64,000 nucleotides of DNA from Escherichia coli (lineage in GTDB: Bacteria > Pseudomonadota > Gammaproteobacteria > Enterobacterales > Enterobacteriaceae), in the NCBI RefSeq assembly GCF_003018255.1, contig NZ_CP027440.1. One strand, written 5' to 3'. Positions 1 to 64,000 of the stretch are shown here, in pieces. The translations under genes and the position numbers were made by a program. Numbering within the stretch: position 1 is the stretch's first letter; each line of letters begins with the position of its first letter. The notes under the pieces were generated by a model, which saw only the letters and a list, made by a program, of their open reading frames with translations, did not search any database and was not told the origin of the DNA.

Positions 1-1277
1 TTAACCAATGGCAGCTGGCGCTGGATAAAGGTCAATTGCCTACGTTTGTTGTAGGATTGGCACCGCAGCATCCGCAATATGCGGCGATGCATGAATCGTT
101 ACTGGCCTTACTCAGTGACACCAAACCGTGGCCCCAACTGACCGGCAAAGCAACGTTGCGCCCAGGACAGTGGAGTAACGACGTACCGGCGTTGCGCGAA
201 ATATTGCAACGTACAGGCATGTTGGACGGGGGACCGAAAATTACGCTACCTGGCGATGACACGCCAACTGACGCGGTAGTCAGCCCATCCGCTGTTACTA
301 TTGAAACAGCAGAAACTAAGCCGATGGACAAGCAAACTACGTCTCGTAGTAAACCTGCGCCTGTCGTTCGTGCCGCCTACGATAATGAACTGGTGGAAGC
401 CGTTAAACGTTTTCAGGCATGGCAAGGATTGGGGGCAGATGGTGCTATTGGCCCGGCAACGCGTGACTGGTTAAACGTAACGCCCGCCCAGCGTGCTGGC
501 GTGTTGGCACTCAACATCCAGCGATTGCGCTTGCTGCCAACAGAGCTTTCTACCGGGATCATGGTTAACATTCCAGCCTATTCGCTGGTCTACTATCAGA
601 ACGGCAATCAGGTGCTGGATTCGCGAGTCATTGTCGGTCGCCCCGATCGCAAAACGCCGATGATGAGCAGTGCACTTAACAACGTAGTGGTAAACCCGCC
701 GTGGAACGTACCACCAACTCTGGCACGCAAAGATATTCTGCCGAAAGTGCGCAACGATCCGGGATATCTCGAAAGCCATGGCTATACGGTGATGCGCGGC
801 TGGAACAGCAGAGAAGCGATTGACCCATGGCAGGTTGACTGGTCTACAATCACGGCCTCGAATTTACCGTTCCGCTTCCAGCAGGCTCCAGGCCCACGGA
901 ACTCGCTGGGGCGCTATAAATTCAATATGCCGAGTTCAGAGGCCATTTATTTGCATGACACGCCGAACCACAATCTGTTCAAGCGTGATACACGCGCATT
1001 GAGCTCAGGCTGTGTACGAGTGAATAAAGCTTCCGATCTGGCGAATATGCTGTTGCAGGATGCAGGCTGGAATGACAAACGTATTTCTGATGCGCTGAAG
1101 CAGGGCGATACGCGTTACGTCAATATTCGGCAGTCGATTCCGGTGAATCTCTACTATCTGACGGCCTTTGTTGGTGCAGATGGTCGTACCCAGTATCGTA
1201 CAGATATTTACAATTATGATCTGCCTGCGCGATCCAGCTCGCAAATTGTATCGAAAGCGGAACAATTAATCAGGTAA
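1..1277 (+). CDS. ldtD: L,D-transpeptidase LdtD (YcbB), 5'-truncated by window edge; C-terminal ~425 codons present
   Basis: ORF track 36..1277 in frame from window start; recognised YcbB C-terminal sequence; gene order upstream of ycbK-ycbL-aspC. Confidence 0.88.
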
Positions 1278-1457
1278 ATGAAGCAGTTCGGGGAAATCAG
1301 TTGTCGTAATAATTAGCATGATTGGGGGCAATTCTCTGCAGCCCCCGTCACTGCTGGGGTTGAGTCATCTTGACGTCTGCTTTACGGGCGGTTAAGGTGC
1401 CTCTTGTGCGCCAGAAGTGCATATAAACGATAACATTGACCTGTAGACTTGATTATC

Positions 1458-2006
1458 ATGGACAAATTCGACGCTAATCGCCGCAAATTGCTGGCGCTTG
1501 GTGGCGTTGCACTCGGTGCCGCCATCCTGCCGACCCCTGCGTTTGCAACACTCTCTACCCCACGCCCGCGCATTTTGACACTCAATAATCTTCATACCGG
1601 AGAGTCAATCAAAGCGGAGTTTTTCGATGGCAGAGGCTATATTCAGGAAGAATTGGCAAAACTTAACCATTTTTTCCGCGATTACCGCGCGAACAAAATA
1701 AAGTCCATCGACCCAGGATTATTCGACCAGTTGTATCGCCTGCAAGGGTTGTTAGGTACCCGCAAACCGGTGCAACTCATTTCCGGTTATCGTTCCATTG
1801 ATACCAACAATGAACTACGCGCCCGCAGCCGTGGAGTAGCGAAGAAAAGCTATCACACGAAAGGGCAGGCGATGGATTTCCATATTGAAGGTATCGCGTT
1901 AAGCAATATTCGCAAAGCCGCGTTATCTATGCGCGCAGGTGGTGTAGGATATTACCCACGTAGTAACTTTGTGCATATTGATACCGGGCCAGCACGGCAC
2001 TGGTAG
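1458..2006 (+). CDS. mepK: peptidoglycan L,D-endopeptidase MepK (YcbK), Tat-exported
   Basis: ATG at 1458 (MDKFDANRRKLLALGG..., twin-arginine signal); ORF track 1449..2006; sequence recognised. Confidence 0.9.
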   Translation: MDKFDANRRKLLALGGVALGAAILPTPAFATLSTPRPRILTLNNLHTGESIKAEFFDGRGYIQEELAKLNHFFRDYRANKIKSIDPGLFDQLYRLQGLLGTRKPVQLISGYRSIDTNNELRARSRGVAKKSYHTKGQAMDFHIEGIALSNIRKAALSMRAGGVGYYPRSNFVHIDTGPARHW

Positions 2007-2032
2007 CAATTGCTTAACGAAACAGGGGCAGT

Positions 2033-2680
2033 ATGAACTATCGTATTATTCCGGTCACCGCATTCTCCCAGAACTGTTCATTGATCTGGTGTGAACAAAC
2101 CCGCCTGGCCGCACTGGTCGATCCTGGCGGCGATGCGGAAAAAATCAAACAGGAAGTTGACGCCAGCGGCCTGACACTGATGCAGATCCTGCTGACGCAT
2201 GGTCATCTGGACCACGTTGGTGCAGCGGCGGAACTGGCGCAACATTACGGCGTGCCGGTTTTTGGCCCGGAAAAAGAAGATGAGTTCTGGCTGCAAGGCT
2301 TGCCTGCGCAAAGTCGTATGTTTGGTCTGGAAGAGTGCCAGCCGCTGACGCCGGATCGTTGGCTGAACGAAGGCGATACCATCAGCATAGGGAATGTGGC
2401 TTTACAGGTGTTACATTGCCCTGGGCATACGCCGGGTCATGTCGTGTTTTTTGATGATCGGGCAAAGCTGCTGATTTCTGGCGACGTTATTTTCAAAGGC
2501 GGAGTAGGGCGCAGTGACTTCCCGCGTGGCGATCATAATCAACTGATTTCTTCAATCAAAGATAAGTTGCTGCCACTGGGGGATGACGTGACATTTATTC
2601 CGGGTCACGGACCATTATCCACACTTGGTTATGAGCGCCTGCATAATCCCTTCCTGCAAGACGAAATGCCCGTCTGGTAA
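2033..2680 (+). CDS. gloC: metallo-beta-lactamase fold hydrolase GloC (YcbL), glyoxalase II-like
   Basis: 215 aa ORF; HxHxDH metal motif ([10 protein letters not shown]) visible. Confidence 0.9.
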
Positions 2681-2688
2681 AGGCGCAT

Positions 2689-2722
2689 AAAAAAGCCCGC
2701 TTTTTAAGCGGGCTTCATTGTT
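2689..2722. terminator. bidirectional rho-independent terminator between convergent ycbL and aspC
   Basis: GC stem aaaaagcccgc/tttttaagcgggctt flanked by A-run and T-run. Confidence 0.7.
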
Positions 2723-2730
2723 TTTAACGC

Positions 2731-3921
2731 TTACAGCACTGCCACAATCGCTTCGCACAGCGGAGCCATATTATCTGGTGTCATCCCGGCCACGTTTACG
2801 CGACCAGAAGCAACAGCATATACGCCAAACTCTTCGCGCAGACGCAGCACTTGTTCTTTTGTCAGGCCACTGAAGGAGAACATGCCGTTCTGTTTGATGA
2901 TAAAGCTGAAGTCGCGATTTGCGCCTTTTTCCTGCAGCGTATTGACGAACAACTGACGCATACGCTGAATACGCTGGCGCATATCAGTCAGTTCTTGTTC
3001 CCAAATCGCACGTAACGCATCGTTGCTCAGGATGGTGGCAACAACAGAAGCGCCGTGTGCTGGTGGGTTAGAGTAGTTAGCGCGAATCGCCGCTTTCATT
3101 TGGCTGAATGCGCGATCAATGGTTTCACTGTCAGCAGCAACCAGAGTACAAGCGCCAACACGCTCGTTGTACAGGCCAAAGTTTTTAGAGTAGGAACTGG
3201 CAACAATCAGCTCTTTATGCATAGCCGCGAAAGCGCGCAGTCCTTCAGCATCTTCTTCCAGACCACGGGCAAACCCCTGGTAAGCGAAGTCAAACAGCGG
3301 TAACCAGCCTTTCTCAACGGAAAGTTGTGCCAGTGTCTGCCATTGTTCCAGCGTAGGGTCGATACCGGTTGGGTTATGGCAGCAGCCATGGAACAGCACC
3401 ACGTCGCCAGCCTGAGCTTCGTTCAGGCTGTTAATCAGTGCATCGAAGTCAAGGGTGTGATTTTCCGCATCATAATAAGCGTATTCACGAACTTCCAGAC
3501 CTGCAGAGTTAAAGACGCTCTTATGGTTCGGCCAGCTTGGGTTGCTCACCCACACACGCTTAACGCTGGTATTTTTTGCCAGGAAATCGGCAGCCACGCG
3601 TAGTGCGCCAGTGCCACCCGGAGTCTGTGCCGTGCGAGCACGTTTGTCATTGATCAGGGCGCTACCTTTACCAAACAGCAGTTCCTGAGTGCAGCGACCA
3701 AATTCAGGGATGCCGTCAATGCCGAGGTAATTTTTGGTGGTTTCATTTTCGAGCAGATACTGTTCAGCCTTTTTCACACTGGTCAGTACCGGGGTTTTGC
3801 CCGTCTCATCTTTATAGACACCAATCCCGAGGTTAATTTTGCCGGGACGTTCATCGGCACGAAACAGATCGGCCAGGCCCAGAATCGGGTCGGCAGGAGC
3901 GGCGGTAATGTTCTCAAACAT
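2731..3921 (-). CDS. aspC: aspartate aminotransferase
   Basis: 396 aa; [17 protein letters not shown]-terminus and [12 protein letters not shown]-lysine motif. Confidence 0.97.
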
Positions 3922-4050
3922 GACGAGGTTCCATTATGGTTACAGAAGGGAAGTCCGCTATCAGGGTAACGGGAGATTTACAAAATTCCAACTATTACTG
4001 ATGAAAACGCAGGCTGTTTTTGCAAGACGTGAGATTGCTCTGGAAGGCAT

Positions 4051-4083
4051 AAAAAAAACAGGACCAAAGTCCTGTTTTTTCGG
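4051..4083 (-). terminator. rho-independent terminator of ompF
   Basis: hairpin caggac-caaa-gtcctg with flanking A8/T6 runs immediately 3' of ompF stop. Confidence 0.75.
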
Positions 4084-4105
4084 CATTTAACAAAGAGGTG
4101 TGCTA

Positions 4106-5194
4106 TTAGAACTGGTAAACGATACCCACAGCAACGGTGTCGTCAGAACCTACGCCCAGTTTGTTGTCAGAATCGATCTGGTTGATGATGTAGTCAACAT
4201 AGGTGGACATGTTTTTGTTGAAGTAGTAGGTTGCGCCCACTTCAAAGTAGTTAACCAGATCAACATCACCGATACCTTCTACGTCTTTCGCTTTAGATTT
4301 GGTGTAAGCGATGGACGGACGCAGACCGAAATCGAACTGGTATTGCGCAACTAACAGAACGTCTTGCGTTTTGTTGGCGAAGCCGCTGATGTTTGTAAAT
4401 TTATTAGTGATCGGCGTAGCGTTACGGGTTTCACCGTAGTTCGCTGCCAGGTAGATGTTGTTCGCGTCATACTTCAGACCAGTAGCCCACTGTTCAGCTT
4501 TTTTACCGTTGCCAAGAGGTTGAGCTTCTTGCAGGTTGGTACGGTCAGCGGCGCCATAAGCACCAACGATACCAAAGCCTTCGTATTCGTAGCTGATAGA
4601 ACCGCCAACACCGTCGCCGTTAGAGCGGCGTGCAGTGTCACGCTCGTTTTTACCCAGGTACTGAACAGCGAAGTTCAGGCCATCAACCAGACCAAAGAAG
4701 TTGGAGTTACGATAGGTAGCAACGCCGCCAACACGACCAACGAAGAAGTCATCGCTGTATGCCGTGTCACCGCCAAACTCAGGCAGCATATCGGTGTAAC
4801 CCAGTGCATCATAAACCACACCGTAGTTACGGCCGTAATCGAAAGAACCAACGTCAGCGTATTTAAGACCCGCGAATGCCAGACGCGTTTTGTTACCAGT
4901 TTGAGCGTCAGCGCCTTCAGAGTTGTTACCCTGGAAGTTATATTCCCACTGACCATAACCGGTCAGATCGGAATTGATTTGAGTTTCCCCTTTAAAACCA
5001 AGACGGGCATAGGTCATGTCACCATTGCCACCGTAACTGTTTTCACCGTTACCCTTGGAGAAATAATGCAGACCGACAGCTTTACCGTACAGATCTACTT
5101 TGTTGCCATCTTTGTTATAGATTTCTGCAGCGTTTGCAGTACCTGCTACTAACAGAGCAGGGACGATCACTGCCAGAATATTGCGCTTCATCAT
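4106..5194 (-). CDS. ompF: outer membrane porin F
   Basis: 362 aa; [32 protein letters not shown] signal plus mature N-terminus; C-terminal ...VGIVYQF. Confidence 0.97.
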
Positions 5195-5338
5195 TATTTA
5201 TTACCCTCATGGTTTTTTTATGACACCTGCCACTGCCGTCAATAAGTTCTGTCAATAAAAATTTACGGAACTATTGATGAGAGTTTGGTGTCTTTATGTG
5301 TCTGCAGGCATCTTTCCATTCAAACTAACGTTTCGCTA

Positions 5339-5403
5339 CCGTGAAAGTGCTACAAAGATAAAGATTTGGTTTCAAAAAGAAAAAATATGTAACCAAAAGT
5401 AAA
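5339..5403 (-). promoter_or_regulatory. OmpR binding sites F1-F3 of the ompF promoter
   Basis: reverse complement reads tttacttttggttacatattttttctttttgaaaccaaatctttatctttgtagcactttcacgg, matching the OmpR-box array as I recall it. Confidence 0.65.
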
Positions 5404-5753
5404 ATTTAAGGAACTTTGTGAACATCGTCATATTTCCATATAGGCGTGATGATATTTACAGCAATTTTTATCTATTTATATGATTTCCTTATATTTAAAT
5501 TAACTAAACGGAAATTTTGTTTCTGATGGAAACTTTATCGACCTGGCACAAAATCCTCTTTCAGACATCCAGAATGCCAAAAAATAGTATGAAAATTGTG
5601 CTATCAGCTAAGAAAAAACTAATCCGCAATAAGAATGCGGGTTATTTTTTGTGCGTAAATGTTGCAATGTAATATTCCGTAACAGGATGATCGTTATGGC
5701 GGGGTTGCAAATAGATTGCTTGACTTAACAAACAGATAACTTGACAGAAAGGA

Positions 5754-5782
5754 TAAAAAAAGAGCCAGCGGGTGCTGGCTCT
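5754..5782 (-). terminator. rho-independent terminator of asnS
   Basis: stem agagccagc-ggg-tgctggctct; A-run on plus strand gives T-run on coding strand. Confidence 0.7.
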
Positions 5783-5795
5783 TGAAGACGCTAAA

Positions 5796-7196
5796 TTAGA
5801 AGCTGGCGTTACGCGGAGTACGTGGGAACGGAATCACATCACGCACGTTTTGCACACCAGTTACGTAAGCAATCAGGCGTTCAAAACCAAGACCGAAACC
5901 TGAATGCGGAACAGTACCGTAGCGACGCAGATCGCGATACCACCAGTAATCTTCTTTATTCAGGCCCATTTCCAGCATACGCTCGTCCAGCACGTCCAGA
6001 CGTTCTTCACGCTGGGAGCCACCAATGATCTCACCGATGCCCGGAGCCAGAACGTCCATAGCCGCAACGGTTTTACCGTCTTCGTTAAGGCGCATATAGA
6101 ACGCTTTAATATCTTTCGGATAGTTTTTAACCACTACCGGTGCTTTAAAGTGTTCTTCCGCCAGATAACGCTCATGCTCAGAAGAGAGATCGACGCCCCA
6201 GTAAACCGGGTTTTCAAACTTCCTGCCGCAGTTTTCGAGAATGGTCACTGCGTCGGTGTAATCCACCTGCGCGAAATCGGCCTCAATGAAGCGTTCCAGA
6301 CGTGAAACGGCATCTTTATCTACGCGTTCAGCGAAGAATTTCATGTCGTCAGCGCGTTCTTCGAGAACCGCTTTGAAGACATATTTCAGCATGGCTTCAG
6401 CCAGACCCGCGATATCGTTCAGGTTAGCAAACGCCACTTCCGGCTCCAGCATCCAGAATTCCGCCAGGTGACGGCTGGTGTTGGAGTTTTCAGCACGGAA
6501 AGTCGGGCCGAAGGTATAAATTTTGGACAATGCGCAAGCGTAGGTTTCGCCGTTCAACTGGCCAGATACGGTCAGGAAAGACTCTTTACCAAAGAAGTCT
6601 TTGTCGAAATCCACTTTGCCCTGATCGTTACGCGGCAGATTTTCCAGATCCAGCGTAGAAACACGGAACATTTCGCCTGCACCTTCGGTATCAGATGCGG
6701 TAATCAGTGGCGTTGAAACCCAGAAAAATCCCTGCTCGTTAAAGAAGCGATGCAGCGCCTGCGCCAGCGTATGGCGAACGCGCGCGACGGCACCAATCAG
6801 GTTTGTGCGCGGACGCAGGTGAGCGACTTCACGCAGATACTCAATGCTGTGGCGTTTTGCCGCCATCGGGTAAGTGTCTGGATCTTCAACCCAACCAGCA
6901 ACTTCAACCTTGCTGGCCTGAATTTCAAATTGTTGCCCCTGGCCCGGCGACGCCACGACTTTACCCGTCACAATGACCGAGCAGCCGGTGGTCAGACGCA
7001 AGACGTCTTCATTGTAATTGGGCAGAGAATTATTGATGACAGCCTGTACAGGATCAAAGCAGGAACCGTCATAAACGGCGAGGAAGGAGATGCCAGCTTT
7101 TGAATCTCGGCGGGTACGTACCCATCCGCGCACGGTGACTTCGCTGTCAACGGCTACGCGGCCCTGGAGTACGTCGGCTACAGGCACAACGCTCAT
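5796..7196 (-). CDS. asnS: asparaginyl-tRNA synthetase
   Basis: ORF track 5796..7241; start placed at internal ATG giving [20 protein letters not shown]...; class II aaRS sequence recognised. Confidence 0.95.
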
Positions 7197-7332
7197 AATA
7201 TTCTCTCTGTTAATAGTCGGAAAAAATAAACACTTGTCCACCCGTAAATGGGGGGATACCTATGTTACCTGGCATCTGCAATCAGACAAGCAGAATTCGC
7301 AAATGCAGCGAAAGATTTCGGAATTAAAGGTA

Positions 7333-7358
7333 AAAAAAGGGAGCCGATTAGCTCCCTG
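7333..7358 (-). terminator. rho-independent terminator of pncB
   Basis: stem gggagc-cgatta-gctccc with adjacent A-run (T-run on minus strand) just 3' of pncB stop. Confidence 0.6.
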
Positions 7359-7364
7359 ATGATA

Positions 7365-8567
7365 TTAACTGGCTTTTTTAATATGCGGAAGGTCGAACGC
7401 TTTGCGTAGCGCCCGAACAAACGCTTTATCGTGGCAGATAGTTTTGCCTGGGCTGTCAGAAAGTTTCGCCACTGGTTTACCGTTACACTCTACCAACTTA
7501 ATGACAATATTCAGGGGTTTTACCTGGGGGATATCGCAGGTCAGGCGAGTCCCAATACCAAAACTTAATTGCACGCGGGAAGAGAAGTGGCGGTATAGCT
7601 CAACCGCTTTGCGTAAATCCAGATTGTCAGAGAAAACCAGCGTTTTACTCTGTGGATCAATTCCCAGCTTTTCATAATGTGCAATGGCTTTTTCACCCCA
7701 TTCAACCGGGTCACCAGAGTCATGGCGCAGGCCCTGATAGCGACTGGCGAACTCGACACCGAAATCTCGCAGGAAAGCATCCATAGTGATGCAGTCGGTT
7801 AACGCAATGCCAAGTTGGTCGGGATACTCTTCCAGCCAGGCAGCAAGTGCAGCTCGCTGGCTGTTGGCTAGATCCGGGCTGATTTGCTGATGCGCCTGGA
7901 ACCATTCGTGTGCCTGTGTTCCCATCGGCGTGAGGGAAAGCCGACGCGCCAGATCGTAGTTGCTGGTGCCCACGAACCAGGATTCCTGTTGCAGACGTTT
8001 CACGATGGTTTCTTGTACTTCACGAGAAAAACGTCGGCGGGTGCCAAAATCCATCAGATGGAAGCGCGACATATCAAGACCGGCGGTTAATGCCGAGAAG
8101 TCGGCTAATTTGCTTTCCAGCGTGTCGAGGGCTTGCGCAACGTCGGCCTGCGGTGAGCGATAGCGATGTACCATTTCACTGATAACCGCCAGCAAAGGAA
8201 CTTCCCAGAGGATGACTTCACGCCACGGGCCGCTTAAACGAATATCCAGCTTGCCATTATCGTTGGACACGGTGACTTGTTCCGGGTTAAAGCGGAACTC
8301 GCGTAGCCAGTTAAGATAGTCGGCCTTAAAGAAAGGCAGGGCAGAGAGCCACTGATATTCATCATCCTGCAGGCGCAGGTACTGCATCGCCTGAACCTGT
8401 TCACGAATAGCATCGGCATAAATACCCAGCAGATCGTCACCTCGGCAACGAAACTCCGCCGCGACATGCACATCGTAATAGTGATGAAACACGGCTTGCT
8501 GCATATGCAACTTATAAGCATCTGTATCCAGCAACGAGTGCAGAACAGGAGAAGCGAATTGTGTCAT
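7365..8567 (-). CDS. pncB: nicotinate phosphoribosyltransferase
   Basis: ORF track 7365..8615; start at ATG giving [20 protein letters not shown]. Confidence 0.95.
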
Positions 8568-8596
8568 AGGTGCGCAGTAGCGTCCTCGTACAGGAG

Positions 8597-8614
8597 CGTT
8601 TAGTACAATAAACA
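8597..8614. promoter_or_regulatory. putative NadR operator (NAD box) in pncB promoter
   Basis: inverted repeat cGTTTA-N6-TAAACA about 30 bp upstream of pncB start; resembles TGTTTA-N6-TAAACA. Confidence 0.5.
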
Positions 8615-8832
8615 TCTTCAGGAACTGCTGGAGTATACCTTGTTTCGCAATTTATTGAACCCCGATCACACCATATGCCACCTTTCTGGTCGATGGCATT
8701 ACGCGGTGTATGTTATAAAAATGTAGCAATAAAGGCGTTTGTACCTGAAAAGATGAAGATTCTGCATAGCGCGATTTACGCAACAGGAATAGACTGAACA
8801 CCAGACTCTATAAAAGATGCTAAAGGTTATTT

Positions 8833-11445
8833 ATGACTCAACAGCCACAAGCCAAATACCGTCACGATTATCGTGCGCCGGATTACCAGATTACTGATAT
8901 TGACTTGACCTTTGACCTGGACGCGCAAAAGACGGTCGTTACCGCGGTCAGCCAGGCTGTCCGTCATGGTGCATCAGATGTTCCGCTTCGTCTCAACGGC
9001 GAAGACCTCAAACTGGTTTCTGTTTATATTAATGATGAGCCGTGGACCGCCTGGAAAGAAGAAGAGGGCGCACTGGTCATCAGTAATTTGCCGGAGCGTT
9101 TTACGCTTAAGATCGTTAATGAAATTAGCCCGGCGGCGAATACTGCGCTGGAAGGGCTTTATCAGTCAGGCGATGCGCTTTGCACCCAGTGTGAAGCCGA
9201 AGGTTTCCGCCATATTACGTATTATCTCGACCGCCCGGATGTGCTGGCGCGTTTTACCACCAAAATTATTGCCGATAAAACCAAATATCCCTTCCTGCTT
9301 TCCAACGGTAACCGCGTTGCGCAAGGTGAACTGGAAAATGGACGTCATTGGGTACGGTGGCAGGACCCGTTCCCGAAACCGTGCTACCTGTTTGCGCTGG
9401 TGGCAGGCGACTTTGATGTGCTGCGCGACACTTTCACCACGCGTTCTGGTCGCGAAGTAGCGCTGGAGCTGTATGTCGATCGTGGCAACCTTGATCGTGC
9501 GCCGTGGGCAATGACCTCGCTGAAAAACTCCATGAAATGGGATGAAGAACGCTTCGGCCTGGAGTATGACCTCGACATCTATATGATCGTCGCGGTGGAT
9601 TTCTTCAATATGGGCGCAATGGAGAATAAGGGGCTGAATATCTTTAACTCCAAATATGTGCTGGCCCGCACCGACACCGCCACCGACAAAGATTACCTCG
9701 ATATTGAACGCGTTATCGGCCATGAATATTTCCATAACTGGACCGGCAACCGTGTCACCTGTCGCGACTGGTTCCAGCTCAGTCTGAAAGAAGGTTTAAC
9801 CGTCTTCCGCGATCAGGAATTCAGCTCTGACCTTGGTTCCCGCGCGGTAAACCGTATCAATAATGTGCGCACCATGCGCGGATTGCAGTTTGCAGAAGAC
9901 GCCAGCCCGATGGCGCACCCAATTCGCCCGGATATGGTCATTGAAATGAACAACTTCTACACCCTGACCGTTTACGAGAAGGGCGCGGAAGTGATTCGTA
10001 TGATCCACACTCTGCTTGGCGAAGAAAACTTCCAGAAAGGGATGCAGCTCTATTTCGAGCGTCATGATGGTAGCGCAGCGACCTGTGACGACTTTGTGCA
10101 GGCGATGGAAGATGCGTCGAATGTCGATCTTTCCCATTTCCGCCGTTGGTACAGCCAATCCGGCACGCCGGTTGTGACTGTCAAAGACGACTACAATCCG
10201 GAAACTGAGCAGTACACCCTGACCATCAGCCAGCGCACGCCAGCTACGCCGGATCAGGCAGAAAAACAGCCGCTGCATATTCCGTTTGCCATCGAACTGT
10301 ATGATAACGAAGGCAAAGTGATCCCGTTGCAGAAAGGCGGTCATCCGGTGAATTCGGTGCTGAACGTCACCCAGGCTGAACAGACCTTTGTTTTTGATAA
10401 TGTCTACTTCCAGCCGGTGCCTGCGCTGCTGTGCGAATTCTCTGCGCCAGTGAAACTGGAATATAAGTGGAGCGATCAGCAACTGACCTTCCTGATGCGT
10501 CATGCGCGTAATGATTTCTCCCGTTGGGATGCGGCGCAAAGCCTGCTGGCAACCTACATCAAGCTAAACGTCGCCCGTCATCAGCAAGGGCAGCTGCTGT
10601 CTCTGCCGGTGCATGTGGCTGACGCTTTCCGCGCGGTGCTGCTCGATGAGAAGATTGATCCAGCGCTGGCGGCAGAAATCCTGACGCTGCCTTCTGTCAA
10701 TGAAATGGCTGAACTGTTCGATATCATCGACCCGATTGCTATTGCCGAAGTACGCGAAGCACTCACTCGTACTCTGGCGACTGAACTGGCGGATGAGCTA
10801 CTGGCTATTTACAACGCGAATTACCAGAGCGAGTACCGTGTTGAGCATGAAGATATTGCAAAACGCACTCTGCGTAATGCCTGCCTGCGCTTCCTTGCTT
10901 TTGGTGAAACGCATCTGGCTGACGTGCTGGTGAGCAAGCAATACCATGAAGCAAACAATATGACCGATGCGCTGGCAGCGCTTTCTGCGGCGGTTGCTGC
11001 ACAGCTGCCTTGCCGTGACGCGCTGATGCAGGAGTACGACGACAAGTGGCATCAGGATGGTCTGGTGATGGATAAATGGTTTATCCTGCAAGCCACCAGC
11101 CCGGCGGCGAATGTGCTGGAGACGGTGCGTGGCCTGTTGCAGCATCGCTCATTTACCATGAGCAACCCGAACCGTATTCGTTCGTTGATTGGTGCGTTTG
11201 CGGGCAGCAACCCGGCAGCGTTCCATGCCGAAGATGGCAGCGGTTACCAGTTCCTGGTGGAAATGCTTACCGACCTCAACAGCCGTAACCCGCAGGTGGC
11301 TTCACGCCTGATTGAGCCGCTGATTCGCCTGAAACGTTACGATGCCAAACGTCAGGAGAAAATGCGCGCGGCGCTGGAGCAGTTGAAAGGGCTGGAAAAT
11401 CTCTCTGGCGATCTGTACGAGAAGATAACTAAAGCACTGGCTTGA
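8833..11445 (+). CDS. pepN: aminopeptidase N (M1 family)
   Basis: 870 aa; GAMEN and HEYFHNWTGN zinc-binding motifs visible. Confidence 0.97.
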   Translation: MTQQPQAKYRHDYRAPDYQITDIDLTFDLDAQKTVVTAVSQAVRHGASDVPLRLNGEDLKLVSVYINDEPWTAWKEEEGALVISNLPERFTLKIVNEISPAANTALEGLYQSGDALCTQCEAEGFRHITYYLDRPDVLARFTTKIIADKTKYPFLLSNGNRVAQGELENGRHWVRWQDPFPKPCYLFALVAGDFDVLRDTFTTRSGREVALELYVDRGNLDRAPWAMTSLKNSMKWDEERFGLEYDLDIYMIVAVDFFNMGAMENKGLNIFNSKYVLARTDTATDKDYLDIERVIGHEYFHNWTGNRVTCRDWFQLSLKEGLTVFRDQEFSSDLGSRAVNRINNVRTMRGLQFAEDASPMAHPIRPDMVIEMNNFYTLTVYEKGAEVIRMIHTLLGEENFQKGMQLYFERHDGSAATCDDFVQAMEDASNVDLSHFRRWYSQSGTPVVTVKDDYNPETEQYTLTISQRTPATPDQAEKQPLHIPFAIELYDNEGKVIPLQKGGHPVNSVLNVTQAEQTFVFDNVYFQPVPALLCEFSAPVKLEYKWSDQQLTFLMRHARNDFSRWDAAQSLLATYIKLNVARHQQGQLLSLPVHVADAFRAVLLDEKIDPALAAEILTLPSVNEMAELFDIIDPIAIAEVREALTRTLATELADELLAIYNANYQSEYRVEHEDIAKRTLRNACLRFLAFGETHLADVLVSKQYHEANNMTDALAALSAAVAAQLPCRDALMQEYDDKWHQDGLVMDKWFILQATSPAANVLETVRGLLQHRSFTMSNPNRIRSLIGAFAGSNPAAFHAEDGSGYQFLVEMLTDLNSRNPQVASRLIEPLIRLKRYDAKRQEKMRAALEQLKGLENLSGDLYEKITKALA

Positions 11446-11460
11446 TACTTTTGAGCCAAA

Positions 11461-11612
11461 ATGCCGGATGCGACGCTTGACGCGTCTTATCAGGCCTACA
11501 AGTCCGTTGAAAATGCTGGTTTTGTAGGCTGGATAAGGCGTTCACGCCGCATCCGGCAGCCGTGCCCAAATGCCTGATGCGACGCTTGACGCGTCTTATC
11601 AGGCCTACAATC
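11461..11612. repeat. REP/BIME cluster (three REP units, alternating orientation)
   Basis: gccggatgcgacgcttgacgcgtcttatcaggcctaca at 11463-11500 and near-identical copy at 11572-11610; inverted REP gtaggctggataaggcgttcacgccgcatccggcagc at 11524-11560. Confidence 0.8.
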
Positions 11613-11650
11613 CGTTGAAACTGCTGGTTTTGTGTGCCACATCCGGCATA

Positions 11651-12418
11651 TTAACCATGACGCCGAATCGGTTGTTCAGAGTGCCCACGCTGCATCACCC
11701 GTTGCAAAACTTCCGCTTCCAGCTCCGCTAATCGCACCGACCCTAACCGGCGCGGACGGGGGATATCCACCGTCAAATCCAGACCAATTTTTCCCTCTTC
11801 AATTAACAATACCCGGTCAGCCATTGCTACCGCTTCGCTCACATCATGCGTCACCAACAGTACGGTAAAGCCGTGCTCCTGCCAAAGTGACACAATCAAA
11901 TCCTGCATCTCGAGCCGAGTCAGGGCGTCCAGCGCCCCGAGCGGTTCATCAAGCAATAATAAACCCGGTCGATGAATTAACGCTCTTGCCAGCGCCACAC
12001 GCTGTTTCTGCCCGCCAGAAAGTGCGGCAGGCCATTCCCCTGCGCGGTTCTCCAGTCCTACTGCAGCCAACGCCCGACGCGCGGCATCGCGCCACTGGCC
12101 TTTAAGGCCTAACCCAACGTTATCAATCACCGATTTCCACGGTAGCAGACGCGCATCCTGAAACATCATTCGCGTGTCTTCCTGAATCTCAGCCAGCGGT
12201 GTGGTGCCCGCTAACACGTCGCCTGCGGTTGGCGTTTCCAGACCTGCCAGCAGGCGCAGCAGGGTACTTTTGCCACCACCGCTGCGGCCCACCACCGCCA
12301 CAAACTGACCTGCCGGAATATGTAAATCCAGTTGGTTCAGGACGATATTTTCCGCGTATTGTTTGCTTACTGCATTGAGCAACAATGGTGTGCCCTGGTT
12401 CAGACGAGCAGTATTCAT
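11651..12418 (-). CDS. ssuB: aliphatic sulfonate ABC transporter ATP-binding protein
   Basis: 255 aa; Walker [18 protein letters not shown] signature. Confidence 0.95.
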
Positions 12419-13206
12419 ACCGTGGCCTCCTTCAAATGATAAGCCGGGTTCCAGCGCAACCAGAGACGCTCTAACAGCTGCGCGCTGACGTCAGCAAGTT
12501 TGCCGAGCAGGGCGTAAAGAATAATAGCGACTACCACCACGTCCGTTTGCAGAAACTCCCGCGCATTCATCGCCAGATAACCAATGCCGGAATTGGCAGA
12601 AATAGTTTCGGCAACGATCAGCGTCAGCCACATCAGGCCCAAAGCAAAACGCACGCCGACCATAATTGAGGGCAGGGCGCCAGGCAGGATCACATGGATA
12701 AACAGCGGTATGCCGGATAATCCATAGCTACGCGCCATTTCCACCAGACCGCGATCGATATTACGGATGCCGTGCCAGGTGTTGATATAAATGGGGAATA
12801 GCGTGCCGAGCGCCACCAGAAAGATTTTTGCGGATTCATCAATGCCAAACCACAAAATCACCAGCGGGATCAGCGCCAGATGCGGCACGTTACGCAACAT
12901 CTGAATGGAGGTATCCAGCAGTCGTTCTCCCCAGCGAGATAGCCCGCTAATCAGTCCCAAAATCAACCCCAGCGATCCGCCAATTGAAAAGCCAATGAGC
13001 GCCCGCCAGGAGCTGATCGCCAGATGCTGCCACAATTCGCCGCTGGCGGAGAGCGTCCAGAACGCCATCACCACTCCTTCCGGTGAGGGCAAAATACGCG
13101 TTGACAGCCAGCCAACTGAGGAGGCCAGTTGCCACACCGCCACGATGCCCACCGGTAAAAACCAGGGGGCAACGCGCAATAACCACTTTTTCACTGGCGT
13201 TGCCAT
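12415..13206 (-). CDS. ssuC: aliphatic sulfonate ABC transporter permease
   Basis: 263 aa hydrophobic; 4-nt overlap with ssuB. Confidence 0.93.
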
Positions 13207-13217
13207 TATCGTATTCC

Positions 13218-14363
13218 TTAGCTTTGCGCGACGTTACGGGGGATAAAATCATTTGCCACCGCTTCGCCTTGCGGATTCAGCGGCTGCGGCTGGGGAATTT
13301 CCGGGATGGCGACATCCAGATGCGGGAACAGCAACTCGCCAACCCGATACGCTTCTTCCAGATGCGGGTAGCCCGAAAGCACAAAGCTGTCGATGCCAAG
13401 CGCGGCGTATTCGTTGATTCGCGCAGCGACCGTCGGACCATCGCCCACCAGTGCCGTCCCGGCACCGCCGCGCACTAAGCCAACGCCCGCCCATAAATTG
13501 GGGCTGATCTCCAGATTGTCGCGCTTGCCGTTATGTAGCGCCGCCATTCGCTGTTGTCCTACGGAATCCGTCCGGGCGAATGCGGCTTGTGCTTTGGCGA
13601 TAGTCTCATCATCAAGATGCGAGATTAACCGCTCGGCGGCCTGCCACGCTTCGTCGTTGGTTTCACGAACAATCACATGCAGACGAATACCGAAACGAAT
13701 TTTGCGTCCATGCGCGGCAGCTTTCGCCCGCACTTGTTCGATTTTCTCTTTAACCAGTTCCGGCGGTTCGCCCCAGGTGAGGTAGAGATCAACTTGTTCT
13801 GCCGCCAGCTCCTGGGCGACATCTGACGATCCGCCAAAGTAAAGCGGAGGATACGGCTGTTGAATCGGCGGGAAGAGCAGTTTGGCTCCGCGCACATGAA
13901 TATGTTTACCGTTGAAATTGACGGTTTCCCCCAGCAATAAGCGCCGCCAGACCTGGGTAAATTCCGCCGAGGCTTCGTAGCGCTCGCTATGATCAAGGAA
14001 CACGCCGTCGCCTGCCAGCTCTTGTGGATCGCTGCCTGTGACCAGATTAAACAACGCACGACCATTCGAGAGACGGTCAAGCGTGGCGGCCTGGCGGGCG
14101 GCAACGGTAGGTGAGGTTACGCTGGGACGCAGGGCGACAAGAAACTTCAGCCGTTGCGTCACCGGGATCATCGACGCGGCAACCAGCCACGCATCTTCAC
14201 ACGATCGTCCTGTTGGGATCAGCACACCGGTATAACCCAGACGATCCGCCGCTTGCGCAATTTGTTGCAGATAACCGTGATCAACCGGACGTGAACCTTC
14301 TTCCGTTCCCAGATAGTGCCCGTCACCATGGGTCGGTAAAAACCAGAACATATTCAGACTCAT
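13218..14363 (-). CDS. ssuD: FMNH2-dependent alkanesulfonate monooxygenase
   Basis: 381 aa; [19 protein letters not shown] luciferase-like N-terminus. Confidence 0.95.
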
Positions 14364-15319
14364 AATTGTTTTCCTTCCAGTTGAGTGGGCTGCCAGATGC
14401 GCTGGCGAATATCGACTTTTTTCGGCACCAGACGGTTTTCATAAAACAGATCTGCCGTTTGCTGCTGTAAGGCGGCAACTTCAGCGCTCAACGGTTTGAT
14501 GGTGGTGGGAGGACGATGATCCAGATATGAGGCAATAACCGGTGCCGGTAAGCCCATCGTTTTTGCCAGTAAAGCGATGCTTTGTTCGCGCTGGCTGCGG
14601 GTTAACGCATCGGCCTCACTAAAGGTTGTCAGCACACCCTGAATAAAAGCGCCGTTTTTTTCTGCATACGGACGAGCTGCCAGATAAAACGATCCAGTTT
14701 GATTGAGATCGGTGCCGTCTTTCAGCACCCGCACGCCGCCCTGTAATAATGCAGCGGAGTAGTAGGGATCCCAGATAGCCCAGGCGTCAACGTTACCTTG
14801 CTGGAACGCGGCGCGGGCATCGGCAGGCGTCAGGTAAGTGGGCTGAATATCCGTGAATTTAAGCCCGGCCTGGCGAAGGGCTCGCAGTAAAAGATTGTGC
14901 GAACTGGAACCTTTCTGAAAGGCAACTTTGTGACCTTTAAGATCGGCTACGGTTTTGATCGGGCTGTTTTCTGCCACCAGAATCACTTCGGCTTTGGGTT
15001 TCGGTGGCTCGACGCCCACGTATACCAAATCAGCCCCGGCAGCCTGGGCAAAGATTGGCGGAATATCCCCGGTACTGCCGAGATCGATACTGCCAACGTT
15101 TAACGCCTCCAGCATCTGTGGGCCAGCGGGGAACTCCACCCAGGAGATTTTTGTTTGCGGATAGCGTTTTTCCAGTAACTGGTGGCTTTTTGCCAGCACC
15201 ATACCAATACTGCCTTTTTGATAGCCTATACGTAACGCCTCTGGCGAAGACTCCGCGGCAACAGCAAGTGTAGAGACGCTAAGTAAACCCGCCAGCGCCA
15301 GTTTAATGATCTTACGCAT
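14360..15319 (-). CDS. ssuA: periplasmic aliphatic sulfonate-binding protein
   Basis: ORF track 14360..15361; start at ATG giving [21 protein letters not shown] signal peptide; overlaps ssuD and ssuE. Confidence 0.9.
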
Positions 15320-15887
15320 GGGCATTACCTCGCAGAGACAGAAGGTCAGGAACCTGAACATCGCGGCGGTGCAACGCCTGCCAGAAAGTTTCTAGCGCGG
15401 TATCAAGACGAGTTTGCAGATTTGGCGTGAACTGGGGTTTGTGTTGGTAATCAATTACTTGCGAGTCATCGGCAAACACGCCGTGCAGGATCTCCTGGGC
15501 TTTCAGCGTACTTAAAACTGGCTTAAGGGCATAATCGACCGCCAGCAGATGGGCCACGGTGCCGCCTGTCGCCAGCGGCAGCACCACTTTGCCTTGCAAC
15601 GCACGTTCTGGCAGCAGGTCGAGCAGGGTTTTCAGCGCGCCGGAATAGGCGGCTTTATACACAGGCGTGGCGACAATCAGCCCATCGGCCTGTTGCAGCT
15701 GTTCGGTGAAGGTCTTGAGTGCCGGACTATCGAAACGAGCATAAAGCAGATCTTCCGGGACGAAGTTTTGCAAATTCCAGTGATAAACCTCTACATCCAG
15801 GCCATTTAGTTTTTCCCGCGCATATTCCAGCAAGGAGCTGGAGCGAGAAGGAAAGCGAGGACTACCCGCCAGGGTGATGACACGCAT
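15312..15887 (-). CDS. ssuE: NADPH-dependent FMN reductase
   Basis: 191 aa; MRVITLAGSPRFPSRSS N-terminus. Confidence 0.95.
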   Translation of the reverse strand: MRVITLAGSPRFPSRSSSLLEYAREKLNGLDVEVYHWNLQNFVPEDLLYARFDSPALKTFTEQLQQADGLIVATPVYKAAYSGALKTLLDLLPERALQGKVVLPLATGGTVAHLLAVDYALKPVLSTLKAQEILHGVFADDSQVIDYQHKPQFTPNLQTRLDTALETFWQALHRRDVQVPDLLSLRGNAHA

Positions 15888-16123
15888 ACTCTCTCCTTAT
15901 AACCAATTGTTCTTGTTTTGTTAACATTGATAACAATTCGGTCAGTCTGACAGAGGGCGTCCGCGAGTCGAAATGATTTATCTGAGGAAGAAAAGCCAAA
16001 AAAAGCATAAAAAAAGCGCAATAAGAAAACGTTTGCTATTTATTGCCGCAGGTCAATTCCCTTTTGGTCCGAACTCGCACATAATACGCCCCCGGTTTGC
16101 ACACCGGGAATCCAGGAGAGTTC

Positions 16124-17134
16124 ATGTACTACCCCTTCGTTCGTAAAGCCCTTTTCCAGCTCGATCCAGAGCGCGCTCATGAGTTTACTTTTCAGCAATT
16201 ACGCCGTATTACCGGAACGCCGTTTGAAGCACTGGTGCGGCAGAAAGTGCCTGCGAAACCTGTTAACTGCATGGGCCTGACGTTTAAAAATCCGCTTGGT
16301 CTGGCAGCCGGTCTTGATAAAGACGGGGAGTGCATTGACGCGTTAGGCGCGATGGGATTTGGATCGATCGAGATCGGTACCGTCACGCCACGTCCCCAGC
16401 CAGGTAATGACAAGCCGCGTCTCTTTCGTCTGGTAGATGCCGAAGGTTTGATCAACCGTATGGGCTTTAATAATCTTGGCGTTGATAACCTCGTAGAGAA
16501 CGTAAAAAAAGCCCATTATGACGGCGTTCTGGGTATTAACATCGGCAAAAATAAAGATACGCCGGTGGAGCAGGGTAAAGATGACTATCTGATTTGTATG
16601 GAAAAAATCTATGCCTATGCGGGATATATCGCCATCAATATTTCATCGCCAAATACCCCAGGATTACGCACACTGCAATATGGCGAAGCGCTGGATGATC
16701 TCTTAACCGCGATTAAAAATAAGCAAAATGATTTGCAAGCGATGCACCATAAATATGTGCCGATCGCAGTGAAGATCGCGCCGGATCTTTCTGAAGAAGA
16801 ATTGATCCAGGTTGCCGATAGTTTAGTTCGCCATAATATTGATGGCGTGATTGCAACCAATACCACGCTCGATCGTTCTCTGGTTCAGGGAATGAAAAAT
16901 TGTGATCAAACCGGTGGCTTAAGTGGTCGTCCGCTTCAGTTAAAAAGCACAGAAATTATTCGCCGCTTGTCACAGGAATTAAACGGTCGCTTACCGATCA
17001 TCGGTGTTGGCGGCATTGATTCGGTTATCGCTGCGCGTGAAAAGATTGCTGCGGGGGCCTCACTGGTGCAAATTTATTCTGGTTTTATTTTTAAAGGTCC
17101 GCCGCTGATTAAAGAAATCGTTACCCATATCTAA
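16124..17134 (+). CDS. pyrD: dihydroorotate dehydrogenase (quinone)
   Basis: ORF track 16097..17134; start at ATG 16124 giving [21 protein letters not shown]. Confidence 0.95.
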
Positions 17135-17166
17135 TTATTTCTTCGAATTCCTCTTTATAAGATAAT

Positions 17167-17196
17167 CAGGGCTTTATTTTAAGCCCTGGTTGTTTT
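17167..17196 (+). terminator. rho-independent terminator of pyrD
   Basis: stem cagggctt-tatttt-aagccctg followed by ttgtttt. Confidence 0.7.
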
Positions 17197-17307
17197 ATAT
17201 TCATCGCTGTTGCTTATTTAGACATTTTGTACTTTTATTGTTGAGGTTATTAAGCGAAGCGACAATGGATTGTGTTGCTGCGGTTTTATAGGGTAGGGGA
17301 GAGGCAG

Positions 17308-17850
17308 ATGCGAATTAAACCAGACGATAACTGGCGTTGGTATTACGATGAAGAGCACGATCGAATGATGCTCGATTTAGCCAATGGTATGCTATTTCGC
17401 TCACGTTTTGCGCGCAAAATGTTGACTCCAGATGCCTTTTCTCCCGCAGGCTTTTGCGTTGACGACGCCGCGCTCTATTTCTCATTTGAAGAAAAATGCC
17501 GCGATTTTAATTTATCTAAAGAACAAAAAGCCGAACTGGTGCTTAATGCGCTGGTAGCAATTCGTTATCTCAAACCGCAAATGCCGAAAAGCTGGCATTT
17601 TGTTTCCCATGGTGAAATGTGGGTGCCCATGCCGGGCGATGCGGCCTGCGTTTGGTTGAGCGACACTCACGAGCAAGTCAATTTGCTGGTCGTTGAATCT
17701 GGCGAAAATGCCGCACTATGCCTGCTGGCACAACCCTGCGTTGTTATTGCGGGTCGCGCGATGCAGCTGGGCGACGCCATCAAAATCATGAACGACAGGC
17801 TGAAACCGCAGGTTAATGTTGACAGCTTCAACCTCGAACAGGCAGTCTAA
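17308..17850 (+). CDS. zapC: cell division protein ZapC (YcbW)
   Basis: ORF track 17272..17850; start at ATG 17308 giving [24 protein letters not shown]. Confidence 0.9.
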
Positions 17851-18956
17851 CGCGTCAGCTTAAGCGCAGTCTTCGGTACACAGCTACAGCAAAGAATGGT
17901 GCCATCATCGCCCATTGCTGATTTTTTCAGCGGCGTGACTTCGCCTTCTAAAAGCTGAACACGGCAACTTCCACAAATGCCCGCGCGGCAAGAATAAGGG
18001 ATACGAATTCCCTGATTTTCTAATTGCTCCAGCAACACCTGCTGGTTATTTCCACGAAATGCCTGTCCCTGCCAGTCAATATCTACATTTGCGTCCGGTT
18101 GTTGCGTGATGTTGACGGTATCATCAGCGGCGGCTGCGCCGTAAATTTTAGCCGGAGCCGTTGCCAGAACTTCCACCTCATCGCCAACGCGAATTACGCC
18201 GCTATTACGGGCAATTAAATTCTGACCAAAATCGACATCGCCGTTATCCTGGGCAGTGCGGAAAGATTGCAATGTTTTTAATGGTTCGCCTGCCGGATGT
18301 TTTTGCCCTTTTTCTGGACTGACGGTGGTGAAAATACAGCGGCTACAAGGTTTAACCACATCAAACACCACATCACCAATGCGAATCACTTTCCAGCTAT
18401 CTTCTTCCCAGGCTGACGCGCCGGAAACCACCAGATTGGGGCGGAATTGCTCCATTTTTACACTGGCCGGACAACGTTGTTGGAGATCACGTAACGAGGC
18501 TTCGTTAGCAAGAAGGTAAGGATAGCCATCAGCAAATGACAGGGGTACAGTGTTGTGGCGTTTCACGCGCCGCGTCATTTGTGGCCCCACCCAGCGCAAC
18601 TGCACTTCGCGGGAGAAAAATCCACTTAGCCATTTGTTGATCGCGTCTGGTGCAATTCGCGCGGTAAAATGTGTGCCCCAAACTTCGGTTGGTGCGTCTT
18701 GTGTGGCGAAATCAGCAAAACGAACATATGCGCTACTGCCATCTGGTGCGGTGAGATGCAAGCCATCATGCACAGGTGAAGGAGTAAACCGTACCATCTG
18801 GGGAAACTGGCGAGCGGTAATAAACGTACCGTCAGGTTCCGTGATCATAAAGATGCGATCGAAGGCCAGACCACTGACATCTGCCAGGGCATGTGTAAGA
18901 CCAATGCCGCGCATCGATTTAACAGGATGAATAAAAAGCCGGGTTAATGTCGCCAC
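17847..18956 (-). CDS. ycbX: MOSC-domain 2Fe-2S protein YcbX
   Basis: 369 aa; C-terminal ferredoxin-like cysteine cluster (CRAGICGSC). Confidence 0.9.
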
Positions 18957-19199
18957 GGTGCGGTCCTCAAATGAAAATAAGCCCTCAACTTTATGACATG
19001 ACGCGCTTATTAGCTATAATGCGCAACAATTTTCTTAGCGCCTGTCCCATTAGGCTATTTTATTTGTCAGTTTGGCCCAGGGAAGTGCTCGAAATCCTCA
19101 CGTACTTGTGTACGCTCCGGTTTCTCCGCGCTGTCCATGTCCAGACTGACTGCAACAATTACGCCTACTGCGGTAGGCTCTTAGAGTAAAAGTGACGAT

Positions 19200-21308
19200 A
19201 TGAATTCTCTGTTTGCCAGTACGGCCCGTGGGCTGGAAGAGCTGTTAAAAACTGAACTGGAAAACCTGGGGGCCGTTGAATGCCAGGTGGTTCAGGGTGG
19301 GGTCCATTTCAAGGGCGACACACGGCTTGTTTACCAGAGCCTGATGTGGAGCCGCCTGGCCTCGCGTATTATGTTGCCGCTGGGCGAGTGTAAGGTTTAC
19401 AGCGATTTAGACCTCTATCTCGGTGTTCAGGCGATCAACTGGACAGAGATGTTTAATCCTGGCGCGACCTTCGCTGTCCACTTCAGTGGTTTGAATGACA
19501 CCATCCGCAACAGTCAGTACGGCGCGATGAAAGTGAAAGACGCGATCGTCGATGCTTTCACGCGGAAAAATCTGCCGCGTCCAAATGTTGATCGCGATGC
19601 GCCGGATATCCGCGTTAACGTCTGGCTGCATAAAGAAACCGCCAGTATTGCCCTTGATCTCAGTGGTGATGGTTTACATCTGCGTGGCTATCGCGATCGT
19701 GCTGGTATTGCGCCGATCAAAGAAACCCTGGCAGCCGCGATTGTTATGCGATCCGGCTGGCAGCCAGGAACACCGCTGCTCGATCCGATGTGTGGTTCCG
19801 GTACGTTGTTGATTGAAGCGGCGATGCTGGCGACCGATCGCGCACCAGGCTTGCACCGTGGACGTTGGGGCTTTAGCGGCTGGGCACAGCATGATGAAGC
19901 CATCTGGCAGGAAGTGAAAGCAGAAGCGCAAACCCGCGCCCGTAAAGGCCTGGCTGAGTATAGCTCTCATTTTTACGGTTCGGACAGCGACGCACGGGTG
20001 ATTCAACGTGCGCGCACTAACGCCCGTCTTGCGGGGATTGGTGAACTGATCACCTTTGAAGTGAAAGATGTCGCGCAACTGACCAATCCGCTGCCGAAAG
20101 GGCCGTACGGTACAGTGTTGAGCAACCCGCCATACGGTGAACGTCTGGACAGCGAACCGGCGCTGATTGCGCTGCATAGTCTGCTGGGCCGAATCATGAA
20201 AAACCAGTTCAGCGGCTGGAATCTCTCTTTATTCAGTGCCTCGCCGGATCTGTTAAGTTGCCTGCAGTTGCGTGCAGACAAACAGTACAAAGCGAAAAAC
20301 GGTCCATTAGACTGCGTGCAGAAAAATTACCACGTTGCCGAAAGCACACCAGACAGCAAACCGGTAATGGCAGCGGAAGACTACGCCAACCGTCTGCGTA
20401 AGAACCTCAAAAAATTCGAGAAGTGGGCGCGTCAGGAAGGCATTGAATGCTACCGCCTGTACGACGCCGATCTACCGGAATACAACGTTGCAGTTGACCG
20501 CTACGCCGATTGGGTGGTGGTGCAGGAGTATGCGCCGCCAAAAACTATTGATGCGCACAAAGCGCGTCAGCGTCTGTTCGATATTATCGCTGCAACCATT
20601 TCGGTATTGGGGATTGCGCCAAACAAACTGGTGCTGAAAACCCGTGAACGCCAGAAGGGCAAAAATCAGTACCAGAAACTGGGCGAGAAGGGCGAGTTTC
20701 TCGAAGTTACCGAATATAACGCTCACTTGTGGGTGAACCTGACGGATTACCTCGATACCGGTCTGTTCCTCGATCACCGTATCGCCCGTCGTATGCTCGG
20801 TCAGATGAGCAAAGGCAAAGATTTCCTCAACCTGTTCTCTTATACCGGCAGCGCCACCGTGCACGCGGGATTAGGCGGTGCACGCAGCACTACCACCGTG
20901 GATATGTCGCGTACTTATCTGGAGTGGGCAGAACGCAACCTGCGTCTGAATGGCCTAACCGGGCGTGCGCATCGCCTGATTCAGGCCGATTGCCTGGCGT
21001 GGCTGCGTGAGGCAAATGAACAGTTCGATCTGATTTTTATCGATCCGCCAACCTTCTCTAACTCAAAACGAATGGAAGATGCGTTTGATGTTCAGCGCGA
21101 TCATCTGGCGCTGATGAAAGATTTGAAACGTCTGCTGCGTGCTGGTGGGACGATCATGTTCTCGAACAACAAACGTGGCTTCCGTATGGATCTTGACGGA
21201 CTGGCAAAACTGGGACTGAAAGCACAAGAAATTACGCAAAAAACGCTCTCCCAGGATTTCGCCCGTAACCGCCAGATCCACAACTGCTGGCTGATTACCG
21301 CAGCCTGA
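19200..21308 (+). CDS. rlmL: bifunctional 23S rRNA methyltransferase RlmKL (YcbY)
   Basis: 702 aa; [21 protein letters not shown]-terminus, SAM-MTase motifs. Confidence 0.93.
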
Positions 21309-21319
21309 AAGGAATAGTA

Positions 21320-23227
21320 ATGTCATTAATCAGTATGCATGGCGCATGGCTGTCGTTCAGCGACGCGCCGCTTCTCGATAACGCAGAACTGCATATCGAA
21401 GATAACGAACGTGTTTGTCTGGTGGGCCGCAACGGCGCAGGCAAATCGACGTTAATGAAAATCCTCAACCGTGAACAAGGGCTGGATGACGGTCGCATTA
21501 TTTACGAGCAAGATTTGATTGTAGCTCGTCTGCAACAGGATCCGCCGCGTAACGTTGAGGGGAGTGTTTATGATTTCGTTGCCGAAGGCATTGAAGAACA
21601 AGCGGAATACCTGAAACGCTATCACGATATTTCGCGCCTGGTGATGAACGACCCGAGCGAGAAAAATCTCAACGAACTGGCGAAGGTTCAGGAACAGTTG
21701 GATCACCACAACCTGTGGCAGCTGGAAAACCGCATTAACGAAGTGCTGGCGCAACTGGGGTTAGATCCTAACGTTGCGCTGTCGTCGCTTTCCGGCGGTT
21801 GGTTGCGTAAAGCGGCATTAGGACGCGCGCTGGTGAGCAATCCGCGCGTATTGCTGCTCGACGAACCGACTAACCACCTGGATATCGAAACCATCGACTG
21901 GCTGGAAGGATTCCTTAAAACCTTCAATGGGACGATTATTTTCATCTCCCACGACCGTTCGTTTATCCGCAATATGGCGACGCGTATTGTTGATCTCGAT
22001 CGCGGCAAACTTGTGACCTATCCAGGGAATTACGACCAGTACCTGCTGGAAAAAGAAGAAGCCCTGCGCGTGGAGGAGCTGCAAAATGCCGAGTTCGATC
22101 GCAAACTGGCGCAGGAAGAAGTGTGGATCCGTCAGGGGATCAAAGCACGCCGTACCCGTAATGAAGGCCGCGTACGCGCCCTGAAAGCAATGCGTCGCGA
22201 GCGTGGCGAACGTCGCGAAGTGATGGGTACCGCAAAAATGCAGGTGGAAGAAGCCAGCCGCTCCGGTAAGATCGTTTTCGAAATGGAAGACGTTTGCTAC
22301 CAGGTTGACGGTAAGCAACTGGTGAAAGATTTTTCTGCCCAGGTTCTACGTGGCGACAAAATTGCCCTGATTGGTCCGAATGGATGCGGCAAAACCACGC
22401 TGCTGAAACTGATGCTCGGTCAGCTTCAGGCGGACAGCGGGCGTATTCACGTTGGCACCAAACTGGAAGTGGCTTATTTCGATCAGCACCGTGCGGAACT
22501 GGATCCCGATAAAACGGTGATGGATAACCTTGCTGAAGGTAAGCAAGAGGTGATGGTTAACGGCAAGCCACGTCATGTTTTGGGCTATTTGCAGGACTTC
22601 CTGTTCCATCCGAAACGGGCGATGACGCCGGTACGTGCGCTTTCTGGCGGTGAGCGTAACCGCTTGCTGTTGGCGCGTTTGTTCCTCAAACCAAGCAACT
22701 TATTGATTCTTGACGAACCGACCAACGATCTTGATGTTGAAACGCTGGAACTGCTGGAAGAACTGATCGACAGCTACCAGGGCACGGTATTGCTGGTGAG
22801 CCACGATCGTCAGTTTGTCGATAACACCGTTACAGAATGCTGGATCTTCGAAGGCGGCGGTAAAATTGGTCGTTATGTCGGCGGTTATCATGATGCCCGT
22901 GGTCAGCAAGAACAGTATGTGGCGCTCAAACAGCCTGCGGTGAAAAAAATCGAAGAAGCCGCCGCGCCAAAAGCAGAAACTGTAAAACGCAGCAGTAGCA
23001 AACTAAGCTATAAATTGCAGCGCGAACTGGAGCAGCTACCGCAATTGCTCGAAGATCTGGAGGCGAAGCTGGAAGCCCTACAGACGCAGGTGGCGGATGC
23101 TTCCTTCTTCAGTCAGCCGCATGAGCAGACGCAAAAAGTGCTCGCCGATATGGCTGCTGCAGAGCAGGAGCTGGAGCAAGCCTTTGAACGCTGGGAGTAT
23201 CTTGAAGCGTTAAAAAATGGTGGCTGA
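21320..23227 (+). CDS. uup: ABC-F family ATPase Uup
   Basis: 635 aa; two Walker A motifs (GRNGAGKST, GPNGCGKTT), two LSGG signatures, C-terminal coiled-coil tail. Confidence 0.95.
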   Translation: MSLISMHGAWLSFSDAPLLDNAELHIEDNERVCLVGRNGAGKSTLMKILNREQGLDDGRIIYEQDLIVARLQQDPPRNVEGSVYDFVAEGIEEQAEYLKRYHDISRLVMNDPSEKNLNELAKVQEQLDHHNLWQLENRINEVLAQLGLDPNVALSSLSGGWLRKAALGRALVSNPRVLLLDEPTNHLDIETIDWLEGFLKTFNGTIIFISHDRSFIRNMATRIVDLDRGKLVTYPGNYDQYLLEKEEALRVEELQNAEFDRKLAQEEVWIRQGIKARRTRNEGRVRALKAMRRERGERREVMGTAKMQVEEASRSGKIVFEMEDVCYQVDGKQLVKDFSAQVLRGDKIALIGPNGCGKTTLLKLMLGQLQADSGRIHVGTKLEVAYFDQHRAELDPDKTVMDNLAEGKQEVMVNGKPRHVLGYLQDFLFHPKRAMTPVRALSGGERNRLLLARLFLKPSNLLILDEPTNDLDVETLELLEELIDSYQGTVLLVSHDRQFVDNTVTECWIFEGGGKIGRYVGGYHDARGQQEQYVALKQPAVKKIEEAAAPKAETVKRSSSKLSYKLQRELEQLPQLLEDLEAKLEALQTQVADASFFSQPHEQTQKVLADMAAAEQELEQAFERWEYLEALKNGG

Positions 23228-23356
23228 TCGCAAAATAGTCGATTTAAACAGAGACAGCTGACAACGGTAAAATTGCCTGATGAACTGGGTTTATCAGGCA
23301 TGAAAACCAACACTTTGTTAGTCATCTGTAAAATAGCGCATCATTAAGGAGTACCA

Positions 23357-24610
23357 ATGTGCGAACATCATCATGCCGCGAAGCACATCCTGTGCTCGCA
23401 GTGTGACATGCTGGTGGCGTTACCGCGCCTTGAGCATGGTCAGAAAGCGGCATGTCCCCGGTGTGGCACAACGTTAACCGTGGCGTGGGATGCCCCTCGG
23501 CAGCGTCCCACCGCCTATGCGTTGGCTGCACTGTTCATGCTGTTGCTGTCCAACTTGTTTCCTTTTGTGAATATGAACGTTGCGGGAGTCACCAGTGAAA
23601 TTACATTACTGGAAATTCCCGGCGTGCTTTTTTCTGAGGACTACGCCAGCCTCGGCACCTTTTTCCTGTTGTTTGTGCAACTGGTTCCCGCGTTTTGTCT
23701 GATAACCATTCTGTTACTGGTGAATCGCGCAGAATTACCGGTCCGTTTAAAAGAGCAACTGGCACGGGTGCTTTTTCAACTCAAAACCTGGGGAATGGCG
23801 GAGATTTTCCTCGCGGGTGTGCTGGTCAGTTTCGTTAAACTGATGGCTTACGGCAGCATTGGCGTAGGCAGCAGCTTTCTCCCCTGGTGTTTATTTTGTG
23901 TCCTGCAACTGCGTGCTTTTCAGTGCGTTGATCGTCGCTGGTTATGGGACGACATCGCCCCGATGCCAGAACTGCGCCAGCCGCTAAAACCTGGCGTCAC
24001 GGGGATACGCCAGGGGTTACGTTCGTGCTCCTGTTGTACAGCAATTCTTCCAGCTGATGATCCGGTGTGTCCGCGCTGTGGTACTAAAGGGTACGTTCGT
24101 CGTAGAAACAGCCTGCAATGGACACTCGCGCTGCTTGTTACGTCCATCATGCTGTATCTTCCGGCTAATATTTTGCCCATCATGGTGACGGATTTATTAG
24201 GCTCGAAGATGCCATCGACGATTCTCGCTGGGGTCATCCTGTTATGGAGCGAAGGATCTTATCCCGTCGCTGCGGTTATCTTTCTGGCCAGTATTATGGT
24301 GCCAACGTTAAAGATGATCGCCATAGCGTGGTTGTGTTGGGATGCCAAAGGGCATGGCAAGCGCGACAGTGAAAGAATGCATTTGATTTATGAAGTTGTT
24401 GAGTTTGTAGGCCGCTGGTCGATGATTGACGTTTTCGTTATCGCGGTGCTCTCGGCGCTGGTGCGTATGGGAGGTTTAATGAGTATTTATCCGGCAATGG
24501 GTGCATTAATGTTTGCTTTAGTCGTCATAATGACAATGTTTTCTGCTATGACGTTTGACCCGCGTTTGTCGTGGGATCGTCAACCTGAATCAGAGCATGA
24601 GGAGTCCTGA
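23357..24610 (+). CDS. pqiA: paraquat-inducible membrane protein A
   Basis: 417 aa polytopic membrane protein with CxxC pairs; followed by MCE-domain pqiB. Confidence 0.93.
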   Translation: MCEHHHAAKHILCSQCDMLVALPRLEHGQKAACPRCGTTLTVAWDAPRQRPTAYALAALFMLLLSNLFPFVNMNVAGVTSEITLLEIPGVLFSEDYASLGTFFLLFVQLVPAFCLITILLLVNRAELPVRLKEQLARVLFQLKTWGMAEIFLAGVLVSFVKLMAYGSIGVGSSFLPWCLFCVLQLRAFQCVDRRWLWDDIAPMPELRQPLKPGVTGIRQGLRSCSCCTAILPADDPVCPRCGTKGYVRRRNSLQWTLALLVTSIMLYLPANILPIMVTDLLGSKMPSTILAGVILLWSEGSYPVAAVIFLASIMVPTLKMIAIAWLCWDAKGHGKRDSERMHLIYEVVEFVGRWSMIDVFVIAVLSALVRMGGLMSIYPAMGALMFALVVIMTMFSAMTFDPRLSWDRQPESEHEES

Positions 24611-24614
24611 CAGT

Positions 24615-26255
24615 ATGGAATCTAATAATGGGGAAGCCAAAATCCAGAAAGTGAAGAACTGGTCTCCCGTGTGGATATTTCCTATCGTCACGGCGCTCAT
24701 TGGGGCCTGGGTTCTTTTTTATCATTACAGCCATCAGGGGCCGGAAGTGACCCTGATCACCGCGAATGCGGAAGGAATAGAAGGTGGTAAAACCACCATT
24801 AAAAGCCGTAGCGTTGACGTCGGCGTGGTTGAAAGCGCCACACTGGCTGATGATTTGACGCACGTTGAAATCAAAGCGCGGCTGAATTCCGGTATGGAAA
24901 AATTGCTGCATAAAGATACCGTCTTTTGGGTGGTGAAACCGCAGATTGGTCGAGAAGGGATTAGCGGCCTGGGAACGCTGCTGTCTGGTGTTTATATCGA
25001 ACTGCAGCCAGGCGCGAAAGGCAGCAAAATGGATAAATACGATTTGCTGGACTCACCACCGTTGGCCCCGCCTGATGCGAAAGGTATCCGTGTGATTCTC
25101 GATAGCAAAAAAGCCGGGCAGCTCTCGCCAGGAGATCCCGTGCTGTTCCGTGGCTATCGGGTAGGTTCGGTTGAAACCAGCACCTTTGATACGCAAAAAC
25201 GCAATATCAGCTATCAACTGTTCATCAATGCACCTTATGACCGACTGGTGACCAGCAATGTTCGCTTCTGGAAAGATAGTGGCATTGCGGTTGATTTGAC
25301 GTCAGCGGGAATGCGTGTGGAGATGGGTTCATTGACAACGCTGCTTAGTGGCGGTGTCAGCTTTGATGTGCCGGAAGGTCTGGATTTAGGGCAGCCAGTG
25401 GCACCGAAAACAGCTTTCGTTTTGTATGATGATCAGAAGAGCATTCAGGATTCGTTGTACACCGATCACATTGATTATCTGATGTTCTTTAAAGATTCGG
25501 TACGCGGTCTGCAACCGGGAGCTCCGGTAGAATTCCGGGGTATTCGCCTGGGTACCGTAAGCAAAGTGCCATTCTTTGCGCCGAATATGCGTCAGACATT
25601 TAACGATGATTACCGTATTCCGGTACTGATTCGTATCGAGCCAGAGCGGCTGAAAATGCAGCTTGGCGAAAATGCGGATGTTGTTGAGCACCTTGGCGAA
25701 TTGTTGAAACGTGGTTTACGCGGATCGCTGAAAACCGGAAACCTGGTCACTGGCGCACTGTATGTTGATCTCGATTTCTATCCAAATACGCCTGCAATAA
25801 CCGGTATTCGTGAATTTAATGGTTATCAGATTATCCCGACCGTTAGCGGCGGTCTGGCGCAAATCCAGCAACGACTGATGGAAGCGTTGGATAAGATCAA
25901 CAAACTGCCATTGAATCCGATGATTGAACAGGCAACCAGTACGCTTTCTGAAAGTCAGCGCACAATGAAAAACCTGCAAACGACGCTGGATAGCATGAAC
26001 AAGATCCTCGCCAGCCAGTCGATGCAGCAGCTGCCGACGGATATGCAGTCAACGTTGCGTGAATTGAATCGCAGCATGCAGGGCTTCCAGCCTGGCTCCG
26101 CAGCCTACAACAAGATGGTGGCGGATATGCAGCGCCTTGATCAGGTGTTGCGAGAACTGCAACCGGTGCTGAAAACGCTCAATGAGAAGAGTAACGCGCT
26201 GGTATTTGAAGCGAAGGACAAAAAAGATCCAGAGCCGAAGAGGGCGAAACAATGA
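24615..26255 (+). CDS. pqiB: MCE-domain envelope-spanning protein PqiB
   Basis: ORF track 24555..26255; start at ATG 24615 giving MESNNGEAKIQKVKNWSPVW. Confidence 0.93.
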   Translation: MESNNGEAKIQKVKNWSPVWIFPIVTALIGAWVLFYHYSHQGPEVTLITANAEGIEGGKTTIKSRSVDVGVVESATLADDLTHVEIKARLNSGMEKLLHKDTVFWVVKPQIGREGISGLGTLLSGVYIELQPGAKGSKMDKYDLLDSPPLAPPDAKGIRVILDSKKAGQLSPGDPVLFRGYRVGSVETSTFDTQKRNISYQLFINAPYDRLVTSNVRFWKDSGIAVDLTSAGMRVEMGSLTTLLSGGVSFDVPEGLDLGQPVAPKTAFVLYDDQKSIQDSLYTDHIDYLMFFKDSVRGLQPGAPVEFRGIRLGTVSKVPFFAPNMRQTFNDDYRIPVLIRIEPERLKMQLGENADVVEHLGELLKRGLRGSLKTGNLVTGALYVDLDFYPNTPAITGIREFNGYQIIPTVSGGLAQIQQRLMEALDKINKLPLNPMIEQATSTLSESQRTMKNLQTTLDSMNKILASQSMQQLPTDMQSTLRELNRSMQGFQPGSAAYNKMVADMQRLDQVLRELQPVLKTLNEKSNALVFEAKDKKDPEPKRAKQ

Positions 26256-26815
26256 AAAAGTGGCTAGTGACGATTGCGGCACTGTGGCTGGCCGGATGCA
26301 GCTCCGGCGAAATTAATAAAAACTATTACCAGTTACCTGTGGTGCAGAGCGGTACACAAAGCACCGCCAGCCAGGGTAATCGCCTGTTATGGGTTGAGCA
26401 GGTCGCTGTTCCTGACTATCTGGCGGGGAATGGTGTGGTTTATCAAACCAGTGATGTGAAGTATGTGATTGCCAACAACAACCTGTGGGCCAGCCCGTTG
26501 GATCAACAGTTGCGCAACACTCTGGTTGCCAACCTGAGCACGCAACTGCCCGGCTGGGTGGTTGCCTCCCAGCCTCTGGGAAGCGCCCAGGATACGCTCA
26601 ATGTTACCGTAACGGAGTTTAACGGGCGATATGATGGCAAGGTCATTGTCAGTGGTGAGTGGCTGTTGAACCACCAGGGACAACTGATCAAACGTCCGTT
26701 CCGTCTGGAAGGGGTGCAAACTCAGGATGGTTACGATGAAATGGTTAAAGTGCTGGCCAGTGTCTGGAGTCAGGAAGCCGCTTCTATTGCGCAAGAGATA
26801 AAGCGTCTACCGTAA
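26252..26815 (+). CDS. pqiC: lipoprotein PqiC (YmbA)
   Basis: 187 aa; lipobox LAGCSS; 4-nt overlap with pqiB. Confidence 0.9.
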   Translation: MKKWLVTIAALWLAGCSSGEINKNYYQLPVVQSGTQSTASQGNRLLWVEQVAVPDYLAGNGVVYQTSDVKYVIANNNLWASPLDQQLRNTLVANLSTQLPGWVVASQPLGSAQDTLNVTVTEFNGRYDGKVIVSGEWLLNHQGQLIKRPFRLEGVQTQDGYDEMVKVLASVWSQEAASIAQEIKRLP

Positions 26816-26837
26816 TCATAAAGATTTGTAAATATAA

Positions 26838-26876
26838 CCGTCTCCGGTATGTTGCCTGAGGCGGTTTTTTTGTTTC
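26838..26876 (+). terminator. probable rho-independent terminator after pqiC
   Basis: imperfect GC-rich stem ending in ggcggttttttt. Confidence 0.5.
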
Positions 26877-27070
26877 TAAGGTGCGGAAAAAGTTGTTCCT
26901 CTTCACATTTTTTGTACAACTGACATGCCCGTGTAGCTCACAAATATGACAGTGGCGTGAATTTTGCGCATTGACGGCAGTTATGATTCGCGGTATTGCT
27001 TAACTGTGATTGCACATTTAGTAATCACTGTTTTCTTTTCCACCAGAAACCAGTATGAGGGAAACGAGGC

Positions 27071-27238
27071 ATGAAGAGACAAAAACGAGATCGCCTGGAA
27101 CGGGCACATCAACGTGGTTATCAGGCCGGCATCGCCGGACGCTCAAAAGAAATGTGTCCCTATCAGACGCTGAATCAAAGGTCACAATGGCTGGGAGGCT
27201 GGCGAGAAGCCATGGCGGACAGGGTAGTAATGGCCTGA
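27071..27238 (+). CDS. rmf: ribosome modulation factor (55 aa; below the ORF-track size cutoff)
   Basis: read directly from DNA: MKRQKRDRLERAHQRGYQAGIAGRSKEMCPYQTLNQRSQWLGGWREAMADRVVMA. Confidence 0.93.
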   Translation: MKRQKRDRLERAHQRGYQAGIAGRSKEMCPYQTLNQRSQWLGGWREAMADRVVMA

Positions 27239-27249
27239 TTCTGTCTCTT

Positions 27250-27287
27250 TAAAAAGAAACCTCCGCATTGCGGAGGTTTCGCCTTTT
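27250..27287. terminator. bidirectional terminator between rmf and fabA
   Basis: stem aaacctccgc-attg-cggaggtttc with A-run 5' and T-run 3'. Confidence 0.75.
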
Positions 27288-27307
27288 GATACTCTGTCTG
27301 ATTATAA

Positions 27308-27826
27308 TCAGAAGGCAGACGTATCCTGGAACAGACCGACTTTCAGGTCGCTGGCGGTATAGATCAGACGACCATCAACCAGCACTTCGCCATCTGCCAG
27401 ACCCATAATCAGACGTCGATTAACAATGCGTTTAAAGTGAATACGGTAGGTCACTTTTTTCGCTGTCGGCAGTACCTGACCGGTGAATTTCACTTCGCCA
27501 ACGCCCAGCGCGCGGCCTTTACCTTCGCCGCCCAGCCAGCCGAGGTAGAACCCTACCAGCTGCCACATTGCGTCCAGGCCCAGGCATCCCGGCATAACCG
27601 GATCGCCAATGAAGTGGCATCCGAAGAACCACAGATCCGGATTGATATCCAGTTCTGCTTCAACATACCCTTTGTCGAAGTTACCACCCGTTTCGGTCAT
27701 TTTGACCACACGGTCCATCATCAGCATGTTCGGTGCTGGCAATTGCGGGCCTTTAGCGCCAAACAGTTCACCGCGACCAGAGGCAAGAAGGTCTTCTTTT
27801 GTATAGGATTCGCGTTTATCTACCAT
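27308..27826 (-). CDS. fabA: 3-hydroxydecanoyl-ACP dehydratase/isomerase
   Basis: ORF track 27308..28024; start at ATG giving [23 protein letters not shown]; 172 aa. Confidence 0.95.
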
Positions 27827-27894
27827 GTTCTCTGTAAGCCTTATTTTATTGAAGCACGCAGGATAGCTAACACGTGTACGCTGAACAAGTCCGA

Positions 27895-29655
27895 TCAGTT
27901 CGGAATAAACCAGTTCAGCCAACGCAATGGCCATGGAAAACGGTGACGTCCTTCCTGTTGCGATGCTTGCGCGATACGTTCCTGGATGGTTTGCATCAGC
28001 GTCGTTTGGCCTTCGCCATCCCACACCAGATTTAATAATAACGGCAGTGCGTCAGTCACATCGTCTACTGCCCAGATGGTGAATTTGCCTTCTTCTACCG
28101 CTTTCACCAGTTCACTGTGAAGACTTAAATGGCGAATGTTAGCAGTGGGGATAATGACACCTTGTTTCCCGGTTAACTCACGTTGCTGGCAAATAGCAAA
28201 GAAGCCTTCGATTTTCTCATTTAAACCACCGACCGGCTGGGCACGACCGAACTGATCGACTGAACCTGTGATAGCGATACTCTGATTCACCGGCACATCG
28301 GCGAGGGCGCTTATCAGGGCGCAGAGTTCAGCCATCGAGGCACTATCGCCATCCACTTCACTGTATGACTGCTCAAATGTCAGCGATGCTGAGAAGGGGA
28401 TCTGTTGCTCAAGCTGTAGTTCCGACATCAGGAACGCCTGCATGATCATCATCCCTTTCGCATGGATATTGCCGCCAAGCTCCGCTTTGCGTTCGATGTC
28501 GGTGAACTCACCATCGCCAATATGCACAACGCAGCTAATGCGAGAAGGTTCGCCAAAAGCGCGTGGATGACCCGGAAATTCAATGACCGAAAGGGCGTTA
28601 ATTTGCCCGATGCGTTCGCCTTCGGTTTCAATCAGGATTTGCTCCTGAAGAATCTCATCCTGCATGCGTTCAGCGAGGAAACCTTCACGCCATTCACGCT
28701 GCTGCAGCATTAAGTTTAGCTGCTCGCCGGAGAAGGTGTCGCCATCGCACAGGGAGGCGACCTCTTTACACTGGCGGAGGATCCACTGCGGGCTAAGCGG
28801 AAGTGTTTCTTGTTCACCGGTGTAGCGGGCTGCTTCGCGGATAAGTACCGGCCAGGCATCCGCTCCCGGTGCAGGTAAGTGATTATGTCTTGCGGTCAAT
28901 GTTACCCAGCGACACCACTGGCTTACTGACTCCGCATCGACAATCTGCAGAGTATCTTCAAATTCGCTATAAATAGCCTGCTCTGAAAGCTCTGGTTCCA
29001 TCTCCTGGAAATCAGCCAATGATTCGCGTTCGCCTACCAGAATGACTTTCAGCTTCAATGGCATCGAAGGCACAGAGACGGGGAGAGGGCGCGACTCATC
29101 AAACGCAACCCAGTCAAAACGCTCGCGGTTAACGATATTTTTCAGCCGCATCCACAGCAGAGGTTGCGCCAGCAGTGTACGCAAAGAGATGATGAGAATA
29201 CCGCCATTTGCCTGATGCACCAGACCTGGCTGCAGGGTAATGTCGCCATTAAACTGGCGCAGGCAGCCAAAGAGTTGTTCCGCTTCTACCCAGTCGGCAG
29301 CGACAACTTGCGTTAAAGTCGCAAAATTATCATCTGCACTCACTGCGTTACGTAAGCGGATGGTGTGCCCGGAAACCTCATAGTGACCGCCCACCAGTTG
29401 GCCTGCATCGCTTTGTAGCGCACGCGCGGCATCGGCAATAAGATTCAGATACTCAGACTCTTCCGGGGCCTTCGCCAGCATAAAAGAGGAGGATGCTCGC
29501 GTATGCAGCAACTGCTCCAGCGCAAATTGCAGTCGCGGTTGAGTATCACTGAATAAAGGATCGTTTTCGTCAATCAAATGTGGCTGAGCAAATATTTCCT
29601 GATAGCTATCGGTATCAGGAACCAGGTCACGCCATGCAAGTTTCGTAATGGTCAA
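27895..29655 (-). CDS. ycbZ: Lon protease homolog YcbZ (LonH)
   Basis: 586 aa; sequence recognised, Lon-like C-terminal protease domain. Confidence 0.88.
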
Positions 29656-29840
29656 AGTTGATGTTTTTTAGTCTGTTGTCAAAGCCGCGATTATACCGTA
29701 ACCGGCACTACAGCACACGTAGAAAGCACCGACAATACTCCTGGCATGGGCGTTAAAGCTCACAGGATGGAGATTCTTTTCTTCACTGGCCCAAAAAGCT
29801 GATATTCTGTAAAGAGTTACACGGTAACATTGAGATCGCT

Positions 29841-30293
29841 ATGAAATATCAACAACTTGAAAATCTTGAAAGCGGTTGGAAATGGAAGTATCTGGTGAAG
29901 AAGCACCGCGAAGGGGAGTTAATCACCCGTTACATAGAAGCCAGTGCCGCCCAGGAAGCCGTCGATGTGTTGCTCTCGCTGGAAAATGAACCCGTGCTGG
30001 TAAATGGCTGGATTGACAAGCATATGAATCCGGAACTGGTCAATCGCATGAAGCAAACCATTCGGGCCAGACGGAAGCGCCATTTTAATGCGGAACATCA
30101 GCATACGCGCAAAAAATCGATCGATCTGGAATTTATTGTCTGGCAACGTCTGGCTGGTCTTGCGCAGCGTCGCGGTAAAACGCTTTCTGAAACGATTGTT
30201 CAGCTGATTGAAGATGCGGAAAACAAAGAGAAATACGCGAATAAAATGTCTTCTTTGAAGCAGGATCTGCAGGCATTGCTGGGTAAGGAATAA
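29841..30293 (+). CDS. matP: macrodomain Ter protein MatP (YcbG)
   Basis: 150 aa; [26 protein letters not shown]. Confidence 0.92.
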
Positions 30294-30325
30294 CTGACGA
30301 AAGTCAGTTCAATTTTCTAAAGACG

Positions 30326-30356
30326 AAAAAAAACCCCGCAGCAGCGGGGTTTTTTA
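30326..30356. terminator. bidirectional terminator between matP and ompA
   Basis: aaaaaaaaccccgc-agca-gcggggtttttta. Confidence 0.8.
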
Positions 30357-30368
30357 CCAGACGAGAAC

Positions 30369-31421
30369 TTAAGCCTGCGGCTGAGTTACAACGTCTTTGA
30401 TGCCTTTAACTTCGATCTCTACGCGACGATCCGGAGCCAGGCAATCGATCAGTGCAGCACGCTGTTTCACGTTGTCACAGGTGTTGCCAGTAACCGGGTT
30501 GGATTCGCCCATACCACGTGCGGAGATTTTGTCTGCCGGGATACCTTTAGAGATCAGGTAATCAACAACGGACTGAGCACGACGCTCGGACAGAGCCTGG
30601 TTATAAGCGTCAGAACCGATGCGGTCAGTGTAACCCAGAACAACTACGGAACCGTCTTTCGGATCCAGGTTGCTCAGCTGGCTGTACAGCTGATCCAGAG
30701 CAGCCTGACCTTCCGGTTTCAGGGTTGCTTTGTTGAAGGTGAACAGAACGTCAGACTTCAGAGTGAAGTGCTTGGTCTGTACTTCCGGTGCCGGAGCTGG
30801 AGCCGGAGCAACTACTGGAGCTGCTTCGCCCTGACCGAAACGGTAGGAAACACCCAGGCTCAGCATGCCGTTGTCCGGACGAGTGCCGATGGTGTGTGCA
30901 TCACCGATGTTGTTGGTCCACTGGTATTCCAGACGGGTAGCGATTTCAGGAGTGATCGCATACTCAACACCGCCAGCGAAGACCGGAGAAACGCCGGTGT
31001 CGTGGTCTTTAAAGGATGCGCCACCAGGTACGTTAGCCTTGGTGTCTGCACGCCATACCATACCACCCAGACGAGTGTAGATGTCCAGATCGTCAGTGAT
31101 TGGGTAACCCAGTTTAGCGGTCAGCTGAACGCCCTGAGCTTTGTATGCGCCGTTGATGTTGTCGCCTTTGTACGGCATACGACCTAACCAGTCGTAACCC
31201 ATTTCAAAGCCAACATACGGGTTAACCTGGTAACCACCAAAAGCACCTGCACCCAGTTGGTTTTCGTGGGTCGGACCATTGTTAGGAATAAAACCAGTGT
31301 CATGGTACTGGGACCAGCCCAGTTTAGCACCAGTGTACCAGGTGTTATCTTTCGGAGCGGCCTGCGCTACGGTAGCGAAACCAGCCAGTGCCACTGCAAT
31401 CGCGATAGCTGTCTTTTTCAT
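30369..31421 (-). CDS. ompA: outer membrane protein A (variant surface-loop allele)
   Basis: ORF track 30369..31508; start at ATG giving [21 protein letters not shown]; APAPAPAP hinge and OmpA-like C-terminal domain. Confidence 0.95.
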
Positions 31422-31776
31422 TTTTTGCGCCTCGTTATCATCCAAAATACGCCATGAATATCTCCAACGAGATAACACGGTTAAATCCTTCACCGGGGAT
31501 CTGCTCAATATTAACTCTACCGATATCTTCGGCTTATGCCGAGCACCCCTGGCGATGTAAAGTCTACAACGTAGTTGAAAACTTACAAGTGTGAACTCCG
31601 TCAGGCATATGAAAAAAAAGTCTTGTATAAGGTACGTTTAATCTTTTTTGTCAGCGACAATTTACAGAAGAAAATCGCGGAAACCGCTTCAGACAAGCCT
31701 CCGCAAGGAAAATTAGTCACGACTGAAAGCATTGGCTGGGCGACAAAAAAAGTTCCAGGATTAATCCTAAATTTAC

Positions 31777-32286
31777 TTAATGATACAAATTAGAGTGAAT
31801 TTTTAGCCCGGAAAGTTGTCTCGTTGCGTGAGAGGATGCGCTTACCGGACGCATAATAAACCCCATAGCGTTACCTTCATTTGCCGCATCAACAAGTTCA
31901 GCATGCTCTTCTGCAGTCAAATCATCTGCCAACCAACCGATCACCACGCTGTAATTGCCCGTGCGTAAAGCGCGAACCATTGACTCCACGGTGTGGCAAG
32001 GGGAGAGCTGGCTAATCTGCATTACTTTCGTTAAGGGTAGCCCAGATGCCTGAACCCATTCGCGACTCAGTTTTTGTTGCGGTGTTAACCAGAGTTGCCA
32101 GCGCGATTGCTGACCGAGTTGCTGTAACAATGGCAACAGTAGAAGTTGCGTCATCATGGGCTGATCTTCGCGATAGACAACTTCACTGATAAGCCCGGCT
32201 GTAGTGTTTTCCGTAGAGACACGCGCAATTTTACTTGCTGCGGATGAGAACGACGAAGAACGATGTGCATAGCCTGAAGTGTACAT
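31777..32286 (-). CDS. sulA: SOS cell division inhibitor SulA
   Basis: ORF track 31777..32292; start giving [20 protein letters not shown]. Confidence 0.95.
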
Positions 32287-32308
32287 AATCAATCCAGCCC
32301 CTGTGAGT

Positions 32309-32328
32309 TACTGTATGAATGTACAGTA
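32309..32328. promoter_or_regulatory. LexA operator (SOS box) of sulA
   Basis: taCTGTatgaatgtACAGta, a near-perfect CTGT-N8-ACAG palindrome 23 bp upstream of sulA start. Confidence 0.85.
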
Positions 32329-32504
32329 CATCCAGTGACGACAAAGATCAACTCTATTTTCGGAAAGAGCCTCGCAAATTTTGTCGTTGGTGACGGGAAA
32401 ACATAAATTAATCTTGCCCCTTAAGAATAAGTTGCCTATTTTCGTAGTTAACGGATCCGTTAATGTGAATCATTCTTTTATGTTATGATTTTAAAAGGAA
32501 TTTT

Positions 32505-33134
32505 ATGAAAAGCCTCTCCTATAAGCGGATCTATAAATCACAAGAATACCTGGCAACGTTGGGCACAATTGAATACCGATCATTGTTTGGTAGTTACAGC
32601 CTGACCGTTGACGACACGGTGTTTGCGATGGTTTCTGATGGTGAGTTGTATCTTCGGGCTTGTGAGCAAAGTGCACAGTACTGTGTAAAACATCCGCCTG
32701 TCTGGCTGACATATAAAAAGTGTGGCCGATCCGTTACCCTCAATTACTATCGGGTTGATGAAAGTCTATGGCGAAATCAACTGAAGCTGGTGCGTCTGTC
32801 GAAATATTCTCTCGATGCAGCGCTGAAAGAGAAAAGCACGCGCAATACCCGGGAAAGACTGAAAGATTTGCCCAATATGTCTTTTCATCTGGAAGCGATT
32901 CTCGGGGAGGTGGGGATTAAGGATGTACGGGCGTTACGTATACTTGGGGCAAAAATGTGTTGGTTGCGACTGCGGCAGCAAAACAGTCTGGTGACAGAAA
33001 AGATTCTGTTTATGCTTGAAGGGGCCATTATCGGTATTCATGAAGCTGCGCTCCCGGTGGCACGCCGCCAGGAGCTTGCAGAATGGGCTGACTCTCTTAC
33101 GCCAAAACAGGAGTTTCCTGCGGAACTTGAGTAA
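32505..33134 (+). CDS. sxy: competence regulator Sxy/TfoX
   Basis: 209 aa; MKSLSYKRIYKSQEYLATLGTIEYRSLFGSYSL. Confidence 0.92.
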   Translation: MKSLSYKRIYKSQEYLATLGTIEYRSLFGSYSLTVDDTVFAMVSDGELYLRACEQSAQYCVKHPPVWLTYKKCGRSVTLNYYRVDESLWRNQLKLVRLSKYSLDAALKEKSTRNTRERLKDLPNMSFHLEAILGEVGIKDVRALRILGAKMCWLRLRQQNSLVTEKILFMLEGAIIGIHEAALPVARRQELAEWADSLTPKQEFPAELE

Positions 33135-35250
33135 TCTGGCGTTGCAGACGACCAATCTCTGGCAGTAATGCAATCAATAACCCAACTTGTTGTACGACCA
33201 GAGGTTCTTTGCTGTCTGCCCGTGGTTCAAGTTGCTGCATCCGCTGTTTCAGGCCAGCTAATGCCTGATTGACGCGTTCTTCATCAGCAGGTTGATGATG
33301 TAGCGCGTCATCAACATAGCAAACTGCGTCATCAAGAAACGCCAGAATTTCAGGATTAGTTAACTGCTCCCGGTGAGCACCGAGGGCTGAGATATAGCTG
33401 GTAAACGTATGGTTAAGGCACAGCAACCGAAACGCGGCTTCGCGAATTTGCGGGGTAACGTTCGGTTCGCTGGACATATTTGATACCACCGACGCCAGTT
33501 CAGCATCACGGTTGTGTGCATCGCGGCGGGCAATACGATACGCCAGACGGTTATCACGCCCCTGATGGTATTGTTCCAGTATGGCATCGAGATACCGGCA
33601 GTTGGCCTCTGTGGCGCGTTCGAGCATTCGCGGCAGATTGCGAAACTTCCAGTCAGGCCAGATGTAGCTCACTGCCGCCCACGCAATGGCACAACCAATC
33701 AGCGTATCGATTACGCGAGGTAACGCCACTTCAAAACCTTCACCCAGCAAGTTGAAACACAGTAGCACCAAAAGTGTGATGAACATCGTTGCATGGGCGT
33801 ATTGCACGTTACGGAAGGCAAAAAAGAGCACGCCGGTAATAACCAGCAGCACCAGCTGCCCTTCCAGTGATGGCACAAACCACAGCACAGGAATACCAAT
33901 TGCGATACCTACCAGCGTACCAATAATCCTTAACTTCAGGCGGTGGCGCGTGGCGTTATAGTTTGGCTGGCAGACAAACAAACTTGTCAGCAAGATCCAA
34001 TACCCGTGATGCATTCCGGTTATCTGAATGATGGCGTAGCCGAAGCACAACACCAGCGACATTCTTACCGCATGACGGAAGAGGGCGGATTCCGGCGTGA
34101 AGTGACGGCTAAGACGCAGCCAGATATCACTCAATCCGTGCGGGCTGTCATCAGCGAGCTCATTTTCGTCATTATTATGGGGCAGTGCCTGGGCCTGTTC
34201 TGATTCAATTGTTGCCAGTTGGGCATCAATGGCACGTAAATTGTTCAGTAAAAATCCCAGTGTTTTGAGTAAATCAGCAGGAGCGCCGTTATCGCGCATC
34301 CGCTCCAGCGCAGCATCAATATGCGTAAAAGCGCGCTCAAAATGCGGATCATGTTGATAAGGCTGACGCAGCAAAATACAGCGTGACAGTTGCTGGCACG
34401 CCTGGCCCTGCATCGACATCAGCCGCTGAAAACGGAACAGCACGTCGCTGTGGCGAAAATGTTCACGCAATGTTTGATATTGAATATGAGAAGAGCTGGC
34501 ACGCTCGTGAATATCCTGTGCGACAAAGTAATAATGCAGTGTGCGACGCGTTCCTCGTTGACCACGATCGCCACGTAAGCGGGTCAGCAGCGAGAGTTTC
34601 GTCTGATTCAATGTCGCCATCAGCTGACCGTTGGCGAGAGCCAAATCGTACAGCGGTGCCTGGCTTTCATCTTCAATATCAGGATCAAACATGCGCGACT
34701 TGAGCTCAAGATAACGCGCCAGTTGTTCATAGCAACGCGCCAGGTTGTCCTGCAGCGGGCGGACCGGGAACAGCAGATGACCAATAAGTGTCAGGACGTT
34801 GTACCAGACGGCACCGGCCAGAAGATACATCGGCTGCTGATACCAGTGCTCATACAGTGATGTTCCCAACATAGTGTAAATGGCGATCAGCAATGCACCG
34901 AAGGCAATTGTTGCATAGCGTTGACCCAGACCGCCGAGCAAAATGAAGCCGCTGGTAGAGAGCGTTAAGCCAATCGCAAATAGCCAGGGCCAGGGAAACA
35001 GCAATTCTACTGAGGCCGAGGCGATAAAAAAGCAGAACAGCGTAATGATGAGGTTACGCAAACGTCCCGCCAGTCGGTCATCGAGATCGGTCAGCGCCGC
35101 TGCCACCATCCCAAGCGTCAGCGGAATCGTCAGTTTTACATCACCCAGCCACCACGGAAACGCTGTGGTTCCACAAAGCGCAATAAAAATACGCGCGTAA
35201 TACAGCCAGGCGCTGTTCCAGGTATAGCGTTTGAGCAAAGGACTTAGCAT
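33097..35250 (-). CDS. yccS: inner membrane protein YccS (putative efflux/FUSC-like transporter)
   Basis: ORF track 33097..35259 (720 aa); two in-frame ATGs 9 nt apart, so start is ambiguous (35250 or 35259). Confidence 0.88.
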   Translation of the reverse strand: MLSPLLKRYTWNSAWLYYARIFIALCGTTAFPWWLGDVKLTIPLTLGMVAAALTDLDDRLAGRLRNLIITLFCFFIASASVELLFPWPWLFAIGLTLSTSGFILLGGLGQRYATIAFGALLIAIYTMLGTSLYEHWYQQPMYLLAGAVWYNVLTLIGHLLFPVRPLQDNLARCYEQLARYLELKSRMFDPDIEDESQAPLYDLALANGQLMATLNQTKLSLLTRLRGDRGQRGTRRTLHYYFVAQDIHERASSSHIQYQTLREHFRHSDVLFRFQRLMSMQGQACQQLSRCILLRQPYQHDPHFERAFTHIDAALERMRDNGAPADLLKTLGFLLNNLRAIDAQLATIESEQAQALPHNNDENELADDSPHGLSDIWLRLSRHFTPESALFRHAVRMSLVLCFGYAIIQITGMHHGYWILLTSLFVCQPNYNATRHRLKLRIIGTLVGIAIGIPVLWFVPSLEGQLVLLVITGVLFFAFRNVQYAHATMFITLLVLLCFNLLGEGFEVALPRVIDTLIGCAIAWAAVSYIWPDWKFRNLPRMLERATEANCRYLDAILEQYHQGRDNRLAYRIARRDAHNRDAELASVVSNMSSEPNVTPQIREAAFRLLCLNHTFTSYISALGAHREQLTNPEILAFLDDAVCYVDDALHHQPADEERVNQALAGLKQRMQQLEPRADSKEPLVVQQVGLLIALLPEIGRLQRQITQVPQETPVLA

Positions 35251-35268
35251 AAAGGCCATATTAGTGGA

Positions 35269-35715
35269 TTATTGGAAACGACGACGTGCATTGGCTTCGC
35301 GCGCAGCTTGCGCTGTTTCTACCGATACCACGCGACGACCGACCGGCCATAGTGCAATAGCGGCAATTTTAAAGTTCGCAATACCGACAGGAATGCCAAT
35401 GATGGAAATACATTGTGCGATGCCCGTTGCAATGTGCATCAGGCATAACCACCAGCCAAAGAAAATCAGCCAGAAAATATTCAATACCGTACCGCCAGTA
35501 TTTAGCAGCACATTTTTGCCAGCCGGGTTCAGTTCATCGACATGAATAGCTTCATTGCCATAAGGCACCAGAGACAGTTTGGTGATCTCCCAGCAGGATC
35601 GTGTCAGTGGTAAGGTAAAAATCAGCACAATACTGACCAGAGTCGCCAACAGCCAGCCCAGAGTGGTGGCAAATCCGCCAAGCACAAAGTTCAGAATGTT
35701 CAAAACGGTACGCAT
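35269..35715 (-). CDS. yccF: inner membrane protein YccF
   Basis: 148 aa hydrophobic; MRTVLNILNFVLGGFATTLGWLL. Confidence 0.9.
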   Translation of the reverse strand: MRTVLNILNFVLGGFATTLGWLLATLVSIVLIFTLPLTRSCWEITKLSLVPYGNEAIHVDELNPAGKNVLLNTGGTVLNIFWLIFFGWWLCLMHIATGIAQCISIIGIPVGIANFKIAAIALWPVGRRVVSVETAQAAREANARRRFQ

Positions 35716-35837
35716 AAAACCTCGCTTTACTGTGGTTTTCAGTAATGGGCGGCAATTGTAACGTTTTTTTGGGCTGGAGCACGTTTTCTCTGACGGTTAC
35801 ACTGATAAGAAATAATTTCGTGTGGATCTACAGAGTC

Positions 35838-37892
35838 ATGGAACTGAAAGCGACAACGCTTGGAAAACGTCTGGCACAGCACCCTTACGATCGGGCGGTG
35901 ATCCTCAATGCCGGGATTAAAGTCTCCGGCGATCGCCACGAATACCTTATTCCTTTCAATCAATTACTGGCGATTCACTGTAAGCGCGGTCTGGTATGGG
36001 GCGAACTGGAGTTTGTACTGCCGGACGAAAAAGTGGTGCGTCTGCACGGCACCGAATGGGGCGAGACGCAGCGTTTTTACCATCATCTTGATGCTCACTG
36101 GCGGCGGTGGAGTGGCGAGATGAGCGAAATTGCGTCTGGCGTTTTACGTCAGCAACTGGATTTGATTGCCACGCGCACCGGAGAAAATAAATGGCTGACG
36201 CGTGAGCAAACCTCTGGCGTGCAGCAACAAATCCGCCAGGCTTTGTCGGCGTTACCATTGCCGGTTAACCGACTGGAAGAATTCGATAACTGCCGTGAGG
36301 CGTGGCGTAAATGTCAGGCCTGGTTGAAGGACATTGAAGGCGCTCGGTTGCAGTATAATCAGGCGTATACCGAAGCCATGCTTACCGAGTATGCGGATTT
36401 TTTCCGCCAGGTCGAGTCTTCACCGCTGAATCCGGCGCAGGCCCGGGCAGTCGTTAATGGCGAGCATTCTCTGTTAGTGCTGGCAGGTGCAGGAAGCGGA
36501 AAAACGTCGGTGCTGGTGGCCCGTGCTGGCTGGTTACTGGCGCGTGGTGAAGCGTCTCCTGAGCAAATTTTATTGCTGGCGTTTGGTCGCAAAGCCGCTG
36601 AAGAGATGCACGAGCGTATTCGAGAACGACTACATACCGAAGACATTACCGCACGCACGTTTCATGCGCTGGCGCTGCATATTATTCAGCAGGGCAGCAA
36701 AAAAGTTCCGATAGTCAGCAAACTGGAAAATGATACCGCTGCCCGTCATGAACTTTTTATTGCTGAGTGGCGCAAGCAATGCAGCGAAAAGAAAGCGCAG
36801 GCGAAGGGCTGGCGGCAATGGCTGACGGAAGAAATGCAGTGGTCAGTGCCAGAAGGTAATTTCTGGGATGATGAAAAATTACAGCGTCGTCTTGCCTCTC
36901 GCCTCGATCGCTGGGTAAGTCTGATGCGGATGCACGGTGGTGCACAGGCAGAAATGATTGCCAGTGCACCCGAAGAGATTCGCGATCTGTTCAGTAAACG
37001 TATCAAGTTGATGGCCCCGTTATTAAAAGCCTGGAAAGGTGCGCTGAAGGCAGAAAACGCTGTCGATTTTTCGGGCCTTATTCACCAGGCGATTGTGATT
37101 CTGGAGAAAGGTCGCTTTATCAGCCCGTGGAAGCATATTCTGGTTGATGAATTTCAGGATATCTCGCCGCAGCGTGCAGCGTTGTTAGCGGCATTACGCA
37201 AGCAAAATAGTCAAACGACGTTGTTCGCTGTTGGTGATGACTGGCAGGCGATTTACCGATTCAGCGGTGCGCAAATGTCGCTTACCACGGCTTTCCATGA
37301 AAACTTTGGTGAAGGTGATCGCTGTGATTTAGACACGACCTACCGTTTTAACAGTCGTATCGGTGAGGTGGCAAACAGGTTTATTCAGCAGAACCCAGGC
37401 CAGCTTAAAAAGCCGCTAAACAGCTTAACCAATGGAGACAAAAAAGCCGTCACGTTATTGGATGAGGGTCAACTTGACGCTTTGCTGGATAAACTCTCTG
37501 GTTATGCCAAACCGGAAGAGCGCATTCTGATCCTGGCGCGTTACCATCACATGAGGCCTGCCAGCCTGGAAAAAGCAGCAACACGCTGGCCGAAGTTGCA
37601 AATCGACTTTATGACCATTCATGCCAGCAAAGGGCAACAGGCGGATTACGTCATCATCGTTGGCTTGCAGGAGGGGAGTGATGGTTTTCCGGCTGCGGCG
37701 CGGGAGTCGATTATGGAAGAGGCGCTACTGCCACCGGTTGAGGATTTCCCGGACGCTGAAGAACGGCGGTTAATGTACGTGGCGCTGACCCGGGCACGCC
37801 ATCGGGTATGGGCACTGTTTAACAAAGAGAATCCCTCTCCCTTTGTGGAAATACTGAAAAATCTGGATGTGCCGGTGGCGAGAAAACCGTAA
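35838..37892 (+). CDS. helD: DNA helicase IV
   Basis: ORF track 35745..37892; start at ATG 35838 giving MELKATTLGKRLAQHPYDRAVIL; Walker A GAGSGKT. Confidence 0.93.
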   Translation: MELKATTLGKRLAQHPYDRAVILNAGIKVSGDRHEYLIPFNQLLAIHCKRGLVWGELEFVLPDEKVVRLHGTEWGETQRFYHHLDAHWRRWSGEMSEIASGVLRQQLDLIATRTGENKWLTREQTSGVQQQIRQALSALPLPVNRLEEFDNCREAWRKCQAWLKDIEGARLQYNQAYTEAMLTEYADFFRQVESSPLNPAQARAVVNGEHSLLVLAGAGSGKTSVLVARAGWLLARGEASPEQILLLAFGRKAAEEMHERIRERLHTEDITARTFHALALHIIQQGSKKVPIVSKLENDTAARHELFIAEWRKQCSEKKAQAKGWRQWLTEEMQWSVPEGNFWDDEKLQRRLASRLDRWVSLMRMHGGAQAEMIASAPEEIRDLFSKRIKLMAPLLKAWKGALKAENAVDFSGLIHQAIVILEKGRFISPWKHILVDEFQDISPQRAALLAALRKQNSQTTLFAVGDDWQAIYRFSGAQMSLTTAFHENFGEGDRCDLDTTYRFNSRIGEVANRFIQQNPGQLKKPLNSLTNGDKKAVTLLDEGQLDALLDKLSGYAKPEERILILARYHHMRPASLEKAATRWPKLQIDFMTIHASKGQQADYVIIVGLQEGSDGFPAAARESIMEEALLPPVEDFPDAEERRLMYVALTRARHRVWALFNKENPSPFVEILKNLDVPVARKP

Positions 37893-37895
37893 GAA

Positions 37896-37917
37896 ACAGG
37901 TGGCGTTTGCCACCTGT
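37896..37917. terminator. bidirectional hairpin between convergent helD and mgsA
   Basis: acaggtggc-gttt-gccacctgt. Confidence 0.6.
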
Positions 37918-37923
37918 GCAATA

Positions 37924-38382
37924 TTACTTCAGACGGTCCGCGAGATAACGCTGATAATCGGGGATCAGAATATCGACCGCGTCGTTGAAATGCGGCGACT
38001 GGATAATGAAGTCTGCCGTTGCCACGTTGGTGGCAACCGGAATGTTCCATACCGTCGCCAGACGCAGCAAGGCTTTCACGTCAGGATCGTGCGGAACGGC
38101 ATTTAGTGGGTCCCAGAAGAAAATCAATACATCAATTTTCCCTTCTGAGATCAATGCGCCAACCTGCTGGTCACCCCCCATTGGGCCACTCAACATCGCG
38201 TTGACGTTCATGCCGGTTGCACGGGAAATCAAGTTACCGGTAGTGCCTGTTGCATACAGTACGTGTTGTTCCAGTAACGGTTGATGTCGTTCCACCCAGC
38301 TCATCAGCATTTGTTTGCAGTGATCGTGTGCCACCAGCGCAATATGTTTCCGCGCAGGTAAAGTGCGTGTCGTCAGTTCCAT
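37924..38382 (-). CDS. mgsA: methylglyoxal synthase
   Basis: ORF track 37924..38391; start giving [23 protein letters not shown]. Confidence 0.95.
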
Positions 38383-38477
38383 AATGTACATCCGTAGTTA
38401 ACTTTCCTACAGATTACTGTAAGCACTTATCGCTGCAAGAGAAAGACCGAAAAAGCCTGCGCACAGGCACAAAAATC

Positions 38478-39140
38478 TCAGGAGGATGGTTGTTTTTCCG
38501 CCCATTGCAGGAAAGTATTTCGCGTTTGTGGGTCAGCCAGTTTAAACCAATACTTCAGCCGTTGTTCTGTGAGCACCTGAGACTGCGGCGGAATAGCATC
38601 CAGCTCGGAAACACCCGAAAGCAGCGTACTGTCATCTGCCATCATCGTGGCAAATTGCGGTAGTGAAGCGCGTTTCGCGGATTTGTTATAGCGTTCAACC
38701 TCGACCTCATAATCAATCGTTTTTGCAGTTGAGGTAATGGCGAGAATATCCAGCTTTACCGGAATCGGCGTCGCATCGCCATCCAACAATTCAAGGCGCG
38801 GCGCGGCATCAAAATGGTTAGCTTCCCGCTCATTCTCCAGGCGAGGCAGGCGAAAATTGACCTGGTTGATGAGCTGGGTATTAAAACTAACCACCAGTGG
38901 AGGGGAGATATAGAGCCGTTCTTCACTATTGGAAAGATGAATCGTCTTCTCAACGCGAAACACTAACTGATGCGGTCCATTGTCCAGTTCAATGCTGTCC
39001 GCACCACGCAGCAGAGAGCTGGAAACCTTCTTACCGTCGAGTACCAGAAGATCGACATCGGTAGAAAGCCGCAGCGTGGTGGCAAAAACGGATACCGGCA
39101 AACATAATGCAATCAAGGTGGTCACGATGCCGGTTTTCAT
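38478..39140 (-). CDS. yccT: periplasmic protein YccT (UPF0319/DUF2057)
   Basis: 220 aa; N-terminal signal peptide [20 protein letters not shown]. Confidence 0.88.
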
Positions 39141-39312
39141 AGATAGCTCCTGTTAAAAGACCGCCCGAATAATAATGTGTCAAAATTTTTCTTTAATCAT
39201 ACTTACTAACATATAGATATATTTCCCGCTTTTGCTCTCATTCATTCGTATTAGCTGCATGGTTGGCATGTCGGCTTTGTCGTACACTTTGTTAAACAGT
39301 CTGGAGGAAATA

Positions 39313-39768
39313 ATGAAAGAAACCGATATTGCAGGCATTTTAACGTCCACTCACACCATTGCGCTGGTGGGGGCAAGCGACAAACCCGATCGTCCCAGCT
39401 ATCGCGTGATGAAATATCTACTCGACCAGGGGTATCACGTCATTCCTGTTTCGCCAAAAGTTGCCGGCAAAACACTGCTGGGCCAGCAGGGGTATGGCAC
39501 GCTGGCAGACGTTCCGGAAAAAGTCGATATGGTCGATGTTTTCCGTAATTCAGAAGCGGCGTGGGGCGTGGCGCAGGAAGCTATCGCCATTGGTGCGAAA
39601 ACCCTCTGGATGCAACTGGGGGTGATTAATGAGCAAGCGGCAGTGCTGGCGCGTGATGCAGGGCTAAACGTGGTGATGGATCGCTGCCCGGCGATTGAGA
39701 TCCCTCGTCTGGGCCTGGCAAAAAAAAAAAATACCCGGAAGGCGAAAACCTTCCGGGTATGTTTATGA
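39313..39768 (+). CDS. yccU: CoA-binding domain protein YccU; C-terminal tail here reads through an A12 tract
   Basis: ORF track 39232..39768; start at ATG 39313 giving [20 protein letters not shown]; reading frame continues ...[19 protein letters not shown] through the terminator hairpin. Confidence 0.85.
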
Positions 39769-39771
39769 GGA

Positions 39772-40146
<375 letters not shown>

Positions 40147-41337
40147 TTACATGACGCGACAGGCAAACCCTTTCAGATATAGCCCTTCCGGGTAGGTAGC
40201 GATCACCGGATGATCGGCTGCCTGACGGAACTGCTCTATAAATTGTACATCACGACCGGCATCAATTGCGGCATCCGCGATGATTTTCTGAAATAAATCG
40301 CTGGTCATCAGACCGGAACAGGAGAAAGTCAGGAGAACACCGCCTTCATTCAGCAACTGAATCGCCAGCATGTTGATGTCTTTATAACCACGACACGCGC
40401 CCATCAACTGGCTTTTATTCTCAACAAACTTCGGCGGGTCCATCACGATAACGTCAAATTTTTCACCGCGATCGCGATAAGTACGCAGCAATTTAAAGAC
40501 ATCATCACGGACAAACTCAGCCTTGCTCAGATCCAGTTTGTTCAGCTCAACGTTCTGCCGTGCAATATCCAGCGCTTCGTGGGAGGTATCAACGCTGACA
40601 ACCTGGCTGCAACCGCCCATCAATGCCGATACGGCGAAACCACCGGTATAGGAGAAACAGTTAAGTACGCGTTTATTTTCGACGTAGCGGCGGGTAGCCA
40701 GGCGGCTGTCACGCTGGTCCAGGTAGTAGCCCGTTTTGTGTCCGTGCTGAATATCCACCAGCAGTTTCATGCCGTGTTCTTCAATCGGCAGCAGGGCAGG
40801 CGGCAACTCGCCGGTGATGGGGCCCTGAGTCAGCTCCATCCCTTCTTTTTTACGTACCGCGACGTCGCTGCGATCGTAAATAGCACATTCCGGGTACAGC
40901 GTTTGCAGGGCGCTAATTAATGCCGCGCGCTGATACTCTGCGCCAGCACTCAGCAGTTGCAGCACCAGAAAATTACCGAAACGATCGATAGTAATACCCG
41001 GCAGGCCATCAGATTCTCCGGCGATTAAACGATAGCTGTCGAGGCCATCTTTTTGCGCCAGCCAGTCACGCCATTTTTGTGCTTGCTGCAAACGGCGGGT
41101 AAAAAAAGCAATGTCGATAGACTCTGACGGGTCAAACGTCCAGACGCGCGCCCGGATTTGCGAAGCTGGCGAATAAGCGCCGCGTGCTAACCATTTTCCC
41201 TGATGATCAACAATATCGATGGTTTCACCGAGGCTGGCTTTACCTTCCATGCGGGCAACGGCCCCGGAAAAGACCCACGGATGGCGACGAAGTAATGATT
41301 TTTCGCGCCCTTTGGCTAACACTAAACGTACACTCAT
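40147..41337 (-). CDS. rlmI: 23S rRNA m5C1962 methyltransferase RlmI (YccW)
   Basis: 396 aa; [27 protein letters not shown]. Confidence 0.93.
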
Positions 41338-41431
41338 AATTTACTTTTCTGTCGATGCAAAGAAATGGGCGTCATTGTCCGGAGTTTTCCATGGATTTGC
41401 AACGCGTCCATTAAGGATAAGGAGAGCAGCA

Positions 41432-41710
41432 ATGTCGAAAGTCTGCATAATTGCCTGGGTTTACGGGCGAGTTCAGGGCGTAGGATTCCGCTACACCACG
41501 CAGTACGAAGCGAAAAAACTGGGACTAACCGGGTACGCCAAAAATCTTGACGATGGCAGCGTGGAAGTGGTTGCCTGCGGTGACGAAGGGCAGGTGGAAA
41601 AATTAATGCAGTGGTTAAAAAGTGGCGGCCCGCGTTCAGCGCGTGTGGAACGGGTGCTTAGCGAGCCGCATCATCCCTCCGGGGAGTTAACGGATTTTCG
41701 TATCCGTTAA
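41432..41710 (+). CDS. acyP: acylphosphatase (YccX)
   Basis: ORF track 41219..41710; start at ATG 41432 giving [27 protein letters not shown] (acylphosphatase signature); 92 aa. Confidence 0.9.
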
Positions 41711-42036
41711 ATGCATTTTACCGGTTTAGGCAGGCCAGCAATTTTGGTGGCTTGCTTTGCCGGACCTTTCGGGAACAGTCGGTACAGATAGCGGCTATTG
41801 CCTTTCTCTTCGCCAAATTTATTCGCCATCGCTTTTACCAGCATACGAATCGCCGGAGAAGTATTGAATTCCAGATAGAAATCACGCACAAAACGCACCA
41901 CTTCCCAGTGTTCTGGCGACAGCGCAATCCCTTCGTTCTCTGCAATCACCACCGCCAGTGGTTCACTCCACTGGCTGCTTTCTTTGAGATAGCCTTCGGT
42001 ATCCGTTTCTATCTCTTTACCTTCGAAGATCAGCAT
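41707..42036 (-). CDS. tusE: sulfurtransferase TusE (YccK)
   Basis: 109 aa; [18 protein letters not shown]; DsrC-like C-terminal ...PKPVKCI. Confidence 0.92.
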
Positions 42037-42127
42037 AATTCTTTACTACCTTAATCAGACTGGCGGCAGTGTAACAAAAAACAAAGCCCCGCATAAAGCG
42101 AGGCTCGGTAAGTAACCCTGGGCGAGA

Positions 42128-42787
42128 TTAATCGCGGCTGGCGAAGCCCAGAATGCTCAGCAGGCTGACGAAGATGTTGTACAGCGAAACATACAGGCTA
42201 ACCGTGGCACGAATATAGTTCGTTTCACCGCCATGAATGATGTTGCTGGTTTCAAACAAAATAGCGCCAGAGGAGATCAGAATGAAGACCGCGCTGATCG
42301 CCAGATGCAGAGCAGGCAGTTGCAGGAAGATATTAGCAACCATACCAATCAGCACCACCACAATACCCGCCATCAGCATACCGCCAAGGAATGACATATC
42401 TTTGCGGGTGGTCAGCACATACGCAGAGCAGCAGAAGAACACTAACGCCGTTCCGCCCAGTGCCATAGCGATTACGTCACCCATTCCGGCAGACAGATAG
42501 GTGTTCAGAATTGGTCCGAGGATATAACCCAGAAAACCGGTAAAGGCGAATGCGGAGATAATCCCGGTCGGCTTATTCGCCGTTTTGTAGGTCAGGAACA
42601 TCAAACCATACATACCCACCAGCGTCAGAATCAGACCCGGAGATGGCAGCATCAGCACCGTACTGGCAGTTGCGGTAATCGCCGAAAAGGCCAGCGTCAG
42701 GCTCAGCAGAAAATAGGTATTACGCAGCACCTTATGGGTGCTAAGCAGCGATGTACGGTCATGTGAAGAACTAACTATACGATCCAT
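42128..42787 (-). CDS. yccA: FtsH modulator YccA (BI-1 family membrane protein)
   Basis: 219 aa, 7-TM-like hydrophobic profile; sequence recognised. Confidence 0.93.
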
Positions 42788-42957
42788 TGAGTCACTCTCT
42801 ATGACAGATGTAATTAATTAAGCAGCATAATGATAATGTGGGAAGGTACACAGAAGTTTTACCCATCTTTACGCATTTGATCTGAAACAAGTTTCACAGC
42901 GGAGTCTCAGGTCATTAGGCAGTGATATAACGCCCTGAGAATTTCGACAGGCAAAAG

Positions 42958-42990
42958 AAAAAGGGGTTAGCATTTAGCTAACCCCTTATC
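42958..42990 (-). terminator. rho-independent terminator of serT
   Basis: stem aaggggttagc-attt-agctaacccctt; T-run on minus strand immediately 3' of the tRNA. Confidence 0.75.
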
Positions 42991-42995
42991 TTATT

Positions 42996-43083
42996 TGGCG
43001 GAAGCGCAGAGATTCGAACTCTGGAACCCTTTCGGGTCGCCGGTTTTCAAGACCGGTGCCTTCAACCGCTCGGCCACACTTCC
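42996..43083 (-). tRNA. serT: tRNA-Ser (anticodon UGA), 88 nt including encoded CCA
   Basis: minus strand reads GGAAGTGTGGCCGAGCGGTTGAAGGCACCGGTCTTGAAAACCGG...GGTTCGAATCTCTGCGCTTCCGCCA; long variable arm; anticodon loop CUUGAAA. Confidence 0.95.
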
Positions 43084-43509
43084 GGAATGACGCGCACTAT
43101 AAACATCCCGATGCAGCGTGTAAACCCCTAATTTGTTTGTTTGCCTGAAAAACAGCCAAAAGTGCATTGATAGCGTGAAATAACAGCAGATTGATCATTT
43201 CATCACCATGAATTCCTTCTCTTTTACTCGTTTAGCAATCGGCTAAACATCCCCACCGCCCGGTAAAAAGAAAAATAGGTCCATTTTTATCGCTAAAAGA
43301 TAAATCCACACAGTTTGTATTGTTTTGTGCAAAAGTTTCACTACGCTTTATTAACAATACTTTCTGGCGACGTGCGCCAGTGCAGAAGGATGAGCTTTCG
43401 TTTTCAGCATCTCACGTGAAGCGATGGTTTGCCTTGCTACAGGGACGTCGCTTGCCGACCATAAGCGCCCGGTGTCCTGCCGGTGTCGCAAGGAGAAGAG
43501 ACGTGCGAT

Positions 43510-44628
43510 ATGAATAACGAGGAAACATTTTACCAGGCCATGCGGCGTCAGGGCGTTACCCGACGCAGCTTTCTCAAATATTGCAGTCTGGCTGCCACGT
43601 CGCTGGGATTAGGCGCGGGGATGGCACCAAAGATTGCCTGGGCGCTGGAGAACAAACCGCGCATTCCGGTGGTATGGATCCACGGTCTGGAATGCACCTG
43701 CTGTACCGAATCTTTTATCCGCTCCGCTCACCCGCTGGCAAAGGACGTCATCCTTTCCCTGATTTCCCTCGATTACGACGATACTTTGATGGCTGCCGCC
43801 GGAACCCAGGCGGAAGAAGTCTTTGAAGACATCATCACGCAATACAATGGCAAATATATCCTCGCAGTAGAAGGTAATCCGCCGCTGGGCGAGCAGGGGA
43901 TGTTCTGTATCAGCAGCGGTCGACCGTTTATTGAGAAACTCAAACGTGCCGCTGCCGGAGCCAGTGCGATTATCGCCTGGGGAACCTGCGCGTCCTGGGG
44001 CTGCGTGCAGGCCGCGCGACCCAATCCGACGCAGGCAACGCCTATCGACAAAGTCATCACCGACAAACCTATTATCAAAGTACCTGGCTGCCCGCCGATC
44101 CCGGATGTGATGAGCGCCATCATTACTTACATGGTGACCTTTGATCGCTTGCCAGATGTCGACAGAATGGGCCGTCCGTTGATGTTCTATGGTCAGCGTA
44201 TCCACGATAAATGCTATCGCCGTGCTCACTTCGACGCCGGAGAGTTCGTCCAGAGTTGGGATGATGACGCTGCCCGCAAAGGTTACTGCCTGTACAAAAT
44301 GGGCTGCAAAGGGCCTACCACCTATAACGCCTGTTCCTCCACACGCTGGAACGATGGCGTTTCCTTCCCGATCCAGTCAGGTCACGGCTGCCTGGGTTGT
44401 GCGGAAAATGGTTTCTGGGATCGCGGTTCGTTCTACAGCCGCGTGGTCGATATTCCACAAATGGGTACCCATTCCACCGCCGACACCGTCGGTTTAACCG
44501 CGCTTGGCGTGGTGGCAGCGGCTGTTGGTGTGCACGCAGTCGCCAGCGCCGTTGACCAGCGCAGGCGTCATAACCAGCAACCTACAGAAACCGAACATCA
44601 GCCAGGCAATGAGGATAAACAGGCATGA
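43510..44628 (+). CDS. hyaA: [NiFe] hydrogenase 1 small subunit, Tat signal
   Basis: ORF track 43483..44628; start at ATG 43510 giving [29 protein letters not shown] (twin-arginine motif). Confidence 0.95.
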
Positions 44629-46418
44629 GCACTCAGTACGAAACTCAGGGATACACCATCAACAATGCCGGACGCCGCCTGGTGGTCGACCCGATTACGC
44701 GCATTGAAGGCCACATGCGCTGCGAAGTGAATATTAACGATCAGAATGTGATCACCAATGCCGTCTCCTGCGGCACCATGTTTCGCGGGCTGGAGATCAT
44801 CCTGCAAGGGCGCGACCCGCGCGATGCGTGGGCGTTCGTTGAACGTATCTGCGGCGTCTGTACTGGCGTACACGCTCTGGCTTCGGTTTACGCCATCGAA
44901 GATGCCATCGGTATTAAAGTGCCGGACAACGCCAATATCATCCGCAACATTATGCTGGCAACGCTCTGGTGCCACGATCATCTGGTGCACTTCTATCAGC
45001 TTGCCGGGATGGACTGGATCGATGTGTTAGATGCGCTGAAAGCCGACCCGCGGAAAACCTCCGAACTGGCGCAAAGCCTCTCCTCATGGCCGAAATCATC
45101 CCCTGGCTATTTCTTCGACGTACAAAACCGCCTGAAGAAATTCGTTGAAGGCGGGCAGTTGGGGATCTTCCGCAATGGCTACTGGGGGCACCCGCAGTAC
45201 AAACTGCCGCCAGAAGCCAACCTGATGGGCTTTGCCCACTATCTCGAAGCTCTCGATTTCCAGCGTGAAATTGTCAAAATCCACGCGGTCTTTGGTGGTA
45301 AAAACCCGCATCCAAACTGGATTGTCGGCGGGATGCCTTGCGCCATTAACATTGACGAAAGCGGCGCAGTCGGGGCGGTCAATATGGAACGCCTGAACCT
45401 GGTGCAGTCGATCATTACCCGTACGGCGGATTTCATTAACAACGTGATGATCCCCGACGCCTTAGCCATCGGCCAGTTCAACAAACCGTGGAGCGAAATC
45501 GGCACGGGTCTTTCTGATAAATGTGTCCTCAGCTACGGCGCATTCCCGGATATTGCCAACGACTTTAGTGAGAAAAGTCTGCTGATGCCTGGCGGCGCGG
45601 TGATTAACGGCGACTTCAACAATGTGCTGCCAGTGGATTTGGTTGATCCGCAGCAGGTGCAGGAGTTTGTCGATCACGCCTGGTATCGTTATCCCAACGA
45701 TCAGGTCGGGCGTCATCCGTTCGATGGCATCACCGACCCGTGGTACAACCCCGGCGATGTCAAAGGCAGCGATACCAACATTCAGCAGCTGAATGAACAG
45801 GAACGCTACTCGTGGATCAAAGCGCCACGCTGGCGCGGTAATGCGATGGAAGTGGGGCCGCTGGCACGCACGTTAATCGCTTATCACAAAGGCGATGCGG
45901 CGACCGTTGAGTCGGTCGATCGCATGATGTCGGCGTTGAACCTGCCGCTTTCCGGCATCCAGTCAACGTTAGGCCGCATTTTGTGTCGCGCGCACGAAGC
46001 GCAGTGGGCCGCAGGCAAGTTACAATATTTCTTCGACAAGCTGATGACCAATCTCAAAAACGGCAATCTCGCCACCGCCTCCACTGAGAAGTGGGAACCA
46101 GCAACCTGGCCGACAGAGTGCCGTGGTGTCGGCTTTACCGAAGCGCCGCGCGGAGCGTTAGGCCACTGGGCCGCCATTCGCGATGGCAAGATTGATCTCT
46201 ACCAGTGCGTGGTGCCGACCACCTGGAACGCCAGCCCGCGCGATCCTAAAGGGCAAATTGGCGCTTATGAAGCGGCGCTGATGAACACCAAAATGGCGAT
46301 CCCCGAGCAACCGCTGGAGATCCTGCGTACTCTGCACAGCTTTGACCCGTGCCTCGCCTGTTCAACACACGTGCTGGGCGACGACGGTAGCGAGCTGATC
46401 TCCGTGCAGGTGCGTTAA
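44625..46418 (+). CDS. hyaB: [NiFe] hydrogenase 1 large subunit
   Basis: 597 aa; N-terminal RIEGH and C-terminal DPCLACSTH nickel-binding motifs. Confidence 0.96.
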
Positions 46419-46436
46419 CAGCGAAGGAGAATCATC

Positions 46437-47144
46437 ATGCAACAGAAAAGCGACAACGTTGTCAGTCACTATGTCTTTGAAGCACCCGTGCGGATATGGC
46501 ACTGGCTGACGGTGTTATGCATGGCGGTGTTGATGGTCACCGGTTACTTCATCGGCAAACCGCTGCCTTCGGTCAGCGGTGAGGCGACGTATCTGTTTTA
46601 CATGGGCTATATCAGGTTGATTCACTTCAGCGCCGGGATGATTTTTACCGTGGTCTTGCTGATGCGGATCTACTGGGCTTTTGTCGGCAATCGCTACTCA
46701 CGCGAGCTTTTCATCGTGCCAGTATGGCGCAAAAGCTGGTGGCAGGGCGTGTGGTATGAAATCCGCTGGTACCTGTTTCTGGCAAAACGTCCGAGTGCCG
46801 ATATAGGTCATAACCCCATCGCCCAGGCGGCGATGTTCGGCTATTTCCTGATGTCGGTATTTATGATCATCACCGGCTTTGCGCTCTACAGCGAACACAG
46901 CCAGTACGCTATTTTTGCGCCGTTTCGTTATGTGGTGGAATTTTTCTACTGGACGGGGGGCAACTCAATGGACATTCACAGCTGGCATCGGCTGGGGATG
47001 TGGCTGATTGGCGCGTTTGTGATCGGCCATGTCTACATGGCGCTGCGTGAAGACATTATGTCCGACGACACGGTGATCTCCACTATGGTCAACGGCTACC
47101 GTAGCCACAAATTTGGCAAAATAAGTAACAAGGAGCGTTCATGA
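46437..47144 (+). CDS. hyaC: hydrogenase 1 cytochrome b subunit
   Basis: 235 aa membrane protein with conserved His ligands. Confidence 0.93.
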
Positions 47145-47728
47145 GCGAGCAACGCGTGGTGGTAATGGGGCTGGGCAACCTGCTGTGGGCCGATGAAGGC
47201 TTCGGCGTGCGGGTGGCGGAACGGCTGTATGCCCATTACCACTGGCCCGAGGATGTGGAGATTGTCGATGGCGGTACTCAGGGACTGAACTTGCTGGGGT
47301 ATGTCGAAAGCGCCAGTCACTTGTTGATCCTCGATGCCATTGATTACGGGCTGGAACCCGGAACGCTGCGAACATATGCCGGAGAACGCATTCCGGCTTA
47401 TCTCAGCGCGAAGAAAATGAGTCTGCACCAGAACAGCTTCTCCGAAGTGCTGGCGCTGGCAGATATCCGCGGACATCTGCCAGCACATATTGCCCTCGTC
47501 GGTCTGCAACCCGCAATGCTCGACGACTACGGCGGTAGCCTGAGCGAACTGGCGCGGGAGCAACTGCCCGCTGCGGAACAGGCGGCGCTGGCGCAGCTGG
47601 CTGTGTGGGGAATTGTGCCGCAACCGGCTAATGAATCGCGCTGTCTCAATTATGACTGTCTGTCGATGGAAAATTACGAAGGCGTTCGCTTGCGCCAGTA
47701 CCGGATGACGCTGGAGGAGCAGGGATGA
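47141..47728 (+). CDS. hyaD: hydrogenase 1 maturation endopeptidase
   Basis: 195 aa; [16 protein letters not shown] motif. Confidence 0.93.
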
Positions 47729-48123
47729 GCAACGACACGCCATTTGATGCGTTGTGGCAACGAATGCTGGCGCGCGGCTGGACGCCGGTCAGTGAATCCC
47801 GCCTTGAGGACTGGCTCACGCAAGCGCCAGACGGCGTGGTGTTATTAAGCAGTGACCCGAAACGCACGCCAGAGGTCAGCGATAATCCGGTAATGATTGG
47901 CGAATTATTGCGCGAGTTTCCAGACTTTACATGGCAGGTAGCGATTGCTGACCTTGAGCAGAGCGAAGCCATCGGCGATCGCTTTGGCGTCTTTCGCTTT
48001 CCCGCCACATTAGTATTTACCGGCGGAAACTATCGCGGCGTGCTGAATGGTATTCACCCGTGGGCGGAACTGATAAACCTGATGCGCGGGCTTGTCGAAC
48101 CGCAGCAGGAGCGTGCCTCATGA
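47725..48123 (+). CDS. hyaE: hydrogenase 1 operon protein HyaE (thioredoxin-like chaperone)
   Basis: 132 aa; 4-nt overlaps with hyaD and hyaF. Confidence 0.9.
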
Positions 48124-48977
48124 GCGAAACTTTTTTCCATCTGCTGGGGCCAGGAACGCAACCGAACGATGACAGTTTCAGCATGAATCCACTGCCGATC
48201 ACCTGTCAGGTGAATGATGAACCGAGTATGGCGGCCCTGGAGCAATGTGCTCACAGCCCGCAGGTGATTGCGCTATTAAACGAGTTACAACATCAACTAA
48301 GCGAGCGCCAGCCGCCGCTGGGCGAGGTGCTGGCAGTCGATCTGTTAAATCTCAACGCCGACGATCGTCACTTTATCAATACGCTTCTCGGGGAAGGGGA
48401 AGTGTCAGTGCGCATTCAGCAGGCTGACGACAGTGAAAGTGAAATACAGGAGGCGATCTTCTGCGGATTATGGCGGGTGCGCAGACGTCGTGGCGAACAG
48501 TTGCTGGAAGACAAACTGGAGGCTGGCTGCGCACCGCTGGCGTTGTGGCAGGCGGCAACGCAAAACGTCTTGCCAACAGACTCGTTGCTACCGCCGCCCA
48601 TCGATGGCCTGATGAATGGCCTACCGTTGGCCCATGAATTACTGGCACATGTACGTAACCCCGACGCGCAGCCGCACAGCATTAATCTGACGCAATTGCC
48701 CATCAGCGAAGCTGACCGGCTTTTTCTCTCACGTCTCTGTGGGCCGGGAAATATTCAGATTCGTACCATTGGCTATGGCGAGAGCTATATCAACGCCACG
48801 GGGTTACGCCATGTCTGGCATTTACGCTGTACGGACACCTTAAAAGGCCCGTTAATGGAAAGTTATGAAATCTGCCCAATACCGGAAGTGGTGCTGGCAG
48901 CGCCAGAAGATTTGGTCGACTCTGCGCAGCGGCTTAGCGAGGTATGTCAGTGGCTGGCGGAAGGTGCACCGACGTAA
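48120..48977 (+). CDS. hyaF: hydrogenase 1 operon protein HyaF
   Basis: ORF track 48060..48977; start at ATG 48120 giving [18 protein letters not shown]. Confidence 0.9.
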
Positions 48978-49110
48978 AAAGACGGTAAGTATCGCTTTCA
49001 GTCTTATGAATATCGCAATCGGCGAATACCTCTGGTCGTAGAGTTTCAGGATAAAGAGGGAGATCTACCATTATCGGGTTATTTTTCTCTCTTCGCCTAC
49101 AGGAGTGCGC

Positions 49111-50655
49111 ATGTGGGATGTCATTGATTTATCGCGCTGGCAGTTTGCACTGACCGCGCTGTATCACTTTTTATTTGTACCCCTTACCCTGGGGCTGATT
49201 TTTTTGCTGGCTATCATGGAAACCATTTACGTGGTCACCGGCAAAACAATCTACCGCGATATGACGCGCTTCTGGGGTAAGCTCTTCGGTATCAACTTTG
49301 CTCTTGGCGTGGCTACCGGCCTGACCATGGAGTTTCAGTTTGGTACTAACTGGTCATTCTATTCCAACTATGTGGGCGATATTTTTGGCGCACCGCTGGC
49401 GATGGAAGCATTAATGGCCTTCTTCCTCGAATCCACCTTTGTCGGGCTGTTCTTCTTCGGCTGGCAGCGGCTGAATAAATACCAGCACCTGCTGGTGACG
49501 TGGCTGGTGGCGTTCGGTTCAAATCTCTCTGCATTGTGGATATTGAATGCCAACGGTTGGATGCAATACCCGACCGGTGCGCATTTTGATATCGACACCC
49601 TGCGTATGGAGATGACCAGTTTCAGCGAGTTGGTCTTTAACCCGGTCAGCCAGGTGAAATTTGTGCACACCGTAATGGCGGGCTACGTGACCGGGGCCAT
49701 GTTTATTATGGCGATCAGCGCCTGGTATTTACTGCGCGGACGGGAGCGCGATGTTGCATTACGCTCGTTTGCCATCGGTTCCGTCTTCGGTACTCTGGCG
49801 ATTATCGGCACGCTGCAACTCGGAGACAGTTCTGCGTATGAAGTCGCGCAAGTACAACCGGTAAAACTGGCGGCGATGGAAGGGGAGTGGCAAACGGAAC
49901 CTGCACCTGCACCGTTCCATGTGGTTGCCTGGCCGGAACAGGATCAAGAGCGTAACGCCTTTGCTATCAAAATTCCCGCGCTGCTAGGGATCCTCGCCAC
50001 TCACTCATTAGATAAACCCGTGCCGGGTCTGAAGAATTTGATGGCTGAAACCTACCCACGCTTGCAACGCGGACGTATGGCCTGGCTGTTAATGCAGGAA
50101 ATATCGCAAGGCAATCGAGAGCCGCATGTGTTGCAGGCATTCCGGGAGCTGGAAGGCGACCTGGGCTACGGCATGTTGCTCTCCCGCTATGCGCCGGATA
50201 TGAATCATGTCACAGCCGCACAGTACCAGGCGGCGATGCGTGGCGCGATACCTCAGGTTGCGCCGGTATTCTGGAGTTTCCGCATCATGGTGGGCTGTGG
50301 TTCCCTGCTGCTACTGGTGATGCTGATTGCGCTTGTCCAGACGCTGCGTGGCAAAATCGACCAGCATCGCTGGGTGCTGAAAATGGCGCTCTGGAGTTTG
50401 CCGCTGCCGTGGATTGCGATTGAAGCCGGGTGGTTTATGACCGAGTTTGGTCGTCAGCCGTGGGCGATACAGGACATCTTACCGACATACTCCGCGCACT
50501 CCGCCTTAACCACAGGACAACTGGCTTTCTCACTGATCATGATCGTAGGGCTTTACACCCTGTTCTTAATCGCCGAAGTCTACCTGATGCAGAAATATGC
50601 CCGTCTGGGGCCGAGCGCGATGCAGAGTGAACAACCGACGCAGCAACAGGGGTAA
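49111..50655 (+). CDS. appC: cytochrome bd-II ubiquinol oxidase subunit I
   Basis: ORF track 49105..50655; start giving [20 protein letters not shown]. Confidence 0.95.
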
Positions 50656-50666
50656 AGGAGAAAATC

Positions 50667-51803
50667 ATGTTTGATTATGAAACATTGCGCTTCATCTGGT
50701 GGCTGCTGATTGGCGTGATCCTGGTGGTCTTTATGATATCCGACGGATTTGACATGGGGATCGGCTGTCTGCTGCCGCTGGTGGCGCGTAATGATGATGA
50801 ACGTCGGATAGTGATAAACAGCGTTGGCGCGCACTGGGAAGGCAATCAGGTCTGGTTAATCCTCGCAGGTGGCGCATTATTTGCCGCCTGGCCCAGAGTG
50901 TATGCAGCGGCGTTTTCCGGCTTTTATGTGGCGATGATTCTGGTGCTGTGCTCGCTGTTCTTCCGCCCGCTGGCCTTTGATTATCGCGGAAAAATCGCCG
51001 ATGCACGCTGGCGTAAAATGTGGGATGCCGGACTGGTCATCGGCAGTCTGGTGCCGCCGGTAGTCTTCGGTATCGCCTTCGGCAACTTGCTGCTCGGCGT
51101 GCCGTTTGCCTTCACACCGCAATTACGCGTGGAATATCTCGGCAGTTTTTGGCAACTGCTGACGCCATTCCCTTTATTGTGCGGATTGCTCAGCCTTGGG
51201 ATGGTGATTTTGCAAGGTGGCGTCTGGTTACAACTGAAAACTGTTGGTGTGATTCATCTGCGTTCACAGCTGGCGACTAAACGCGCTGCACTACTGGTGA
51301 TGCTGTGCTTTTTGCTGGCGGGTTACTGGCTGTGGGTCGGTATTGATGGCTTTGTACTGCTCGCCCAGGATGCTAACGGTCCTTCCAATCCGTTAATGAA
51401 ACTGGTGGCAGTGCTACCTGGTGCCTGGATGAATAATTTCGTCGAATCGCCCGTTTTGTGGATCTTCCCGCTGCTGGGGTTCTTCTGCCCATTGCTGACG
51501 GTGATGGCGATTTATCGTGGTCGCCCGGGTTGGGGATTTTTGATGGCGTCATTGATGCAATTTGGCGTGATTTTCACGGCAGGCATCACGCTGTTCCCCT
51601 TTGTCATGCCGTCAAGCGTGAGTCCGATCTCCAGCCTGACGTTGTGGGACAGCACTTCCAGTCAGCTGACGCTGAGCATTATGTTGGTAATCGTGCTGAT
51701 ATTTTTGCCCATTGTGTTGCTCTACACTCTCTGGAGCTACTACAAAATGTGGGGGCGCATGACGACAGAAACTCTCCGCCGTAACGAAAACGAGCTGTAC
51801 TAA
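50667..51803 (+). CDS. appB: cytochrome bd-II ubiquinol oxidase subunit II
   Basis: 378 aa; [23 protein letters not shown]. Confidence 0.95.
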
Positions 51804-51815
51804 GGAGCAGGAACA

Positions 51816-51908
51816 ATGTGGTATTTACTTTGGTTCGTCGGCATTTTGTTGATGTGTTCGCTCTCCACCCTTGTGTTGGTATGGCTGGACCCGCGTCTGA
51901 AAAGTTAA
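51816..51908 (+). CDS. appX: cytochrome bd-II small subunit AppX (30 aa; below the ORF-track cutoff)
   Basis: read from DNA: MWYLLWFVGILLMCSLSTLVLVWLDPRLKS, preceded by aaggag RBS. Confidence 0.85.
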   Translation: MWYLLWFVGILLMCSLSTLVLVWLDPRLKS

Positions 51909-51987
51909 CGAACGTAAGCCTGATGTGGCGCATTAGCATCTCATCAGGCAATCAATAATGTCAGATATGAAAAGCGGAAACATATCG

Positions 51988-53286
51988 ATGAAAGCGATCT
52001 TAATCCCATTTTTATCTCTTCTGATTCCGTTAACCCCGCAATCTGCATTCGCTCAGAGTGAGCCGGAGCTGAAGCTGGAAAGTGTGGTGATTGTCAGTCG
52101 TCATGGTGTGCGTGCACCAACCAAGGCCACGCAACTGATGCAGGATGTCACCCCAGACGCATGGCCAACCTGGCCGGTAAAACTGGGTTGGCTGACACCG
52201 CGCGGTGGTGAGCTGATCGCCTATCTCGGACATTACCAACGCCAGCGTCTGGTGGCTGACGGATTGCTGGCGAAAAAGGGCTGCCCGCAGCTTGGTCAGG
52301 TCGCGATTATTGCTGATGTCGACGAGCGTACCCGTAAAACAGGCGAAGCCTTCGCCGCCGGGCTGGCACCTGACTGTGCAATAACCGTACATACCCAGGC
52401 AGATACCTCCAGTCCCGATCCGTTATTTAATCCCCTAAAAACTGGCGTTTGCCAACTGGATAATGCGAACGTGACTGACGCGATCCTCAGCAGGGCAGGA
52501 GGGTCAATTGCTGACTTTACCGGGCATCGGCAAACGGCGTTTCGCGAACTGGAACGAGTGCTTAATTTTCCGCAATCAAACTTGTGCCTTAACCGTGAGA
52601 AACAGGACGAAAGCTGTTCATTAACGCAGGCATTACCATCGGAACTCAAGGTGAGCGCCGACAATGTCTCATTAACCGGTGCGGTAAGCCTCGCATCAAT
52701 GCTGACGGAGATATTTCTCCTGCAACAGGCACAAGGAATGCCGGAGCCGGGGTGGGGAAGGATCACTGATTCACACCAGTGGAACACCTTGCTAAGTTTG
52801 CATAACGCGCAATTTTATTTACTACAACGCACGCCAGAGGTTGCCCGCAGTCGCGCCACCCCGTTATTGGATTTGATCATGGCAGCGTTGACGCCCCATC
52901 CACCGCAAAAACAGGCGTATGGTGTGACATTACCCACTTCAGTGCTGTTTATTGCCGGACACGATACTAATCTGGCAAATCTCGGCGGCGCACTGGAGCT
53001 CAACTGGACGCTTCCAGGTCAGCCGGATAACACACCGCCAGGGGGTGAACTGGTGTTTGAACGCTGGCGTCGGCTAAGCGATAACAGCCAGTGGATTCAG
53101 GTTTCGCTGGTCTTCCAGACTTTACAGCAGATGCGTGATAAAACGCCGCTGTCATTAAATACGCCGCCCGGAGAGGTGAAACTGACCCTGGCAGGATGTG
53201 AAGAGCGAAATGCGCAGGGCATGTGTTCGTTGGCAGGTTTTACGCAAATCGTGAATGAAGCACGCATACCGGCGTGCAGTTTGTAA
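51988..53286 (+). CDS. appA: periplasmic phytase / acid phosphatase (histidine acid phosphatase family)
   Basis: ORF track 51958..53286; start at ATG 51988 giving MKAILIPFLSLLIPLTPQSAFA signal; RHGVRAP active-site motif. Confidence 0.95.
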   Translation: MKAILIPFLSLLIPLTPQSAFAQSEPELKLESVVIVSRHGVRAPTKATQLMQDVTPDAWPTWPVKLGWLTPRGGELIAYLGHYQRQRLVADGLLAKKGCPQLGQVAIIADVDERTRKTGEAFAAGLAPDCAITVHTQADTSSPDPLFNPLKTGVCQLDNANVTDAILSRAGGSIADFTGHRQTAFRELERVLNFPQSNLCLNREKQDESCSLTQALPSELKVSADNVSLTGAVSLASMLTEIFLLQQAQGMPEPGWGRITDSHQWNTLLSLHNAQFYLLQRTPEVARSRATPLLDLIMAALTPHPPQKQAYGVTLPTSVLFIAGHDTNLANLGGALELNWTLPGQPDNTPPGGELVFERWRRLSDNSQWIQVSLVFQTLQQMRDKTPLSLNTPPGEVKLTLAGCEERNAQGMCSLAGFTQIVNEARIPACSL

Positions 53287-53291
53287 TGCAT

Positions 53292-53322
53292 AAAAAAGAG
53301 CATTCAGTTATCTGAATGCTCT
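53292..53322 (+). terminator. rho-independent terminator of the app operon
   Basis: stem agagcattcag-ttat-ctgaatgctct flanked by A6. Confidence 0.7.
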
Positions 53323-53353
53323 GAGGCTGATGACAAACGAAGAACTGTCTAAT

Positions 53354-53390
53354 GCGTAGACCGGAAAAGGCGTTCACGCCCCATCCGGCC
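53354..53390. repeat. single REP element
   Basis: gcgtagaccggaaaaggcgttcacgccccatccggcc, REP-like palindrome between convergent appA and etk. Confidence 0.7.
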
Positions 53391-53405
53391 ACCTTACCTT
53401 CAGTT

Positions 53406-55586
53406 TTACTCTTTCTCGGAGTAACTATAACCGTAATAGTTATAGCCGTAACTGTAAGCGGTGCTGGCGCGTTTAATCACACCATTGAGGATTGCGCCTT
53501 TAATATTAACGCCAGCCTGTTCCAGACGCTGCATTGACAAGCTCACCTCTTTGGCGGTGTTCAAGCCAAAACGCGCAACCAGCAGGCTGGTGCCGACAGA
53601 GCGTCCCACGACCGCAGCATCGCTCACCGCCAGCATCGGCGGCGTATCGACAATCACCAGATCGTAATGGTCGTTCGCCCATTCCAGTAATTGACGCATC
53701 CGATCGCGCATCAGCAGTTCAGACGGGTTAGGTGGCACCTGACCGCGAGTAATCACATCAAAGCCTCCTTTGCTAAAATGCTGGATCACTTTGTTGAGCT
53801 CATCTTTACCTGCCAGATATTCCGACAAGCCATGTTCATTACTCACGGTAAACAGGTTATGCGAATAACCACGGCGTAAGTCGGCATCAATAAATAACAC
53901 TTTTTGATCGGACTGGGCGATCACCGCTGCCAGAGTTGAACTGACAAACGTTTTACCACTGTCTGGCGTCGCACCGGTGATCATCAGAATATTATTCTCA
54001 GTCTCCATCATAGCGAAATGCAGACTGGTTCGTAGCGCACGTACGGCCTCCACAGCAGAATCCGCCGGGTTATCCACCGCCAGGAAGGGGATATTTTTAG
54101 TACGATGGCGCTGCTGATTAGAAAATAAATTTTTCTTACGCAGACGGGTACGTTTATCCAGCCACTCGGACATTGGGATAGTGGCATAAACGCTGATGCC
54201 GTGCTCTTCCAGTTGTTCCGGGGCTTCTACACCACGACGCAACATCGCACGCGCCAGCACGGCACCCACCGAAATAAACAGGCCAAGAATAAAACCAAGC
54301 ACCACATTCAACGCTTTTTTCGGTTTCACTGGCTGCGGCTGAGTGACTGCCGGGTCGATAATCCGCACGTTACCAATCGCACTGGATTTCGAAATACTCA
54401 ACTCCTGCTGGCGGTTAAGTAATTGCAGATATACCGCACGGCCCGCTTCTACGTCACGGCTTAAACGCAATACTTCCTGTTGAGTGGAAGGCATTGCCGA
54501 TACCCGCTTATTCAGGCGTTTGCGTTCTTGCTCCAGCGTCTGGCGTTTTTCCAGTAGCGCACGATAAGTTGGGTGATCTTTCTTGTACAGCTGGGAGATC
54601 TCTGCCTCGCGGAAGGTCAGCTCATTGAGTTGATTATCAACGTTAACAATCTGCTCAAGAACGGCTTTGGCTTCCAGGTTAAGGTCAACCGAATCGCGCT
54701 GTTGGCGATAAACGTTGAGTTTTTCTTCCGCCTGGTCCAGCTCGCTGCGTACTTCAGGCAACTGGCGCTGTAAGAACTCAAGGCTTTGTGAATCCTGCGC
54801 CGCCTGGCGAGCGATATTCTGTTGCAAATAGTTGTTAGCGATGCTGTTCAGAATACGGGTAATCAACTGGGGATCATCACCGGTCATGGTAAGTTCCAGC
54901 ATCCCGCTTTCTTTACTGCGTTCGCTAACGGTAAAGGTTTCCTGCAGGGCGTTAATCGCTTCCAGTTCGGTGCGCTGGCTCAGGACAAACTGTGTTCCTG
55001 CTTTGGCCTTAATGTCCGCGATAGTCAGCGCAACGCCGTCTTTTTCCAGACGCTGGCCGACCATACCATTGACGGTGAACCCTTCACCTTCCAGCGTATA
55101 GTGGCCGTTTTCCCCAACTGTGAGTGTCAGTTGCTGATCCTGACCATTCAGTTGTGGGATGTGCATCCAGCTGATCGCCAGCTCACCTGGTTTCTCTTTG
55201 GTTAATCTCGCCCAGCCGCGACCCACAATAGGAAAATACTTCTGCTCAACCATGTCGCGCAGATTCAGTTCAGCAATGGTTTTACCGAGAATCATGCGCG
55301 ATTGCAGCAGTTGGATCTCCGGTGCTGACTCGGGCGATGAGTTAGGGATCATATCGCTCAGGCCGCTGAGAATGGCGTTGCCCTGTTTCTGCTCAACCTG
55401 GACCAGAGTATCTGCCTGATAAATTGGCGTGCTTAACAGCGAGTAAGCGACAGCGATCAGCGTGAACAACGCGGTCACGCTGACAATAAACTTACGGTGA
55501 TCCCATAACTCGCCGACCAGACGAAGCAGATCGATCTCATTTTCCTGAGTGCTGCCTGGTGGCGTATTCATATTTTTAGTTGTCAT
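53406..55586 (-). CDS. etk: BY-kinase (protein tyrosine autokinase / capsule co-polymerase) Etk
   Basis: 726 aa; Wzc-like with C-terminal Tyr-rich tail (YSYGYNYYGYSYSEKE) and Walker A (GATPDSGKT). Confidence 0.93.
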   Translation of the reverse strand: MTTKNMNTPPGSTQENEIDLLRLVGELWDHRKFIVSVTALFTLIAVAYSLLSTPIYQADTLVQVEQKQGNAILSGLSDMIPNSSPESAPEIQLLQSRMILGKTIAELNLRDMVEQKYFPIVGRGWARLTKEKPGELAISWMHIPQLNGQDQQLTLTVGENGHYTLEGEGFTVNGMVGQRLEKDGVALTIADIKAKAGTQFVLSQRTELEAINALQETFTVSERSKESGMLELTMTGDDPQLITRILNSIANNYLQQNIARQAAQDSQSLEFLQRQLPEVRSELDQAEEKLNVYRQQRDSVDLNLEAKAVLEQIVNVDNQLNELTFREAEISQLYKKDHPTYRALLEKRQTLEQERKRLNKRVSAMPSTQQEVLRLSRDVEAGRAVYLQLLNRQQELSISKSSAIGNVRIIDPAVTQPQPVKPKKALNVVLGFILGLFISVGAVLARAMLRRGVEAPEQLEEHGISVYATIPMSEWLDKRTRLRKKNLFSNQQRHRTKNIPFLAVDNPADSAVEAVRALRTSLHFAMMETENNILMITGATPDSGKTFVSSTLAAVIAQSDQKVLFIDADLRRGYSHNLFTVSNEHGLSEYLAGKDELNKVIQHFSKGGFDVITRGQVPPNPSELLMRDRMRQLLEWANDHYDLVIVDTPPMLAVSDAAVVGRSVGTSLLVARFGLNTAKEVSLSMQRLEQAGVNIKGAILNGVIKRASTAYSYGYNYYGYSYSEKE

Positions 55587-55605
55587 CGTATTTTATAAAC
55601 TCAAA

Positions 55606-56052
55606 TTACCGGCTGAGGCGCTTCGCCCATTCCTGACTGGCGCGCTCCAACATACCGTAGACATGTTCAAATGCGTCCTGACTTTTACGATAGGGATCCG
55701 GGATCTCTTTCTGTTCCAGCCATTGCCCAAACAGCATTGTCTTCCCGCGGACCTCGGGAGCGATTGCGGTAACCTGAGCAATATGTTCCGACTCCATTGC
55801 CAGAATCAGATCGTAATTTCGTGCCATCTCAGCAGTGAGCTTACGTCCGGCATGTCCTTCAAGAGATACGCCATGATTTGCGGCAACATCTGCTGCTGTC
55901 GCATCTGCAGGGTGTTTTACCAGACCATGAACACCTGCCGATTTGACTTTTACGCCTGGCAGACGTTTACGCAGCAAGCGCTCGCCAATGGGCGAACGGC
56001 AAATGTTGCCGGTACAAACCACCAGGATTGAGTTAAATTTTAGTTGGGCCAT
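55606..56052 (-). CDS. etp: low-molecular-weight phosphotyrosine protein phosphatase Etp
   Basis: ORF track 55606..56133; start giving [24 protein letters not shown] (CX5R P-loop). Confidence 0.92.
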
Positions 56053-57179
56053 GTTTGAATCCACCGTGAAGTCTCTGTCAGGTCGTGCACCCCGGAAATC
56101 GTCGGTACCAGCAGAGAAATCACACGGTTCCAACGAGCCAGCGGCGCGGTAGTGACATAAACAATGTCGTAAGGTTCAAGCTGGAATTCCGTTCCGAGTA
56201 TCATTGCCGATGCGTCCTTCGCATTCAGCTGATAAATATTGGCGATTTTGCCATTCTGCTTGTTTTGCGTTGCACGAATAACAAAAATCCCCGTCGCATC
56301 AGCGACATCCTGATTCATACCCTCAGCGTTACCCAGCGCTTCCGCCAGGGTCATACCGCTGCGGTCCATTTTCAGCGTGCTCTGTTTACCCACTTCACCC
56401 ATCACGAAGACTTTCAGATCATCGTTGCGCGGAATAAATAAAATATCGCCCGGGTGCAGCAGTTTGTTCTGGCGCAAGTCGCCACGCTGCATCAGCGCAT
56501 AGAGGTTCACTTTGGTCTTTACGCCATTCTGGGTGAGCACCACGTTGCGCCAGTCTGCATCTGCGGTCAGACCGCCCGCGGCGTTAATCGCATCCATGAT
56601 GGTCAGAGGAATATTGGTAATCGGCTGCTGACCCGATTTGCTGACTTCGCCGGTGACGTACGCTTTTTGCGAGCGGAACGCCGCGACGCTGACATCGACT
56701 TGCGGGCTTTCAATGACTGAATCCAGACGCGCTGTAATCTCGTTGCGTACCTGGGTAAGCGTTTTCCCGGCCACTTTCAGGCGACCAATATAAGGGTAGA
56801 AAATTGCACCATCAGCGTTAACCCAGTTGCCGGTATCACTGGCGCTACGGTATTGCCCTGCGGGGGTGGTTAGTTCCGGGTGATCCCAGACCGTAACCAT
56901 CAACACATCCCCAATGCCGATACGATATTCATAGTTCGCGATTTGCTGCTCCAGCTCCGGATTAGCCTGCGACATAATCGGTTTGGCGCGCAGCTGATCA
57001 ATCAATCCTGGCGTGACGGGATAGATATTGACCATTTTGTCCAGGTCATACTGATTGTCAGGTAGTTCAATGACATCCTTGTTACTGGTCGATAAATTCT
57101 GACCAGGAACAAGGGTACATGCTGTCAAAGACAGAACAGCCAATGTCAGTACCGAAAACTTAAAAATGTTCTTTTTCAT
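56040..57179 (-). CDS. gfcE: Wza-like outer-membrane polysaccharide export lipoprotein GfcE
   Basis: ORF track 56040..57200; start giving [21 protein letters not shown] lipobox. Confidence 0.92.
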
Positions 57180-57224
57180 TGGTTTATATTTATCAGTCAA
57201 TGTAATGTTATGAATTACGTCAGG

Positions 57225-59321
57225 TTATTGTCCAACCGGTACTTCTCGCTCTGCCGTCATTGGATAGAGCTGGTATTTACGTGACAGCATTTGTCCACCA
57301 TCACGCGTCAATGGTGTCCACGAAACCACCGCGCGGTTGCGGTTAGGTCCAATGGTCATCAAGTCGAACGGAATCGAGATATAAAAACCTTTACTAAAGC
57401 CGCCTTCGCCGTAGTCATCTTTTGATACGTTACTGATTGCCGCCCATACCCCTACTGCCACGCCGCTGTCAAAGCGTTTGGCGACGTCGATCGTTGCACC
57501 TTTATCTTTTGCCAGATATTGCCCAACGCTAAGTTTCATCAGTACGCCATTGAGCGTCGGCGGGTTCCAGTAAGCCGTCACGAAACCTGTTGGCGTAGAA
57601 TAATCGGTGAAGCGCATCATGTTGTCCCAGTCACGCTGCTTCACGTAGTTAACGTCCACACCCAGCGCCCAGCTGGCATCTAGCGGGCGATAAAGCAGCT
57701 CGGAACCGACACCGGCATACATCGTTTCCAGATAACCGCCATACACCTGGCCATAGAAACCGTTGCCTAAGTCGGCAAAGTAGTTCGCTTGCAAGTTGTT
57801 GAGATAAACGTCATTGCGAACGTAATCACGGATATGCGTGCGCACGCGGGGCAGGGTAGAGTCCGCGGGTAATAGCGAAGACTTAAACTTGTCGTAGTTA
57901 TTGTAAATATTGGTGAAAATACCGCCATCAAGCAGCAGGTGGTCGGTAAACCAGTAGCGGGCGCTGGACATCAGCCCCAGCTGGAACATATAGAAATCTT
58001 CCGGGCCGCCCAGCGACTGTGAAAGTGTTGGGTTGAAAGAGTAGCTAAAGCGATCTTCACGAATACGGTAGCCCCGACCAAAGGCAGAAAGATCTTCAGC
58101 TTCAACACGTTGTTGTTGCAGTGGCTCTGATTGACCAGGCGCTGTACCGGCCAGTTGTTTGCGCAGGCTGGCTACGTCGGTTTCGGTAGTCACCATCGCC
58201 ATATGCTCGCGCTTTTGCGTCACACTAATCTTCTCAACGCCTTGCGGCAGGTTATTCACCAGAATCCGGTTGGCACGATCGACCGCTTCGCGAGAGTCAC
58301 GGTATTTGTATTGCTGACCAGACATATACAGCGTCTTATCGCGTAGCTGAATTTCTGGCGCGTCAAAGCCCGCGTTATACTTCAGGGCGGTAAGTTGGTT
58401 TGCTACCGTGGTGTACTGCAATCCTTCAGATTCCGGCGCAGGTTGATATGCCGGTTTTGGCGTATCGCGCAGGGCAGGGCGCAGATCGTTGAAATTGGTC
58501 CGTAACGTGAAGCCAAACATCAACGTGTTACCGCGTTCATAACTCAGGTTGAGATCTGCCCAACTGGCAGCGCGATAAACTGCGCCGACGTTGAAATGGC
58601 TTGCCTGCGGCAATTTGCCCGCAAAATCATTCTGGTAATTGTTGCCATCGTATTCGAGTTTCAGACGCAGAGGATTCCACGGCGTTTGATACTCAATACC
58701 GCCCAAAATAGAGGCTGGACCACGAAAGATATCGCTAAAGCTGATATCTCCCGCATCGTGAGACTCTGCGCGATGGCAATATTTATCGCTTACCCGACAA
58801 AACGGGTTGGTAATATTGCCCGCATTACCGGCGTAGCCCCAGGCCATCCCGAGGGTGAAATCGAACGGGCCCGCTTGCTTGCTGGCCACCAAATATTCAC
58901 CGTCAAACAGACCCGTACCAGCAATATCACGTTTACCAAACGCCACTTGCGGTAGCCAGTAACCTTCTTCCCACAGGCGAAGTTTAAAATCGAAAGATTT
59001 GTCTTTGTATGACTGATCGCCGCTGAAATCTTCCCACTGGCTATATTTGCGTGTGCGCACATCCGTATAACGAATGGTGCCTTCCAGCCATGGGAACAGC
59101 GCCACGGAGGTGGAGTAGAAACGGTATTGATCGTTATCCCGGTAGTTTACGCTGAATTCACCTTCCGGTGCGATGCGCGCATTTGGCATCTGCAACAATC
59201 CTGTGCCGCCAAAGTCTGATTGCGACGAACCCAGCGGATCCGGATAGGTTAATACTTCAGCATGACAGGCACTGGAGACGGCAATGGCCAGGCAGCTTAA
59301 AAGATAAGAGTTCTTCTTCAT
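57225..59321 (-). CDS. gfcD: outer membrane beta-barrel protein GfcD (YmcA)
   Basis: 698 aa with signal peptide; sequence recognised. Confidence 0.9.
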
Positions 59322-60067
59322 CAGTCAGGAACACGTTGCGTTAAAACAGACACAATCTGGTCATTTAAATCAGCATATTTTTCGGGCAGTACATGCGCAG
59401 AAAAGCCTAACCAAAGCTGGCTGCCAGGCGGTGGTTCCACATGTCTTTTATTCCACAGGGCAACAGGGGCGACGACAGCCTCACCCTCAGGCGTAATCAC
59501 CATAACGTTATTCTTGTCCGCGCCTGCAAGACGGGTGTGATCTTGCAGATAATCGGTAACGCTACGGCCTGCCAGCCAGGGCAATTGCCCAGCCCCAGAA
59601 ACCGCACCTAGCAGAGTAATAGTCACCGGACGCTGTACGGTATAGAGCGTATAGTCCCCGACCAGCGGGGGATTGCTGTTCTCATCCACTCGTACAAAAT
59701 CAGGGTCCAGTTTGACCGGTAAGCGACCAGTGATATTGAGATTGAGTAACTGCTGGCGCACGGATTTAATCGTTGCCACCACATCGTCGTCAGCTTCTGC
59801 TTCCCAGGAAGCAAGCTGTGCCATGACATGTTGGTAGTCTTTAAGCGCTTTAGCTTTCGCCGCAGAGTCGGTCAGCAAGGCACCAGGCCACCAGAGGCGA
59901 TCGCGCAGTTGCGGTTGTGTCACCAACTGGACAACATTTTCCACGGGGCCAACGGAAAGTGTCTGTTGTTCGCCAGGCAGATAAATAGTCACCGTTCCTT
60001 GCGCAAAGGCATGGGGTGTCATTACGTAAAGTACGCTGGCAATGAAATACGACTGTAATTTATTCAT
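59321..60067 (-). CDS. gfcC: periplasmic protein GfcC (YmcB)
   Basis: 248 aa with signal peptide; operon position. Confidence 0.9.
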
Positions 60068-60708
60068 GGTGCGGGTTTAAGAAACGTCATTTCTACGGGA
60101 ATAACCCCTGCGCCTAACATTTGCCGACTTTGACGAACCTGGCCACTAGCCGAATCGACCCAGAATGTGTTTTGCCACTGTTTTTCTGGCAGCGTGGAAG
60201 TCACCTCTTCCTGCCAGACATTACACAGCACATCGCGACCCGCAATATTCAGCGTCTCTAATCCAGCAAAGGAAAAAGTGGAACTCAGGGTCGCAGAGCG
60301 AAAATGGTTGTCTTCACTCCAGAGAATATCGCGCGTCCAGCGGCTGCCGTCTTTTATTGCCAGCGCGTTACGCAGAGGGTCCTGCCCGGAATTTGTCACT
60401 TCCAGCAGATTATTATTAAGTTTGACGGTTTTTAAAAGACGTCCATTGTGGGTAACCAGCATGGCGTTATCCTGGGATAACCATTTGCTTTGTTCTTGTT
60501 CTATATATCCCAGTACCACAAAGATTCGTTGCCCTTCATTAAGGCGTAAATACATCGTGGAATAAGGCAACGCCTGGATCTGCTGATCCGCTACGGTGAT
60601 ATCCTGATTATCGAAAAGGCTGGCGCGAAATGTATCGACCATACTTTGCTGGCTGTGCGTACATCCCGCAAGAAATAGTGCGAAAATCGATAAAATAAGA
60701 GGGCGCAC
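60064..60708 (-). CDS. gfcB: lipoprotein GfcB (YmcC)
   Basis: 214 aa; lipobox LAGCTHS. Confidence 0.9.
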   Translation of the reverse strand: MRPLILSIFALFLAGCTHSQQSMVDTFRASLFDNQDITVADQQIQALPYSTMYLRLNEGQRIFVVLGYIEQEQSKWLSQDNAMLVTHNGRLLKTVKLNNNLLEVTNSGQDPLRNALAIKDGSRWTRDILWSEDNHFRSATLSSTFSFAGLETLNIAGRDVLCNVWQEEVTSTLPEKQWQNTFWVDSASGQVRQSRQMLGAGVIPVEMTFLKPAP

Positions 60709-60814
60709 CTTTAATCCTTGAAAGGTTAATTAAAAAAATGCAAATCTCTAAAGCCCGGTACGAATATCGCAACCGGGTATCATTTAACTTTAATTTTGAC
60801 GCGTTAAAGCAGTA

Positions 60815-61120
60815 TTAGCGCGTAGTGGACGTGGTGGTTGAGGTGTTATGAGAACCGCCATCGCCACTGTCATTTGCTGCAACTACTGCCAACGTCGCCA
60901 CACCAACAGCCGTTGCCACACCGACAACCGTCGCCGTGCCGACAGCGCCAGCAGCCACGCCACCAGTGGTAGCAGCAGTCGTGGTTGCACCTGTAGTGGT
61001 CGTTGTGGTGCCAGTAGTACCCGTCGTTGCCTCAGTCCCGTTTGCTGCTTCAGGGGCAGCAAATGCAGCTGGCGTCGTCAACATGAAGGCCATAAGGATT
61101 GCAGAAAGCTTGTGTTTCAT
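60815..61120 (-). CDS. gfcA: Thr-rich secreted protein GfcA (YmcD)
   Basis: ORF track 60815..61138; start giving MKHKLSAILMAFMLTTPAAFA; Thr/Gly/Ala/Val low-complexity body. Confidence 0.88.
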   Translation of the reverse strand: MKHKLSAILMAFMLTTPAAFAAPEAANGTEATTGTTGTTTTTTGATTTAATTGGVAAGAVGTATVVGVATAVGVATLAVVAANDSGDGGSHNTSTTTSTTR

Positions 61121-61560
61121 AACTTTTCCTTTATTCATCGCATGGACAATACGTACGCTTGAGATCAGGATTATCTACTTTGAGTATAACATCCTTGTGA
61201 AATCTCCCTTTCCTCATACCGCCAGCACTATATACTGCGGGTGGGAAAGGCGCGCAGAGGGAAATATAAGATTGTTAACTATTCCCCTCTGGAAATACGA
61301 CTTGTGAGCATAAGATAAATCTTAGCAAAATACAAATTAAAGATAAGAAAATTGTTAAGAAAGCTATTAACTATTGTTGGTAATATAGTTTCAAGTGGTA
61401 CTATAACTGGCTGTTAAGTGGCATTTATAACTATTAGGTGCAGAGATATTCGCTTAAATGGATTTGTTGCCCGGTGAAAAAGTAACTTGCGTTATAATTT
61501 ATGGTGTTGACTATTGAGCTATTCCAATAAAACCAGCCAACTTTAAACAAGCAACTCATA

Positions 61561-61773
61561 TTAAGAGAGATAAACATTTGCCGCTGTTGGTCCTCGCAGG
61601 CCATTTACGCGGCAAAATTCCACGCGTAATCCTGGTATAAGCACTTCTGCGTCGCGGGGAGTGAATGCGGAAATATGGACCTGGACTTCTTTACGACCGT
61701 CGGAGGGGATAATGAATCCTTTGCCGCTTTTGCGATCAAAGGTTTTGACAATTCCTGTCATTTTACGGGACAA
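61561..61773 (-). CDS. cspH: cold-shock-domain protein CspH
   Basis: 70 aa; [23 protein letters not shown]. Confidence 0.92.
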
Positions 61774-62058
61774 ACAAATTCCTTACTGAAAATACTGCGC
61801 TGCACTATACGGGGTTAATAAAATAAAGCCAGCGATATTTAAGACCGCCGGACGGCTAAAATAAAATTTGCTTAATCTCAATTATCATGCGTTAATAGCT
61901 GCGTCGGTTTGAAAGACAGACAGCATACAAAGTAGTTTACTAAAGCAGTTCTCATTATCAGGCATTATCCCCTTCTTTTGAGTCTCTCTCCTGAACACTA
62001 AGTAGTTTCTGTACTAAAGCCCTGTTTGCCGAAAGGCCCAAAATGAAGGAAGTAAAAT

Positions 62059-62271
62059 ATGTCTAATAAAATGACTGGTTTAGTAAAATGGTTTAACGCA
62101 GATAAAGGTTTTGGCTTTATCACTCCTGATGATGGCAGCAAAGACGTTTTCGTCCATTTCACCGCCATCCAGAGCAATGAATTCCGCACGCTGAACGAAA
62201 ATCAGAAAGTTGAATTTTCTATTGAGCAGGGGCAACGTGGTCCCGCGGCAGCGAACGTTGTTACGCTCTAA
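62059..62271 (+). CDS. cspG: cold shock protein CspG
   Basis: 70 aa; [23 protein letters not shown] (RNP1 motif). Confidence 0.95.
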
Positions 62272-62470
62272 GGTTGCCGTTATTACTCCACATCTCCATT
62301 TCCGCTGTCCATGTTGTCATGGTTCACAGTACCGCACATCGGCATTCGATGTGACGGAGCGAAATCCTTTAGGGGCAAAGTGTATTTTTTGTAAATCGAC
62401 GATGATCACCTTTGATAACGTCGCGCTGCAAATACGCACTGACCATGCGCCGCTGGATTTCACAAAATAA
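62237..62470 (+). CDS. ymcE: small Cys-rich protein YmcE; start codon uncertain (non-ATG)
   Basis: ORF track 62210..62470; contains ...[21 protein letters not shown]...; no in-frame ATG near 5' end, GTG at 62237 chosen. Confidence 0.5.
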
Positions 62471-62664
62471 TATCAGGCTCCCTCGTGGAGCCTTTTTTAT
62501 ATCTGCCTTATTTTTCTTCAACGCTGTATGTATAGTAAGCGATAACCTGTTGATTATTGAATCTTTCGGGGAGATGGCTTATAACATTTCTTACCTGACC
62601 AGGGTACCGGGAACCAACACCTTACTGGCGTGTTGCTGTCTTTCAAGACCAGAAGAGGTTAACA

Positions 62665-62838
62665 GTGAATATTGAAGAGTTAAAAAAACAAGCCGAAACG
62701 GAAATCGCTGACTTTATCGCGCAAAAAATCGCCGAGCTGAACAAGAATACAGGGAAAGAAGTCTCTGAAATTCGCTTCACCGCACGAGAAAAAATGACCG
62801 GGCTTGAAAGTTATGATGTCAAAATCAAAATAATGTGA
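62665..62838 (+). CDS. gnsA: GnsA (57 aa; GTG start; below the ORF-track cutoff)
   Basis: read from DNA: (M)NIEELKKQAETEIADFIAQKIAELNKNTGKEVSEIRFTAREKMTGLESYDVKIKIM. Confidence 0.85.
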   Translation: MNIEELKKQAETEIADFIAQKIAELNKNTGKEVSEIRFTAREKMTGLESYDVKIKIM

Positions 62839-62885
62839 TTTTGTGAACATCACCCGTGCGAGGTGATGTTCCGCTTGTTGCTAAT

Positions 62886-63959
62886 TTAGTGGCCAATCAT
62901 TGGCGCTTGTGGAATTAAGCGTCGGTACAATTCCTCCGGCACCGGGCTTTGCCATACTCCCGCATACATTGCGTAACCAATCACCGCAAACATAATCCCC
63001 AGAATCAGTAGCGTCATTAACCAGCCAGACAACGCAAAGGCTTTTTTATTTGCCGCAGGTTTTTGCAGTGAAAAGGTCAATGTTGAGGCTACCGGACATG
63101 ACTCTACGCAAGTCATACAGCCGGTACATTCCACTGTTCGTACCTGAATTAATTTATCGACCGGGATCCGTGATGGGCAATTTTTTGCGCATTTGCCACA
63201 GTCGATACAACTTTCGGCATTGCGACGAATCTTAAACGGCGATAATAGCGAAACCACGCCCATCAGCGCGCCATATGGGCAAAGATAACGACACCAGGCA
63301 TGGCGAATAAACAGGCTGGCAATCAGCAAAACGATCATGCTGATTAATGTCGCGGTCCCCATATGACGAAAGAAATTGAGCATTTTAACGTCCATCACCA
63401 CGCTGTAGGGCGACAACATAAAATAGTGAATCGCCTGAGCGGGCATCAATAACGCAATATAGAGAAAAAAACTCAACAGCAAATACTTCACGCCGCGCAG
63501 AGGAGTATCCAGCCAGCGGGGAAGGACAAATTGCCGACCAAACAGTTTGTTACCGAGATCGCCGATTAATTCAGAAAGCGTACCAACCGGGCATAACCAT
63601 GAACAAAAGGCCTTTTTTAATAATAGACTGATGACGATAAAAGCGACCAATAACAGCATCGCGGCGGCGTGGACGGACGGTAACTGGCCTGTTGCAAGGC
63701 TATATTTCAGATTCATCAGACCGGCAATCGGTAGCCAGCCTTCGATACCTCCCGGTCTGGTGACAAATGTCGTACTACCTGCCGTTTCGTAATAGCGCAC
63801 CCAATACCAGAACGTGATGGCAATATAAATATTCATTGCCAACAGTAATAATTGCGTCGCTTTACGCCAGGTCGTGGCATTGCGCCAGTCATTCCACGGT
63901 AATTTGCCGCCCGTCGTGCTTGGCCGCCGCTGCCAGCGGGTTCTTCTTTTCTCTGTCAT
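62886..63959 (-). CDS. yccM: membrane-bound 4Fe-4S ferredoxin-type protein YccM (NapH/MauN-like)
   Basis: 357 aa; polytopic with CxxCxxC clusters (CIDCGKCAKNCP, CTGCMTCVESCP). Confidence 0.9.
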   Translation of the reverse strand: MTEKRRTRWQRRPSTTGGKLPWNDWRNATTWRKATQLLLLAMNIYIAITFWYWVRYYETAGSTTFVTRPGGIEGWLPIAGLMNLKYSLATGQLPSVHAAAMLLLVAFIVISLLLKKAFCSWLCPVGTLSELIGDLGNKLFGRQFVLPRWLDTPLRGVKYLLLSFFLYIALLMPAQAIHYFMLSPYSVVMDVKMLNFFRHMGTATLISMIVLLIASLFIRHAWCRYLCPYGALMGVVSLLSPFKIRRNAESCIDCGKCAKNCPSRIPVDKLIQVRTVECTGCMTCVESCPVASTLTFSLQKPAANKKAFALSGWLMTLLILGIMFAVIGYAMYAGVWQSPVPEELYRRLIPQAPMIGH

Positions 63960-64000
63960 GATTTTGCCAGTCCGTTAAGTTGCATACCAAATGCCACTAT

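Follow-up and report, generated by a model that had tools for sequence, protein, structure and literature searches.

[quoted passage not shown] The analysis covered a 64-kb stretch of E. coli chromosome, called the window here, which runs from ldtD to yccM. Both are extracytoplasmic metalloproteins with a tripartite twin-arginine architecture at their true N-termini, and it is highly probable that both arginine pairs belong to cleavable N-terminal signal peptides for the Tat pathway, of which MepK and HyaA are well-known substrates in E. coli. The sequences, the true gene starts, the families, the signal architecture and the conservation of the arginine pair were computed here, and the evidence on in vivo Tat dependence, on hitchhiking and on the failed Sec rerouting of MepK was taken from papers. 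Both signals are already known and stand in published Tat-substrate lists, i.e., their identification brings nothing new.

Of 5426 complete E. coli genomes, 5425 contain bases 1300–2100 of the window, several of them with 100% identity, and the whole 64 kb aligned with strain 20Ec-P-124 as a single collinear block of 98.8% identity. The RefSeq gene order in 20Ec-P-124 is ldtD, mepK, gloC, aspC, ompF ... ompA ... serT, hyaABCDEF, appCBA, etk, the gfc genes and yccM. Elsewhere in the window (15600–16400), ssuE adjoins pyrD, a junction that was contiguous in only 1352 of the 5425 complete E. coli genomes, the query splitting into two places in the remainder. In K-12, this spot is presumably occupied by the elfADCG-ycbUVF fimbrial operon. 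The reading frame of yccU (39313–39768, + strand) has 151 codons instead of 137, with a lysine codon in place of the usual stop after ...RLGLAK and 14 residues added, and the ompA gene (30369–31421, − strand) encodes a protein of 350 residues vs 346 in the closest strain compared, which was taken to be an allelic length difference.

The two genes and their signal peptides

The open reading frame at 1449–2006 (+ strand) has an ATG at 1458, from which the protein begins MDKFDANRRKLLALGGVALGAAILPTPAFATLST..., and the RefSeq mepK coding sequence of a strain that is 100% identical maps exactly to 1458–2006. MepK scored 274.9 bits against the NCBIfam equivalog NF053624 (cut-off 185), in a match that starts exactly at R8, and was assigned by Pfam to Peptidase_M15_2/DUF882 (PF05951) with E=2.8e-61. 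Residues H133, D140 and H173 are invariant among 107 family sequences and, by analogy with the M15 family, would be the zinc ligands. A search by sequence for a solved structure of MepK found none, the sole match being a spurious one to a leucine-rich repeat. Directly upstream of mepK, across a gap of 180 bases and on the same strand (1–2006, +, for the pair), lies ldtD (ycbB), whose product is an L,D-transpeptidase that makes 3-3 cross-links, next to a gene whose product is an endopeptidase that cuts them; this pairing is already known. The features of mepK are as follows:

1458..2006, + strand: mepK (ycbK) coding sequence, peptidoglycan L,D-endopeptidase, 182 residues (open reading frame, RefSeq mapping, NF053624, Pfam)
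1458..1547, + strand: twin-arginine signal peptide MDKFDANRRKLLALGGVALGAAILPTPAFA, residues 1–30, predicted cleavage between AFA and TL (translation, published string)
1479..1484, + strand: twin arginines R8 R9, inside ANRRKLL (1473–1493)
1488..1529, + strand: h-region LLALGGVALGAAIL
1530..1547, + strand: c-region PTPAFA, with an A-x-A site and without a basic residue

The n-region reads MDKFDANRRK, and cleavage presumably occurs after AFA30, from which the mature protein would start with TLSTPRPRIL, ten residues with a net charge of +2. In a TatP 1.0 listing, the Tat signal of YcbK is the same 30-residue string as that of MepK here (PMC7549933), and the Salmonella construct MepK31-183 places the signal boundary at the same point (PMC8262268).

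For hyaA, the reading frame at 43483–44628 has an ATG at 43510, and the RefSeq coding sequence of 1119 bases corresponds to 43510–44628. The protein scored 675 bits against TIGR00391 (cut-off 179.5) and contains the Pfam domains Oxidored_q6 and NiFe_hyd_SSU_C; in the printed alignment, its residues 46–372 agree with the PDB chain 6fpi_S at every position. Downstream of hyaA, the window contains hyaB, hyaD, hyaE and hyaF. The features of this part of the window are as follows:

43510..44628, + strand: hyaA coding sequence, hydrogenase-1 small (iron-sulfur) subunit, 372 residues (open reading frame, RefSeq length, TIGR00391, PDB)
43510..43644, + strand: HyaA twin-arginine signal peptide, residues 1–45, cleavage between AWA and LE (TIGR01409, PDB chain starts)
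43543..43548, + strand: second arginine pair R12 R13 (MRRQGV), in a long n-region
43558..43578, + strand: Tat motif T17-R-R-S-F-L-K23, 7/7 consensus positions
43579..43644, + strand: h-region (14 residues) and c-region MAPKIAWA with K41
44491..44553, + strand: C-terminal transmembrane tail anchor of HyaA, 21 residues, Tat-integrated
44625..46418, + strand: hyaB, [NiFe] large subunit, without a signal peptide (Pfam NiFeSe_Hases, E=1.8e-222)
47725..48123, + strand: hyaE, operon-encoded accessory protein (Pfam HyaE, PF07449, E=6.1e-46)

The Tat consensus is S/T-R-R-x-F-L-K (PMC7317946), which HyaA matches throughout. Residues 16–45 also match the curated Tat profile TIGR01409, the score being 26.8 bits with the complete protein as query and 31.8 bits with the peptide (cut-off 16.7), and the score against the Pfam profile PF10518 was 12.5 bits, under the cut-off of 22.7. 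[quoted passage not shown] Of the small chains deposited in the PDB for E. coli hydrogenase-1, most start at L46, right after AWA, and two at 49; these chain starts, from which the mature N-terminus was taken, are the depositors’ sequences and not a new measurement.

The protein strings on which the original prediction was built agree with the translations of 1458–1559 for MepK and of 43510–43639 for HyaA, and both signals were put in the right place, although the range given for MepK ran 13 bases into the mature protein and that for HyaA ended 4 bases before the cleavage site.

Tat or Sec for MepK

The MepK signal is a real twin-arginine signal, which is near-consensus only. Residues 8–12, RRKLL, fit the TatP pattern RR.[FGAVML][LITMVF], but ANRRKLLA falls short of the full consensus, matching it only at the two arginines and at the leucine that follows the F position, with N for S/T at position −1, L for F and A for K. 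No match of MepK to TIGR01409 or to the Pfam profile TAT_signal (PF10518) was obtained even at E values up to 10. The maximum 10-residue Kyte–Doolittle mean of the h-region, 2.18, is at the low end of the range of the Sec signals in the window (2.04–3.08); the signal has no K or R in PTPAFA. Its three glycines and the positive charge of the early mature region (+2) are, in turn, features that speak for Tat. The term “canonical” can therefore be kept for HyaA, with its perfect motif and its passing TIGR01409 score, and is too strong for MepK, because of the weak motif, the lack of a profile match, the hydrophobicity within the Sec range and the lack of a basic residue in the c-region.

With these Sec-like features, Sec export of MepK had to be taken seriously as an alternative and put to the test. 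According to this alternative, the MepK signal would in practice direct export by Sec, or promiscuously by both Sec and Tat, and its arginine pair would do nothing but make the n-region positive. In addition to the hydrophobicity, the c-region and the silent profiles, it can draw on the observation that many E. coli Tat signals use Sec when combined with a suitable reporter (PMC7317946), and on the long relatives of MepK with the DUF882 domain, most of which have signals of the Sec type (see below). The silence of TIGR01409 carries little weight, because this profile detected only 8 of 107 relatives in the MepK family, mostly with an obvious RR, and the profile failure was rejected as evidence against Tat. 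It follows for Tat-substrate lists that HMM hits alone are unreliable, as a Sec-like signal with a weak consensus such as that of MepK is missed by the curated profiles.

The conservation of the arginine pair was followed in a set of homologues. An initial search had returned only Enterobacterales with at least 76% identity, which were too close to inform, and it was replaced by a search of 50%-identity cluster representatives that yielded 150 relatives, mostly 41–56% identical to MepK. Of the 95 single-domain relatives whose N-terminus is complete, 92 have RR before the hydrophobic core. Two of the remaining three show KR, a type of variant that occurs naturally, as in TtrB (PMC1182353), and the third, a protein of 168 residues with neither RR nor KR, may be a truncated gene call. 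When the RR-bearing representatives were aligned on the pair (a first-pass subset of 104), positions −1, +2 and +5 were seen to vary widely, and the consensus of the MepK family is RRx[F/L]L. In the n-regions of Sec signals, K and R have been reported to be mechanistically equivalent (PMC7317946), and a merely basic n-region would swap them freely; in contrast, it is RR specifically that has been kept in this family, and not just positive charge, as Tat targeting predicts.

The charge behind the cleavage site also speaks against the Sec alternative. Over the first ten residues of the mature protein, the net charge is +2 in MepK and +1 in HyaA, vs 0 to −2 in eight Sec substrates of the window, with the Sec cleavage sites assigned for this comparison by the small-x-small rule. 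A positive early mature region reportedly blocks the Sec routing of Tat signals, a finding attributed to Tullman-Ercek in 2007, and the +2 of MepK may help to keep this protein off the Sec pathway.

The original prediction had named a Sec assignment by the predictors as the result that would count against it, and the published calls were in fact Tat, by TatP 1.0 for both proteins and by SignalP for YcbK. In an ExPEC genome, TatP 1.0 listed 25 Tat substrates, HyaA and YcbK included, with signal strings identical to those of the window (PMC7549933), and the YcbK of EHEC was classed as “SPI-Tat” by SignalP (PMC12962677). HyaA and MepK both appear, moreover, in the tables of Salmonella and E. coli Tat substrates (PMC3027627, PMC8262268). 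The experiments that bear most directly on MepK were performed in Salmonella, where AmiA, AmiC and SufI complemented a tatABC deletion when provided with the OmpA signal, whereas OmpA-signal-MepK31-183 failed to do so, a failure that the authors ascribed to the zinc cofactor (PMC8262268). Loss of mepK added to the tat phenotype, and on ampicillin, the amiA amiC sufI mepK quadruple mutant was statistically the same as the tatABC deletion (PMC8262268). Given the kept arginine pair, the mature charge, the published calls and the failure of the Sec version, Sec export of MepK, alone or alongside Tat, is improbable.

There has been one dissenting report: in 2014, the Klebsiella pneumoniae orthologue of YcbK, KPN_00953, was described as having neither a Tat motif nor a signal peptide (PMC3927764). 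This claim conflicts with the RR signal that is kept in close homologues (Enterobacter, Cronobacter and a Klebsiella sp. entry), and a mis-called start codon is suspected, which may account for the discrepancy.

The long DUF882 relatives, i.e., proteins of more than 270 residues with an N-terminal DUF882 domain, gave a different picture. A hydrophobic signal of the Sec type without a basic pair was found in 18 of 24 (those listed as Sec-type being 373–730 residues long) and RR in 5 of 24, so the DUF882 fold is not tied to Tat everywhere. The long relatives include the representatives P0148, P0158, P0165, P0179, P0192 and P0211. It is conceivable, though on balance rather unlikely, that this split by architecture is real and does not come from taxonomy or gene calling, and that the need of MepK for Tat is set by the short form of the protein and not by its zinc-binding fold. 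If so, a trait of the short form would be behind the Tat requirement, e.g., fast cytoplasmic folding or metal selection, and MepK would represent a natural borderline signal that is mainly kept off Sec by its positive early mature region.

The arginine pairs of HyaA and the frequency of chance matches

HyaA has two arginine pairs, and the pair that is read by the translocase might be R12R13 in MRRQGV instead of R18R19, since RRQGV also fits the TatP pattern. The alignment with TIGR01409, however, begins at residue 16, and the motif directly before the h-region, TRRSFLK, follows the consensus perfectly, whereas R12R13 lies 11 residues ahead of this region. To judge from this arrangement, R18R19 is probably the working pair and R12R13 is probably not the targeting pair; recognition of R12R13 in its stead would be very improbable.

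The frequency of such motifs was assessed with the default pattern of TatP, RR.[FGAVML][LITMVF] (PMC1182353), to which were added the requirements of a start codon upstream and of at least 13 consecutive uncharged residues after the pattern. In the 226 open reading frames of at least 80 residues, with 1225 possible starts, three sites passed, namely MepK, HyaA and an out-of-frame reading frame in pncB, and 40 dinucleotide shuffles of the window yielded a mean of 1.48 sites. The rarity of the motif was therefore rejected as an argument, the pattern alone not being rare. The picture was different at the annotated starts of the 58 genes, where the TatP pattern occurs in MepK, HyaA and HyaB only and, combined with a hydrophobic core, only in MepK and HyaA, i.e., two were seen vs approximately 0.07 expected from the shuffle rate (rough Poisson P ~0.002). 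It is the placement at annotated starts, and not the motif, that constitutes the real signal. That the motifs of MepK and HyaA are chance matches without a targeting role, for which one could cite the roughly 1.5 sites per shuffled window, the match inside pncB and the fit of HyaB to the bare pattern, has practically no probability left. Family conservation, with signal regions that are covered by the profiles TIGR00391 and NF053624, effectively refutes this reading, as does the N-terminus that mature HyaA has in solved structures, and both motifs stand at the RefSeq starts of proteins whose known place of action is outside the cytoplasm.

The reading frame inside pncB (8237–8521, − strand) encodes 95 residues from a start at 8521, with RRSFV and a stretch without charges; its frame is not that of pncB, and it exemplifies a false positive of a Tat-like rule. 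Another arginine-rich N-terminus in the window is that of YccM (~62886–63959, − strand), MTEKRRTRWQRRPSTTGGKLPWNDW..., which has two arginine pairs ~25 residues before the first hydrophobic segment, the TatP pattern fitting neither. YccM is annotated as a 4Fe-4S binding protein, and its membrane insertion route might be worth attention.

The N-terminus of HyaB (44625–44700, + strand) fits the TatP pattern without a hydrophobic core (maximum 0.74), and because this core is lacking, it is not a signal, consistent with an export as a hitchhiker. HyaB has been described to cross the membrane with HyaA in exactly this manner, HyaA being a Tat-dependent C-tail protein (PMC10924467). The accessory protein HyaE reportedly binds the signal of the HyaA precursor (attributed to Dubini and Sargent, 2003); the literature search found no supporting text for HyaE binding of the HyaA signal.

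Export of the two proteins and comparison with known systems

In the proposed mechanism, HyaA would assemble its iron-sulfur clusters in the cytoplasm and there bind HyaB, the nickel-iron subunit, and the Tat translocase would recognise TRRSFLK. The folded heterodimer would then cross the inner membrane, signal peptidase I would cut HyaA after AWA45, and the C-terminal helix of HyaA would anchor the enzyme on the periplasmic face. MepK, a zinc L,D-endopeptidase of the M15 type with the 3-3 cross-links of peptidoglycan as its substrate, would be targeted in the same way, with a shorter signal and the weaker motif ANRRKLL. The notion in the original prediction that these signals mark folded or cofactor-containing cargo fits HyaA, an iron-sulfur small subunit that carries HyaB (PMC10924467), and MepK, an M15-type zinc peptidase whose Sec version fails in the Salmonella tatABC deletion (PMC8262268). 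The Tat signals explain the cytoplasmic assembly of hydrogenase-1 before export, and MepK, as one of four Tat substrates behind antibiotic sensitivity, helps to explain the cell-wall defects of tat mutants.

The Sec signals of the window with which the two were compared are those of OmpF, OmpA, SsuA, AppA, CsgI and GfcA/C/D. They resemble MepK and HyaA in their N-terminal position and in being cleavable, and likewise have positive charge in the n-region, followed by a hydrophobic core and a small-x-small site. They differ in being 20–22 residues long, with K or KK instead of RR and with 0–1 glycine, and in being more hydrophobic (2.04–3.08) and followed by a neutral or acidic early mature region.

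Among the known Tat signals, that of HyaA in the window is the signal of the hydrogenase-1 small subunit, a type also found in HybO of hydrogenase-2; it shows no material difference from the known HyaA, the signal string being as tabulated, and the 17 residues before the motif, with the second RR pair, are a normal feature of HyaA. Likewise, the 30-residue signal of MepK is identical to the YcbK entry in PMC7549933, and MepK shows no difference from the known protein (YcbK of E. coli and Salmonella). SufI, TorA, AmiA and AmiC share with MepK and HyaA the n/h/c layout, the RR at the n/h boundary, the A-x-A site and the glycine-rich h-regions. MepK is grouped with AmiA, AmiC and SufI as the set that accounts for the cell-envelope phenotype of tat mutants, and within this set, it differs in that the Sec-signal versions of the other three complement the tatABC deletion of Salmonella, unlike its own.

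Follow-up and report, generated by a model that had tools for sequence, protein, structure and literature searches.

Positions 5195-5795 of the window (that is, of the whole 64-kb stretch of Escherichia coli DNA that was analyzed) make up the 601-bp spacer between asnS and ompF, which is bounded by the ompF start codon on one side (5192-5194, minus strand) and by the asnS stop codon on the other (5796-5798) and is part of a pncB-asnS-ompF-aspC gene order that, according to the open reading frame (ORF) list, resides entirely on the minus strand. Downstream of the spacer are the ompF coding sequence (4106-5194, 362 aa; Pfam Porin_1, E=2.4e-138) and aspC (2731-3921), and its upstream neighbors are asnS (5796-7196; ORF list, RefSeq and Pfam tRNA-synt_2, i.e., class II tRNA synthetase domains) and pncB (from 7365). 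The encoded OmpF is identical to its K-12 counterpart at 361/362 residues, with T269I being the single change, and the RefSeq annotation of both E. coli strain 104 and K-12 agrees with these flanking-gene calls and contains no features within the asnS-ompF spacer. The long noncoding gap between ompF and asnS described by the first-pass annotation is, thus, indeed one of 601 bp separating verified Porin_1 and tRNA-synt_2 genes, and its AT-richness, said to be especially pronounced at 5400-5560, is equally real: the G+C content is 34.1% for the spacer and 28% for the 5400-5560 segment vs. 51.1% for the window, in which no other 601-bp stretch has a lower G+C content than the spacer.

Alignment to the characterized K-12 ompF promoter, which had been proposed as a check on the identity of the region, returned a match over the full length of the spacer (601/602 bp; K-12 MG1655 986,983-987,584), comprising 11 substitutions and one 1-nt indel at 98% identity; the locus is that of K-12 ompFp, and the length is nearly equal (601 vs. 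602 bp). No base differs from K-12 in the four OmpR boxes F1-F4, the -35 and -10 hexamers, the MicF target or at the transcription start site, and all 12 differences fall outside F1-F4, the core promoter, the half-sites of a CRP-like site, the conserved core of a distal block (“block C”) and the MicF target. One of the substitutions is situated in the loop of the asnS terminator and another in the spacer of the CRP-like site, two (5641 and 5645) affect the upstream arm of a hairpin at 5620-5644, the minus-strand stem of which is weakened, one (5652) lies in the A-tract flanking the same hairpin, and the remaining ones are found in spacer DNA that has no assigned element.

The spacer was found in 5424/5426 complete E. 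coli genomes and is 100% identical to that of strain 104, a chicken isolate. An exact 90-mer covering F1-F3 and the promoter is carried by only 1607/5416 E. coli genomes, which implies that the OmpR boxes tolerate variation, and an exact 90-mer covering F4 and the hairpin by 1851/5423. A seven-strain alignment showed three variable positions in F1, two in F4b and a single one in F2b, and F3, the promoter hexamers and the MicF target were invariant; the ompF locus has, for that matter, served as a SNP marker of host source (PMC5007776). Comparison beyond the species relied on a pattern scan in which species-representative genomes were matched to the conserved sequence around the ribosome-binding site and the start codon, which returned 120 loci, and on a cross-species alignment of 78 species and the window (79 Enterobacteriaceae), in which the core promoter, F3b, F2 and F1b proved near-invariant.

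The core promoter, read from the minus strand, consists of a weak -35 hexamer, TAGCGA (5333-5338), which matches TTGACA at 3/6 positions, is identical to K-12 and is conserved, and, at a distance of 17 bp, of an extended -10 element (5310-5318), also identical to K-12, in which the hexamer AAAGAT (5310-5315) is preceded by TG (5317-5318) and which is invariant in the 79 species. An 11-bp deletion just downstream of the -35 hexamer, removing AACGTTAGTTT from the -35/-10 spacer, was seen in one clinical isolate. A consensus promoter scan did not call the ompF promoter, as is to be expected of an activator-dependent one. In K-12, OmpR ChIP-exo has placed an ompF peak at 986,373-986,432 (older coordinates), centered at -87.5 (PMC5438342), and transferring this peak by alignment puts it at 5361-5420 of the window; the peak center and the K-12 alignment together make position 5303 on the minus strand the most likely ompF transcription start.

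Relative to this start, three contiguous OmpR boxes occupy the minus strand as exact strings: F1 (TTTACTTTTGGTTACATATT, -100 to -81, 5384-5403), which lies in the transferred ChIP-exo peak, F2 (TTTTCTTTTTGAAACCAAAT, -80 to -61, 5364-5383), which lies in the peak as well and is conserved, and F3 (CTTTATCTTTGTAGCACTTT, -60 to -41, 5344-5363), which is identical to K-12 and whose 3' half GTAGCACTTT shows almost no variation in the 79 species. The search strings for F1-F4 were the known sequences of the boxes; the identity to K-12 over the segment comes from the alignment. An F1-F3 array had been placed on the minus strand at about 5339-5403, and the exact strings at 5344-5403 agree with that placement to within 5 bp. 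A tandem motif derived from OmpR ChIP-exo, GTTACATTTTGTTACAT (PMC5438342), allowing for up to three mismatches, has a single match in the 64-kb window, which is F1, when 0.2 matches per window would be expected. A weight matrix built from six ompC half-sites failed to set F1-F4 apart from the AT-rich background, with F3 and F4 scoring below background and F1 ranking 250th, and was rejected as a test for the boxes, the degeneracy of OmpR boxes being too great for such a matrix. The boxes are, therefore, recognizable by their identity to K-12 and not by motif strength. Of the scans for OmpR and IHF sites suggested in the first-pass annotation, the one with the ompC-based matrix did not single out F1-F4, the one with the ChIP-exo motif was positive for F1, and the exact IHF consensus WATCAANNNNTTR did not occur anywhere in the spacer. 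The arrangement resembles that of the ompC/micF region, where three contiguous 20-bp OmpR boxes (C1-C3) likewise stand upstream of a weak promoter; that region, however, is another locus with another sequence, has no distal repression box and shows an osmotic response opposite to that of ompF.

The distal repression site F4 (GTTACGGAATATTACATTGC, -380 to -361) was found on the minus strand at 5664-5683, again as an exact string identical to K-12, and the gap separating it from F1 is exactly 260 bp, which is also the distance given in the published description (PMC3050692). Here the earlier reading of 5400-5560 as the distal F4/IHF region has to be amended: an IHF-like block does lie in that segment (5471-5497), but F4 does not, being located some 100-280 bp further upstream, and the segment otherwise contains the CRP-like site (5417-5432) and poorly conserved spacer DNA. 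According to the accepted model, phosphorylated OmpR (OmpR-P) on F1-F2(-F3) activates ompF, and the weak F4 is filled at high OmpR-P, giving rise to a blocking loop (PMC3050692).

Could the proximal 200 bp or so (F1-F3, the promoter and the leader) be all that is functional, with the distal 400 bp or so being neutral or H-NS-bound filler in which F4 is present by chance? We consider this highly improbable. It would account for the poor conservation of much of 5500-5595 and 5690-5745, for the low score of F4 with a simple OmpR matrix, for the second half of F4, which varies both within E. coli and between species, and for the 300-bp spacer of Pantoea and Erwinia, as well as for Yersinia pestis being devoid of F4 (PMC3050692). 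In most genera of the Enterobacteriaceae, however, the asnS-ompF spacer measures about 590-615 bp, the distance from F4 to F1b stays at 286-291 bp in 75/79 species, and the GTTAC core of F4 (at the aligned position in 51/79 species) is conserved at fixed spacing along with block C and another distal block, “block B”. Moreover, it is to F4 that published genetic work ascribes repression at high osmolarity, and in Y. pestis, where F4 is missing, this repression is missing as well (PMC3050692), whereas in the window F4 stands at its K-12 position. The spacer of Pantoea and Erwinia, at about 300 bp, leaves no room for F4, in line with the report on Y. pestis (PMC3050692); in these two genera, block C directly follows the asnS stop codon and the asnS terminator is found between block C and the CRP-like site.

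The spacing of the elements is strikingly rigid. The distance from block B to block C is 119-121 bp in 74/79 species, that from block C to the CRP-like site is 61 bp in 76/79, that from the CRP-like site to F1b is 29 bp in all 79, that from F1b to F3b is 40 bp in 78/79, and that from F3b to the -10 hexamer is 38 bp in all 79. The cross-species footprint, with its spacing fixed from -194 to the -10 hexamer and a spacer of about 600 bp in Enterobacteriaceae vs. about 300 bp in Erwiniaceae, lends modest support to the looping architecture.

Adjacent to F1, within a conserved block (“block D”, 5405-5436), lies a CRP-like site on the plus strand (TGTGA-ACATCG-TCATA, 5417-5432, centered at -121.5), a palindrome of the TGTGA-N6-TCACA type, the half-sites of which are kept in 72/79 species and the 6-bp spacer of which varies. 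The matching Y. pestis site (-131 to -109) has been footprinted by DNase with CRP-cAMP, adjoins the OmpR footprint there, and CRP activates ompF in that species (PMC3050693). The combination of an F1-F3 array with an adjacent CRP-type site is found at the same distance in both promoters (-131 to -109 vs. a center at -121.5). The site at 5417-5432 probably supplies a carbon-source input to ompF.

Further upstream, the phylogenetic footprint revealed the almost invariant block C (TTAAATATAAGGAAATCATATAAATAG, -194 to -168, 5471-5497, minus strand), which contains, on the plus strand at 5479-5491 (around -182), an IHF-like core, TATGATTTCCTTA, with two mismatches to the IHF consensus. The best relaxed IHF matches are weak, namely, this one and another with one mismatch at -68 to -56. 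Given the weak core match and an IHF footprint reported near -180 in K-12, block C is a candidate IHF-type site. Its conservation extends to Erwiniaceae, in which it sits within the asnS 3' end. Block B, in turn, is represented by the conserved heptamer AGCACAA (5597-5603, minus strand, about -300 to -294), likewise from the phylogenetic footprint. The heptamer bears some resemblance to the F3b half-site GTAGCAC.

Transcription from 5303 would yield a 109-nt ompF 5' leader (5195-5303, minus strand; 110 nt in K-12), the start of which is transferred from K-12 ChIP-exo and the sequence of which is almost invariant across the 79 species. Its predicted fold (-23.9 kcal/mol, z=-2.0) comprises a long stem-loop from +12 to +82 and, by the ribosome-binding site, a small hairpin, which agrees with the published description (PMC1489923). 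The first-pass annotation had the leader as a whole (about 5195-5300) as the target of the small RNA MicF; targeted it appears to be, but in the duplex predicted for nucleotides 1-33 of K-12 MicF, the pairing site (mRNA +93 to +120, 5184-5211, minus strand) takes up no more than the final 17 nt of the leader and the first 11 nt of the coding sequence, spanning the Shine-Dalgarno sequence GAGGG (5204-5208), the start codon (5192-5194) and the codons following it. With -27.1 kcal/mol vs. -12.2 +/- 2.8 kcal/mol for shuffled MicF (about 5 sd better), this site ranks first among the 1278 tiles of the window for MicF 1-33, yet three coding-sequence tiles come within 2 kcal/mol of it by means of G-U-rich pairing. 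These near-best tiles (in ssuB/ssuC and elsewhere) were dismissed as G-U-rich chance pairings, and, the energy margin being small, the case for MicF is built on a complementarity already known to be conserved (PMC1489923) and not on the energy rank: the conserved 13-mer described for the MicF 5' end (PMC1489923) pairs at 5184-5211. Full-length MicF was abandoned in favor of MicF 1-33 because its duplex energy is uninformative, shuffled MicF doing equally well (-32 +/- 6 kcal/mol, minimum -48.6). That MicF is encoded in trans, as had been stated, holds: the Rfam MicF family has no matches at its gathering threshold in the 64 kb, and K-12 micF is annotated at 2,313,084-2,313,176, about 1.3 Mb from ompF. 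Compared with the known MicF-ompF antisense pair, no difference of substance was seen: the 5' end of K-12 MicF can pair with the ribosome-binding site and start codon, and micF is unlinked to ompF.

At the upstream end of the spacer, terminator scanning identified an intrinsic terminator of asnS (5753-5783, minus strand), composed of a hairpin at 5760-5783 (a 10-bp stem with six G-C pairs and a 4-nt loop) and a T7 tail; its arms are conserved across species and its loop is variable. When both strands were scanned, a second structure was found at 5613-5653, where the hairpin at 5620-5644 with its flanking A-tract and T-tract resembles an intrinsic terminator on either strand. Its K-12 version is a perfect 10-bp stem, it is retained with compensatory changes in Salmonella and Kosakonia, and it has been lost in many genera. 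Polymorphism within the hairpin was considered as a guide to the strand under selection and discarded: one variant would be tolerated only on the plus strand and another only on the minus strand, and so no inference as to which RNA is selected can be drawn. No Rfam family was found in the spacer at the gathering and E-value thresholds, and the sub-threshold AbsR28 and Thr leader hits were set aside as terminator-like hairpins scoring far below their gathering scores.

A terminator-like structure on the plus strand, however, also raises the question of whether the spacer carries an independent plus-strand gene (a small RNA or a small protein) that part of the conservation would be serving instead of ompF. 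A tiling-array study does list a transcript opposite ompF/asnS in the spacer, named C0240 by Tjaden et al., as a putative small ORF (PMC3082872), and the plus strand contains a promoter-like TTTACA-18-TATGAT (10/12 matches, 5455-5484), the hairpin with a T6 tail (5620-5650) and ORFs at 5526-5672 (48 aa) and 5589-5672 (27 aa). The promoter-like match and the hairpin would bound an RNA of about 160 nt. Nevertheless, such a gene strikes us as distinctly unlikely: three promoter-like matches in the scanned 1.2 kb are exactly what shuffling leads one to expect (3.0), the candidate -35 is not conserved between genera, and neither are the start codons of the ORFs, both of which, moreover, extend beyond the plus-strand terminator. 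The small ORFs were rejected as conserved genes because their frames are interrupted in other E. coli strains, the 48-aa one being frameshifted by a 1-nt insertion in O157:H7 and the 27-aa one containing an early stop in K-12. The candidate matched no Pfam entries and no Rfam families, the fold of a 166-nt plus-strand RNA is unremarkable (z=-1.5), and in Pantoea and Erwinia, where block C comes right after asnS, a plus-strand promoter at block C would run into asnS antisense.

We regard it as almost certain that 5195-5795 represents the complete cis-regulatory region of ompF, most likely working as it does in K-12. The gene context, the identity to K-12, the positions of the elements, the complementarity to MicF and the conservation of both sequence and spacing across species are directly observed; as for the binding of proteins, the looping of the DNA and the control of ompF in this strain, we infer them from the published work on K-12 and Yersinia, along the following lines. 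Transcription would proceed from 5303 on the minus strand, driven by a weak, activator-dependent promoter (-35 TAGCGA, extended -10 TG-n-AAAGAT). At low osmolarity, phosphorylated OmpR would bind cooperatively to F1-F2-F3 (5403-5344, -100 to -41) and activate it, and at high OmpR-P, the weak F4 (5683-5664, -380 to -361) would be occupied as well, and repression would follow from a DNA loop that joins F4 to F1-F3. The bendable AT-rich DNA and an IHF-type bend near -180 would probably assist the formation of this loop, and the CRP-like site abutting F1 (centered at -121.5) would be a probable point of entry for carbon-source information. MicF, made elsewhere, would pair with 5184-5211 at the ribosome-binding site and thereby block the initiation of translation, and the asnS terminator (5760-5783) would shield the ompF region against transcription from upstream.

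The region is, in other words, the already known, textbook ompF control region, with every defined site as in K-12, and, the ompF promoter being among the most thoroughly studied in bacteria, it carries little weight as a discovery; the use of the analysis is mainly practical, lying in the anchoring of the window as E. coli DNA, in the exact coordinates provided for each element and in the corrected placement of F4. The first-pass reading of the region is correct except for where it put F4 and how much of the leader it had MicF pair with. Minor features outside this scheme are block B, the hairpin module further upstream and the factor that would act at block C; in the footprint, two or three conserved distal blocks stand without an assigned factor. 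That the distal half (-200 to -400) might contain cis elements going beyond the F4/IHF loop model, namely, AGCACAA, the A-tract/TTATTGCG hairpin module at 5613-5653 and block C, appears to be unlikely, albeit conceivable; the rigid spacing of these distal elements could reflect a new protein-binding scaffold, or an insulator/terminator parting asnS read-through and C0240 from the ompF promoter.

A last and minor point concerns the only length difference between this leader and that of K-12, i.e., a run of seven A residues (A7; 5213-5219, minus strand) in this strain vs. A8 in K-12. In the alignments, the five other E. coli strains compared also have A8, and A7 is, judging by the strains compared, the minor allele; the length of the run differs between species as well. 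The difference is situated just 5' of the MicF-paired stretch, and its predicted effect on the full-length MicF duplex is minimal (-39.5 kcal/mol for A7 vs. -39.4 kcal/mol for A8).

Comparing window positions 5314-5403 and 5606-5695 with 5,426 E. coli genomes reveals that the OmpR boxes of ompF vary within this species: the exact F1-F3/promoter 90-mer of the window is present in only about 30% of E. coli genomes, the polymorphic bases being located in box F1 and in the half-sites F2b and F4b, and part of the asnS-ompF spacer is missing from a few genomes (e.g., one match, H30, with a coverage of only 31%). The core promoter itself differs in E. coli strain 98198, a urine isolate, where 11 bp (AACGTTAGTTT; aligning to window about 5321-5331) have been lost between the -35 and -10 hexamers of ompF, and the ompF coding sequence is likewise shorter (1074 vs. 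1089 nt); this strain is plausibly a clinical variant of the porin-down type. The same core promoter is where alignment transfer places (at window about 5320) a low-level peak of a minor sigma factor holoenzyme, seen by genomic SELEX within the ompF-asnS spacer at the old K-12 coordinate 986,332 (PMC5493296).

Downstream of the promoter, the leader carries a run of seven A residues (5213-5219, minus strand), whereas K-12 and five other compared E. coli strains have eight; the run separates the main leader stem-loop from the ribosome-binding site and is located just 5' of the stretch paired by the MicF sRNA. Apart from the substitution T269I (NKFTNTSGF in K-12, NKFTNISGF here; codon 269 at 4383-4385), the encoded OmpF is identical to its K-12 counterpart.

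Across species, as judged from loci L004-L123, the spacer measures about 590-615 bp in most Enterobacteriaceae vs. about 300 bp in Pantoea/Erwinia, where the ompF upstream region contains the asnS terminator, positioned between the conserved IHF-like block (block C) and the CRP-like site. Spacers of 1214 bp in Salmonella arizonae and of about 720-790 bp at several other loci suggest insertions. Almost invariant across the 79 species is the heptamer AGCACAA (5597-5603, minus strand), whose distance to block C is 119-121 bp in 74 of them, and which is similar to the F3b half-site GTAGCAC; we know of no factor assigned to this heptamer.

Between F4 and F1, a hairpin flanked by A- and T-tracts (5613-5653, both strands) looks like a bidirectional intrinsic terminator; its stem is a perfect 10 bp in K-12, while in the window one arm carries two changes, and the hairpin is retained with compensatory changes in Salmonella and Kosakonia and absent from many genera. 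A feature encoded opposite to ompF and asnS, "C0240", has been described in a tiling-array study as either a transcript or a putative small ORF (PMC3082872). At window about 5455-5672, the plus strand holds a promoter-like site (5455-5484) and two ORFs (5526-5672 and 5589-5672). Frameshifts or truncations disrupt these ORFs in other E. coli strains, nor are they conserved between genera. Elsewhere in the window, gathering-level Rfam matches comprise a cspA thermoregulator (61903-62325, plus strand), a PyrD leader (16056-16129, plus strand), the REP-derived nucleoid-associated RNA naRNA4 (11527-11605, plus strand) and a tRNA (42999-43083, minus strand).

Follow-up and report, generated by a model that had tools for sequence, protein, structure and literature searches.

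A probable NadR operator inside the transcribed leader of Escherichia coli pncB and its restricted distribution in the Enterobacteriaceae

Introduction

NadR is known to repress pncB in both Salmonella and E. coli (PMC12421817, PMC5343134). As a dimer with NAD as its corepressor it binds an 18-bp operator and represses nadB, nadA-pnuC and pncB, and when NAD is low ATP releases it from the operator (PMC12421817, PMC2330246). The consensus of this operator, the NAD box, is TGTTTA-N6-TAAACA (PMC2330245, PMC2330246), and the Proteus niaP operator reads TGTTTAGTATACTAAACA (PMC2330245). According to the supplement of PMC5343134, pncB is a predicted NadR target in 6 genomes, compared with 11 genomes that have NadR. 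The closest described systems to the locus considered here are the NAD boxes of nadB and nadA-pnuC in E. coli and Salmonella, which share with the pncB box the 18-bp palindrome, the regulator and the logic of the NAD pathway. The primary NadR footprints are reportedly to be found in the 1999 paper of Penfound & Foster and the 2005 paper of Grose et al.

In the stretch of E. coli DNA that we analysed (64 kb in all, referred to below as the window), pncB and pepN are divergently transcribed from a common spacer. Here we place a palindrome of this spacer relative to the mapped transcription starts of both genes, compare it with NadR operators of other genes, and follow it through the Enterobacteriaceae.

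Methods

A PncB query against 100,044 species genomes gave 80 Enterobacteriaceae loci, and these 80 other species together with the window make up the 81 sequences of the survey. Published start coordinates were moved onto the window by way of its 100% identity to MG1655. For the scoring of candidate operators, a symmetrised weight matrix was built from the K-12 nadA site, the two nadB sites and the Proteus niaP operator, with pncB sites excluded; it is a small matrix, of 4 independent sites. The K-12 nadA upstream region holds TGTTTAGCATATAAAACA, and the K-12 nadB upstream region holds TGTTTAGCAACTGTAACA together with the perfect box TGTTTAGTAAATTAAACA.

Results

The pncB–pepN spacer (8568-8832, 265 bp) is 100% identical to K-12 MG1655 990357-990621, and is found with at least 99% identity in 5404 of the 5425 matching E. 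coli genomes (5426 searched). The 61 bp surrounding the NAD box are 100% identical in 5406 of these 5425. The gene order, as given by the RefSeq annotation of an identical genome, is ompF, asnS, pncB (-), pepN (+), ssuB, ssuC. The nadR gene lies outside the window, its HTH-coding part being present in 5424 of the 5426 E. coli genomes, and NZ_AP018488.1 carries both the nadR HTH-coding DNA and the spacer at 100% identity. The domains of K-12 NadR are HTH_3 (residues 7-59), a cytidylyltransferase-like domain and AAA_28. Among plasmid-labelled E. coli records there were four matches to the spacer and three to nadR, probably because a large plasmid carries a piece of chromosome or because the replicon was mis-assigned. 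The features of the locus are collected in Table 1.

Table 1. Features of the pncB–pepN locus, in window coordinates
Feature	Position	Strand	Remarks
pncB CDS, nicotinate phosphoribosyltransferase, 400 aa	7365..8567	-	TIGR01514, 619 bits (equivalog)
pncB 5' leader, 58 nt	8568..8625	-	contains operator DNA and invariant GAGGA 8587-8583
Probable NadR operator (NAD box), 18 bp	8597..8614	.	CGTTTAGTACAATAAACA on plus, TGTTTATTGTACTAAACG on pncB strand
Perfect inverted-repeat core GTTTA-N6-TAAAC	8598..8613	.	single occurrence in window
pncB transcription start, 58 nt upstream of ATG	8625	-	two published datasets
pncB -10 TATACT	8632..8637	-	7 nt upstream of mapped start; sigma-70 -10 in PMC2760140
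Possible NadR half-site, GAAACA (Escherichia) / TAAACA (other box-bearing genera)	8641..8646	-	-21 to -16
pncB -35-like GTTCAAT	8654..8660	-	-35 in PMC2760140; conserved
pepN distal promoter, extended -10 TGtTATAAA	8711..8719	+	start 8726, 107-nt leader
pepN proximal promoter, -10 TAGACT	8790..8795	+	start 8802, 31-nt leader
pepN CDS, aminopeptidase N, 870 aa	8833..11445	+	TIGR02414, 1254 bits (equivalog)

The divergent pncB–pepN order is kept in 73 of the 80 loci, and the spacer is mostly of about 265 bp. In several species the 1.5 kb upstream of pncB do not contain pepN, or pepN lies about 1 kb further off (L021, which is Salmonella enterica subsp. arizonae, L007, L025, L053, L070 and L074; L052 and L069), and this displacement marks the pncB–pepN junction as a recurrent insertion point. 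Gifsy-2 occupies this junction in S. Typhimurium LT2.

The first-pass annotation of the region had placed an inverted repeat, GTTTA-N6-TAAAC, at 8597-8614. The repeat is real, with complementary arms GTTTA (8598-8602) and TAAAC (8609-8613) on either side of the 6-nt spacer GTACAA, and the positions 8597-8614 are those of the 18-bp frame, the outermost pair of which (C8597/A8614) is not complementary. In the 64-kb window 0.04 occurrences of GTTTA-N6-TAAAC would be expected, and it is found once. On the pncB strand, TGTTTATTGTACTAAACG agrees with the NadR consensus TGTTTA-N6-TAAACA at 11 of 12 positions, one half-site being imperfect (TAAACG instead of TAAACA). When one mismatch to the consensus is allowed the pncB box is the sole match in the 64 kb, against 0.05 expected. 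When two are allowed there are 6 matches in the window against 2.4 expected, and since this excess is so small the matches at that level are uninformative and only the one-mismatch site stands out.

The same annotation had proposed the palindrome as a candidate NadR box for pncB repression, and had named beforehand a weight-matrix scan and a comparison with nadA and nadB as the test that could refute it. With the 4-site matrix the pncB box scored 15.4 bits and ranked first of the approximately 64,000 window positions. The true sites scored 12.2-26.9 bits when each was left out in turn, a range that includes the 15.4 bits of the pncB box, and 15 of its 18 bases are common to the perfect nadB box TGTTTAGTAAATTAAACA. 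The runner-up in the window (36988-37005, 13.1 bits) lies inside a 715-aa ORF and was taken as a chance match. When the matrix was applied to 328,740 positions (about 329 kb) around pncB in the 80 other species, all 64 hits of at least 15.4 bits lay upstream of pncB. The identification was thus upheld by the consensus match and by the matrix rank, and it agrees with the literature on NadR and pncB. Intergenic DNA often contains short AT-rich palindromes, and at up to two mismatches the enrichment is only modest (6 against 2.4), so it has to be considered that this AT-rich inverted repeat arose by chance or is bound by another regulator, with no role for NadR. The box is however the sole match when no more than one mismatch is allowed, is unchanged in more than 10 genera, belongs to a gene known to be regulated by NadR and is the top match under a matrix built independently of it, and we therefore give a chance origin or a foreign regulator next to no probability.

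The position of the box relative to the pncB promoter could be fixed from published starts. In the Kim et al. 2012 supplement, the pncB start is at 989637 on the minus strand, with 180 reads and a 58-nt leader, and Mendoza-Vargas et al. 2009 (PMC2760140) give a pncB start at -58, flagged as 'Known'. The sigma-70 elements assigned to pncB in PMC2760140 are the -35 GGGGTTCAA and the -10 GGTATACT, with a spacer of 17. The -10 hexamer TATACT is invariant across the compared genera, including those that have no box. Relative to this start the NAD box spans +12 to +29 of the pncB transcript, which places it downstream of the promoter and upstream of the coding sequence. The earlier description of the box as lying just upstream of pncB is therefore correct with respect to the ATG, which is 30-47 nt away, and does not hold with respect to the promoter. 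A sigma-70 consensus scan of 8450-8950 found no promoter, the pncB promoter having been missed because of its weak -35. No matching start coordinates for the locus were present in the Ettwiller 2016 supplement, and the portion of the Kim 2012 supplement used here gave no pncB start for K. pneumoniae.

Two other candidate elements in the spacer were rejected. A CRP-like TGTGA seen by eye at 8670-8666 has a right half, TTCAA, that matches TCACA at only 2 of 5 positions, and its centre is at about -37.5, not -41.5; the inverted repeat ATGCCA-N13-TGGCAT (8675-8699) is not conserved. A 416-aa pncB ORF, starting from an in-frame ATG at 8615 (-) within the NAD box, was also considered. The distance from the box to the annotated ATG is 1 nt shorter in about 20 species (-46 instead of -47), which breaks the 416-aa frame, and in the transcript only 10 nt separate the 5' end from the ATG at 8615. 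Since the frame is broken in these species and the ATG is so near to the transcript end, the N-terminal extension was rejected. In K. pneumoniae pncB is annotated with 1239 nt, as against 1203 nt in E. coli, possibly through an over-extension of the same kind.

The rest of the region had been assigned to the pepN promoter. It does hold pepN promoters, whose starts (8726 and 8802) both follow a -10-like hexamer by 7 nt, and in addition it holds the whole of the pncB promoter (8632-8660). In the Kim et al. 2012 supplement, the distal pepN start is at 989738 on the plus strand with 12 reads (window 8726) and the proximal start at 989814 on the plus strand with 7 reads (window 8802). The block 8710-8729 around the distal -10 is conserved, and the proximal -10 TAGACT is kept in 36 of 38 aligned species. 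The pncB start and the distal pepN start are 101 bp apart (8625 to 8726); the promoters stand back to back, and that of pncB lies between the NAD box and those of pepN.

Four pepN starts are listed in that supplement, the other two being at 8833 (7 reads) and 8617 (5 reads). The plus-strand start at 8617 is 8 nt after TACAAT (8604-8609), which lies within the NAD-box spacer. It may represent an antisense or divergent transcript, giving pepN a 216-nt leader, that NadR would occlude, or it may be noise. If the box served as a divergent operator for both genes, with NadR controlling pepN through it as well, this weak start, with a -10 that bound NadR could occlude, would be the point in favour of such an arrangement. 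Against it, the pepN starts with 12 and 7 reads in the same source lie 112 and 188 bp beyond the box edge at 8614, the whole pncB promoter intervenes, and the 5 reads are near noise. Furthermore, pepN is not among the NadR targets in the cited NadR literature (PMC2330245, PMC12421817, PMC5343134). Control of pepN through the box is thus very unlikely. Since the pncB promoter stands between the box and the pepN promoters, we regard the box as the operator of pncB and not as a shared one, and the pepN promoters, whose starts are at least 112 bp from the box edge at 8614, are expected to be independent of it.

Further observations concern the pepN leader. Two blocks on the plus strand, 8745-8765 (CTGAAAAGATGAAGATTCTGC) and 8781-8797 (CAACAGGAATAGACTGA), are nearly invariant in 38 species, and within them only the -10 TAGACT has an assigned function. 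A 14-codon uORF at 8751-8795 was rejected, its ATG being ATA in 5 species and its stop TGA being TGG in most. An Rfam search of the region returned only a sub-threshold match to the PepN thermometer and a chance fragment of the Lysine riboswitch. The thermometer match, to RF02779 at 8735-8862 (+), is full-length and weak (21.3 bits against a gathering threshold of 83; E-value 0.09-0.31), and with a score below that threshold the pepN leader was not assigned to RF02779.

The survey of 81 Enterobacteriaceae sequences showed that the box is kept in some lineages and missing from others. In 55 of the 81, TGTTTATTGTACTAAACG or a variant of it in the spacer lies at -47/-46 from the ATG, and the carriers include Escherichia, Salmonella, Citrobacter, Enterobacter, Kluyvera, Lelliottia, Kosakonia, Phytobacter and Pluralibacter. 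The box is conserved across more than 10 genera, and each of its columns is 80-100% conserved in a 38-species alignment. Nine of the 81 sequences (Klebsiella, Raoultella and Trabulsiella) read TTGATGGAAACG at the E. coli position, where they are thus without a box, and have TGTTCAATATATTAAACT some 155 nt ahead of the ATG. The ancestral GTTCAAT (-35) element has been incorporated into this palindrome, next to which about 62 bp have been inserted (L057, L061, L055, L034), and the palindrome has 10 of 12 consensus matches and 18.3 bits under the matrix. It looks like a case of NadR operator turnover and not the same site as the E. coli box, and a new promoter further upstream (TTGTGG-16-TATATT) possibly accompanies it. 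A perfect box at -197 occurs in one sequence, and 16 of the 81 have no box at all, among them Atlantibacter, Mangrovibacter, Franconibacter, Siccibacter, Pseudescherichia and Superficieibacter. This patchy distribution agrees with the count of 6 against 11 genomes in the supplement of PMC5343134.

The box-less species keep the promoter GGTATACTCC and the leader AAACGCTCC...GAGGA...GCGCACC-ATG. In these species the stretch homologous to the E. coli box reads TTGATGGAAACG, with the differences falling on half-site bases. The mismatch G8597 (TAAACG) is invariant, and is part of an older, shared leader element. The GAGGA (8583-8587, -) is invariant in 24 of 24 aligned sequences, box-less ones included, and is 14-15 nt from the AUG, a long way off for a Shine-Dalgarno element. 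In the stretch between the two (8568-8582) a 3-bp stem, (C/U)GC...GC(G/A), might shorten this distance, and has no folding or covariation support. The older conserved leader with its distant GAGGA may provide an extra, NadR-independent layer of control.

Since the box lies inside a transcribed and very conserved leader, conservation alone cannot separate a role in DNA from a role in RNA. The 18-mer could be constrained mainly as RNA of the pncB leader, for example in translational control, with its likeness to a NAD box being secondary. This would be in keeping with the transcription of the box itself, with the conservation of AAACGCTCC...GAGGA...GCGCACC even where there is no box, including the G8597 mismatch as a part of the shared element, and with the unusual distance of GAGGA from the AUG. 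The leader, however, folds no better than shuffled sequence (z = +0.95), and the fold of the leader alignment has 4 pairs with zero compensatory changes. Moreover, in species without the box it is precisely the half-site bases that differ, the remainder of the leader being kept, a pattern that fits a DNA operator laid over a pre-existing leader, and the pncB box is singled out by a matrix derived from independent operators. We consider a mainly RNA-based constraint on the 18-mer highly improbable.

A possible auxiliary contact for NadR was noted in the spacer of the pncB promoter. The half-site at 8641-8646 is 2 nt before GTATACT and about 45 bp from the centre of the box. All 54 box-bearing sequences have the half-site (T/G)AAACA and none of the 26 box-less ones does, an association that is phylogenetically non-independent, and the box-less sequences read TAATCA or similar at this position. 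Common ancestry may be all that lies behind the co-occurrence of half-site and box. As a second operator, the full 18-mer of the promoter spacer, TCAATAAATTGCGAAACA, was rejected, scoring only 4.1 bits, and the half-site was retained as a lead. A more elaborate scheme, in which pncB repression would use two NadR contacts, the auxiliary half-site having co-evolved with the box for cooperative binding or looping, with NadR-independent control through the leader in addition, appears unlikely.

Discussion

We conclude that the palindrome at 8597-8614 is very probably the NadR operator of E. coli pncB. To this reading the present analysis contributes the sequence match, the matrix rank, the placement relative to the transcription start, the conservation, and the presence in E. 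coli of a nadR that encodes an HTH domain; that NadR represses pncB, with NAD as corepressor, is taken from the literature. When NAD is plentiful, a NadR dimer would bind the TGTTTA-N6-TAAACA element at +12 to +29, where it would get in the way of RNA polymerase, either at its downstream DNA contacts or at promoter escape, and pncB transcription would be lowered. As NAD falls, NadR would leave the DNA and niacin salvage would be derepressed. The steric or roadblock mode in this sequence of events is one that we infer.

In E. coli and Salmonella, the operator makes niacin salvage through pncB responsive to the NAD level of the cell. That there is a NadR site at pncB is already known, and the regulation is of the textbook kind and not a discovery. 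The first-pass annotation recovered the site correctly from the letters alone, and its importance beyond annotation is small. The useful additions made here are the explicit placement at +12 to +29 and the survey of 81 sequences. The survey shows that the pncB operator is lineage-restricted, being kept, rebuilt elsewhere or absent, and provides a tidy example of regulon turnover with no new mechanism.

In comparison with the boxes of nadA and nadB, that of pncB has the same preference for G(T/C)A after the first half-site, and differs in having one imperfect half-site (TAAACG). The arrangements also differ. At K-12 nadA the box lies at approximately -54 to -37 relative to a start with weak support (5 reads), whereas the pncB box is within the transcribed region. 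At nadB there are two boxes 74 bp apart, one of which ends 7 nt before the ATG, whereas pncB has one full box and at most a half-site. The TGTTCAATATATTAAACT element of Klebsiella, Raoultella and Trabulsiella is likewise a NAD-box-like palindrome at the same gene, at a position other than that of the E. coli box. On the opposite side of the spacer, the RNA thermometer of the Yersinia pepN 5'-UTR (RF02779) occupies the same position as the E. coli match, namely the pepN leader and first codons, but the E. coli alignment is carried by the SD and coding bases and has many non-canonical pairs, and the matter is separate from the NadR finding. The nearest counterpart of all is the annotated pncB promoter and NadR site of K-12 (RegulonDB / RegPrecise NadR regulog; Gerasimova & Gelfand 2005), which is the same locus. 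There is no substantive difference between the two, since the spacers are identical throughout, the start at -58 was already known and pncB is counted in the regulog.

Follow-up and report, generated by a model that had tools for sequence, protein, structure and literature searches.

The convergent gap between pepN and ssuB, 205 nt from stop codon to stop codon (positions 11446-11650 of the window, by which we mean the whole 64,000-nt stretch of Escherichia coli contig NZ_CP027440.1 that was analysed), holds an E. coli REP array that is an ordinary member of its repeat family. Three intact REP hairpins and a truncated fourth lie within these coordinates. Taking the evidence as a whole, we regard it as highly probable that the element is a tandemly duplicated BIME-2, ancestral in Escherichia, that would serve in both directions as a hairpin block or attenuator at 3' ends, and also as a gyrase site. 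The functional part of this reading, that is, the 3'-end block or attenuator and the gyrase site, is likely by analogy with other arrays of the BIME-2 class.

A preliminary description, made from the letters of the window, had placed two near-identical 38-bp units around an inverted REP in the convergent pepN-ssuB gap. The gene pair, the inverted middle unit and the formal searches reported below all agree with it, and the coordinates that it gave for the units were right to within 1-2 nt. However, the duplicated unit proved to be 108/109 nt rather than 38 bp, and the array to end at 11648 rather than 11612. The description had also missed the truncated fourth REP, the tandem duplication and the presence of two REP classes (Z2 in the outer units, Y in the middle one).

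Structure and class of the array

pepN (aminopeptidase N) occupies 8833-11445 on the + strand, with its TGA stop at 11443-11445, and ssuB (the ATPase of an aliphatic sulfonate ABC transporter) occupies 11651-12418 on the - strand. Both assignments rest on the ORF list and on how RefSeq annotates E. coli strain 104, to which 301 nt of the window are 100% identical and in which pepN and ssuB are annotated with no gene between them. The ssu genes are switched on only when cells are starved of sulfate. Mechanical ORF calling draws frames of 46-53 aa through the array (11429-11569 and 11496-11642 on the - strand, 11570-11731 on the + strand). We set these aside as candidate genes: RefSeq has no gene at this place in the identical genome, and they are likely to be repeat artefacts, of a kind that automatic annotation could miscall as genes. 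A search of the gap and its surroundings for promoter-like sites found none, and one for intrinsic terminators (a GC-rich hairpin directly followed by a U tract) returned no terminator-like site on either strand of 11000-12100. Besides naRNA4, the Rfam families matched within 10800-12300 at E<=10 were eukaryotic and at chance level (mir-3130, SOX2OT). Elsewhere in the window, Rfam matches above the gathering score were a PyrD leader at 16056-16129 (+ strand, 97.9 bits), a tRNA at 42999-43083 (- strand, 57.5 bits) and a cspA-type thermoregulator 5' UTR at 61903-62325 (+ strand, 155.1 bits).

The preliminary description had staked its reading on a match to the REP consensus in a formal search, and such matches were obtained by several routes. 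The Rfam model RF02564 (naRNA4), a covariance model of the Y+Z2 unit, matched 11527-11605 on the + strand over its full length (1-77) with 82.2 bits, compared with a gathering score of 59.5. A profile made from the 100-nt units of the K-12 array REP325 (taken from L006:3743-4399) and run over the window with nhmmer matched 11525-11610 at E=3.1e-22. Megablast of the region found copies in 5425 of the 5426 complete E. coli genomes, with a median of at least 34 places per genome. Within the 64-kb window, a degenerate REP pattern matched twice, both times in the array, against 0.00 expected from 100 shuffles, and the REP tail motif CTTATCMGGCCTAC matched five times against 0.43 expected, with three of the five matches in the array.

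The three intact units are imperfect palindromes of 35-38 nt, whose hairpins, on either strand, lie between -16.6 and -21.8 kcal/mol (z -2.5 to -6.0). According to Ton-Hoang et al., the hallmarks of a REP are a GTAG 5' of the stem foot, a two-base AA/GC mismatch in the stem and, in Z-type units and not in Y, the sequence TGCC|TGAT (PMC3333891). The GTAG/CTAC foot is seen in REP1, REP2 and REP3 and is absent from the remnant at 11632-11648. In folds of the - strand both Z2 units carry the AA/GC mismatch as a 2x2 internal loop (GAUAAGAC / GUCGCAUC); in the Y unit REP2 it appears as a bubble (GAUAAGGCG / CGCCGCAUC) in the + strand fold, the - strand fold being shifted by a local C-A mismatch. The Z signature TGCC|TGAT matches the published description (PMC3333891). 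The window holds two further single REPs, away from the array: a short Z1-like unit at 51918-51949 (GCCTGATGTGGCGCATTAGCATCTCATCAGGC; nhmmer E=1.8e-4) between the ORFs 50667-51803 and 51958-53286, and a Y-like unit with GTAG at 53357-53390 (nhmmer E=8.6e-6) in the convergent gap of the ORFs ending at 53286 and 53406.

Read along the window, the array consists of a Z2 unit, a 24-nt linker, an inverted Y unit, a 12-nt S linker, a second Z2 unit, a 23-nt linker and a truncated Y unit. REP1 (11462-11499, + strand, Z2-type) carries CTAC at 11496-11499 (GTAG on the - strand), matches the REP pattern with 0 mismatches and the nhmmer profile at E=2.4e-8, and forms a hairpin of -16.6 kcal/mol. A T->G change at 11466 (TGCCGGATG here, TGCCTGATG in most other alleles) adds a mismatch to this stem, which compares with -21.3 kcal/mol for REP3, and takes away the C|T of the type-I RAYT cleavage site (site as in PMC3333891). 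Junction sequences of other genomes identify TGAC at 11478-11481, in the loop of REP1, as a target of IS1397; in the window the site is empty. The stem of REP1 begins 17 nt past the pepN stop codon. A rule reportedly put forward by Liang, Rudd and Deutscher in 2015, in connection with REP position and translation, speaks of '15 nt from the stop codon'.

Tail-to-tail linker 1 (11500-11523, 24 nt, AAGTCCGTTGAAAATGCTGGTTTT) is locus-specific sequence and leads into REP2 (11524-11558, + strand), a Y-type unit that is inverted relative to REP1 and REP3. REP2 carries GTAG at 11524-11527, agrees with the REP325 Y consensus at 33 of 35 bases, and forms a hairpin of -18.7 kcal/mol on the + strand and -17.9 kcal/mol on the - strand; being the reverse complement of the outer units, it makes inverted-repeat pairs with them. 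The short, head-to-head S linker (11559-11570, 12 nt, GCCGTGCCCAAA) has the position and length known from REP325 and from the yjjV-yjjW array. REP3 (11571-11608, + strand, Z2-type, CTAC at 11605-11608) is covered by the Rfam naRNA4 match (11527-11605) and the nhmmer match (11525-11610), and its hairpin reaches -21.3 / -21.8 kcal/mol (z -5.97 / -5.06). Together, REP2, the S linker and REP3 make up one complete BIME-2 unit. Tail-to-tail linker 2 (11609-11631, 23 nt), delimited by its sequence and by the direct repeats, is followed by the REP4 remnant (11632-11648, + strand, GTGTGCCACATCCGGCA), a truncated Y that has GTGT in place of GTAG and ends 2 nt short of the stop codon of ssuB. The remnant forms only a weak 7-bp hairpin (-8.7 kcal/mol), and it is truncated in all Escherichia alleles examined.

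The repeat finder returned three successive direct-repeat matches across the gap. The first pairs 11455-11501 with 11564-11610 (47 nt, 96% identical), the second, past a 1-nt indel, 11503-11525 with 11611-11633 (23 nt, 96%), and the third 11546-11558 with 11636-11648 (13 nt, 92%). The gap is therefore a tandem duplication of a 108/109-nt unit. Copy A (11455-11563), defined by the direct repeats, contains Z2, the tail-to-tail linker, the inverted Y and the S linker; copy B (11564-11650), defined by the direct repeats and by alignment of alleles, has an internal deletion of ~20 nt in its Y unit.

Three features bear on the class of the array. The outer units combine the Z signature TGCCTGAT (present in REP3, and in REP1 of other strains) with the Z2 body of REP325, from whose Z2 they differ by one loop base, and the middle unit has the Y sequence GCCGGATGCGGCG. 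The Y+Z2 pairing is that of naRNA4, which is stated to be the 77-nt Y+Z2 unit of the K-12 array REP325 (PMC4550694). The S linker is 12 nt long, as in yjjV-yjjW, and one nt longer than the 11-nt linker of REP325. Finally, the copies stand in tandem, two at 96% identity here and in varying number among strains. Judged by these units and linkers, the array belongs to the BIME-2 class (Z2 and Y alternating, a short S linker, tandem copies) and not to BIME-1, which joins Z1 and Y by an L linker, long and conserved, that carries an IHF site, and which is found in single copy (PMC3333891).

Alleles of the gap and their ancestry

Junction-specific searches over 5426 complete E. coli genomes sorted 5412 of them into four classes. 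The K-12 allele, with a 42-nt gap and no REP, is present in 3166 genomes (58%), and an uninterrupted array in 2060 (38%); in another 146 and 40 the array is interrupted by IS1397 in orientation A and orientation B, respectively. In an evenly spaced sample of 60 genomes, 34 gaps were short, 23 long and 3 interrupted, and the spans of the long ones imply gaps of ~194-209 nt. The alleles have gaps of 42 nt and of 193 to 307 nt, which bears out, at the pepN-ssuB gap itself, the strain-to-strain length variation that the preliminary description had expected of such an array. Comparison of the number of REP units across E. coli genomes, which it had proposed as a check, gave none in K-12 and otherwise two-unit, partial extra and three-unit alleles.

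In K-12 MG1655 the 42-nt gap is without REP and holds a unique 12-bp GC hairpin (CCGAATGGCGGC/GCCGCCATTCGG, -26 kcal/mol on either strand), followed on the ssuB strand by the U-rich tail UUAUUUAU. The K-12 segment (L002:436-513) is about 78 nt long and stands opposite 11448-11685 of the window, and identity resumes near 11686. The last 9 codons of ssuB (~11654-11685) fall inside this segment, and in K-12 the last nine residues of SsuB are recoded, through many nucleotide changes, to ESETRLRKQG. The arrays themselves differ as well. A 12-nt deletion has removed the 5' arm of REP1 from Nissle 1917, one linker is 4 nt longer in strain PSJ-36, strain NA3664 (L005) carries an additional partial REP of 43 nt, and a third complete unit in the GTDB E. 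coli representative (L007) gives a gap of 307 nt.

The preliminary description had also called such arrays hotspots of IS insertion, and at this locus the 1432-bp IS1397 does sit in the REP1 loop of 186 of the 5426 genomes (3.4%; 146 + 40, in both orientations). Annotated IS1397 copies at L003, L004 and L087 have the structure GACGCT[TGAC]-IS-[TGAC]GCGTC, with a TGAC duplication, and the 99.2% identical copy of L005, inserted into that loop the other way round, is flanked by a duplicated TGA. Because both the orientations and the duplications differ, at least two independent insertions of IS1397 have entered this one 5-nt loop. IS1397, a member of the IS3 family, inserts specifically into the loops of BIME palindromic units, as Clement et al. 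(1999) are cited in later papers (PMC3333891, PMC1525189). The 186 genomes conform to this specificity, with insertion exactly in the REP1 loop and a duplication of 3 or 4 bp; the window differs from them in that its site is empty.

A scan for the PepN C-terminus, with one genome per species, gave 80 enterobacterial loci, mostly with pepN-ssuB synteny. The two-unit array with its truncated REP4, together with the SsuB tail of the window, recurs in E. whittamii (198-nt gap), in Escherichia sp. E1V33 (196-nt gap) and in the divergent 'E. coli' E69 (193-nt gap), and E. albertii has a degraded one-unit array in a 115-nt gap. Several Citrobacter species have the window-type SsuB tail with a single Y-like REP. 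Since array and SsuB tail are common to other Escherichia species, their distribution indicates that the array is ancestral in Escherichia and that the K-12 allele, which replaced it, is derived. That the window-type SsuB tail is common to other Escherichia and to several Citrobacter makes the K-12 segment look imported or derived; no donor was found among the 80 loci, where blastn-short of the K-12 gap and ssuB tail matched 17-21 nt only, all inside ssuB. In Enterobacter, Klebsiella and others the gap is occupied by repeat families of their own, and across the Enterobacteriaceae the convergent pepN-ssuB gap is a place that gathers repeats. In Enterobacter and Silvania (L023, L043, L067 and L072) the gap holds a REP of the GCCCGGTGGCGCT..ACCGGGCCTAC type and, beside the end of ssuB, an element of the form CCCTCTCCC..GGGAGAGGGCCGGGGTGAGGGCA; in two species it has grown to 350-533 nt.

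These patterns bear on the possibility that the array is a selfish or neutral repeat, the residue of RAYT-driven REP spread and of tandem duplication, tolerated in a safe convergent gap. Much of the variation described above is what such a repeat would leave: presence in 2060 genomes and absence from 3166, decay in the form of a REP4 truncated in all alleles, the 12-nt deletion in Nissle, the point mutation in REP1 and spacing varied by indels, tolerance of IS1397 insertions, and different, species-specific repeats in the gap of related genera. However, the architecture of the array is kept in several Escherichia species, and the array-less allele has another strong hairpin at the same place, which suggests that the gap needs a structured 3' end. 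Moreover, termination and stability effects have been measured for the BIME-2 class. We see a purely selfish or neutral array as the less likely reading. A selfish origin and a local use are in any case compatible, and both can be true.

Possible roles at the ends of pepN and ssuB

Folded as RNA, the + strand of the gap reaches -96.3 kcal/mol (z = -8.07) and the - strand -95.0 kcal/mol (z = -7.24), and in the minimum-energy fold REP1 pairs with REP2 to give a single long, imperfect hairpin. Since the BIME allele folds on both strands and the K-12 GC hairpin stands at the same place, each allele, BIME or K-12, gives both genes a stable 3' hairpin. We propose that an array from this dispersed family, which is thought to be spread and maintained by the REP-associated tyrosine transposase, would be entered by both converging transcripts, that of pepN and that of ssuEADCB (whose last gene is ssuB), and would fold into stable hairpins in each. 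The hairpins would stop 3'-to-5' exonucleases, shielding the 3' ends of pepN and ssuEADCB, and would also attenuate read-through, in part with the aid of Rho. As DNA, the Y unit and its neighbours would be a likely gyrase site that does not depend on transcription.

Each part of this proposal has a counterpart among characterised members of the class. REP325, a BIME-2, was shown to be a partly Rho-dependent terminator and a stabiliser of upstream mRNA; ~30% of convergent gaps contain REPs, and 306 bidirectional terminators predicted in earlier work include 78 REPs (bioRxiv 10.64898/2026.03.23.713779). BIME-2 are enriched in gyrase cleavage sites, which fall chiefly within Y units (PMC6379681). 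The preliminary description had ascribed gyrase binding and mRNA stabilisation to such arrays, and both would fit a BIME-2 at this locus (PMC6379681; bioRxiv 10.64898/2026.03.23.713779). With one intact Y unit only, the gyrase site here may be weak. The exact array is dispensable, for 58% of E. coli are without it, Nissle 1917 has lost an arm, 3.4% of genomes have an IS in REP1 and REP4 has decayed everywhere. K-12, the host of nearly all REP experiments, is among the strains without the array.

The array might instead work mainly at the DNA level, as a strong gyrase site that removes positive supercoils between the converging units, with the RNA hairpins incidental. We think this unlikely. 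The location in a convergent gap suits such a site, yet convergent transcription is usually low here, the ssu genes being on only under sulfate starvation. Gyrase cleavage in BIME-2 is over-represented, favours Y units and persists after rifampicin, but it occurs in a subset of BIME-2 only, notably the long arrays sucC-sucB and tldD-yhdP (PMC6379681). The array in the window has a single intact Y, and strains with the K-12 allele manage without the array altogether.

The reading as a 3'-end block with an added gyrase site could be carried further, by taking the BIME-2 array and the GC-hairpin segment (with its recoded SsuB tail) as maintained, functionally equivalent bidirectional 3'-end modules that have undergone a natural swap. 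We hold such a swap to be a long shot; if true, the locus, with its IS1397-disrupted and arm-deleted variants included, would be a ready-made allelic series on which to test the effect of REPs on the expression of flanking genes.

It is very improbable that the array is an RNA gene like naRNA4, whose Y+Z2 transcript would bind HU, bridge cruciform DNA and condense the chromosome. The Rfam match at 11527-11605 does exceed the gathering score, and naRNA4 is defined as the 77-nt Y+Z2 unit of REP325 (PMC4550694), but the Rfam model is in effect a model of a BIME-2 unit and so will match any BIME-2. The gap has no promoter-like site in or near it, and nucleoid compaction by REP325/naRNA4 was not reproduced when it was later re-examined with SIM, Hi-C and overexpression (bioRxiv 10.64898/2026.03.23.713779).

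Least probable of all, to the point of near exclusion, is a BIME-1 or RIB/RIP element that binds IHF: the units are Z2 and Y with an S linker in tandem, compared with Z1 and Y with an L linker in single copy for BIME-1 (PMC3333891), and the one point in its favour is a 1-mismatch match to the IHF consensus WATCAANNNNTTR. That match (11608-11620, - strand) is the only one in the array and falls in the second linker, whereas the homologous position in linker 1 has no match. The gap contains no exact match to WATCAANNNNTTR, and in the window 1-mismatch matches number 51 against 55 expected, which is chance level, so we rejected an IHF site in the array. IHF binding is a property of the BIME-1 L linker (PMC3333891), and the array has Z2 rather than Z1 units, linkers of 12 and 23-24 nt and no L linker. 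The IHF binding that the preliminary description had attributed to such arrays thus does not carry over to this BIME-2.

Comparison with known systems

REP and BIME-2 arrays, their variation among strains and their targeting by IS1397 have been known since the 1990s; the pepN-ssuB array is a typical example, and its polymorphisms are of a kind already described for BIMEs. A full-text literature search on the pepN-ssuB locus returned nothing relevant; neither the frequencies of its alleles, nor the replacement allele of K-12, nor the two insertions of IS1397 came up in it. The array is missing from K-12-based REP catalogues and is unannotated in RefSeq, which gives its description a modest value for annotation. 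In addition, the natural allelic series (BIME-2, K-12 hairpin, arm-deleted, three-unit and IS-disrupted) could serve to test REPs as bidirectional terminators and stabilisers between convergent genes.

With BIME-1 (Z1-L-Y; RIB/RIP) the array shares two inverted REPs, one of them a Y, and an extragenic position. BIME-1 differs in its Z1 unit, its long conserved L linker with an IHF site and its single copy (PMC3333891), all three of which are absent here. The likeness to REPIN/RAYT systems lies in the long REP1-REP2 hairpin, in the GTAG and stem mismatch that TnpA-REP needs, and in the CT cleavage motifs (PMC3333891). Unlike those systems, the array has no RAYT gene in or beside it, and REP1 of the window has lost the C|T of the type-I site.

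The BIME-2 array between yjjV and yjjW of E. coli DTU-1 (L090:468-886) also occupies a convergent gap. It is 83-84% identical over Z2-linker-Y-S-Z2, has the S linker GTTGGCGCACAA, and likewise ends in a truncated Y (GTAGGCCGTATCCGGCATG) beside the stop codon of the converging gene, as REP4 does. Arrays may repeatedly decay, or be trimmed, in this manner where they meet the end of a gene. The two arrays differ in that yjjV-yjjW has four units rather than two and a 16-nt linker of other sequence.

REP325, which lies between yjdM and yjdN in K-12 and is the source of naRNA1-6, has the same succession of Y, an 11-12-nt S linker (ACGGTGCCGAC), Z2 and a tail-to-tail linker, repeated in tandem. Its Y agrees with that of the pepN-ssuB array at 33/35 bases, its Z2 is one loop base apart, and both arrays match RF02564. 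In contrast, REP325 consists of six 100-nt units between co-directional genes, whereas the pepN-ssuB array has two 108/109-nt units, one with a truncated Y, between convergent genes and is absent from K-12. The tail-to-tail linkers, 17 nt in REP325 and 23-24 nt here, are unrelated in sequence.

Follow-up and report, generated by a model that had tools for sequence, protein, structure and literature searches.

Short overlaps between neighboring genes are more common in co-directional pairs, where they are usually tied to translational coupling. For convergent genes, the codon table sets the minimum overlap to 4 bp, since two stop codons do not fit into an overlap of 1, 2, 3 or 5 bp, and the only requirement for a 4-bp overlap is a pyrimidine ahead of TAA or TAG. 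Overlaps of this kind were described by Lillo and Krakauer (2007; PMC2174442) as the class [C/T]TA[A/G], here written YTAR, with CTAA, TTAA, CTAG, and TTAG as its tetramers. Their survey of 58 prokaryotes contained 1,890 convergent overlaps, with 672 of exactly 4 bp, the modal overlap length, and the other 1,218 at least 5 nt long; E. coli was represented by 58 convergent overlaps (PMC2174442).

Convergent genes have also been classified by their transcripts. The ExcludonFinder study (Sanmartin et al. 2025, PMC12288877) lists 165 convergent excludons of MG1655, zapC-ycbX, sxy-yccS, and yccX-tusE among them; its Table 1 names these three as pairs whose 3' transcription overlaps in 50% or more of 58 RNA-seq data sets. 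Taken as a class, excludon pairs have a higher synteny, and their single-cell expression ratios are more skewed (PMC12288877). Transcript ends have been mapped in K-12 with Term-seq by Adams et al. (2021, PMC7815308), who note that RNAs terminated by Rho are typically trimmed by 3'-to-5' exonucleases.

Here, we analyzed two convergent gene pairs, zapC/ycbX and acyP/tusE, in a 64,000-nucleotide stretch of an E. coli chromosome that extends from ldtD to yccM, referred to as the window. The zapC gene, coding for the cell division protein ZapC, is located on the plus strand at 17308-17850 and ends with the stop codon TAA at 17848-17850. The ycbX gene, coding for a MOSC/2Fe-2S protein, is located on the minus strand at 17847-18956 and ends with the stop codon TAG, read from CTA at 17847-17849. 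Both genes are present in the list of open reading frames and in the PGAP annotation, and their products match the Pfam domains ZapC_N and ZapC_C, and MOSC_N, MOSC and Fer2, respectively. The two stop codons are contained in the tetramer CTAA at 17847-17850, a 4-bp overlap of the coding sequences that is also present in K-12.

The second junction has the same layout. The acyP gene (also yccX), coding for an acylphosphatase, is located on the plus strand at 41432-41710 with the stop codon TAA at 41708-41710, and the tusE gene (also yccK), coding for a DsrC-family sulfur transfer protein, on the minus strand at 41707-42036 with the stop codon TAA, read from TTA at 41707-41709. Both stops lie in the tetramer TTAA at 41707-41710, again a 4-bp overlap of the coding sequences. 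The Acylphosphatase domain extends to residue 91 of the 92 residues in AcyP, and the DsrC domain to residue 109 of the 109 residues in TusE.

The original prediction had placed both pairs tail to tail with 4-bp overlaps at the stop codons, and this arrangement was borne out, for zapC/ycbX by agreement between the reading frame coordinates, the PGAP annotation of a strain with 100% identity at 17200-19000, and the K-12 MG1655 annotation, and for acyP/tusE by the reading frame coordinates and the annotations, including that of K-12 MG1655. The idea that revised gene ends might remove the overlaps did not hold up. The ends of the four genes are not open to revision, because the stop codons fix the 3' ends, the Pfam domains extend to the C-termini, and the C-termini are conserved. 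The Pfam matches of all four products are above the curated cut-offs, and orthologs of the pair members with the same ends were found in 80 (tusE/acyP) and 8 (zapC/ycbX) other taxa, which identifies the frames as real genes. Both pairs are minimal convergent overlaps of the YTAR class, with real genes on opposite strands that overlap by exactly 4 bp in a permitted tetramer.

The segment at 17200-19000 has 100% identity to strain JNE23-011, and 5,425 of the 5,426 complete genomes of E. coli contain it. At the acyP/tusE junction, the allele of the window strain is a minority one, with about 20 differences to K-12 in the roughly 400 bp at 41600-41990, and the 60-mer across the junction was found as an exact match in 1,180 of the 5,426 E. 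coli genomes. Several of the differences are synonymous changes that make two hairpins perfect and lengthen a run of U residues (CACUUUUU versus CACUCUUU in K-12). The near-identical reference NZ_AP045067.1 shows a coordinate drift of 2 bp over approximately 19000-41430, such that acyP ends at 41708 in that sequence and at 41710 in the window, which implies a small indel somewhere between the zapC/ycbX and acyP/tusE sites.

A YTAR tetramer ends 23 of the 112 long plus-strand frames in the window. When all stop-to-stop frames in the window with 80 or more codons were scanned, exactly two tail-to-tail 4-bp junctions were found, namely zapC/ycbX and acyP/tusE. The window contains 11 convergent gene pairs, of which three overlap. 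The third, which was absent from the original prediction, is formed by sxy (plus strand, 32505-33134) and yccS (minus strand, 33097-35259), with an overlap of 38 bp at 33097-33134. No Term-seq or Rho entry was found for sxy or yccS in the tables of Adams et al. (2021; PMC7815308). We also considered a local enrichment of convergent overlaps, with three overlapping pairs of 11 in the window compared to 58 overlaps genome-wide, and rejected it as at best marginal, since the comparison is post hoc and the genome-wide number derives from an old, restricted gene set. Two 4-bp pairs, or three overlapping pairs of 11, in 64 kb represent at most a mild local excess, and one that was judged afterwards. 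Same-strand overlaps of 4 bp between consecutive genes are numerous in the ssu, pqi, hya, and gfc operons, as exemplified by those at 12415-12418, 14360-14363, and 26252-26255.

To learn about the conservation of the tusE/acyP overlap, we scanned for TusE in one genome per species, which yielded 80 loci from the Enterobacteriaceae. Of the 80 species, 78 have an overlap of exactly 4 bp. The identity of AcyP is 60-80% outside Escherichia, and 97-98% at the two loci from E. coli and E. albertii. All four permitted tetramers are represented, with TTAA in 49, TTAG in 12, CTAA in 11, and CTAG in 8 species. No species departs from the central TA. In nearly all species, the outer bases differ only by silent transitions, the last codon being ATT or ATC in tusE and TAT or TAC in acyP. 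The two exceptions each contain a small insertion at the junction. In Cedecea colo (locus L060, around position 1828), a 7-bp tandem duplication, tatttag-tatttag, has doubled the stop tetramer and left a gap of 3 bp between tusE and acyP. In Entomohabitans (locus L058, around position 1828), an insertion of 4 nt has placed a TGA stop codon of acyP directly next to the TAA of tusE.

The zapC/ycbX overlap shows a similar pattern in a smaller sample. It is 4 bp long in seven of the eight genera sampled (Salmonella, Citrobacter, Klebsiella, Enterobacter, Cronobacter, Cedecea, and Buttiauxella), and Siccibacter, the eighth, has a gap of 4 bp and a zapC gene that ends with TGA. The C-terminal residues of YcbX are variable among the genera despite the retained overlap. 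Judging from this comparison of sequences, the arrangement appears to be older than the divergence of the Enterobacteriaceae.

Such conservation would be expected if the tetramer is mutationally locked. A change at either of the two central bases would destroy both stop codons at once, and the outer bases would be limited to transitions that are silent in both genes. To separate the two genes, an insertion would have to recreate a stop codon, which would be a rare event. The simplest reading is that the overlap is probably an accident that has been locked in by mutation. What is new here is the depth of the conservation, the pattern of a fixed central TA with free flanks, and the natural escape by duplication of the tetramer; the conservation as such is unsurprising.

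The original prediction had also held that termination takes place inside the partner gene. Because there is no intergenic DNA, each RNA must run into the partner gene, and for three of the four genes (zapC, ycbX, and tusE) termination inside the partner is supported by published data from K-12. All transcript data were obtained in K-12 and transferred to the window strain by alignment. Adams et al. (2021; PMC7815308) give each Term-seq 3' end as base 51 of a 61-nt string, a convention that we checked on sgrS. The 3' end of the zapC transcript at K-12 position 1006586 on the plus strand, classified as antisense to ycbX, lies 92 nt past the stop codon (the K-12 zapC gene ends at 1006494) (PMC7815308). 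It corresponds to position 17942 in the window, so that the 3' UTR of zapC covers 17851-17942 on the plus strand and is antisense to approximately the last 31 codons of ycbX. Downstream of zapC, the window differs from K-12 at three positions within 17855-17865, and the two sequences are identical starting at 17881, a part that contains the mapped 3' end. For tusE, the 3' end was mapped to 1030253 on the minus strand (1030252 on the tab for a second condition), which is 86 nt past the stop codon at 1030339 and antisense to yccX (PMC7815308). This end corresponds to 41621, and the 3' UTR of tusE covers 41621-41706 on the minus strand, antisense to approximately the last 29 codons of acyP. Across this 3' UTR, seven positions differ between the window and K-12, and four of the seven fall into the 61-nt stretch around the mapped end. 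For acyP, the published data contain no 3' end.

Treatment with bicyclomycin points to Rho at the zapC/ycbX junction. A Rho region at K-12 position 1006647 on the plus strand, antisense to ycbX, has a Rho score of 7.24 (p 1e-24) (PMC7815308), and corresponds to about 18003 in the window (approximate region 17997-18013, plus strand), downstream of zapC. Another at 1006040 on the minus strand, antisense to zapC and 451 nt past the stop codon of ycbX, has a Rho score of 4.34 (p 7e-8) (PMC7815308), and corresponds to about 17396 (approximate region 17386-17406, minus strand). The positions are approximate as the Rho score is calculated over windows of 800 nt. No bicyclomycin or Rho entry was found for tusE or acyP in Adams et al. 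(2021; PMC7815308). The ratio of C to G is 2.2-3.1 in 80-nt windows located 81-240 nt past the stop codons of zapC, acyP, and tusE, compared to a 95th percentile of 1.67 in the window, and past the stop codon of ycbX it reaches a maximum of 1.35, with no stretch above this percentile. A small palindromic hairpin (AGGGATACGAATTCCCT) at 17997-18013, followed by GATTTTCT, coincides with the reported peak of the Rho score at about 18003.

These data suggest how the transcripts may end. With no spacer between the genes, the 3' UTR of each mRNA is antisense to the end of the coding region of its partner. The ribosome would leave at the stop codon, and the RNA polymerase would carry on over RNA that is no longer translated. 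Rho would probably terminate transcription some 100-450 nt downstream, in line with the bicyclomycin sensitivity documented for zapC and ycbX, and exonucleases may then trim the RNA back to a fortuitous stable hairpin, which would place the 3' ends about 90 nt beyond the stop codon. Rho probably also acts on the transcripts of tusE and acyP. Overall, the two pairs are most probably ordinary minimal convergent overlaps that have been locked in, with termination that depends mainly on Rho and is followed by trimming.

Several hairpins are located in or near the overlaps. Downstream of zapC, a hairpin with the sequence CGCC..GCUGA-UUUUU-UCAGC-GGCG at 17905-17938 on the plus strand, inside codons of ycbX, is predicted to fold (z-scores -2.4 to -3.0) and ends 4 nt before the 3' end of zapC. 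It is not conserved in Salmonella, Klebsiella, and other genera, the hairpin at 17917-17931 being broken in Salmonella and others, and its run of six U residues is the antisense of the Lys-Lys codons of ycbX. The hairpin and this U-run were therefore rejected as an embedded terminator. Downstream of tusE, a GC-rich 9-bp stem formed by GCGGCUCGC and GCGGGCCGC with a 27-nt loop is located at 41625-41669 on the minus strand; it ends 4 nt before the 3' end of tusE and folds alike in the window and in K-12.

On the acyP side, a perfect 9-bp inverted repeat (TTAACGGAT/ATCCGTTAA) with the loop TTTCGT is located at 41687-41710 on the plus strand and ends exactly on the TTAA tetramer, followed by ATGCATTTTA, and is weakly terminator-like for acyP in this strain. 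The claim of the original prediction that there is no intergenic hairpin at either junction is trivially true in that there is no intergenic DNA, but at acyP/tusE in this strain it misses this 9-bp stem, which ends on the stop tetramer. The palindrome contains three GC pairs and is followed by the tail AUGCAUUUUA; there is no upstream A-tract, and the z-score of the fold is -1.7. In K-12 and E. albertii, the palindrome contains one mismatch, and genera other than Escherichia lack it; short-range inverted repeats of 9 nt or more occur 56 times in the window. We rejected it as a bidirectional terminator because of its weak fold, the missing A-tract, the mismatch in K-12 and E. albertii, its absence elsewhere, and its unexceptional standing among the 56 repeats. 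Another hairpin, with a GC-rich stem of 8 bp followed by UGCUUUCUUU, is located at 41954-41975 on the plus strand, 244 nt past the acyP stop codon and inside tusE (in the codons for QWSEPL). It has a folding energy of -16.1 kcal/mol and is a candidate terminator for acyP in this strain only. When the acyP-sense strand was folded, it was not kept in any of the other 79 of the 80 species, and no compensatory changes were found. As a conserved embedded terminator it was rejected, being mismatched already in K-12 and degraded across the 80 species. The K-12 mismatches in both acyP-side hairpins are synonymous differences.

Matches to a terminator-like consensus are about four times more frequent at 17000-19300 than expected, with 12 matches compared to 3.0 +/- 1.8 in shuffled sequences, and most of them are weak and located within ycbX or zapC on either strand. 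The z-scores of the embedded hairpins compared to shuffled sequences are modest, from -1.3 to -3.0. Neither conservation of a terminator hairpin nor compensatory change was found in related species for the hairpins at 41954-41975, 41687-41710, and 17917-17931. A hairpin at 17167-17188 (CAGGGCTTTATTTTAAGCCCTG), between pyrD and zapC, scores as terminator-like on the minus strand and could serve as a backstop for antisense readthrough from ycbX across zapC in addition to ending pyrD. At the rmf/fabA junction, a perfect 12-bp inverted repeat (GAAACCTCCGCA/TGCGGAGGTTTC) at 27256-27280 coincides with Term-seq ends on both strands (K-12 positions 1015897, minus strand, and 1015927, plus strand). This repeat is a textbook bidirectional intrinsic terminator and contrasts with the pairs that lack a spacer.

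The overlapping 3' UTRs are perfectly complementary to the mRNAs of the partner genes. If both genes are transcribed, these regions may pair and the duplex may be cut by RNase III, as in convergent excludons. Consistently, Table S3 of Huang et al. (2020) contains an RNase III-type 21-nt duplex, captured by p19 and recovered from both strands, at 1005760-1005783 in U00096.2, which corresponds to 17894-17916, and another one at 1029514-1029537 in U00096.2, which corresponds to 41660-41682. Both duplexes map inside the 3' UTR overlaps. As the genome contains thousands of p19 duplexes (about 1.5 per kb), with several in ycbX, one duplex per overlap of about 90 nt is modest evidence. A review of sRNA target mapping also notes that the yccX and tusE RNAs, which overlap tail to tail, were recovered together by MAPS with RyhB. 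Taken together, the published data (the excludon table, Term-seq, and the p19 duplexes) show that the transcripts of both pairs overlap at their 3' ends in vivo. A regulatory consequence of the overlap may follow from this complementarity.

The positions of the hairpins raise the alternative that the transcripts end by intrinsic termination at hairpins that also serve as codons of the partner gene, namely 17905-17938 for zapC, 41625-41669 for tusE, and 41687-41710 or 41954-41975 for acyP. The two mapped 3' ends are both located 4 nt after a hairpin, and non-canonical hairpin-dependent termination could produce such ends. The excess of consensus matches at 17000-19300 and the two acyP-side hairpins also speak for this alternative, as does the estimate that about 20% of the convergently overlapping genes in E. 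coli have predicted intrinsic terminators (Lillo and Krakauer, PMC2174442). In this strain, the tusE hairpin is followed by the tail CACUUUUUAACC with five U residues, and the two acyP-side hairpins are perfect, so that part of the termination in this strain may be intrinsic. However, a GC-rich hairpin with a U-tract, together with an A-tract if bidirectional, was not found at the mapped ends, where the tails in K-12, the strain in which they were mapped, are poor in U (UGACUUC and CACUCUUU). Readthrough downstream of zapC is bicyclomycin-dependent and 7-fold, the folds have only modest z-scores, and the hairpins are broken without compensation by synonymous changes in K-12 and in other genera, which makes intrinsic termination unlikely. 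Overlapping bidirectional terminators were reportedly found by Ju et al. in 2019 with SEnd-seq at convergent pairs in E. coli, and a model in which converging polymerases collide inside the overlap and the complexes dissociate owing to a hairpin there has been proposed from SEnd-seq and single-molecule data for hundreds of convergent pairs in E. coli with terminators that resemble neither the intrinsic nor the Rho-dependent type. The palindrome located exactly on the TTAA in this strain, which forms on both strands, would fit such a model. Yet the class is described as Rho-independent and zapC/ycbX is sensitive to bicyclomycin on both strands, and the 3' ends were mapped some 90 nt beyond the junction and share no common hairpin. 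The model best fits highly expressed pairs (Wang et al. 2022 preprint, 10.1101/2022.10.23.513370), and we regard collision-driven termination as highly improbable for the pairs studied here.

A different alternative concerns why the overlaps have been kept. The shared stop codons could have been retained by selection as excludons, if the antisense 3' UTRs make the expression of zapC and ycbX, and of acyP and tusE, mutually exclusive through RNase III or polymerase interference. Both pairs count among the listed excludons of E. coli, a class with higher synteny and skewed expression ratios (PMC12288877), the overlaps have been kept in 78 of 80 and seven of eight taxa, RNase III-type duplexes are present in both, and yccX and tusE RNAs co-purify. 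The double-stop constraint, however, fully accounts for the conservation with no need for a regulatory benefit. Furthermore, the partners lack an evident functional link (cell division and MOSC detoxification in one pair, acylphosphatase and tRNA thiolation in the other), the hairpins and U-tracts of the 3' UTRs are not conserved, and p19 data could not validate convergent excludons in the excludon paper itself (PMC12288877). No pair-specific reciprocal expression data were found in the literature for either pair. Selection of the pairs as excludons thus seems rather improbable, and that the near-invariance of the overlap reflects selection for obligatory antisense 3' UTRs, which would tune zapC against ycbX and acyP against tusE reciprocally, instead of lock-in, we consider very improbable. 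If selection did act in this way, the two loci would be conserved, minimal, spacer-free excludons in which the regulatory RNA is the coding sequence of the partner itself.

The analysis confirms the annotation and shows that the four genes lack terminators of their own in spacer DNA. The two pairs provide clean and deeply conserved cases of a YTAR tetramer that freezes the ends of genes, with both stop codons dependent on the same two central bases. They may serve as test cases for how a transcript ends where the downstream sequence is solely the antisense of another gene, and the existing Term-seq, bicyclomycin, and p19 data sets cover most of this question.

The arrangement is ordinary and already known, and both pairs have already been catalogued as convergent excludons. 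In geometry and sequence, they are the same as the class of Lillo and Krakauer (2007; PMC2174442), which has E. coli among its genomes. These authors also raised the consequence that the terminator must be placed in coding sequence (PMC2174442). There is no difference in structure to that class, and what is added here is the conservation per locus over 80 species, with variation confined to the outer bases. Both pairs, as well as sxy-yccS, are named members of the convergent excludons by the overlap of their transcripts (PMC12288877). The excludon concept implies reciprocal regulation, whereas what is documented for the pairs here is the transcript overlap alone. The overlapping bidirectional terminators (Wang et al. 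2022, 10.1101/2022.10.23.513370) are likewise found at convergent pairs with 3'-overlapping transcripts and hairpins in the overlaps. They are, however, intergenic and Rho-independent and contain one common hairpin, whereas the pairs described here have no intergenic DNA and 3' ends that are far apart, and at least one of them is sensitive to Rho. With the system in which Rho terminates untranslated and antisense RNA that is then trimmed (PMC7815308), the pairs share the bicyclomycin-sensitive regions antisense to ycbX and zapC. As in that system, the ends of zapC and tusE are located 4 nt after a hairpin and more than 50 nt past the stop codon, in RNA that is skewed toward C over G. The documented sensitivity to Rho is here confined to zapC and ycbX, and the trimming is what the position of the ends suggests.

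Follow-up and report, generated by a model that had tools for sequence, protein, structure and literature searches.

Three known small protein genes below the 60-codon cut-off of an ORF list, and large gaps of probably regulatory content, in a 64,000-nucleotide segment of the Escherichia coli chromosome

Introduction

Ribosome modulation factor (RMF) is a basic protein of 55 residues that is produced in stationary phase. Its site is on the 30S subunit, near the anti-Shine-Dalgarno 3' end of the 16S rRNA, and its effect is to turn 70S ribosomes into dimers, the translationally silent 100S particles of hibernation. The mRNA of rmf is known for its high stability. AppX, a product of the appCB-appX operon, consists of a single transmembrane helix and is the third subunit that completes cytochrome bd-II. 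GnsA is a small soluble protein whose overproduction alters the unsaturation of phospholipid acyl chains; GnsA and YmcE are classed as a putative toxin-antitoxin pair, with GnsA as the putative toxin.

Here we consider a stretch of 64,000 nucleotides of Escherichia coli (GCF_003018255.1, NZ_CP027440.1), denoted as the window, in which all coordinates are counted from the first letter. According to the reading that we favor, the window is a segment of ordinary E. coli chromosome, and its three short open reading frames (ORFs) are the well-characterised genes rmf, appX (also named cbdX) and gnsA. A first-pass annotation had read these three genes directly in the DNA, had remarked that they are absent from the supplied ORF list, and had suggested that other ORFs of less than 60 aa may be hidden in five of the larger intergenic regions (5195-5795, 26816-27070, 31509-31776, 43084-43509 and 61121-61560). 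We consider it very probable that the three ORFs are indeed rmf, appX and gnsA, and that the large gaps consist of regulatory DNA and RNA rather than of hidden genes.

Materials and methods

Relatives of rmf were sought by scanning one genome per species. The scan resulted in 529 loci confirmed by tblastn, the best 80 of which were kept, along with 10 kb of flanking sequence on either side. Each of the nine gaps between ycbX and sxy was aligned in 64 to 73 Enterobacterales sequences, the window included. Loci for the seven gaps between ldtD and ssuB were obtained via relatives of OmpF, and here sequences of seven other genera and two E. coli were aligned. In the last third of the window, which has the hya, app, gfc and csp genes, comparison was mostly among near-identical E. 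coli sequences, supplemented by single Salmonella upstream regions of hyaA and yccA.

Gaps were derived from the gene map; those of 40 bp or more number 35 and have a total length of 6250 bp. Within these, ORFs of at least 10 codons were enumerated from ATG, GTG and TTG starts; the shuffle test considers ORFs of at least 15 codons and preserves dinucleotides. The strength of a Shine-Dalgarno (SD) sequence is given as the energy of its duplex with the anti-SD, on a scale in which the annotated genes of the window have a median of -5.8 kcal/mol and random start codons have -2.4 kcal/mol. Ribosome-profiling data were taken from Table S4 of Fesenko et al. 2024 (PMC11188072), a catalogue of small ORFs of Enterobacteriaceae. 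The cultures used for profiling were grown aerobically in rich medium, a condition in which the hya, app, gfc and cold-shock genes are poorly expressed.

Genomic context of the window

The window corresponds to the segment of the E. coli chromosome from ldtD to yccM. BLAST mapping places the genes of K-12 in colinear order, with 94-100% identity per gene, and among complete genomes the closest one found, NZ_AP025214.2, aligns colinearly with the window at 98.9% identity. A query of 1.2 kb round rmf, comprising the features pqiC, rmf and fabA, matches 5425 of the 5426 complete E. coli genomes with 95-100% identity.

Several differences in gene content are observed. Compared to K-12, the window is without the seven-gene elf fimbrial operon in the interval between ssuE and pyrD (15888-16123), and without IS1D in the interval between gfcA and cspH (61121-61560), which in K-12 is interrupted by IS1. 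The gfc-etp-etk cluster is present in the window and missing from 536-type strains, where appA abuts cspH. About one third of the E. coli genomes have neither the gfcA-cspH gap nor the gfc cluster as a whole: among the 5411 genomes with a match, 3538 span 80% or more of the query. The gap between pepN and ssuB (11455-11635), in which K-12 differs greatly, holds a repeat of about 70 nt in two copies that are 94% alike; one of these copies coincides with an Rfam call for naRNA4, a nucleoid-associated RNA (11527-11605). In a Salmonella sequence (locus L119, 4994-9362) the pathogenicity-island genes sopB (IpgD family), pipC, pipB and pipA are found directly upstream of yccA, where E. coli has serT and the hya operon.

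Two further observations concern individual genes. In yccU (39724-39768), where K-12, 536/Combat2C1 and AP025214 have the stop codon TAA, the window has AAA, within a run of 12 A. With the stop lost, the ORF continues for another 14 codons through the terminator hairpin between yccU and hspQ. Either the allele has genuinely lost its stop, or the homopolymer was sequenced wrongly. The gene ompA (30369-31421) has 350 codons (1053 nt) compared to 346 in K-12, with an identity of 95%; the same length is found in 2017.09.02CC. An overlapping gene of 603 bp, denoted pop, has been claimed antisense to ompA in EHEC (PMC7103648); the ORFs antisense to ompA in the window have 139 and 71 aa (30768-31187 and 30865-31080, respectively).

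The three small genes and their neighbors

Family models (Pfam and NCBIfam), solved structures, curated annotation and conservation agree that rmf, appX and gnsA are genuine small protein genes at the positions given in the first-pass annotation. The gene rmf (27071-27238, +) starts with ATG and encodes the 55 aa of ribosome modulation factor (translation MKRQKRDRLERAHQRGYQAGIAGRSKEMCPYQTLNQRSQWLGGWREAMADRVVMA, followed by the stop). The protein matches Pfam PF04957 with 79.6 bits (cut-off 27.9, E-value 1.7e-22) and the NCBIfam equivalog NF011162 with 92.1 bits (cut-off 40). Residues 1-55 match chains named 'Ribosome modulation factor' in the PDB entries 6h4n (chain v), 6h58, 9iot and 4v8g, with E-values of about 3e-34. 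Its SD sequence, GAGGG (27057-27061, +), is located 9 nt ahead of the ATG and forms an anti-SD duplex of -6.1 kcal/mol. The best 80 of the 529 rmf loci mostly exhibit the same gene order, pqiC-rmf-fabA-ycbZ-matP-ompA-sulA-sxy. Of the 70 Enterobacterales loci aligned, 68 have the ORF intact, and in this alignment the substitutions at codon positions 1, 2 and 3 amount to 335, 238 and 1050, respectively. The start codon of rmf also coincides with initiation peaks in profiling data, with 129 reads (retapamulin) and 27 reads (Onc112) in MG1655 and 177 in BL21, and the dN/dS ratio of the gene is 0.10 (PMC11188072, Table S4).

The gene appX (51816-51908, +) encodes the accessory subunit of cytochrome bd-II oxidase, a protein of 30 aa (translation MWYLLWFVGILLMCSLSTLVLVWLDPRLKS, followed by the stop). 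The oxidase genes are arranged in the order appC (49111-50655), appB (50667-51803) and appX, with appX following 12 nt after appB, and the SD of appX reaches -8.3 kcal/mol. The protein matches Pfam PF08173 (YbgT_YccB) with 45.4 bits (cut-off 26.2, E-value 8.5e-12) as well as the NCBIfam equivalog CbdX (NF011333) with 80.8 bits against a cut-off of 57, and its residues 1-30 match AppX chains of 30 residues in the PDB entries 7ose (chain C) and 7oy2 (chain X).

The gene gnsA (62665-62838, +) starts with GTG and encodes 57 aa (VNIEELKKQ...KIKIM), with an SD of -6.5 kcal/mol. Pfam PF08178 (GnsAB_toxin) is matched over all of its positions (1-54 of 54) with 122.3 bits (cut-off 27, E-value 7.6e-36), and residues 1-57 match the chains named 'Protein GnsA' of the PDB entries 4xo1 and 4xo2; among the NCBIfam models none covers GnsA. 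The label 'toxin' is a family name. In one E. coli assembly (locus L112, 1437-1571), gnsA is called with 44 aa instead of 57, possibly a truncated allele.

The genes upstream of gnsA are small as well. The partner gene ymcE (62445-62675, +; 76 aa), whose 3' end overlaps gnsA by 11 nt, matches the NCBIfam equivalog NF007379 with 186.8 bits and Pfam PF15939 (YmcE_antitoxin). A fourth small gene, which had gone unmentioned in the first-pass annotation, is ymcF (62282-62470, +; 62 aa), mapped from K-12 b4723 and part of the cluster cspG-ymcF-ymcE-gnsA. It starts with ATT, in K-12 as in the window, and its product matches the Pfam model YmcF-like with 162.6 bits (E-value 2.4e-48). The protein is zinc-ribbon-like, with the pattern CxCC...CxxC. 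A literature search on ymcF found no source paper.

Flanking signals of rmf

The intergenic region between pqiC and rmf contains the pqiC terminator, a promoter assigned to rmf, a conserved hairpin with a U-tract, and the SD of rmf. The terminator of pqiC, a hairpin followed by a T-run, is a terminator-like match at 26851-26872 (+). As a consensus scanner gave no call, the promoter of rmf is one that we infer: it is placed at 26971-26999 (+) and comprises the -35 element TTGACG, a variable spacer of 17 nt, and the weak -10 element TATTGC. In 70 species the two hexamers are conserved on either side of the variable spacer, and the block ATGAGGGAAACGAGGCATG at the SD is about 90-100% conserved.

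The leader hairpin (27006-27039, +) is located at the presumed 5' end of the rmf mRNA. Its stem (27006-27013 paired with 27021-27028) is followed by a U-rich tract, constituting a terminator-like match, and hairpin and U-tract are 90-100% conserved. The pair 27009:27025 shows compensatory change, being A-T in 25 sequences, G-C in 31 and G-T in 7. The hairpin matches no Rfam family. Probably it accounts for the high stability of the rmf mRNA. Downstream, the convergent genes rmf and fabA share a bidirectional intrinsic terminator (27256-27280) with a stem of 11 bp on both strands.

Probable regulatory content of the gaps, and the hya leader

The five regions named in the first-pass annotation are, with regard to their boundaries, largely accurate. 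Four are delimited correctly, and the left edge of the ompA-sulA gap is misplaced. Mapping of the K-12 genes sets the start of ompA at 31421 rather than 31508, such that the true gap is 31422-31776; the error arises because the listed ompA ORF is an artefact of extension to a TTG. The large gaps appear to be filled with regulatory DNA and RNA, namely promoters (rmf, rlmL, ompA, ompF and hya), structured 5' leaders (rmf, ompA and cspG) and terminators. For example, the ompA-sulA gap contains the ompA promoter and a structured leader, and the cspH-cspG gap contains the leader of cspG, a cspA-type thermoregulator (Rfam, 155 bits).

The gap between serT and hyaA includes a hya leader of about 150 nt. 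The segment 43300-43327 is presumably the IscR operator of the hya promoter, matched to the sequence of the published site. The leader harbors an ORF of 29 codons that extends from an ATG at 43424 to a TGA at 43513, and its stop overlaps the start of hyaA as ATGA. Such an ORF might be regulatory: termination at the start of hyaA would couple or tune the translation of hyaA, and the act of translating would matter, not the peptide. Consistent with this possibility, the ORF is located downstream of the presumed IscR site and therefore probably within the transcript, its stop shares the ATGA with hyaA, and its ATG and first 15 or so codons align with an ATG-initiated Salmonella ORF that likewise ends on the start region of hyaA. 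However, the ORF has no SD (+0.2 kcal/mol), and between the two genera compared, E. coli and Salmonella, an indel of 8 nt shifts the frame, leaving C-terminal halves that are unrelated. In E. coli 536 and one other E. coli sequence of the same haplotype (L101), the ORF stops 20 nt short of hyaA, at a TAG that results from the substitution A43490T. No initiation peak is listed for it in Table S4 of PMC11188072, and since some 35 ORFs of this gap were tested, a coincidence of this kind is to be expected once. Within E. coli, the gap exhibits 23 variable columns among 14 sequences, too few to decide. Regulation by this ORF thus has a slim chance of being real. The broader proposition, that either the hya ORF regulates hyaA or a very short ORF, or one with a non-canonical start, in the hya, gfc and csp gaps encodes a micro-protein, is to be rated as improbable to the same degree. 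The preferred reading of these gaps remains that of regulatory DNA and RNA.

Search for further small genes

A second alternative to regulatory gaps is that at least one of the five named gaps hides a functional, unannotated gene for a protein of less than 60 aa. Short ORFs are certainly abundant, with 41 of at least 15 codons within the five gaps, but their number as well as the frequency of ribosome binding sites (RBS) match those of shuffled sequences. The 35 gaps contain 344 starts that open ORFs of at least 10 codons, corresponding to 208 distinct ORFs, and for 22 of these starts the SD equals or exceeds the median strength found in real genes, a proportion near the background of about 7-8% at random start codons. 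The five gaps have 41 ORFs of at least 15 codons compared to 40.5 ± 4.4 in shuffles, and 3 ORFs with an SD compared to 3.4 ± 1.8. For all 35 gaps the respective values are 98 (91.8 ± 6.8) and 9 (8.1 ± 2.9). Since observed counts equal those of the shuffles, the ORFs in the gaps are present at chance frequency. The log-likelihood of codon usage was dropped as uninformative and cannot exclude ORFs in the gaps, given that even rmf, ymcF and ymcE receive negative scores.

Conservation provides a sharper distinction. The cross-genus alignments comprise 79 candidates in the vicinity of rmf and 94 in that of ompF, and none of these unites preservation of start, frame and stop with the excess of third-position substitutions typical of coding sequence. 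The curated annotation of K-12 and the PGAP annotation of the sampled genomes likewise place no gene in the named gaps.

Profiling yields weak signals in favor of translation. Weak retapamulin peaks, in K-12 or BL21, correspond to window positions 1318-1395, 3995-4093, 5517-5672, 26770-26919 (-) and 60738-60818. In MG1655, three intergenic ORFs between 926 kb and 1062 kb have start peaks (PMC11188072, Table S4): 982934-983009, which is window 1318-1395 and has a dN/dS of 0.75; 1020072-1020141 in the ompA leader, with a dS of 0; and a third inside IS1D, which is absent from the window. In BL21 there are weak peaks, at dN/dS values between 1.0 and 24, in the gaps aspC-ompF, ompF-asnS, pqiC-rmf (minus strand) and gfcB-gfcA (PMC11188072). 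But the ORFs with peaks in the gaps have dN/dS ratios from 0.67 to more than 10, or a dS of 0; that is, for the intergenic peaks of K-12 and BL21 in this region, purifying selection is not seen, all having a dN/dS of at least 0.67 or a dS of 0. Of the 70 species aligned, not one has an intact copy of the minus-strand ORF between pqiC and rmf. Neither Weaver nor Stringer names a ymb, ymc, ycb or ycc gene in the main text, and the smORFer supplement contains nothing relevant to the region.

Several individual candidates were considered and rejected. The highest RBS scores among the ORFs of the gaps belong to terminator stems. The ORF 27286-27408 has an apparent SD of -10.2 kcal/mol, a falsely strong RBS that arises because the 'SD' is the GGAGGT arm of the terminator stem between rmf and fabA. 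For the ORF 42869-42973 (SD -7.9 kcal/mol), the 'SD' and the ATG are the stem and the loop of the serT terminator, GGGGTTAGC...GCTAACCCC, and 11 of the 14 E. coli sequences compared have the ORF shortened to 18 codons. An ORF of 57 aa over the PyrD leader (15973-16146) exhibits strongly non-coding composition and has no family match. The most 'conserved' candidate, an ORF of 12 codons at 18991-19029 (-), is intact in 61 of 66 species and has no third-position bias (181/176/120). On the opposite strand is the promoter of rlmL (18985-19035, +), found in about 65 Enterobacterales species with ATGACA, a spacer of 17 nt, a perfect TATAAT and a GC-rich discriminator (GCGC); 8 of the 17 nt of the spacer vary freely. 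The ORF stays in frame because the length of this spacer is fixed. The next best candidate, 31564-31608 (-), is situated in the ompA promoter region, which is 96% conserved, with substitutions of 151/104/78. For the catalogued ORF in the ompA leader (K-12 and BL21; window 31440-31509, -), the TTG start is out of frame here, because a C5 run of K-12 is C4 in the window. The C4 variant is also found in 536, Combat2C1, 2017.09.02CC and E. albertii, and across genera the ompA leader has indels without preservation of a reading frame.

In summary of this search, a lowered codon minimum, RBS scoring and the intersection with ribosome profiling, as proposed in the first-pass annotation, were run and extended by conservation across genera, and no further small gene emerged. 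Where the named gaps are properly testable, no additional conserved ORF with an RBS signal was found in them, and the suggestion of hidden genes thus fails on its own terms. That one of the five gaps nevertheless conceals a functional small gene is very improbable, and regulatory sequence remains the preferred account of the gaps.

Effects of the ORF cut-off

A check of the mechanical ORF list, which starts at 60 aa, confirmed that rmf, appX and gnsA are all missing from it, and the reason is the cut-off of 60 codons. The list instead contains ORFs that mislead. Antisense to appX it has an ORF of 90 aa (51679-51951, -), and beside gnsA it has versions of ymcF and ymcE extended to a TTG. The gene ymcF is represented only as the 86-aa extended ORF 62210-62470, which overlaps cspG; as the start of ymcF is ATT, ORF finders that consider ATG, GTG and TTG cannot delimit this gene at any cut-off in length. 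At the rmf locus, the list has an ORF of 65 aa in another frame over rmf (27055-27252, +), and that this ORF, although it begins with ATG and is the only one there to reach 60 aa, should be the real gene in place of the 55-aa frame has practically no probability: it has no Pfam match and no SD (+0.2 kcal/mol), it is intact in just 20 of 70 species, and its substitutions by codon position (1114/431/354) are concentrated on its first position, a pattern that results from the third position of rmf being read one frame off and that refutes the 65-aa reading.

Discussion

As a methodological lesson, we note that an ORF track with a fixed minimum of 60 codons conceals real genes, and at the rmf locus supplies a decoy in the wrong frame instead. 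Lowering the cut-off alone adds only chance ORFs, and scoring of RBS gave false positives that arose from terminator stems. The combination of conservation and codon-position analysis cleanly set rmf apart from about 200 chance ORFs. The three genes are already known: they are annotated and structurally solved, and biologically nothing new is added.

The closest catalogue for the ORFs in the gaps is that of Fesenko et al. 2024 (PMC11188072), in which several ORFs from gaps of the window occur as the same sequences with weak start-codon peaks. In contrast to rmf (dN/dS 0.10), these catalogued ORFs are without purifying selection and are not kept across genera in the alignments made here.

The three genes themselves are annotated at the corresponding places in the curated annotation of K-12 and in PGAP genomes, and the identity of their DNA to K-12 is 100% (rmf), 100% (appX) and 99.4% (gnsA). 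GnsA of K-12 (b4517) has the same length of 57 aa, the same GTG start and the same 11-nt overlap with ymcE. AppX has the identical 30 aa as AppX/CbdX of K-12 (b4592) and the same place directly 3' of appB. CydX of cytochrome bd-I, in comparison, is distant: its model TIGR02106 gives 18.9 bits, below the cut-off of 31.6, and the match to 6rko has an E-value of 0.009. The distant match to CydX therefore assigns AppX as the paralogue of bd-II and not of bd-I. RMF of K-12 (b0953) is the same protein of 55 aa, encoded by identical DNA between the same neighbors (pqiC-rmf-fabA), with no detectable difference. We assume, from this identity to the characterised protein, that RMF of the window would likewise induce the formation of 100S dimers.

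Follow-up and report, generated by a model that had tools for sequence, protein, structure and literature searches.

Does the OmpA protein encoded in a 64,000-nucleotide stretch of Escherichia coli DNA (contig NZ_CP027440.1 of assembly GCF_003018255.1; the whole stretch is hereafter the window) present the surface loops of K-12, and, if it does not, is the allele a novelty of this strain or a known form, and how did it come to occupy this locus? OmpA is an abundant eight-stranded barrel with four loops that form its exposed surface (PMC9560509). An earlier note, which compared the sequence with that of K-12, had proposed that loops 1, 2 and 3 of this protein are of a non-K-12 type and had called such loops phage and colicin receptor sites and immune targets, which is also how they are treated in the relevant parts of the literature (PMC9560509, PMC12259851). 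The explanation that we consider very probable combines an intact ompA gene, a standing polymorphism that includes a long loop 3 and a delta-type C-terminal domain, an altered exposed face of the protein, and a 5' part of the gene that was brought in by recombination.

The ompA gene and its differences from K-12

The gene lies between matP and sulA, as it does in K-12, and is read on the minus strand from an ATG at 31421 to a TAA at 30369-30371 (Table 1). An alternative open reading frame initiated by TTG extends to 31508; the ATG start gives the K-12 N-terminus exactly. The encoded protein has the full organization of the OmpA family, that is, a signal peptide, an N-terminal 8-stranded transmembrane domain (Pfam PF01389, OmpA_membrane, 266.7 bits, residues 23-199), a Pro-rich hinge, and a C-terminal OmpA/peptidoglycan-binding domain (PF00691, OmpA, 84.9 bits, residues 226-321). 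In the protein alignment, the signal peptide and the hinge, APAPAPAP, are the same as in K-12, the latter as the earlier note had held.

Upstream of the coding sequence, 3 sites (31494, 31635 and 31672) distinguish the leader and promoter region from its K-12 counterpart, and the region is identical to that of CFT073. A scan for consensus promoters upstream of ompA returned no minus-strand match, which we read as a limit of such a simple consensus scan because the region departs from K-12 at these three sites only. The Rfam scan of the window placed no RNA family inside or adjoining ompA. The expression signals look intact and, judging from its sequence and domain content, ompA is an intact, ordinary gene for an eight-stranded outer-membrane beta-barrel with a periplasmic peptidoglycan-binding domain.

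Table 1 Features of the window, with positions counted from its first nucleotide.
Feature	Position	Strand	Description and basis
ompA coding sequence	30369..31421	(-)	350-aa precursor; ORF and translation, Pfam
Loop 1 variable codon 46 (mature 25)	31284..31286	(-)	CCT Pro; K-12 AAC Asn
Loop 2 variable codons 87-89 (mature 66-68)	31155..31163	(-)	GAC AAC ATC = DNI; K-12 AGC GTT GAA = SVE
Loop 3 variable block, codons 129-139	31005..31037	(-)	11-residue block; K-12 SNVYGKN
Loop 4 typing site, codon 176	30894..30896	(-)	His, as in K-12; Asn in pattern II and in the sequenced ompA2 type strain
C-terminal domain codon 228 (mature 203)	30738..30740	(-)	ACC Thr; K-12 AAC Asn
C-terminal domain codon 276 (mature 251)	30594..30596	(-)	GCT Ala; K-12 GGT Gly
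Terminator-like intrinsic hairpin, 3' of ompA	30328..30355	(-)	CCCCGC-tgct-GCGGGG, then T run
ompA leader/promoter region	31422..31700	(-)	Presumed role, from K-12; mismatch lists
Left crossover interval (predicted)	30324..31011	.	Informative sites; 643 of 688 bp are ompA coding sequence, codons 138-350 and stop
Putative imported, mosaic tract, ~28 kb	30900..58704	.	ompA 5' half, sulA, sxy, yccS, helD, hya, app to gfc; mismatch counts and distance matrix
PyrD leader	16056-16129	(+)	Rfam
tRNA-Ser	42999-43083	(-)	Rfam
cspA-type thermoregulator leader, upstream of cspG	61903-62325	(+)	Rfam

The protein and the DNA were both aligned to the ompA gene of MG1655, fetched from NC_000913, which served as the K-12 reference. 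Nucleotide identity between the two genes is 95.1%, and 337 of the 346 aligned residues are identical. All three loops singled out in the earlier note differ as it had said: loop 1 carries N46P, loop 2 carries S87D, V88N and E89I in place of the K-12 SVE, and loop 3 is longer than in K-12, with S129A, Y132P, a four-residue insertion (GASF, 134-137) and a change from N to D at 139 (precursor numbering), so that the variable block comprises 11 residues in the window vs. 7 in K-12. The insertion is encoded by 12 nucleotides at 31011-31022. The periplasmic domain, described as conserved in the earlier note, is not entirely so, since N203T and G251A (mature numbering) fall in it.

The possibility that the differences are unreal, whether the K-12 sequence had been quoted wrongly or the window contains sequencing errors, is barely conceivable: the window protein is not identical to K-12 OmpA, the K-12 loops had been quoted correctly, every quoted difference is reproduced in the alignment to the NC_000913 gene, and independent complete genomes are annotated with the same protein, which is also found in a crystal structure.

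The observation that ompF, in contrast, is K-12-like stands as well, with 361 of 362 residues identical; at 4106-5194 (minus strand), the gene differs from K-12 by 15 nucleotides that change one residue (269, I vs. T). The window is colinear with K-12 and carries no IS insertions. Local differences from K-12 were observed along it. Between ssuE and pyrD, at about 15949-16025 of the window, the K-12 fimbrial operon elfADCG-ycbUVF (positions 997,575-1,004,667 of K-12, about 7 kb) is lacking, and it is only because of this absence that ompF falls within the window at all; CFT073, SA186 and JNE23-011 are arranged alike, so that lack of the operon is a common configuration outside K-12. Between pepN and ssuB, the segment 11447-11675 does not align with K-12; it contains an internal inverted similarity (11455-11525 vs. 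11564-11633), and Rfam places naRNA4/CssrE, a REP-element RNA, at 11527-11605 (plus strand, 82 bits). Finally, at about 61145-61153, the copy of IS1D that lies beside gfcA in K-12 is missing, and the K-12 alignment jumps from 1,049,777 to 1,050,546.

Allele class, prevalence and age of the long-loop form

Alignment to the known allele classes, which the earlier note had proposed as a check, assigns the protein to Liao (III, delta), to OmpA-long and to the ompA2 class. The residues P / DNI / 11-residue loop 3 block / H are those of outer-loop pattern III (PMC5413513, Table 3A, which counts position 25 among the outer-loop polymorphisms), which Liao 2017 assigned to CFT073 and to the septicemic O78 strain 789 (PMC5413513). 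The C-terminal domain, with A175, T203 and A251 of the mature protein (precursor A200, T228 and A276), is of the delta type (PMC5413513, Table 3B). Liao 2022 counted 41 isolates of type (III, delta), treats this type as equivalent to C1 of Nielsen et al. 2020, and has the ompA2 class of Power 2006 cover patterns II and III (PMC9560509).

The K-12 protein shares with that of the window the gene, its position, the architecture, the signal peptide and the hinge, and is typed as Liao (I, alpha), ompA1 and OmpA-short (PDB 1BXW, 1QJP and 9FZC); it has N rather than P in loop 1, SVE rather than DNI in loop 2, and N and G rather than T and A at mature positions 203 and 251. The length of loop 3 is what defines the short and long isoform classes (PMC12259851). 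The window protein, with a loop 3 that is 4 residues longer than in K-12, is of the OmpA-long type, and its barrel is that of 9FZD chain A, i.e. OmpA-long in complex with nanobody Nb39: identity is 100% over all 174 aligned barrel residues, four loops included, in a construct that consists of the transmembrane domain only, so that the delta C-terminal residues of the window fall outside this comparison. The 9FZD structure, at ~2.3 Å, is the reference for OmpA-long, for which the long sequence of highest frequency was selected; in the same study, some 86,000 E. coli genomes fall into two main OmpA groups, short and long (PMC12259851).

Among full-length proteins, the OmpA annotated in SA186 and 377323_2f (WP_001346420.1) is 100% identical to that of the window. 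CFT073, the exemplar of pattern III cited, according to the sections of PMC5413513 that concern it, by Gophna 2004 and Liao 2017, has a gene of 99.8% nucleotide identity and the same loops; its sole residue difference, A200V (mature 175), makes it Liao (III, gamma) rather than delta. The ompA2 type allele of Power 2006, from the bird isolate B194 (Liao pattern II), agrees with the window in loops 1-3 and differs from it in loop 4, where B194 has Asn and the window has His, so that the two are not identical. The ompA2 PCR, as summarized in the passage of PMC5413513 on this assay, primes on the segment coding for ANVPGGA; this segment is present in the window at 31005-31037, and the assay is predicted to be positive. 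The window belongs to the ompA2 class only in the broad, PCR-defined sense. JNE23-011 also encodes a long-loop, delta OmpA (WP_001563012.1), and its DNA is the same as that of the window from the stop codon to 30,899; relative to the window, its protein shows I114V, A129S and F137T, with SNVPGGASTKD as loop 3 instead of the window's 11-residue block, a combination of loops that corresponds to the unnamed pattern of Liao's isolate 256 (PMC5413513). A different kind of loop variation was seen in another E. coli OmpA of the same cluster (P0010), in which loop 2 contains a tandem three-residue duplication, SVESVE, in a short-isoform background.

Among 5,426 complete E. coli genomes, 969 contain ompA DNA that is at least 99% identical over the whole gene, and 2,058 (38%) contain long loop 3 DNA, 1,684 of these as exact matches to the 43-nt probe used (31003-31045). 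This frequency agrees with the 41-43% found in surveys by PCR and sequencing (PMC5413513). At least 1,000 contigs in the large public collection encode exactly the OmpA protein of the window. Five ompA-like places were also noticed on plasmids; one of them is on NZ_CP097216.1, a 4.7-kb E. coli plasmid, where a gene with the annotation 'outer membrane beta-barrel protein' matches nucleotides 199-554 of ompA at 90.7% identity.

Four OmpA sequences from the same 90% cluster, which are assigned to Salmonella enterica by their source labels (the cluster also supplied Yokenella and Shigella sequences), were aligned with the window. In all four, loop 2 reads DNI and loop 3 is long and of the xPGGxSxKD type, and in three of them P occupies the variable site of loop 1; overall identity is about 94%, the residues of loop 3 differ in detail, and there are several C-terminal substitutions. 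Because these proteins share DNI, the long loop 3 and, mostly, P with the window, the combination of N, SVE and a short loop in K-12 is probably the derived state within Escherichia.

The divergence from K-12 is unevenly distributed along the gene. The proportion of synonymous differences, pS, is 0.31 in loop codons compared to 0.076 for the strands and 0.079 for the C-terminal domain, i.e. about four times higher in the loops, whose boundaries for this split were approximated from what we take to be the 1BXW topology. Such a high pS fits old allelic segments that were long kept apart, as opposed to recent mutation. Non-synonymous changes are likewise found mostly in the loops (12.5 of 14.5 by the Nei-Gojobori count), and this clustering would fit loops that changed de novo, and recently, in the strain itself, through mutations and an insertion selected by phages or by immunity. 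We nevertheless hold such an origin to be highly improbable, given the identical protein on so many contigs, the identical loop 3 DNA in the 1,684 complete genomes, the elevated synonymous divergence of the same codons, and the similar loops of the Salmonella-labelled proteins. These observations point to a polymorphism that has long existed within the E. coli species and did not arise in this strain. OmpA has two major isoforms, both described long ago and both with solved structures, and the window allele is one of them; it is already known and not unusual.

Evidence for a probable recombination junction in ompA

No complete genome is more than 98.9% identical to the window over 20-44 kb, the 24 kb around ompA, while positions 1-20 kb are 100.0% identical to two E. 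coli genomes. An assignment of the window to Shigella or to a cryptic clade was considered and rejected: the low identity over 20-44 kb is due to mosaic structure, and the match of the first 20 kb, the colinearity with K-12 and the lack of IS insertions also oppose it.

The mosaic structure is apparent from comparison with JNE23-011. Positions 1-30,899 show 15 mismatches to this genome, 13 of which are confined to 21,799-22,252 (JNE112863 is also near-identical here), and positions 58,705-64,000 show 3, whereas the intervening 30,900-58,704 show 478 (1.7%). The left boundary was mapped with informative sites, defined as those at which JNE23-011 differs from the B2-like genomes CFT073, SA186 and 377323_2f, with the latter three in agreement. 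Up to 30,323, 32 consecutive informative sites follow JNE23-011, and from 31,012 onward, 16 consecutive sites follow the B2-like sequences; the part of the interval between them that is not ompA coding sequence is the ompA terminator.

To which of the two genomes the change belongs was assessed through distances to an outgroup. The distance from JNE23-011 to E14033 is 1.16% inside the tract and 1.07% and 1.04% in the flanks, whereas that from the window to E14033 rises from 1.14% to 1.77% inside the tract; at the same time, the distance from the window to CFT073 and SA186, which is 2.32% in the left flank, falls to about 1.5% within the tract. Because the distance between JNE23-011 and E14033 stays constant, whereas the window moves away from E14033 and toward CFT073 and SA186, the window genome is the likelier recombinant. 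On this evidence, the barrel-encoding 5' part of ompA would have been imported by homologous recombination as the left end of a B2-like tract of ~28 kb. The import would have displaced the long-loop variant native to the lineage (V93, SNVPGGASTKD), still present in JNE23-011 and JNE112863, such that in this strain loop 3 would have changed from SNVPGGASTKD to the 11-residue block of the window.

The polarity could be the reverse, i.e. the window could retain the original ompA of the lineage, with JNE23-011 and JNE112863 as the recombinants into which SNVPGGASTKD was imported. The comparison involves two closely related clone-mates and a single outgroup genome, and a search among complete genomes for an exact donor of the window tract yielded none, with an identity of 98.8% for the best of the listed matches that cover 31-48 kb in full, both of which leave some room for this alternative. 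We regard it as unlikely, in view of the unchanged distance of JNE23-011 to E14033 (1.07, 1.16 and 1.04% along the window) against the shift from 1.14 to 1.77% for the window, and of the approach of the tract to B2-type strains, which differ from the flanks of the window by 2.3%. The tract is patchy in the distance matrix, and several events or an unsampled donor may lie behind it.

A separate matter is whether the crossover fell in ompA by chance, as the end of a long neutral import, or was favoured by selection for switching loop 3 (S129A, T137F) together with I/V93. The junction lies within an interval of 688 bp that is 93% ompA, the residue changes between the OmpA proteins of the window and its clone-mate are found only in or adjoining loop 3, and single residue changes in loop 3 abolish nanobody binding (PMC12259851), all of which is compatible with selection. 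Against this, the tract spans about 28 kb with roughly 30 other genes, every import has to end at some point and strong conservation makes a gene well suited to homologous crossover, and recombination appears to be frequent here anyway, given the second small patch in uup. Selection on loop 3 and I/V93 accordingly seems to us an improbable cause of the junction, and the stronger version, in which the crossover was no accident and an OmpA-dependent phage, an antibody or a conjugation partner selected the window's loop 3 over the resident V93/SNVPGGASTKD, is quite doubtful. If true, a selected crossover would amount to a recent, datable switch of a surface loop between sub-variants of the long isoform. 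That the allele apparently marks the border of an import of ~28 kb whose crossover lies within ompA is the only detail of this locus that goes beyond the literature; it is strain-specific and is the expected behaviour for surface-protein genes of E. coli.

The uup patch itself (21799-22252) contains 13 SNPs relative to JNE23-011 in about 450 bp, inside an otherwise identical 30 kb, and looks like a second, small recombination patch.

Expected effects on recognition of OmpA

The allele would give the most abundant outer-membrane protein of this strain an exposed face different from that of K-12 and would alter its recognition by ligands that dock on the loops. The ligands concerned would be antibodies and nanobodies, for which the effect is documented in the literature, OmpA-dependent phages, for which it has been reported for ompA2, and probably colicins and the F-plasmid protein TraN. 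We infer that phages, colicins, TraN-gamma and antibodies that dock on OmpA recognise this strain differently from K-12.

The nanobodies provide the most direct comparison. Nb01 and Nb39 are strictly isoform-specific and contact all four loops, loop 3 extensively; Nb01 is specific for the short isoform and leaves the long one unbound (PMC12259851). Because the barrel sequence of the window is that of the crystallised antigen, its OmpA is expected to bind Nb39, and no binding of Nb01 is expected. With respect to phages, Power 2006 is reported, in the passage of PMC9560509 devoted to ompA2, to have found less phage lysis among ompA2 isolates. In K-12 OmpA, the loop 4 change G154D blocks conjugation dependent on F TraN as well as some phages (PMC10516633). 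A search for structures of, or papers on, phage receptor-binding proteins in complex with particular OmpA alleles retrieved nothing allele-specific.

Outside the loops, residue 203, one of those that differ from K-12, lies in a proposed dimerisation region and was correlated with hydrophobicity and biofilm formation (PMC9560509). Patterns I and II, despite differing in all four loops, were indistinguishable in the four surface-property assays described in the pertinent section of Liao 2022 (PMC9560509), and since the two behave alike in these assays, differences in the loops need not alter every phenotype.

In practical terms, reagents specific for OmpA-long, Nb39 among them, are predicted to recognise the strain, rather than those of the K-12 type, and its susceptibility to OmpA-dependent phages may differ from that of K-12, which bears on phage typing and therapy and on vaccines and diagnostics directed at OmpA. 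Beyond correct annotation, the allele matters little and belongs to the ordinary surface-antigen polymorphism of E. coli; the ompA junction would be a small example of the shuffling of surface-antigen alleles between E. coli phylogroups, a process that is already well documented.
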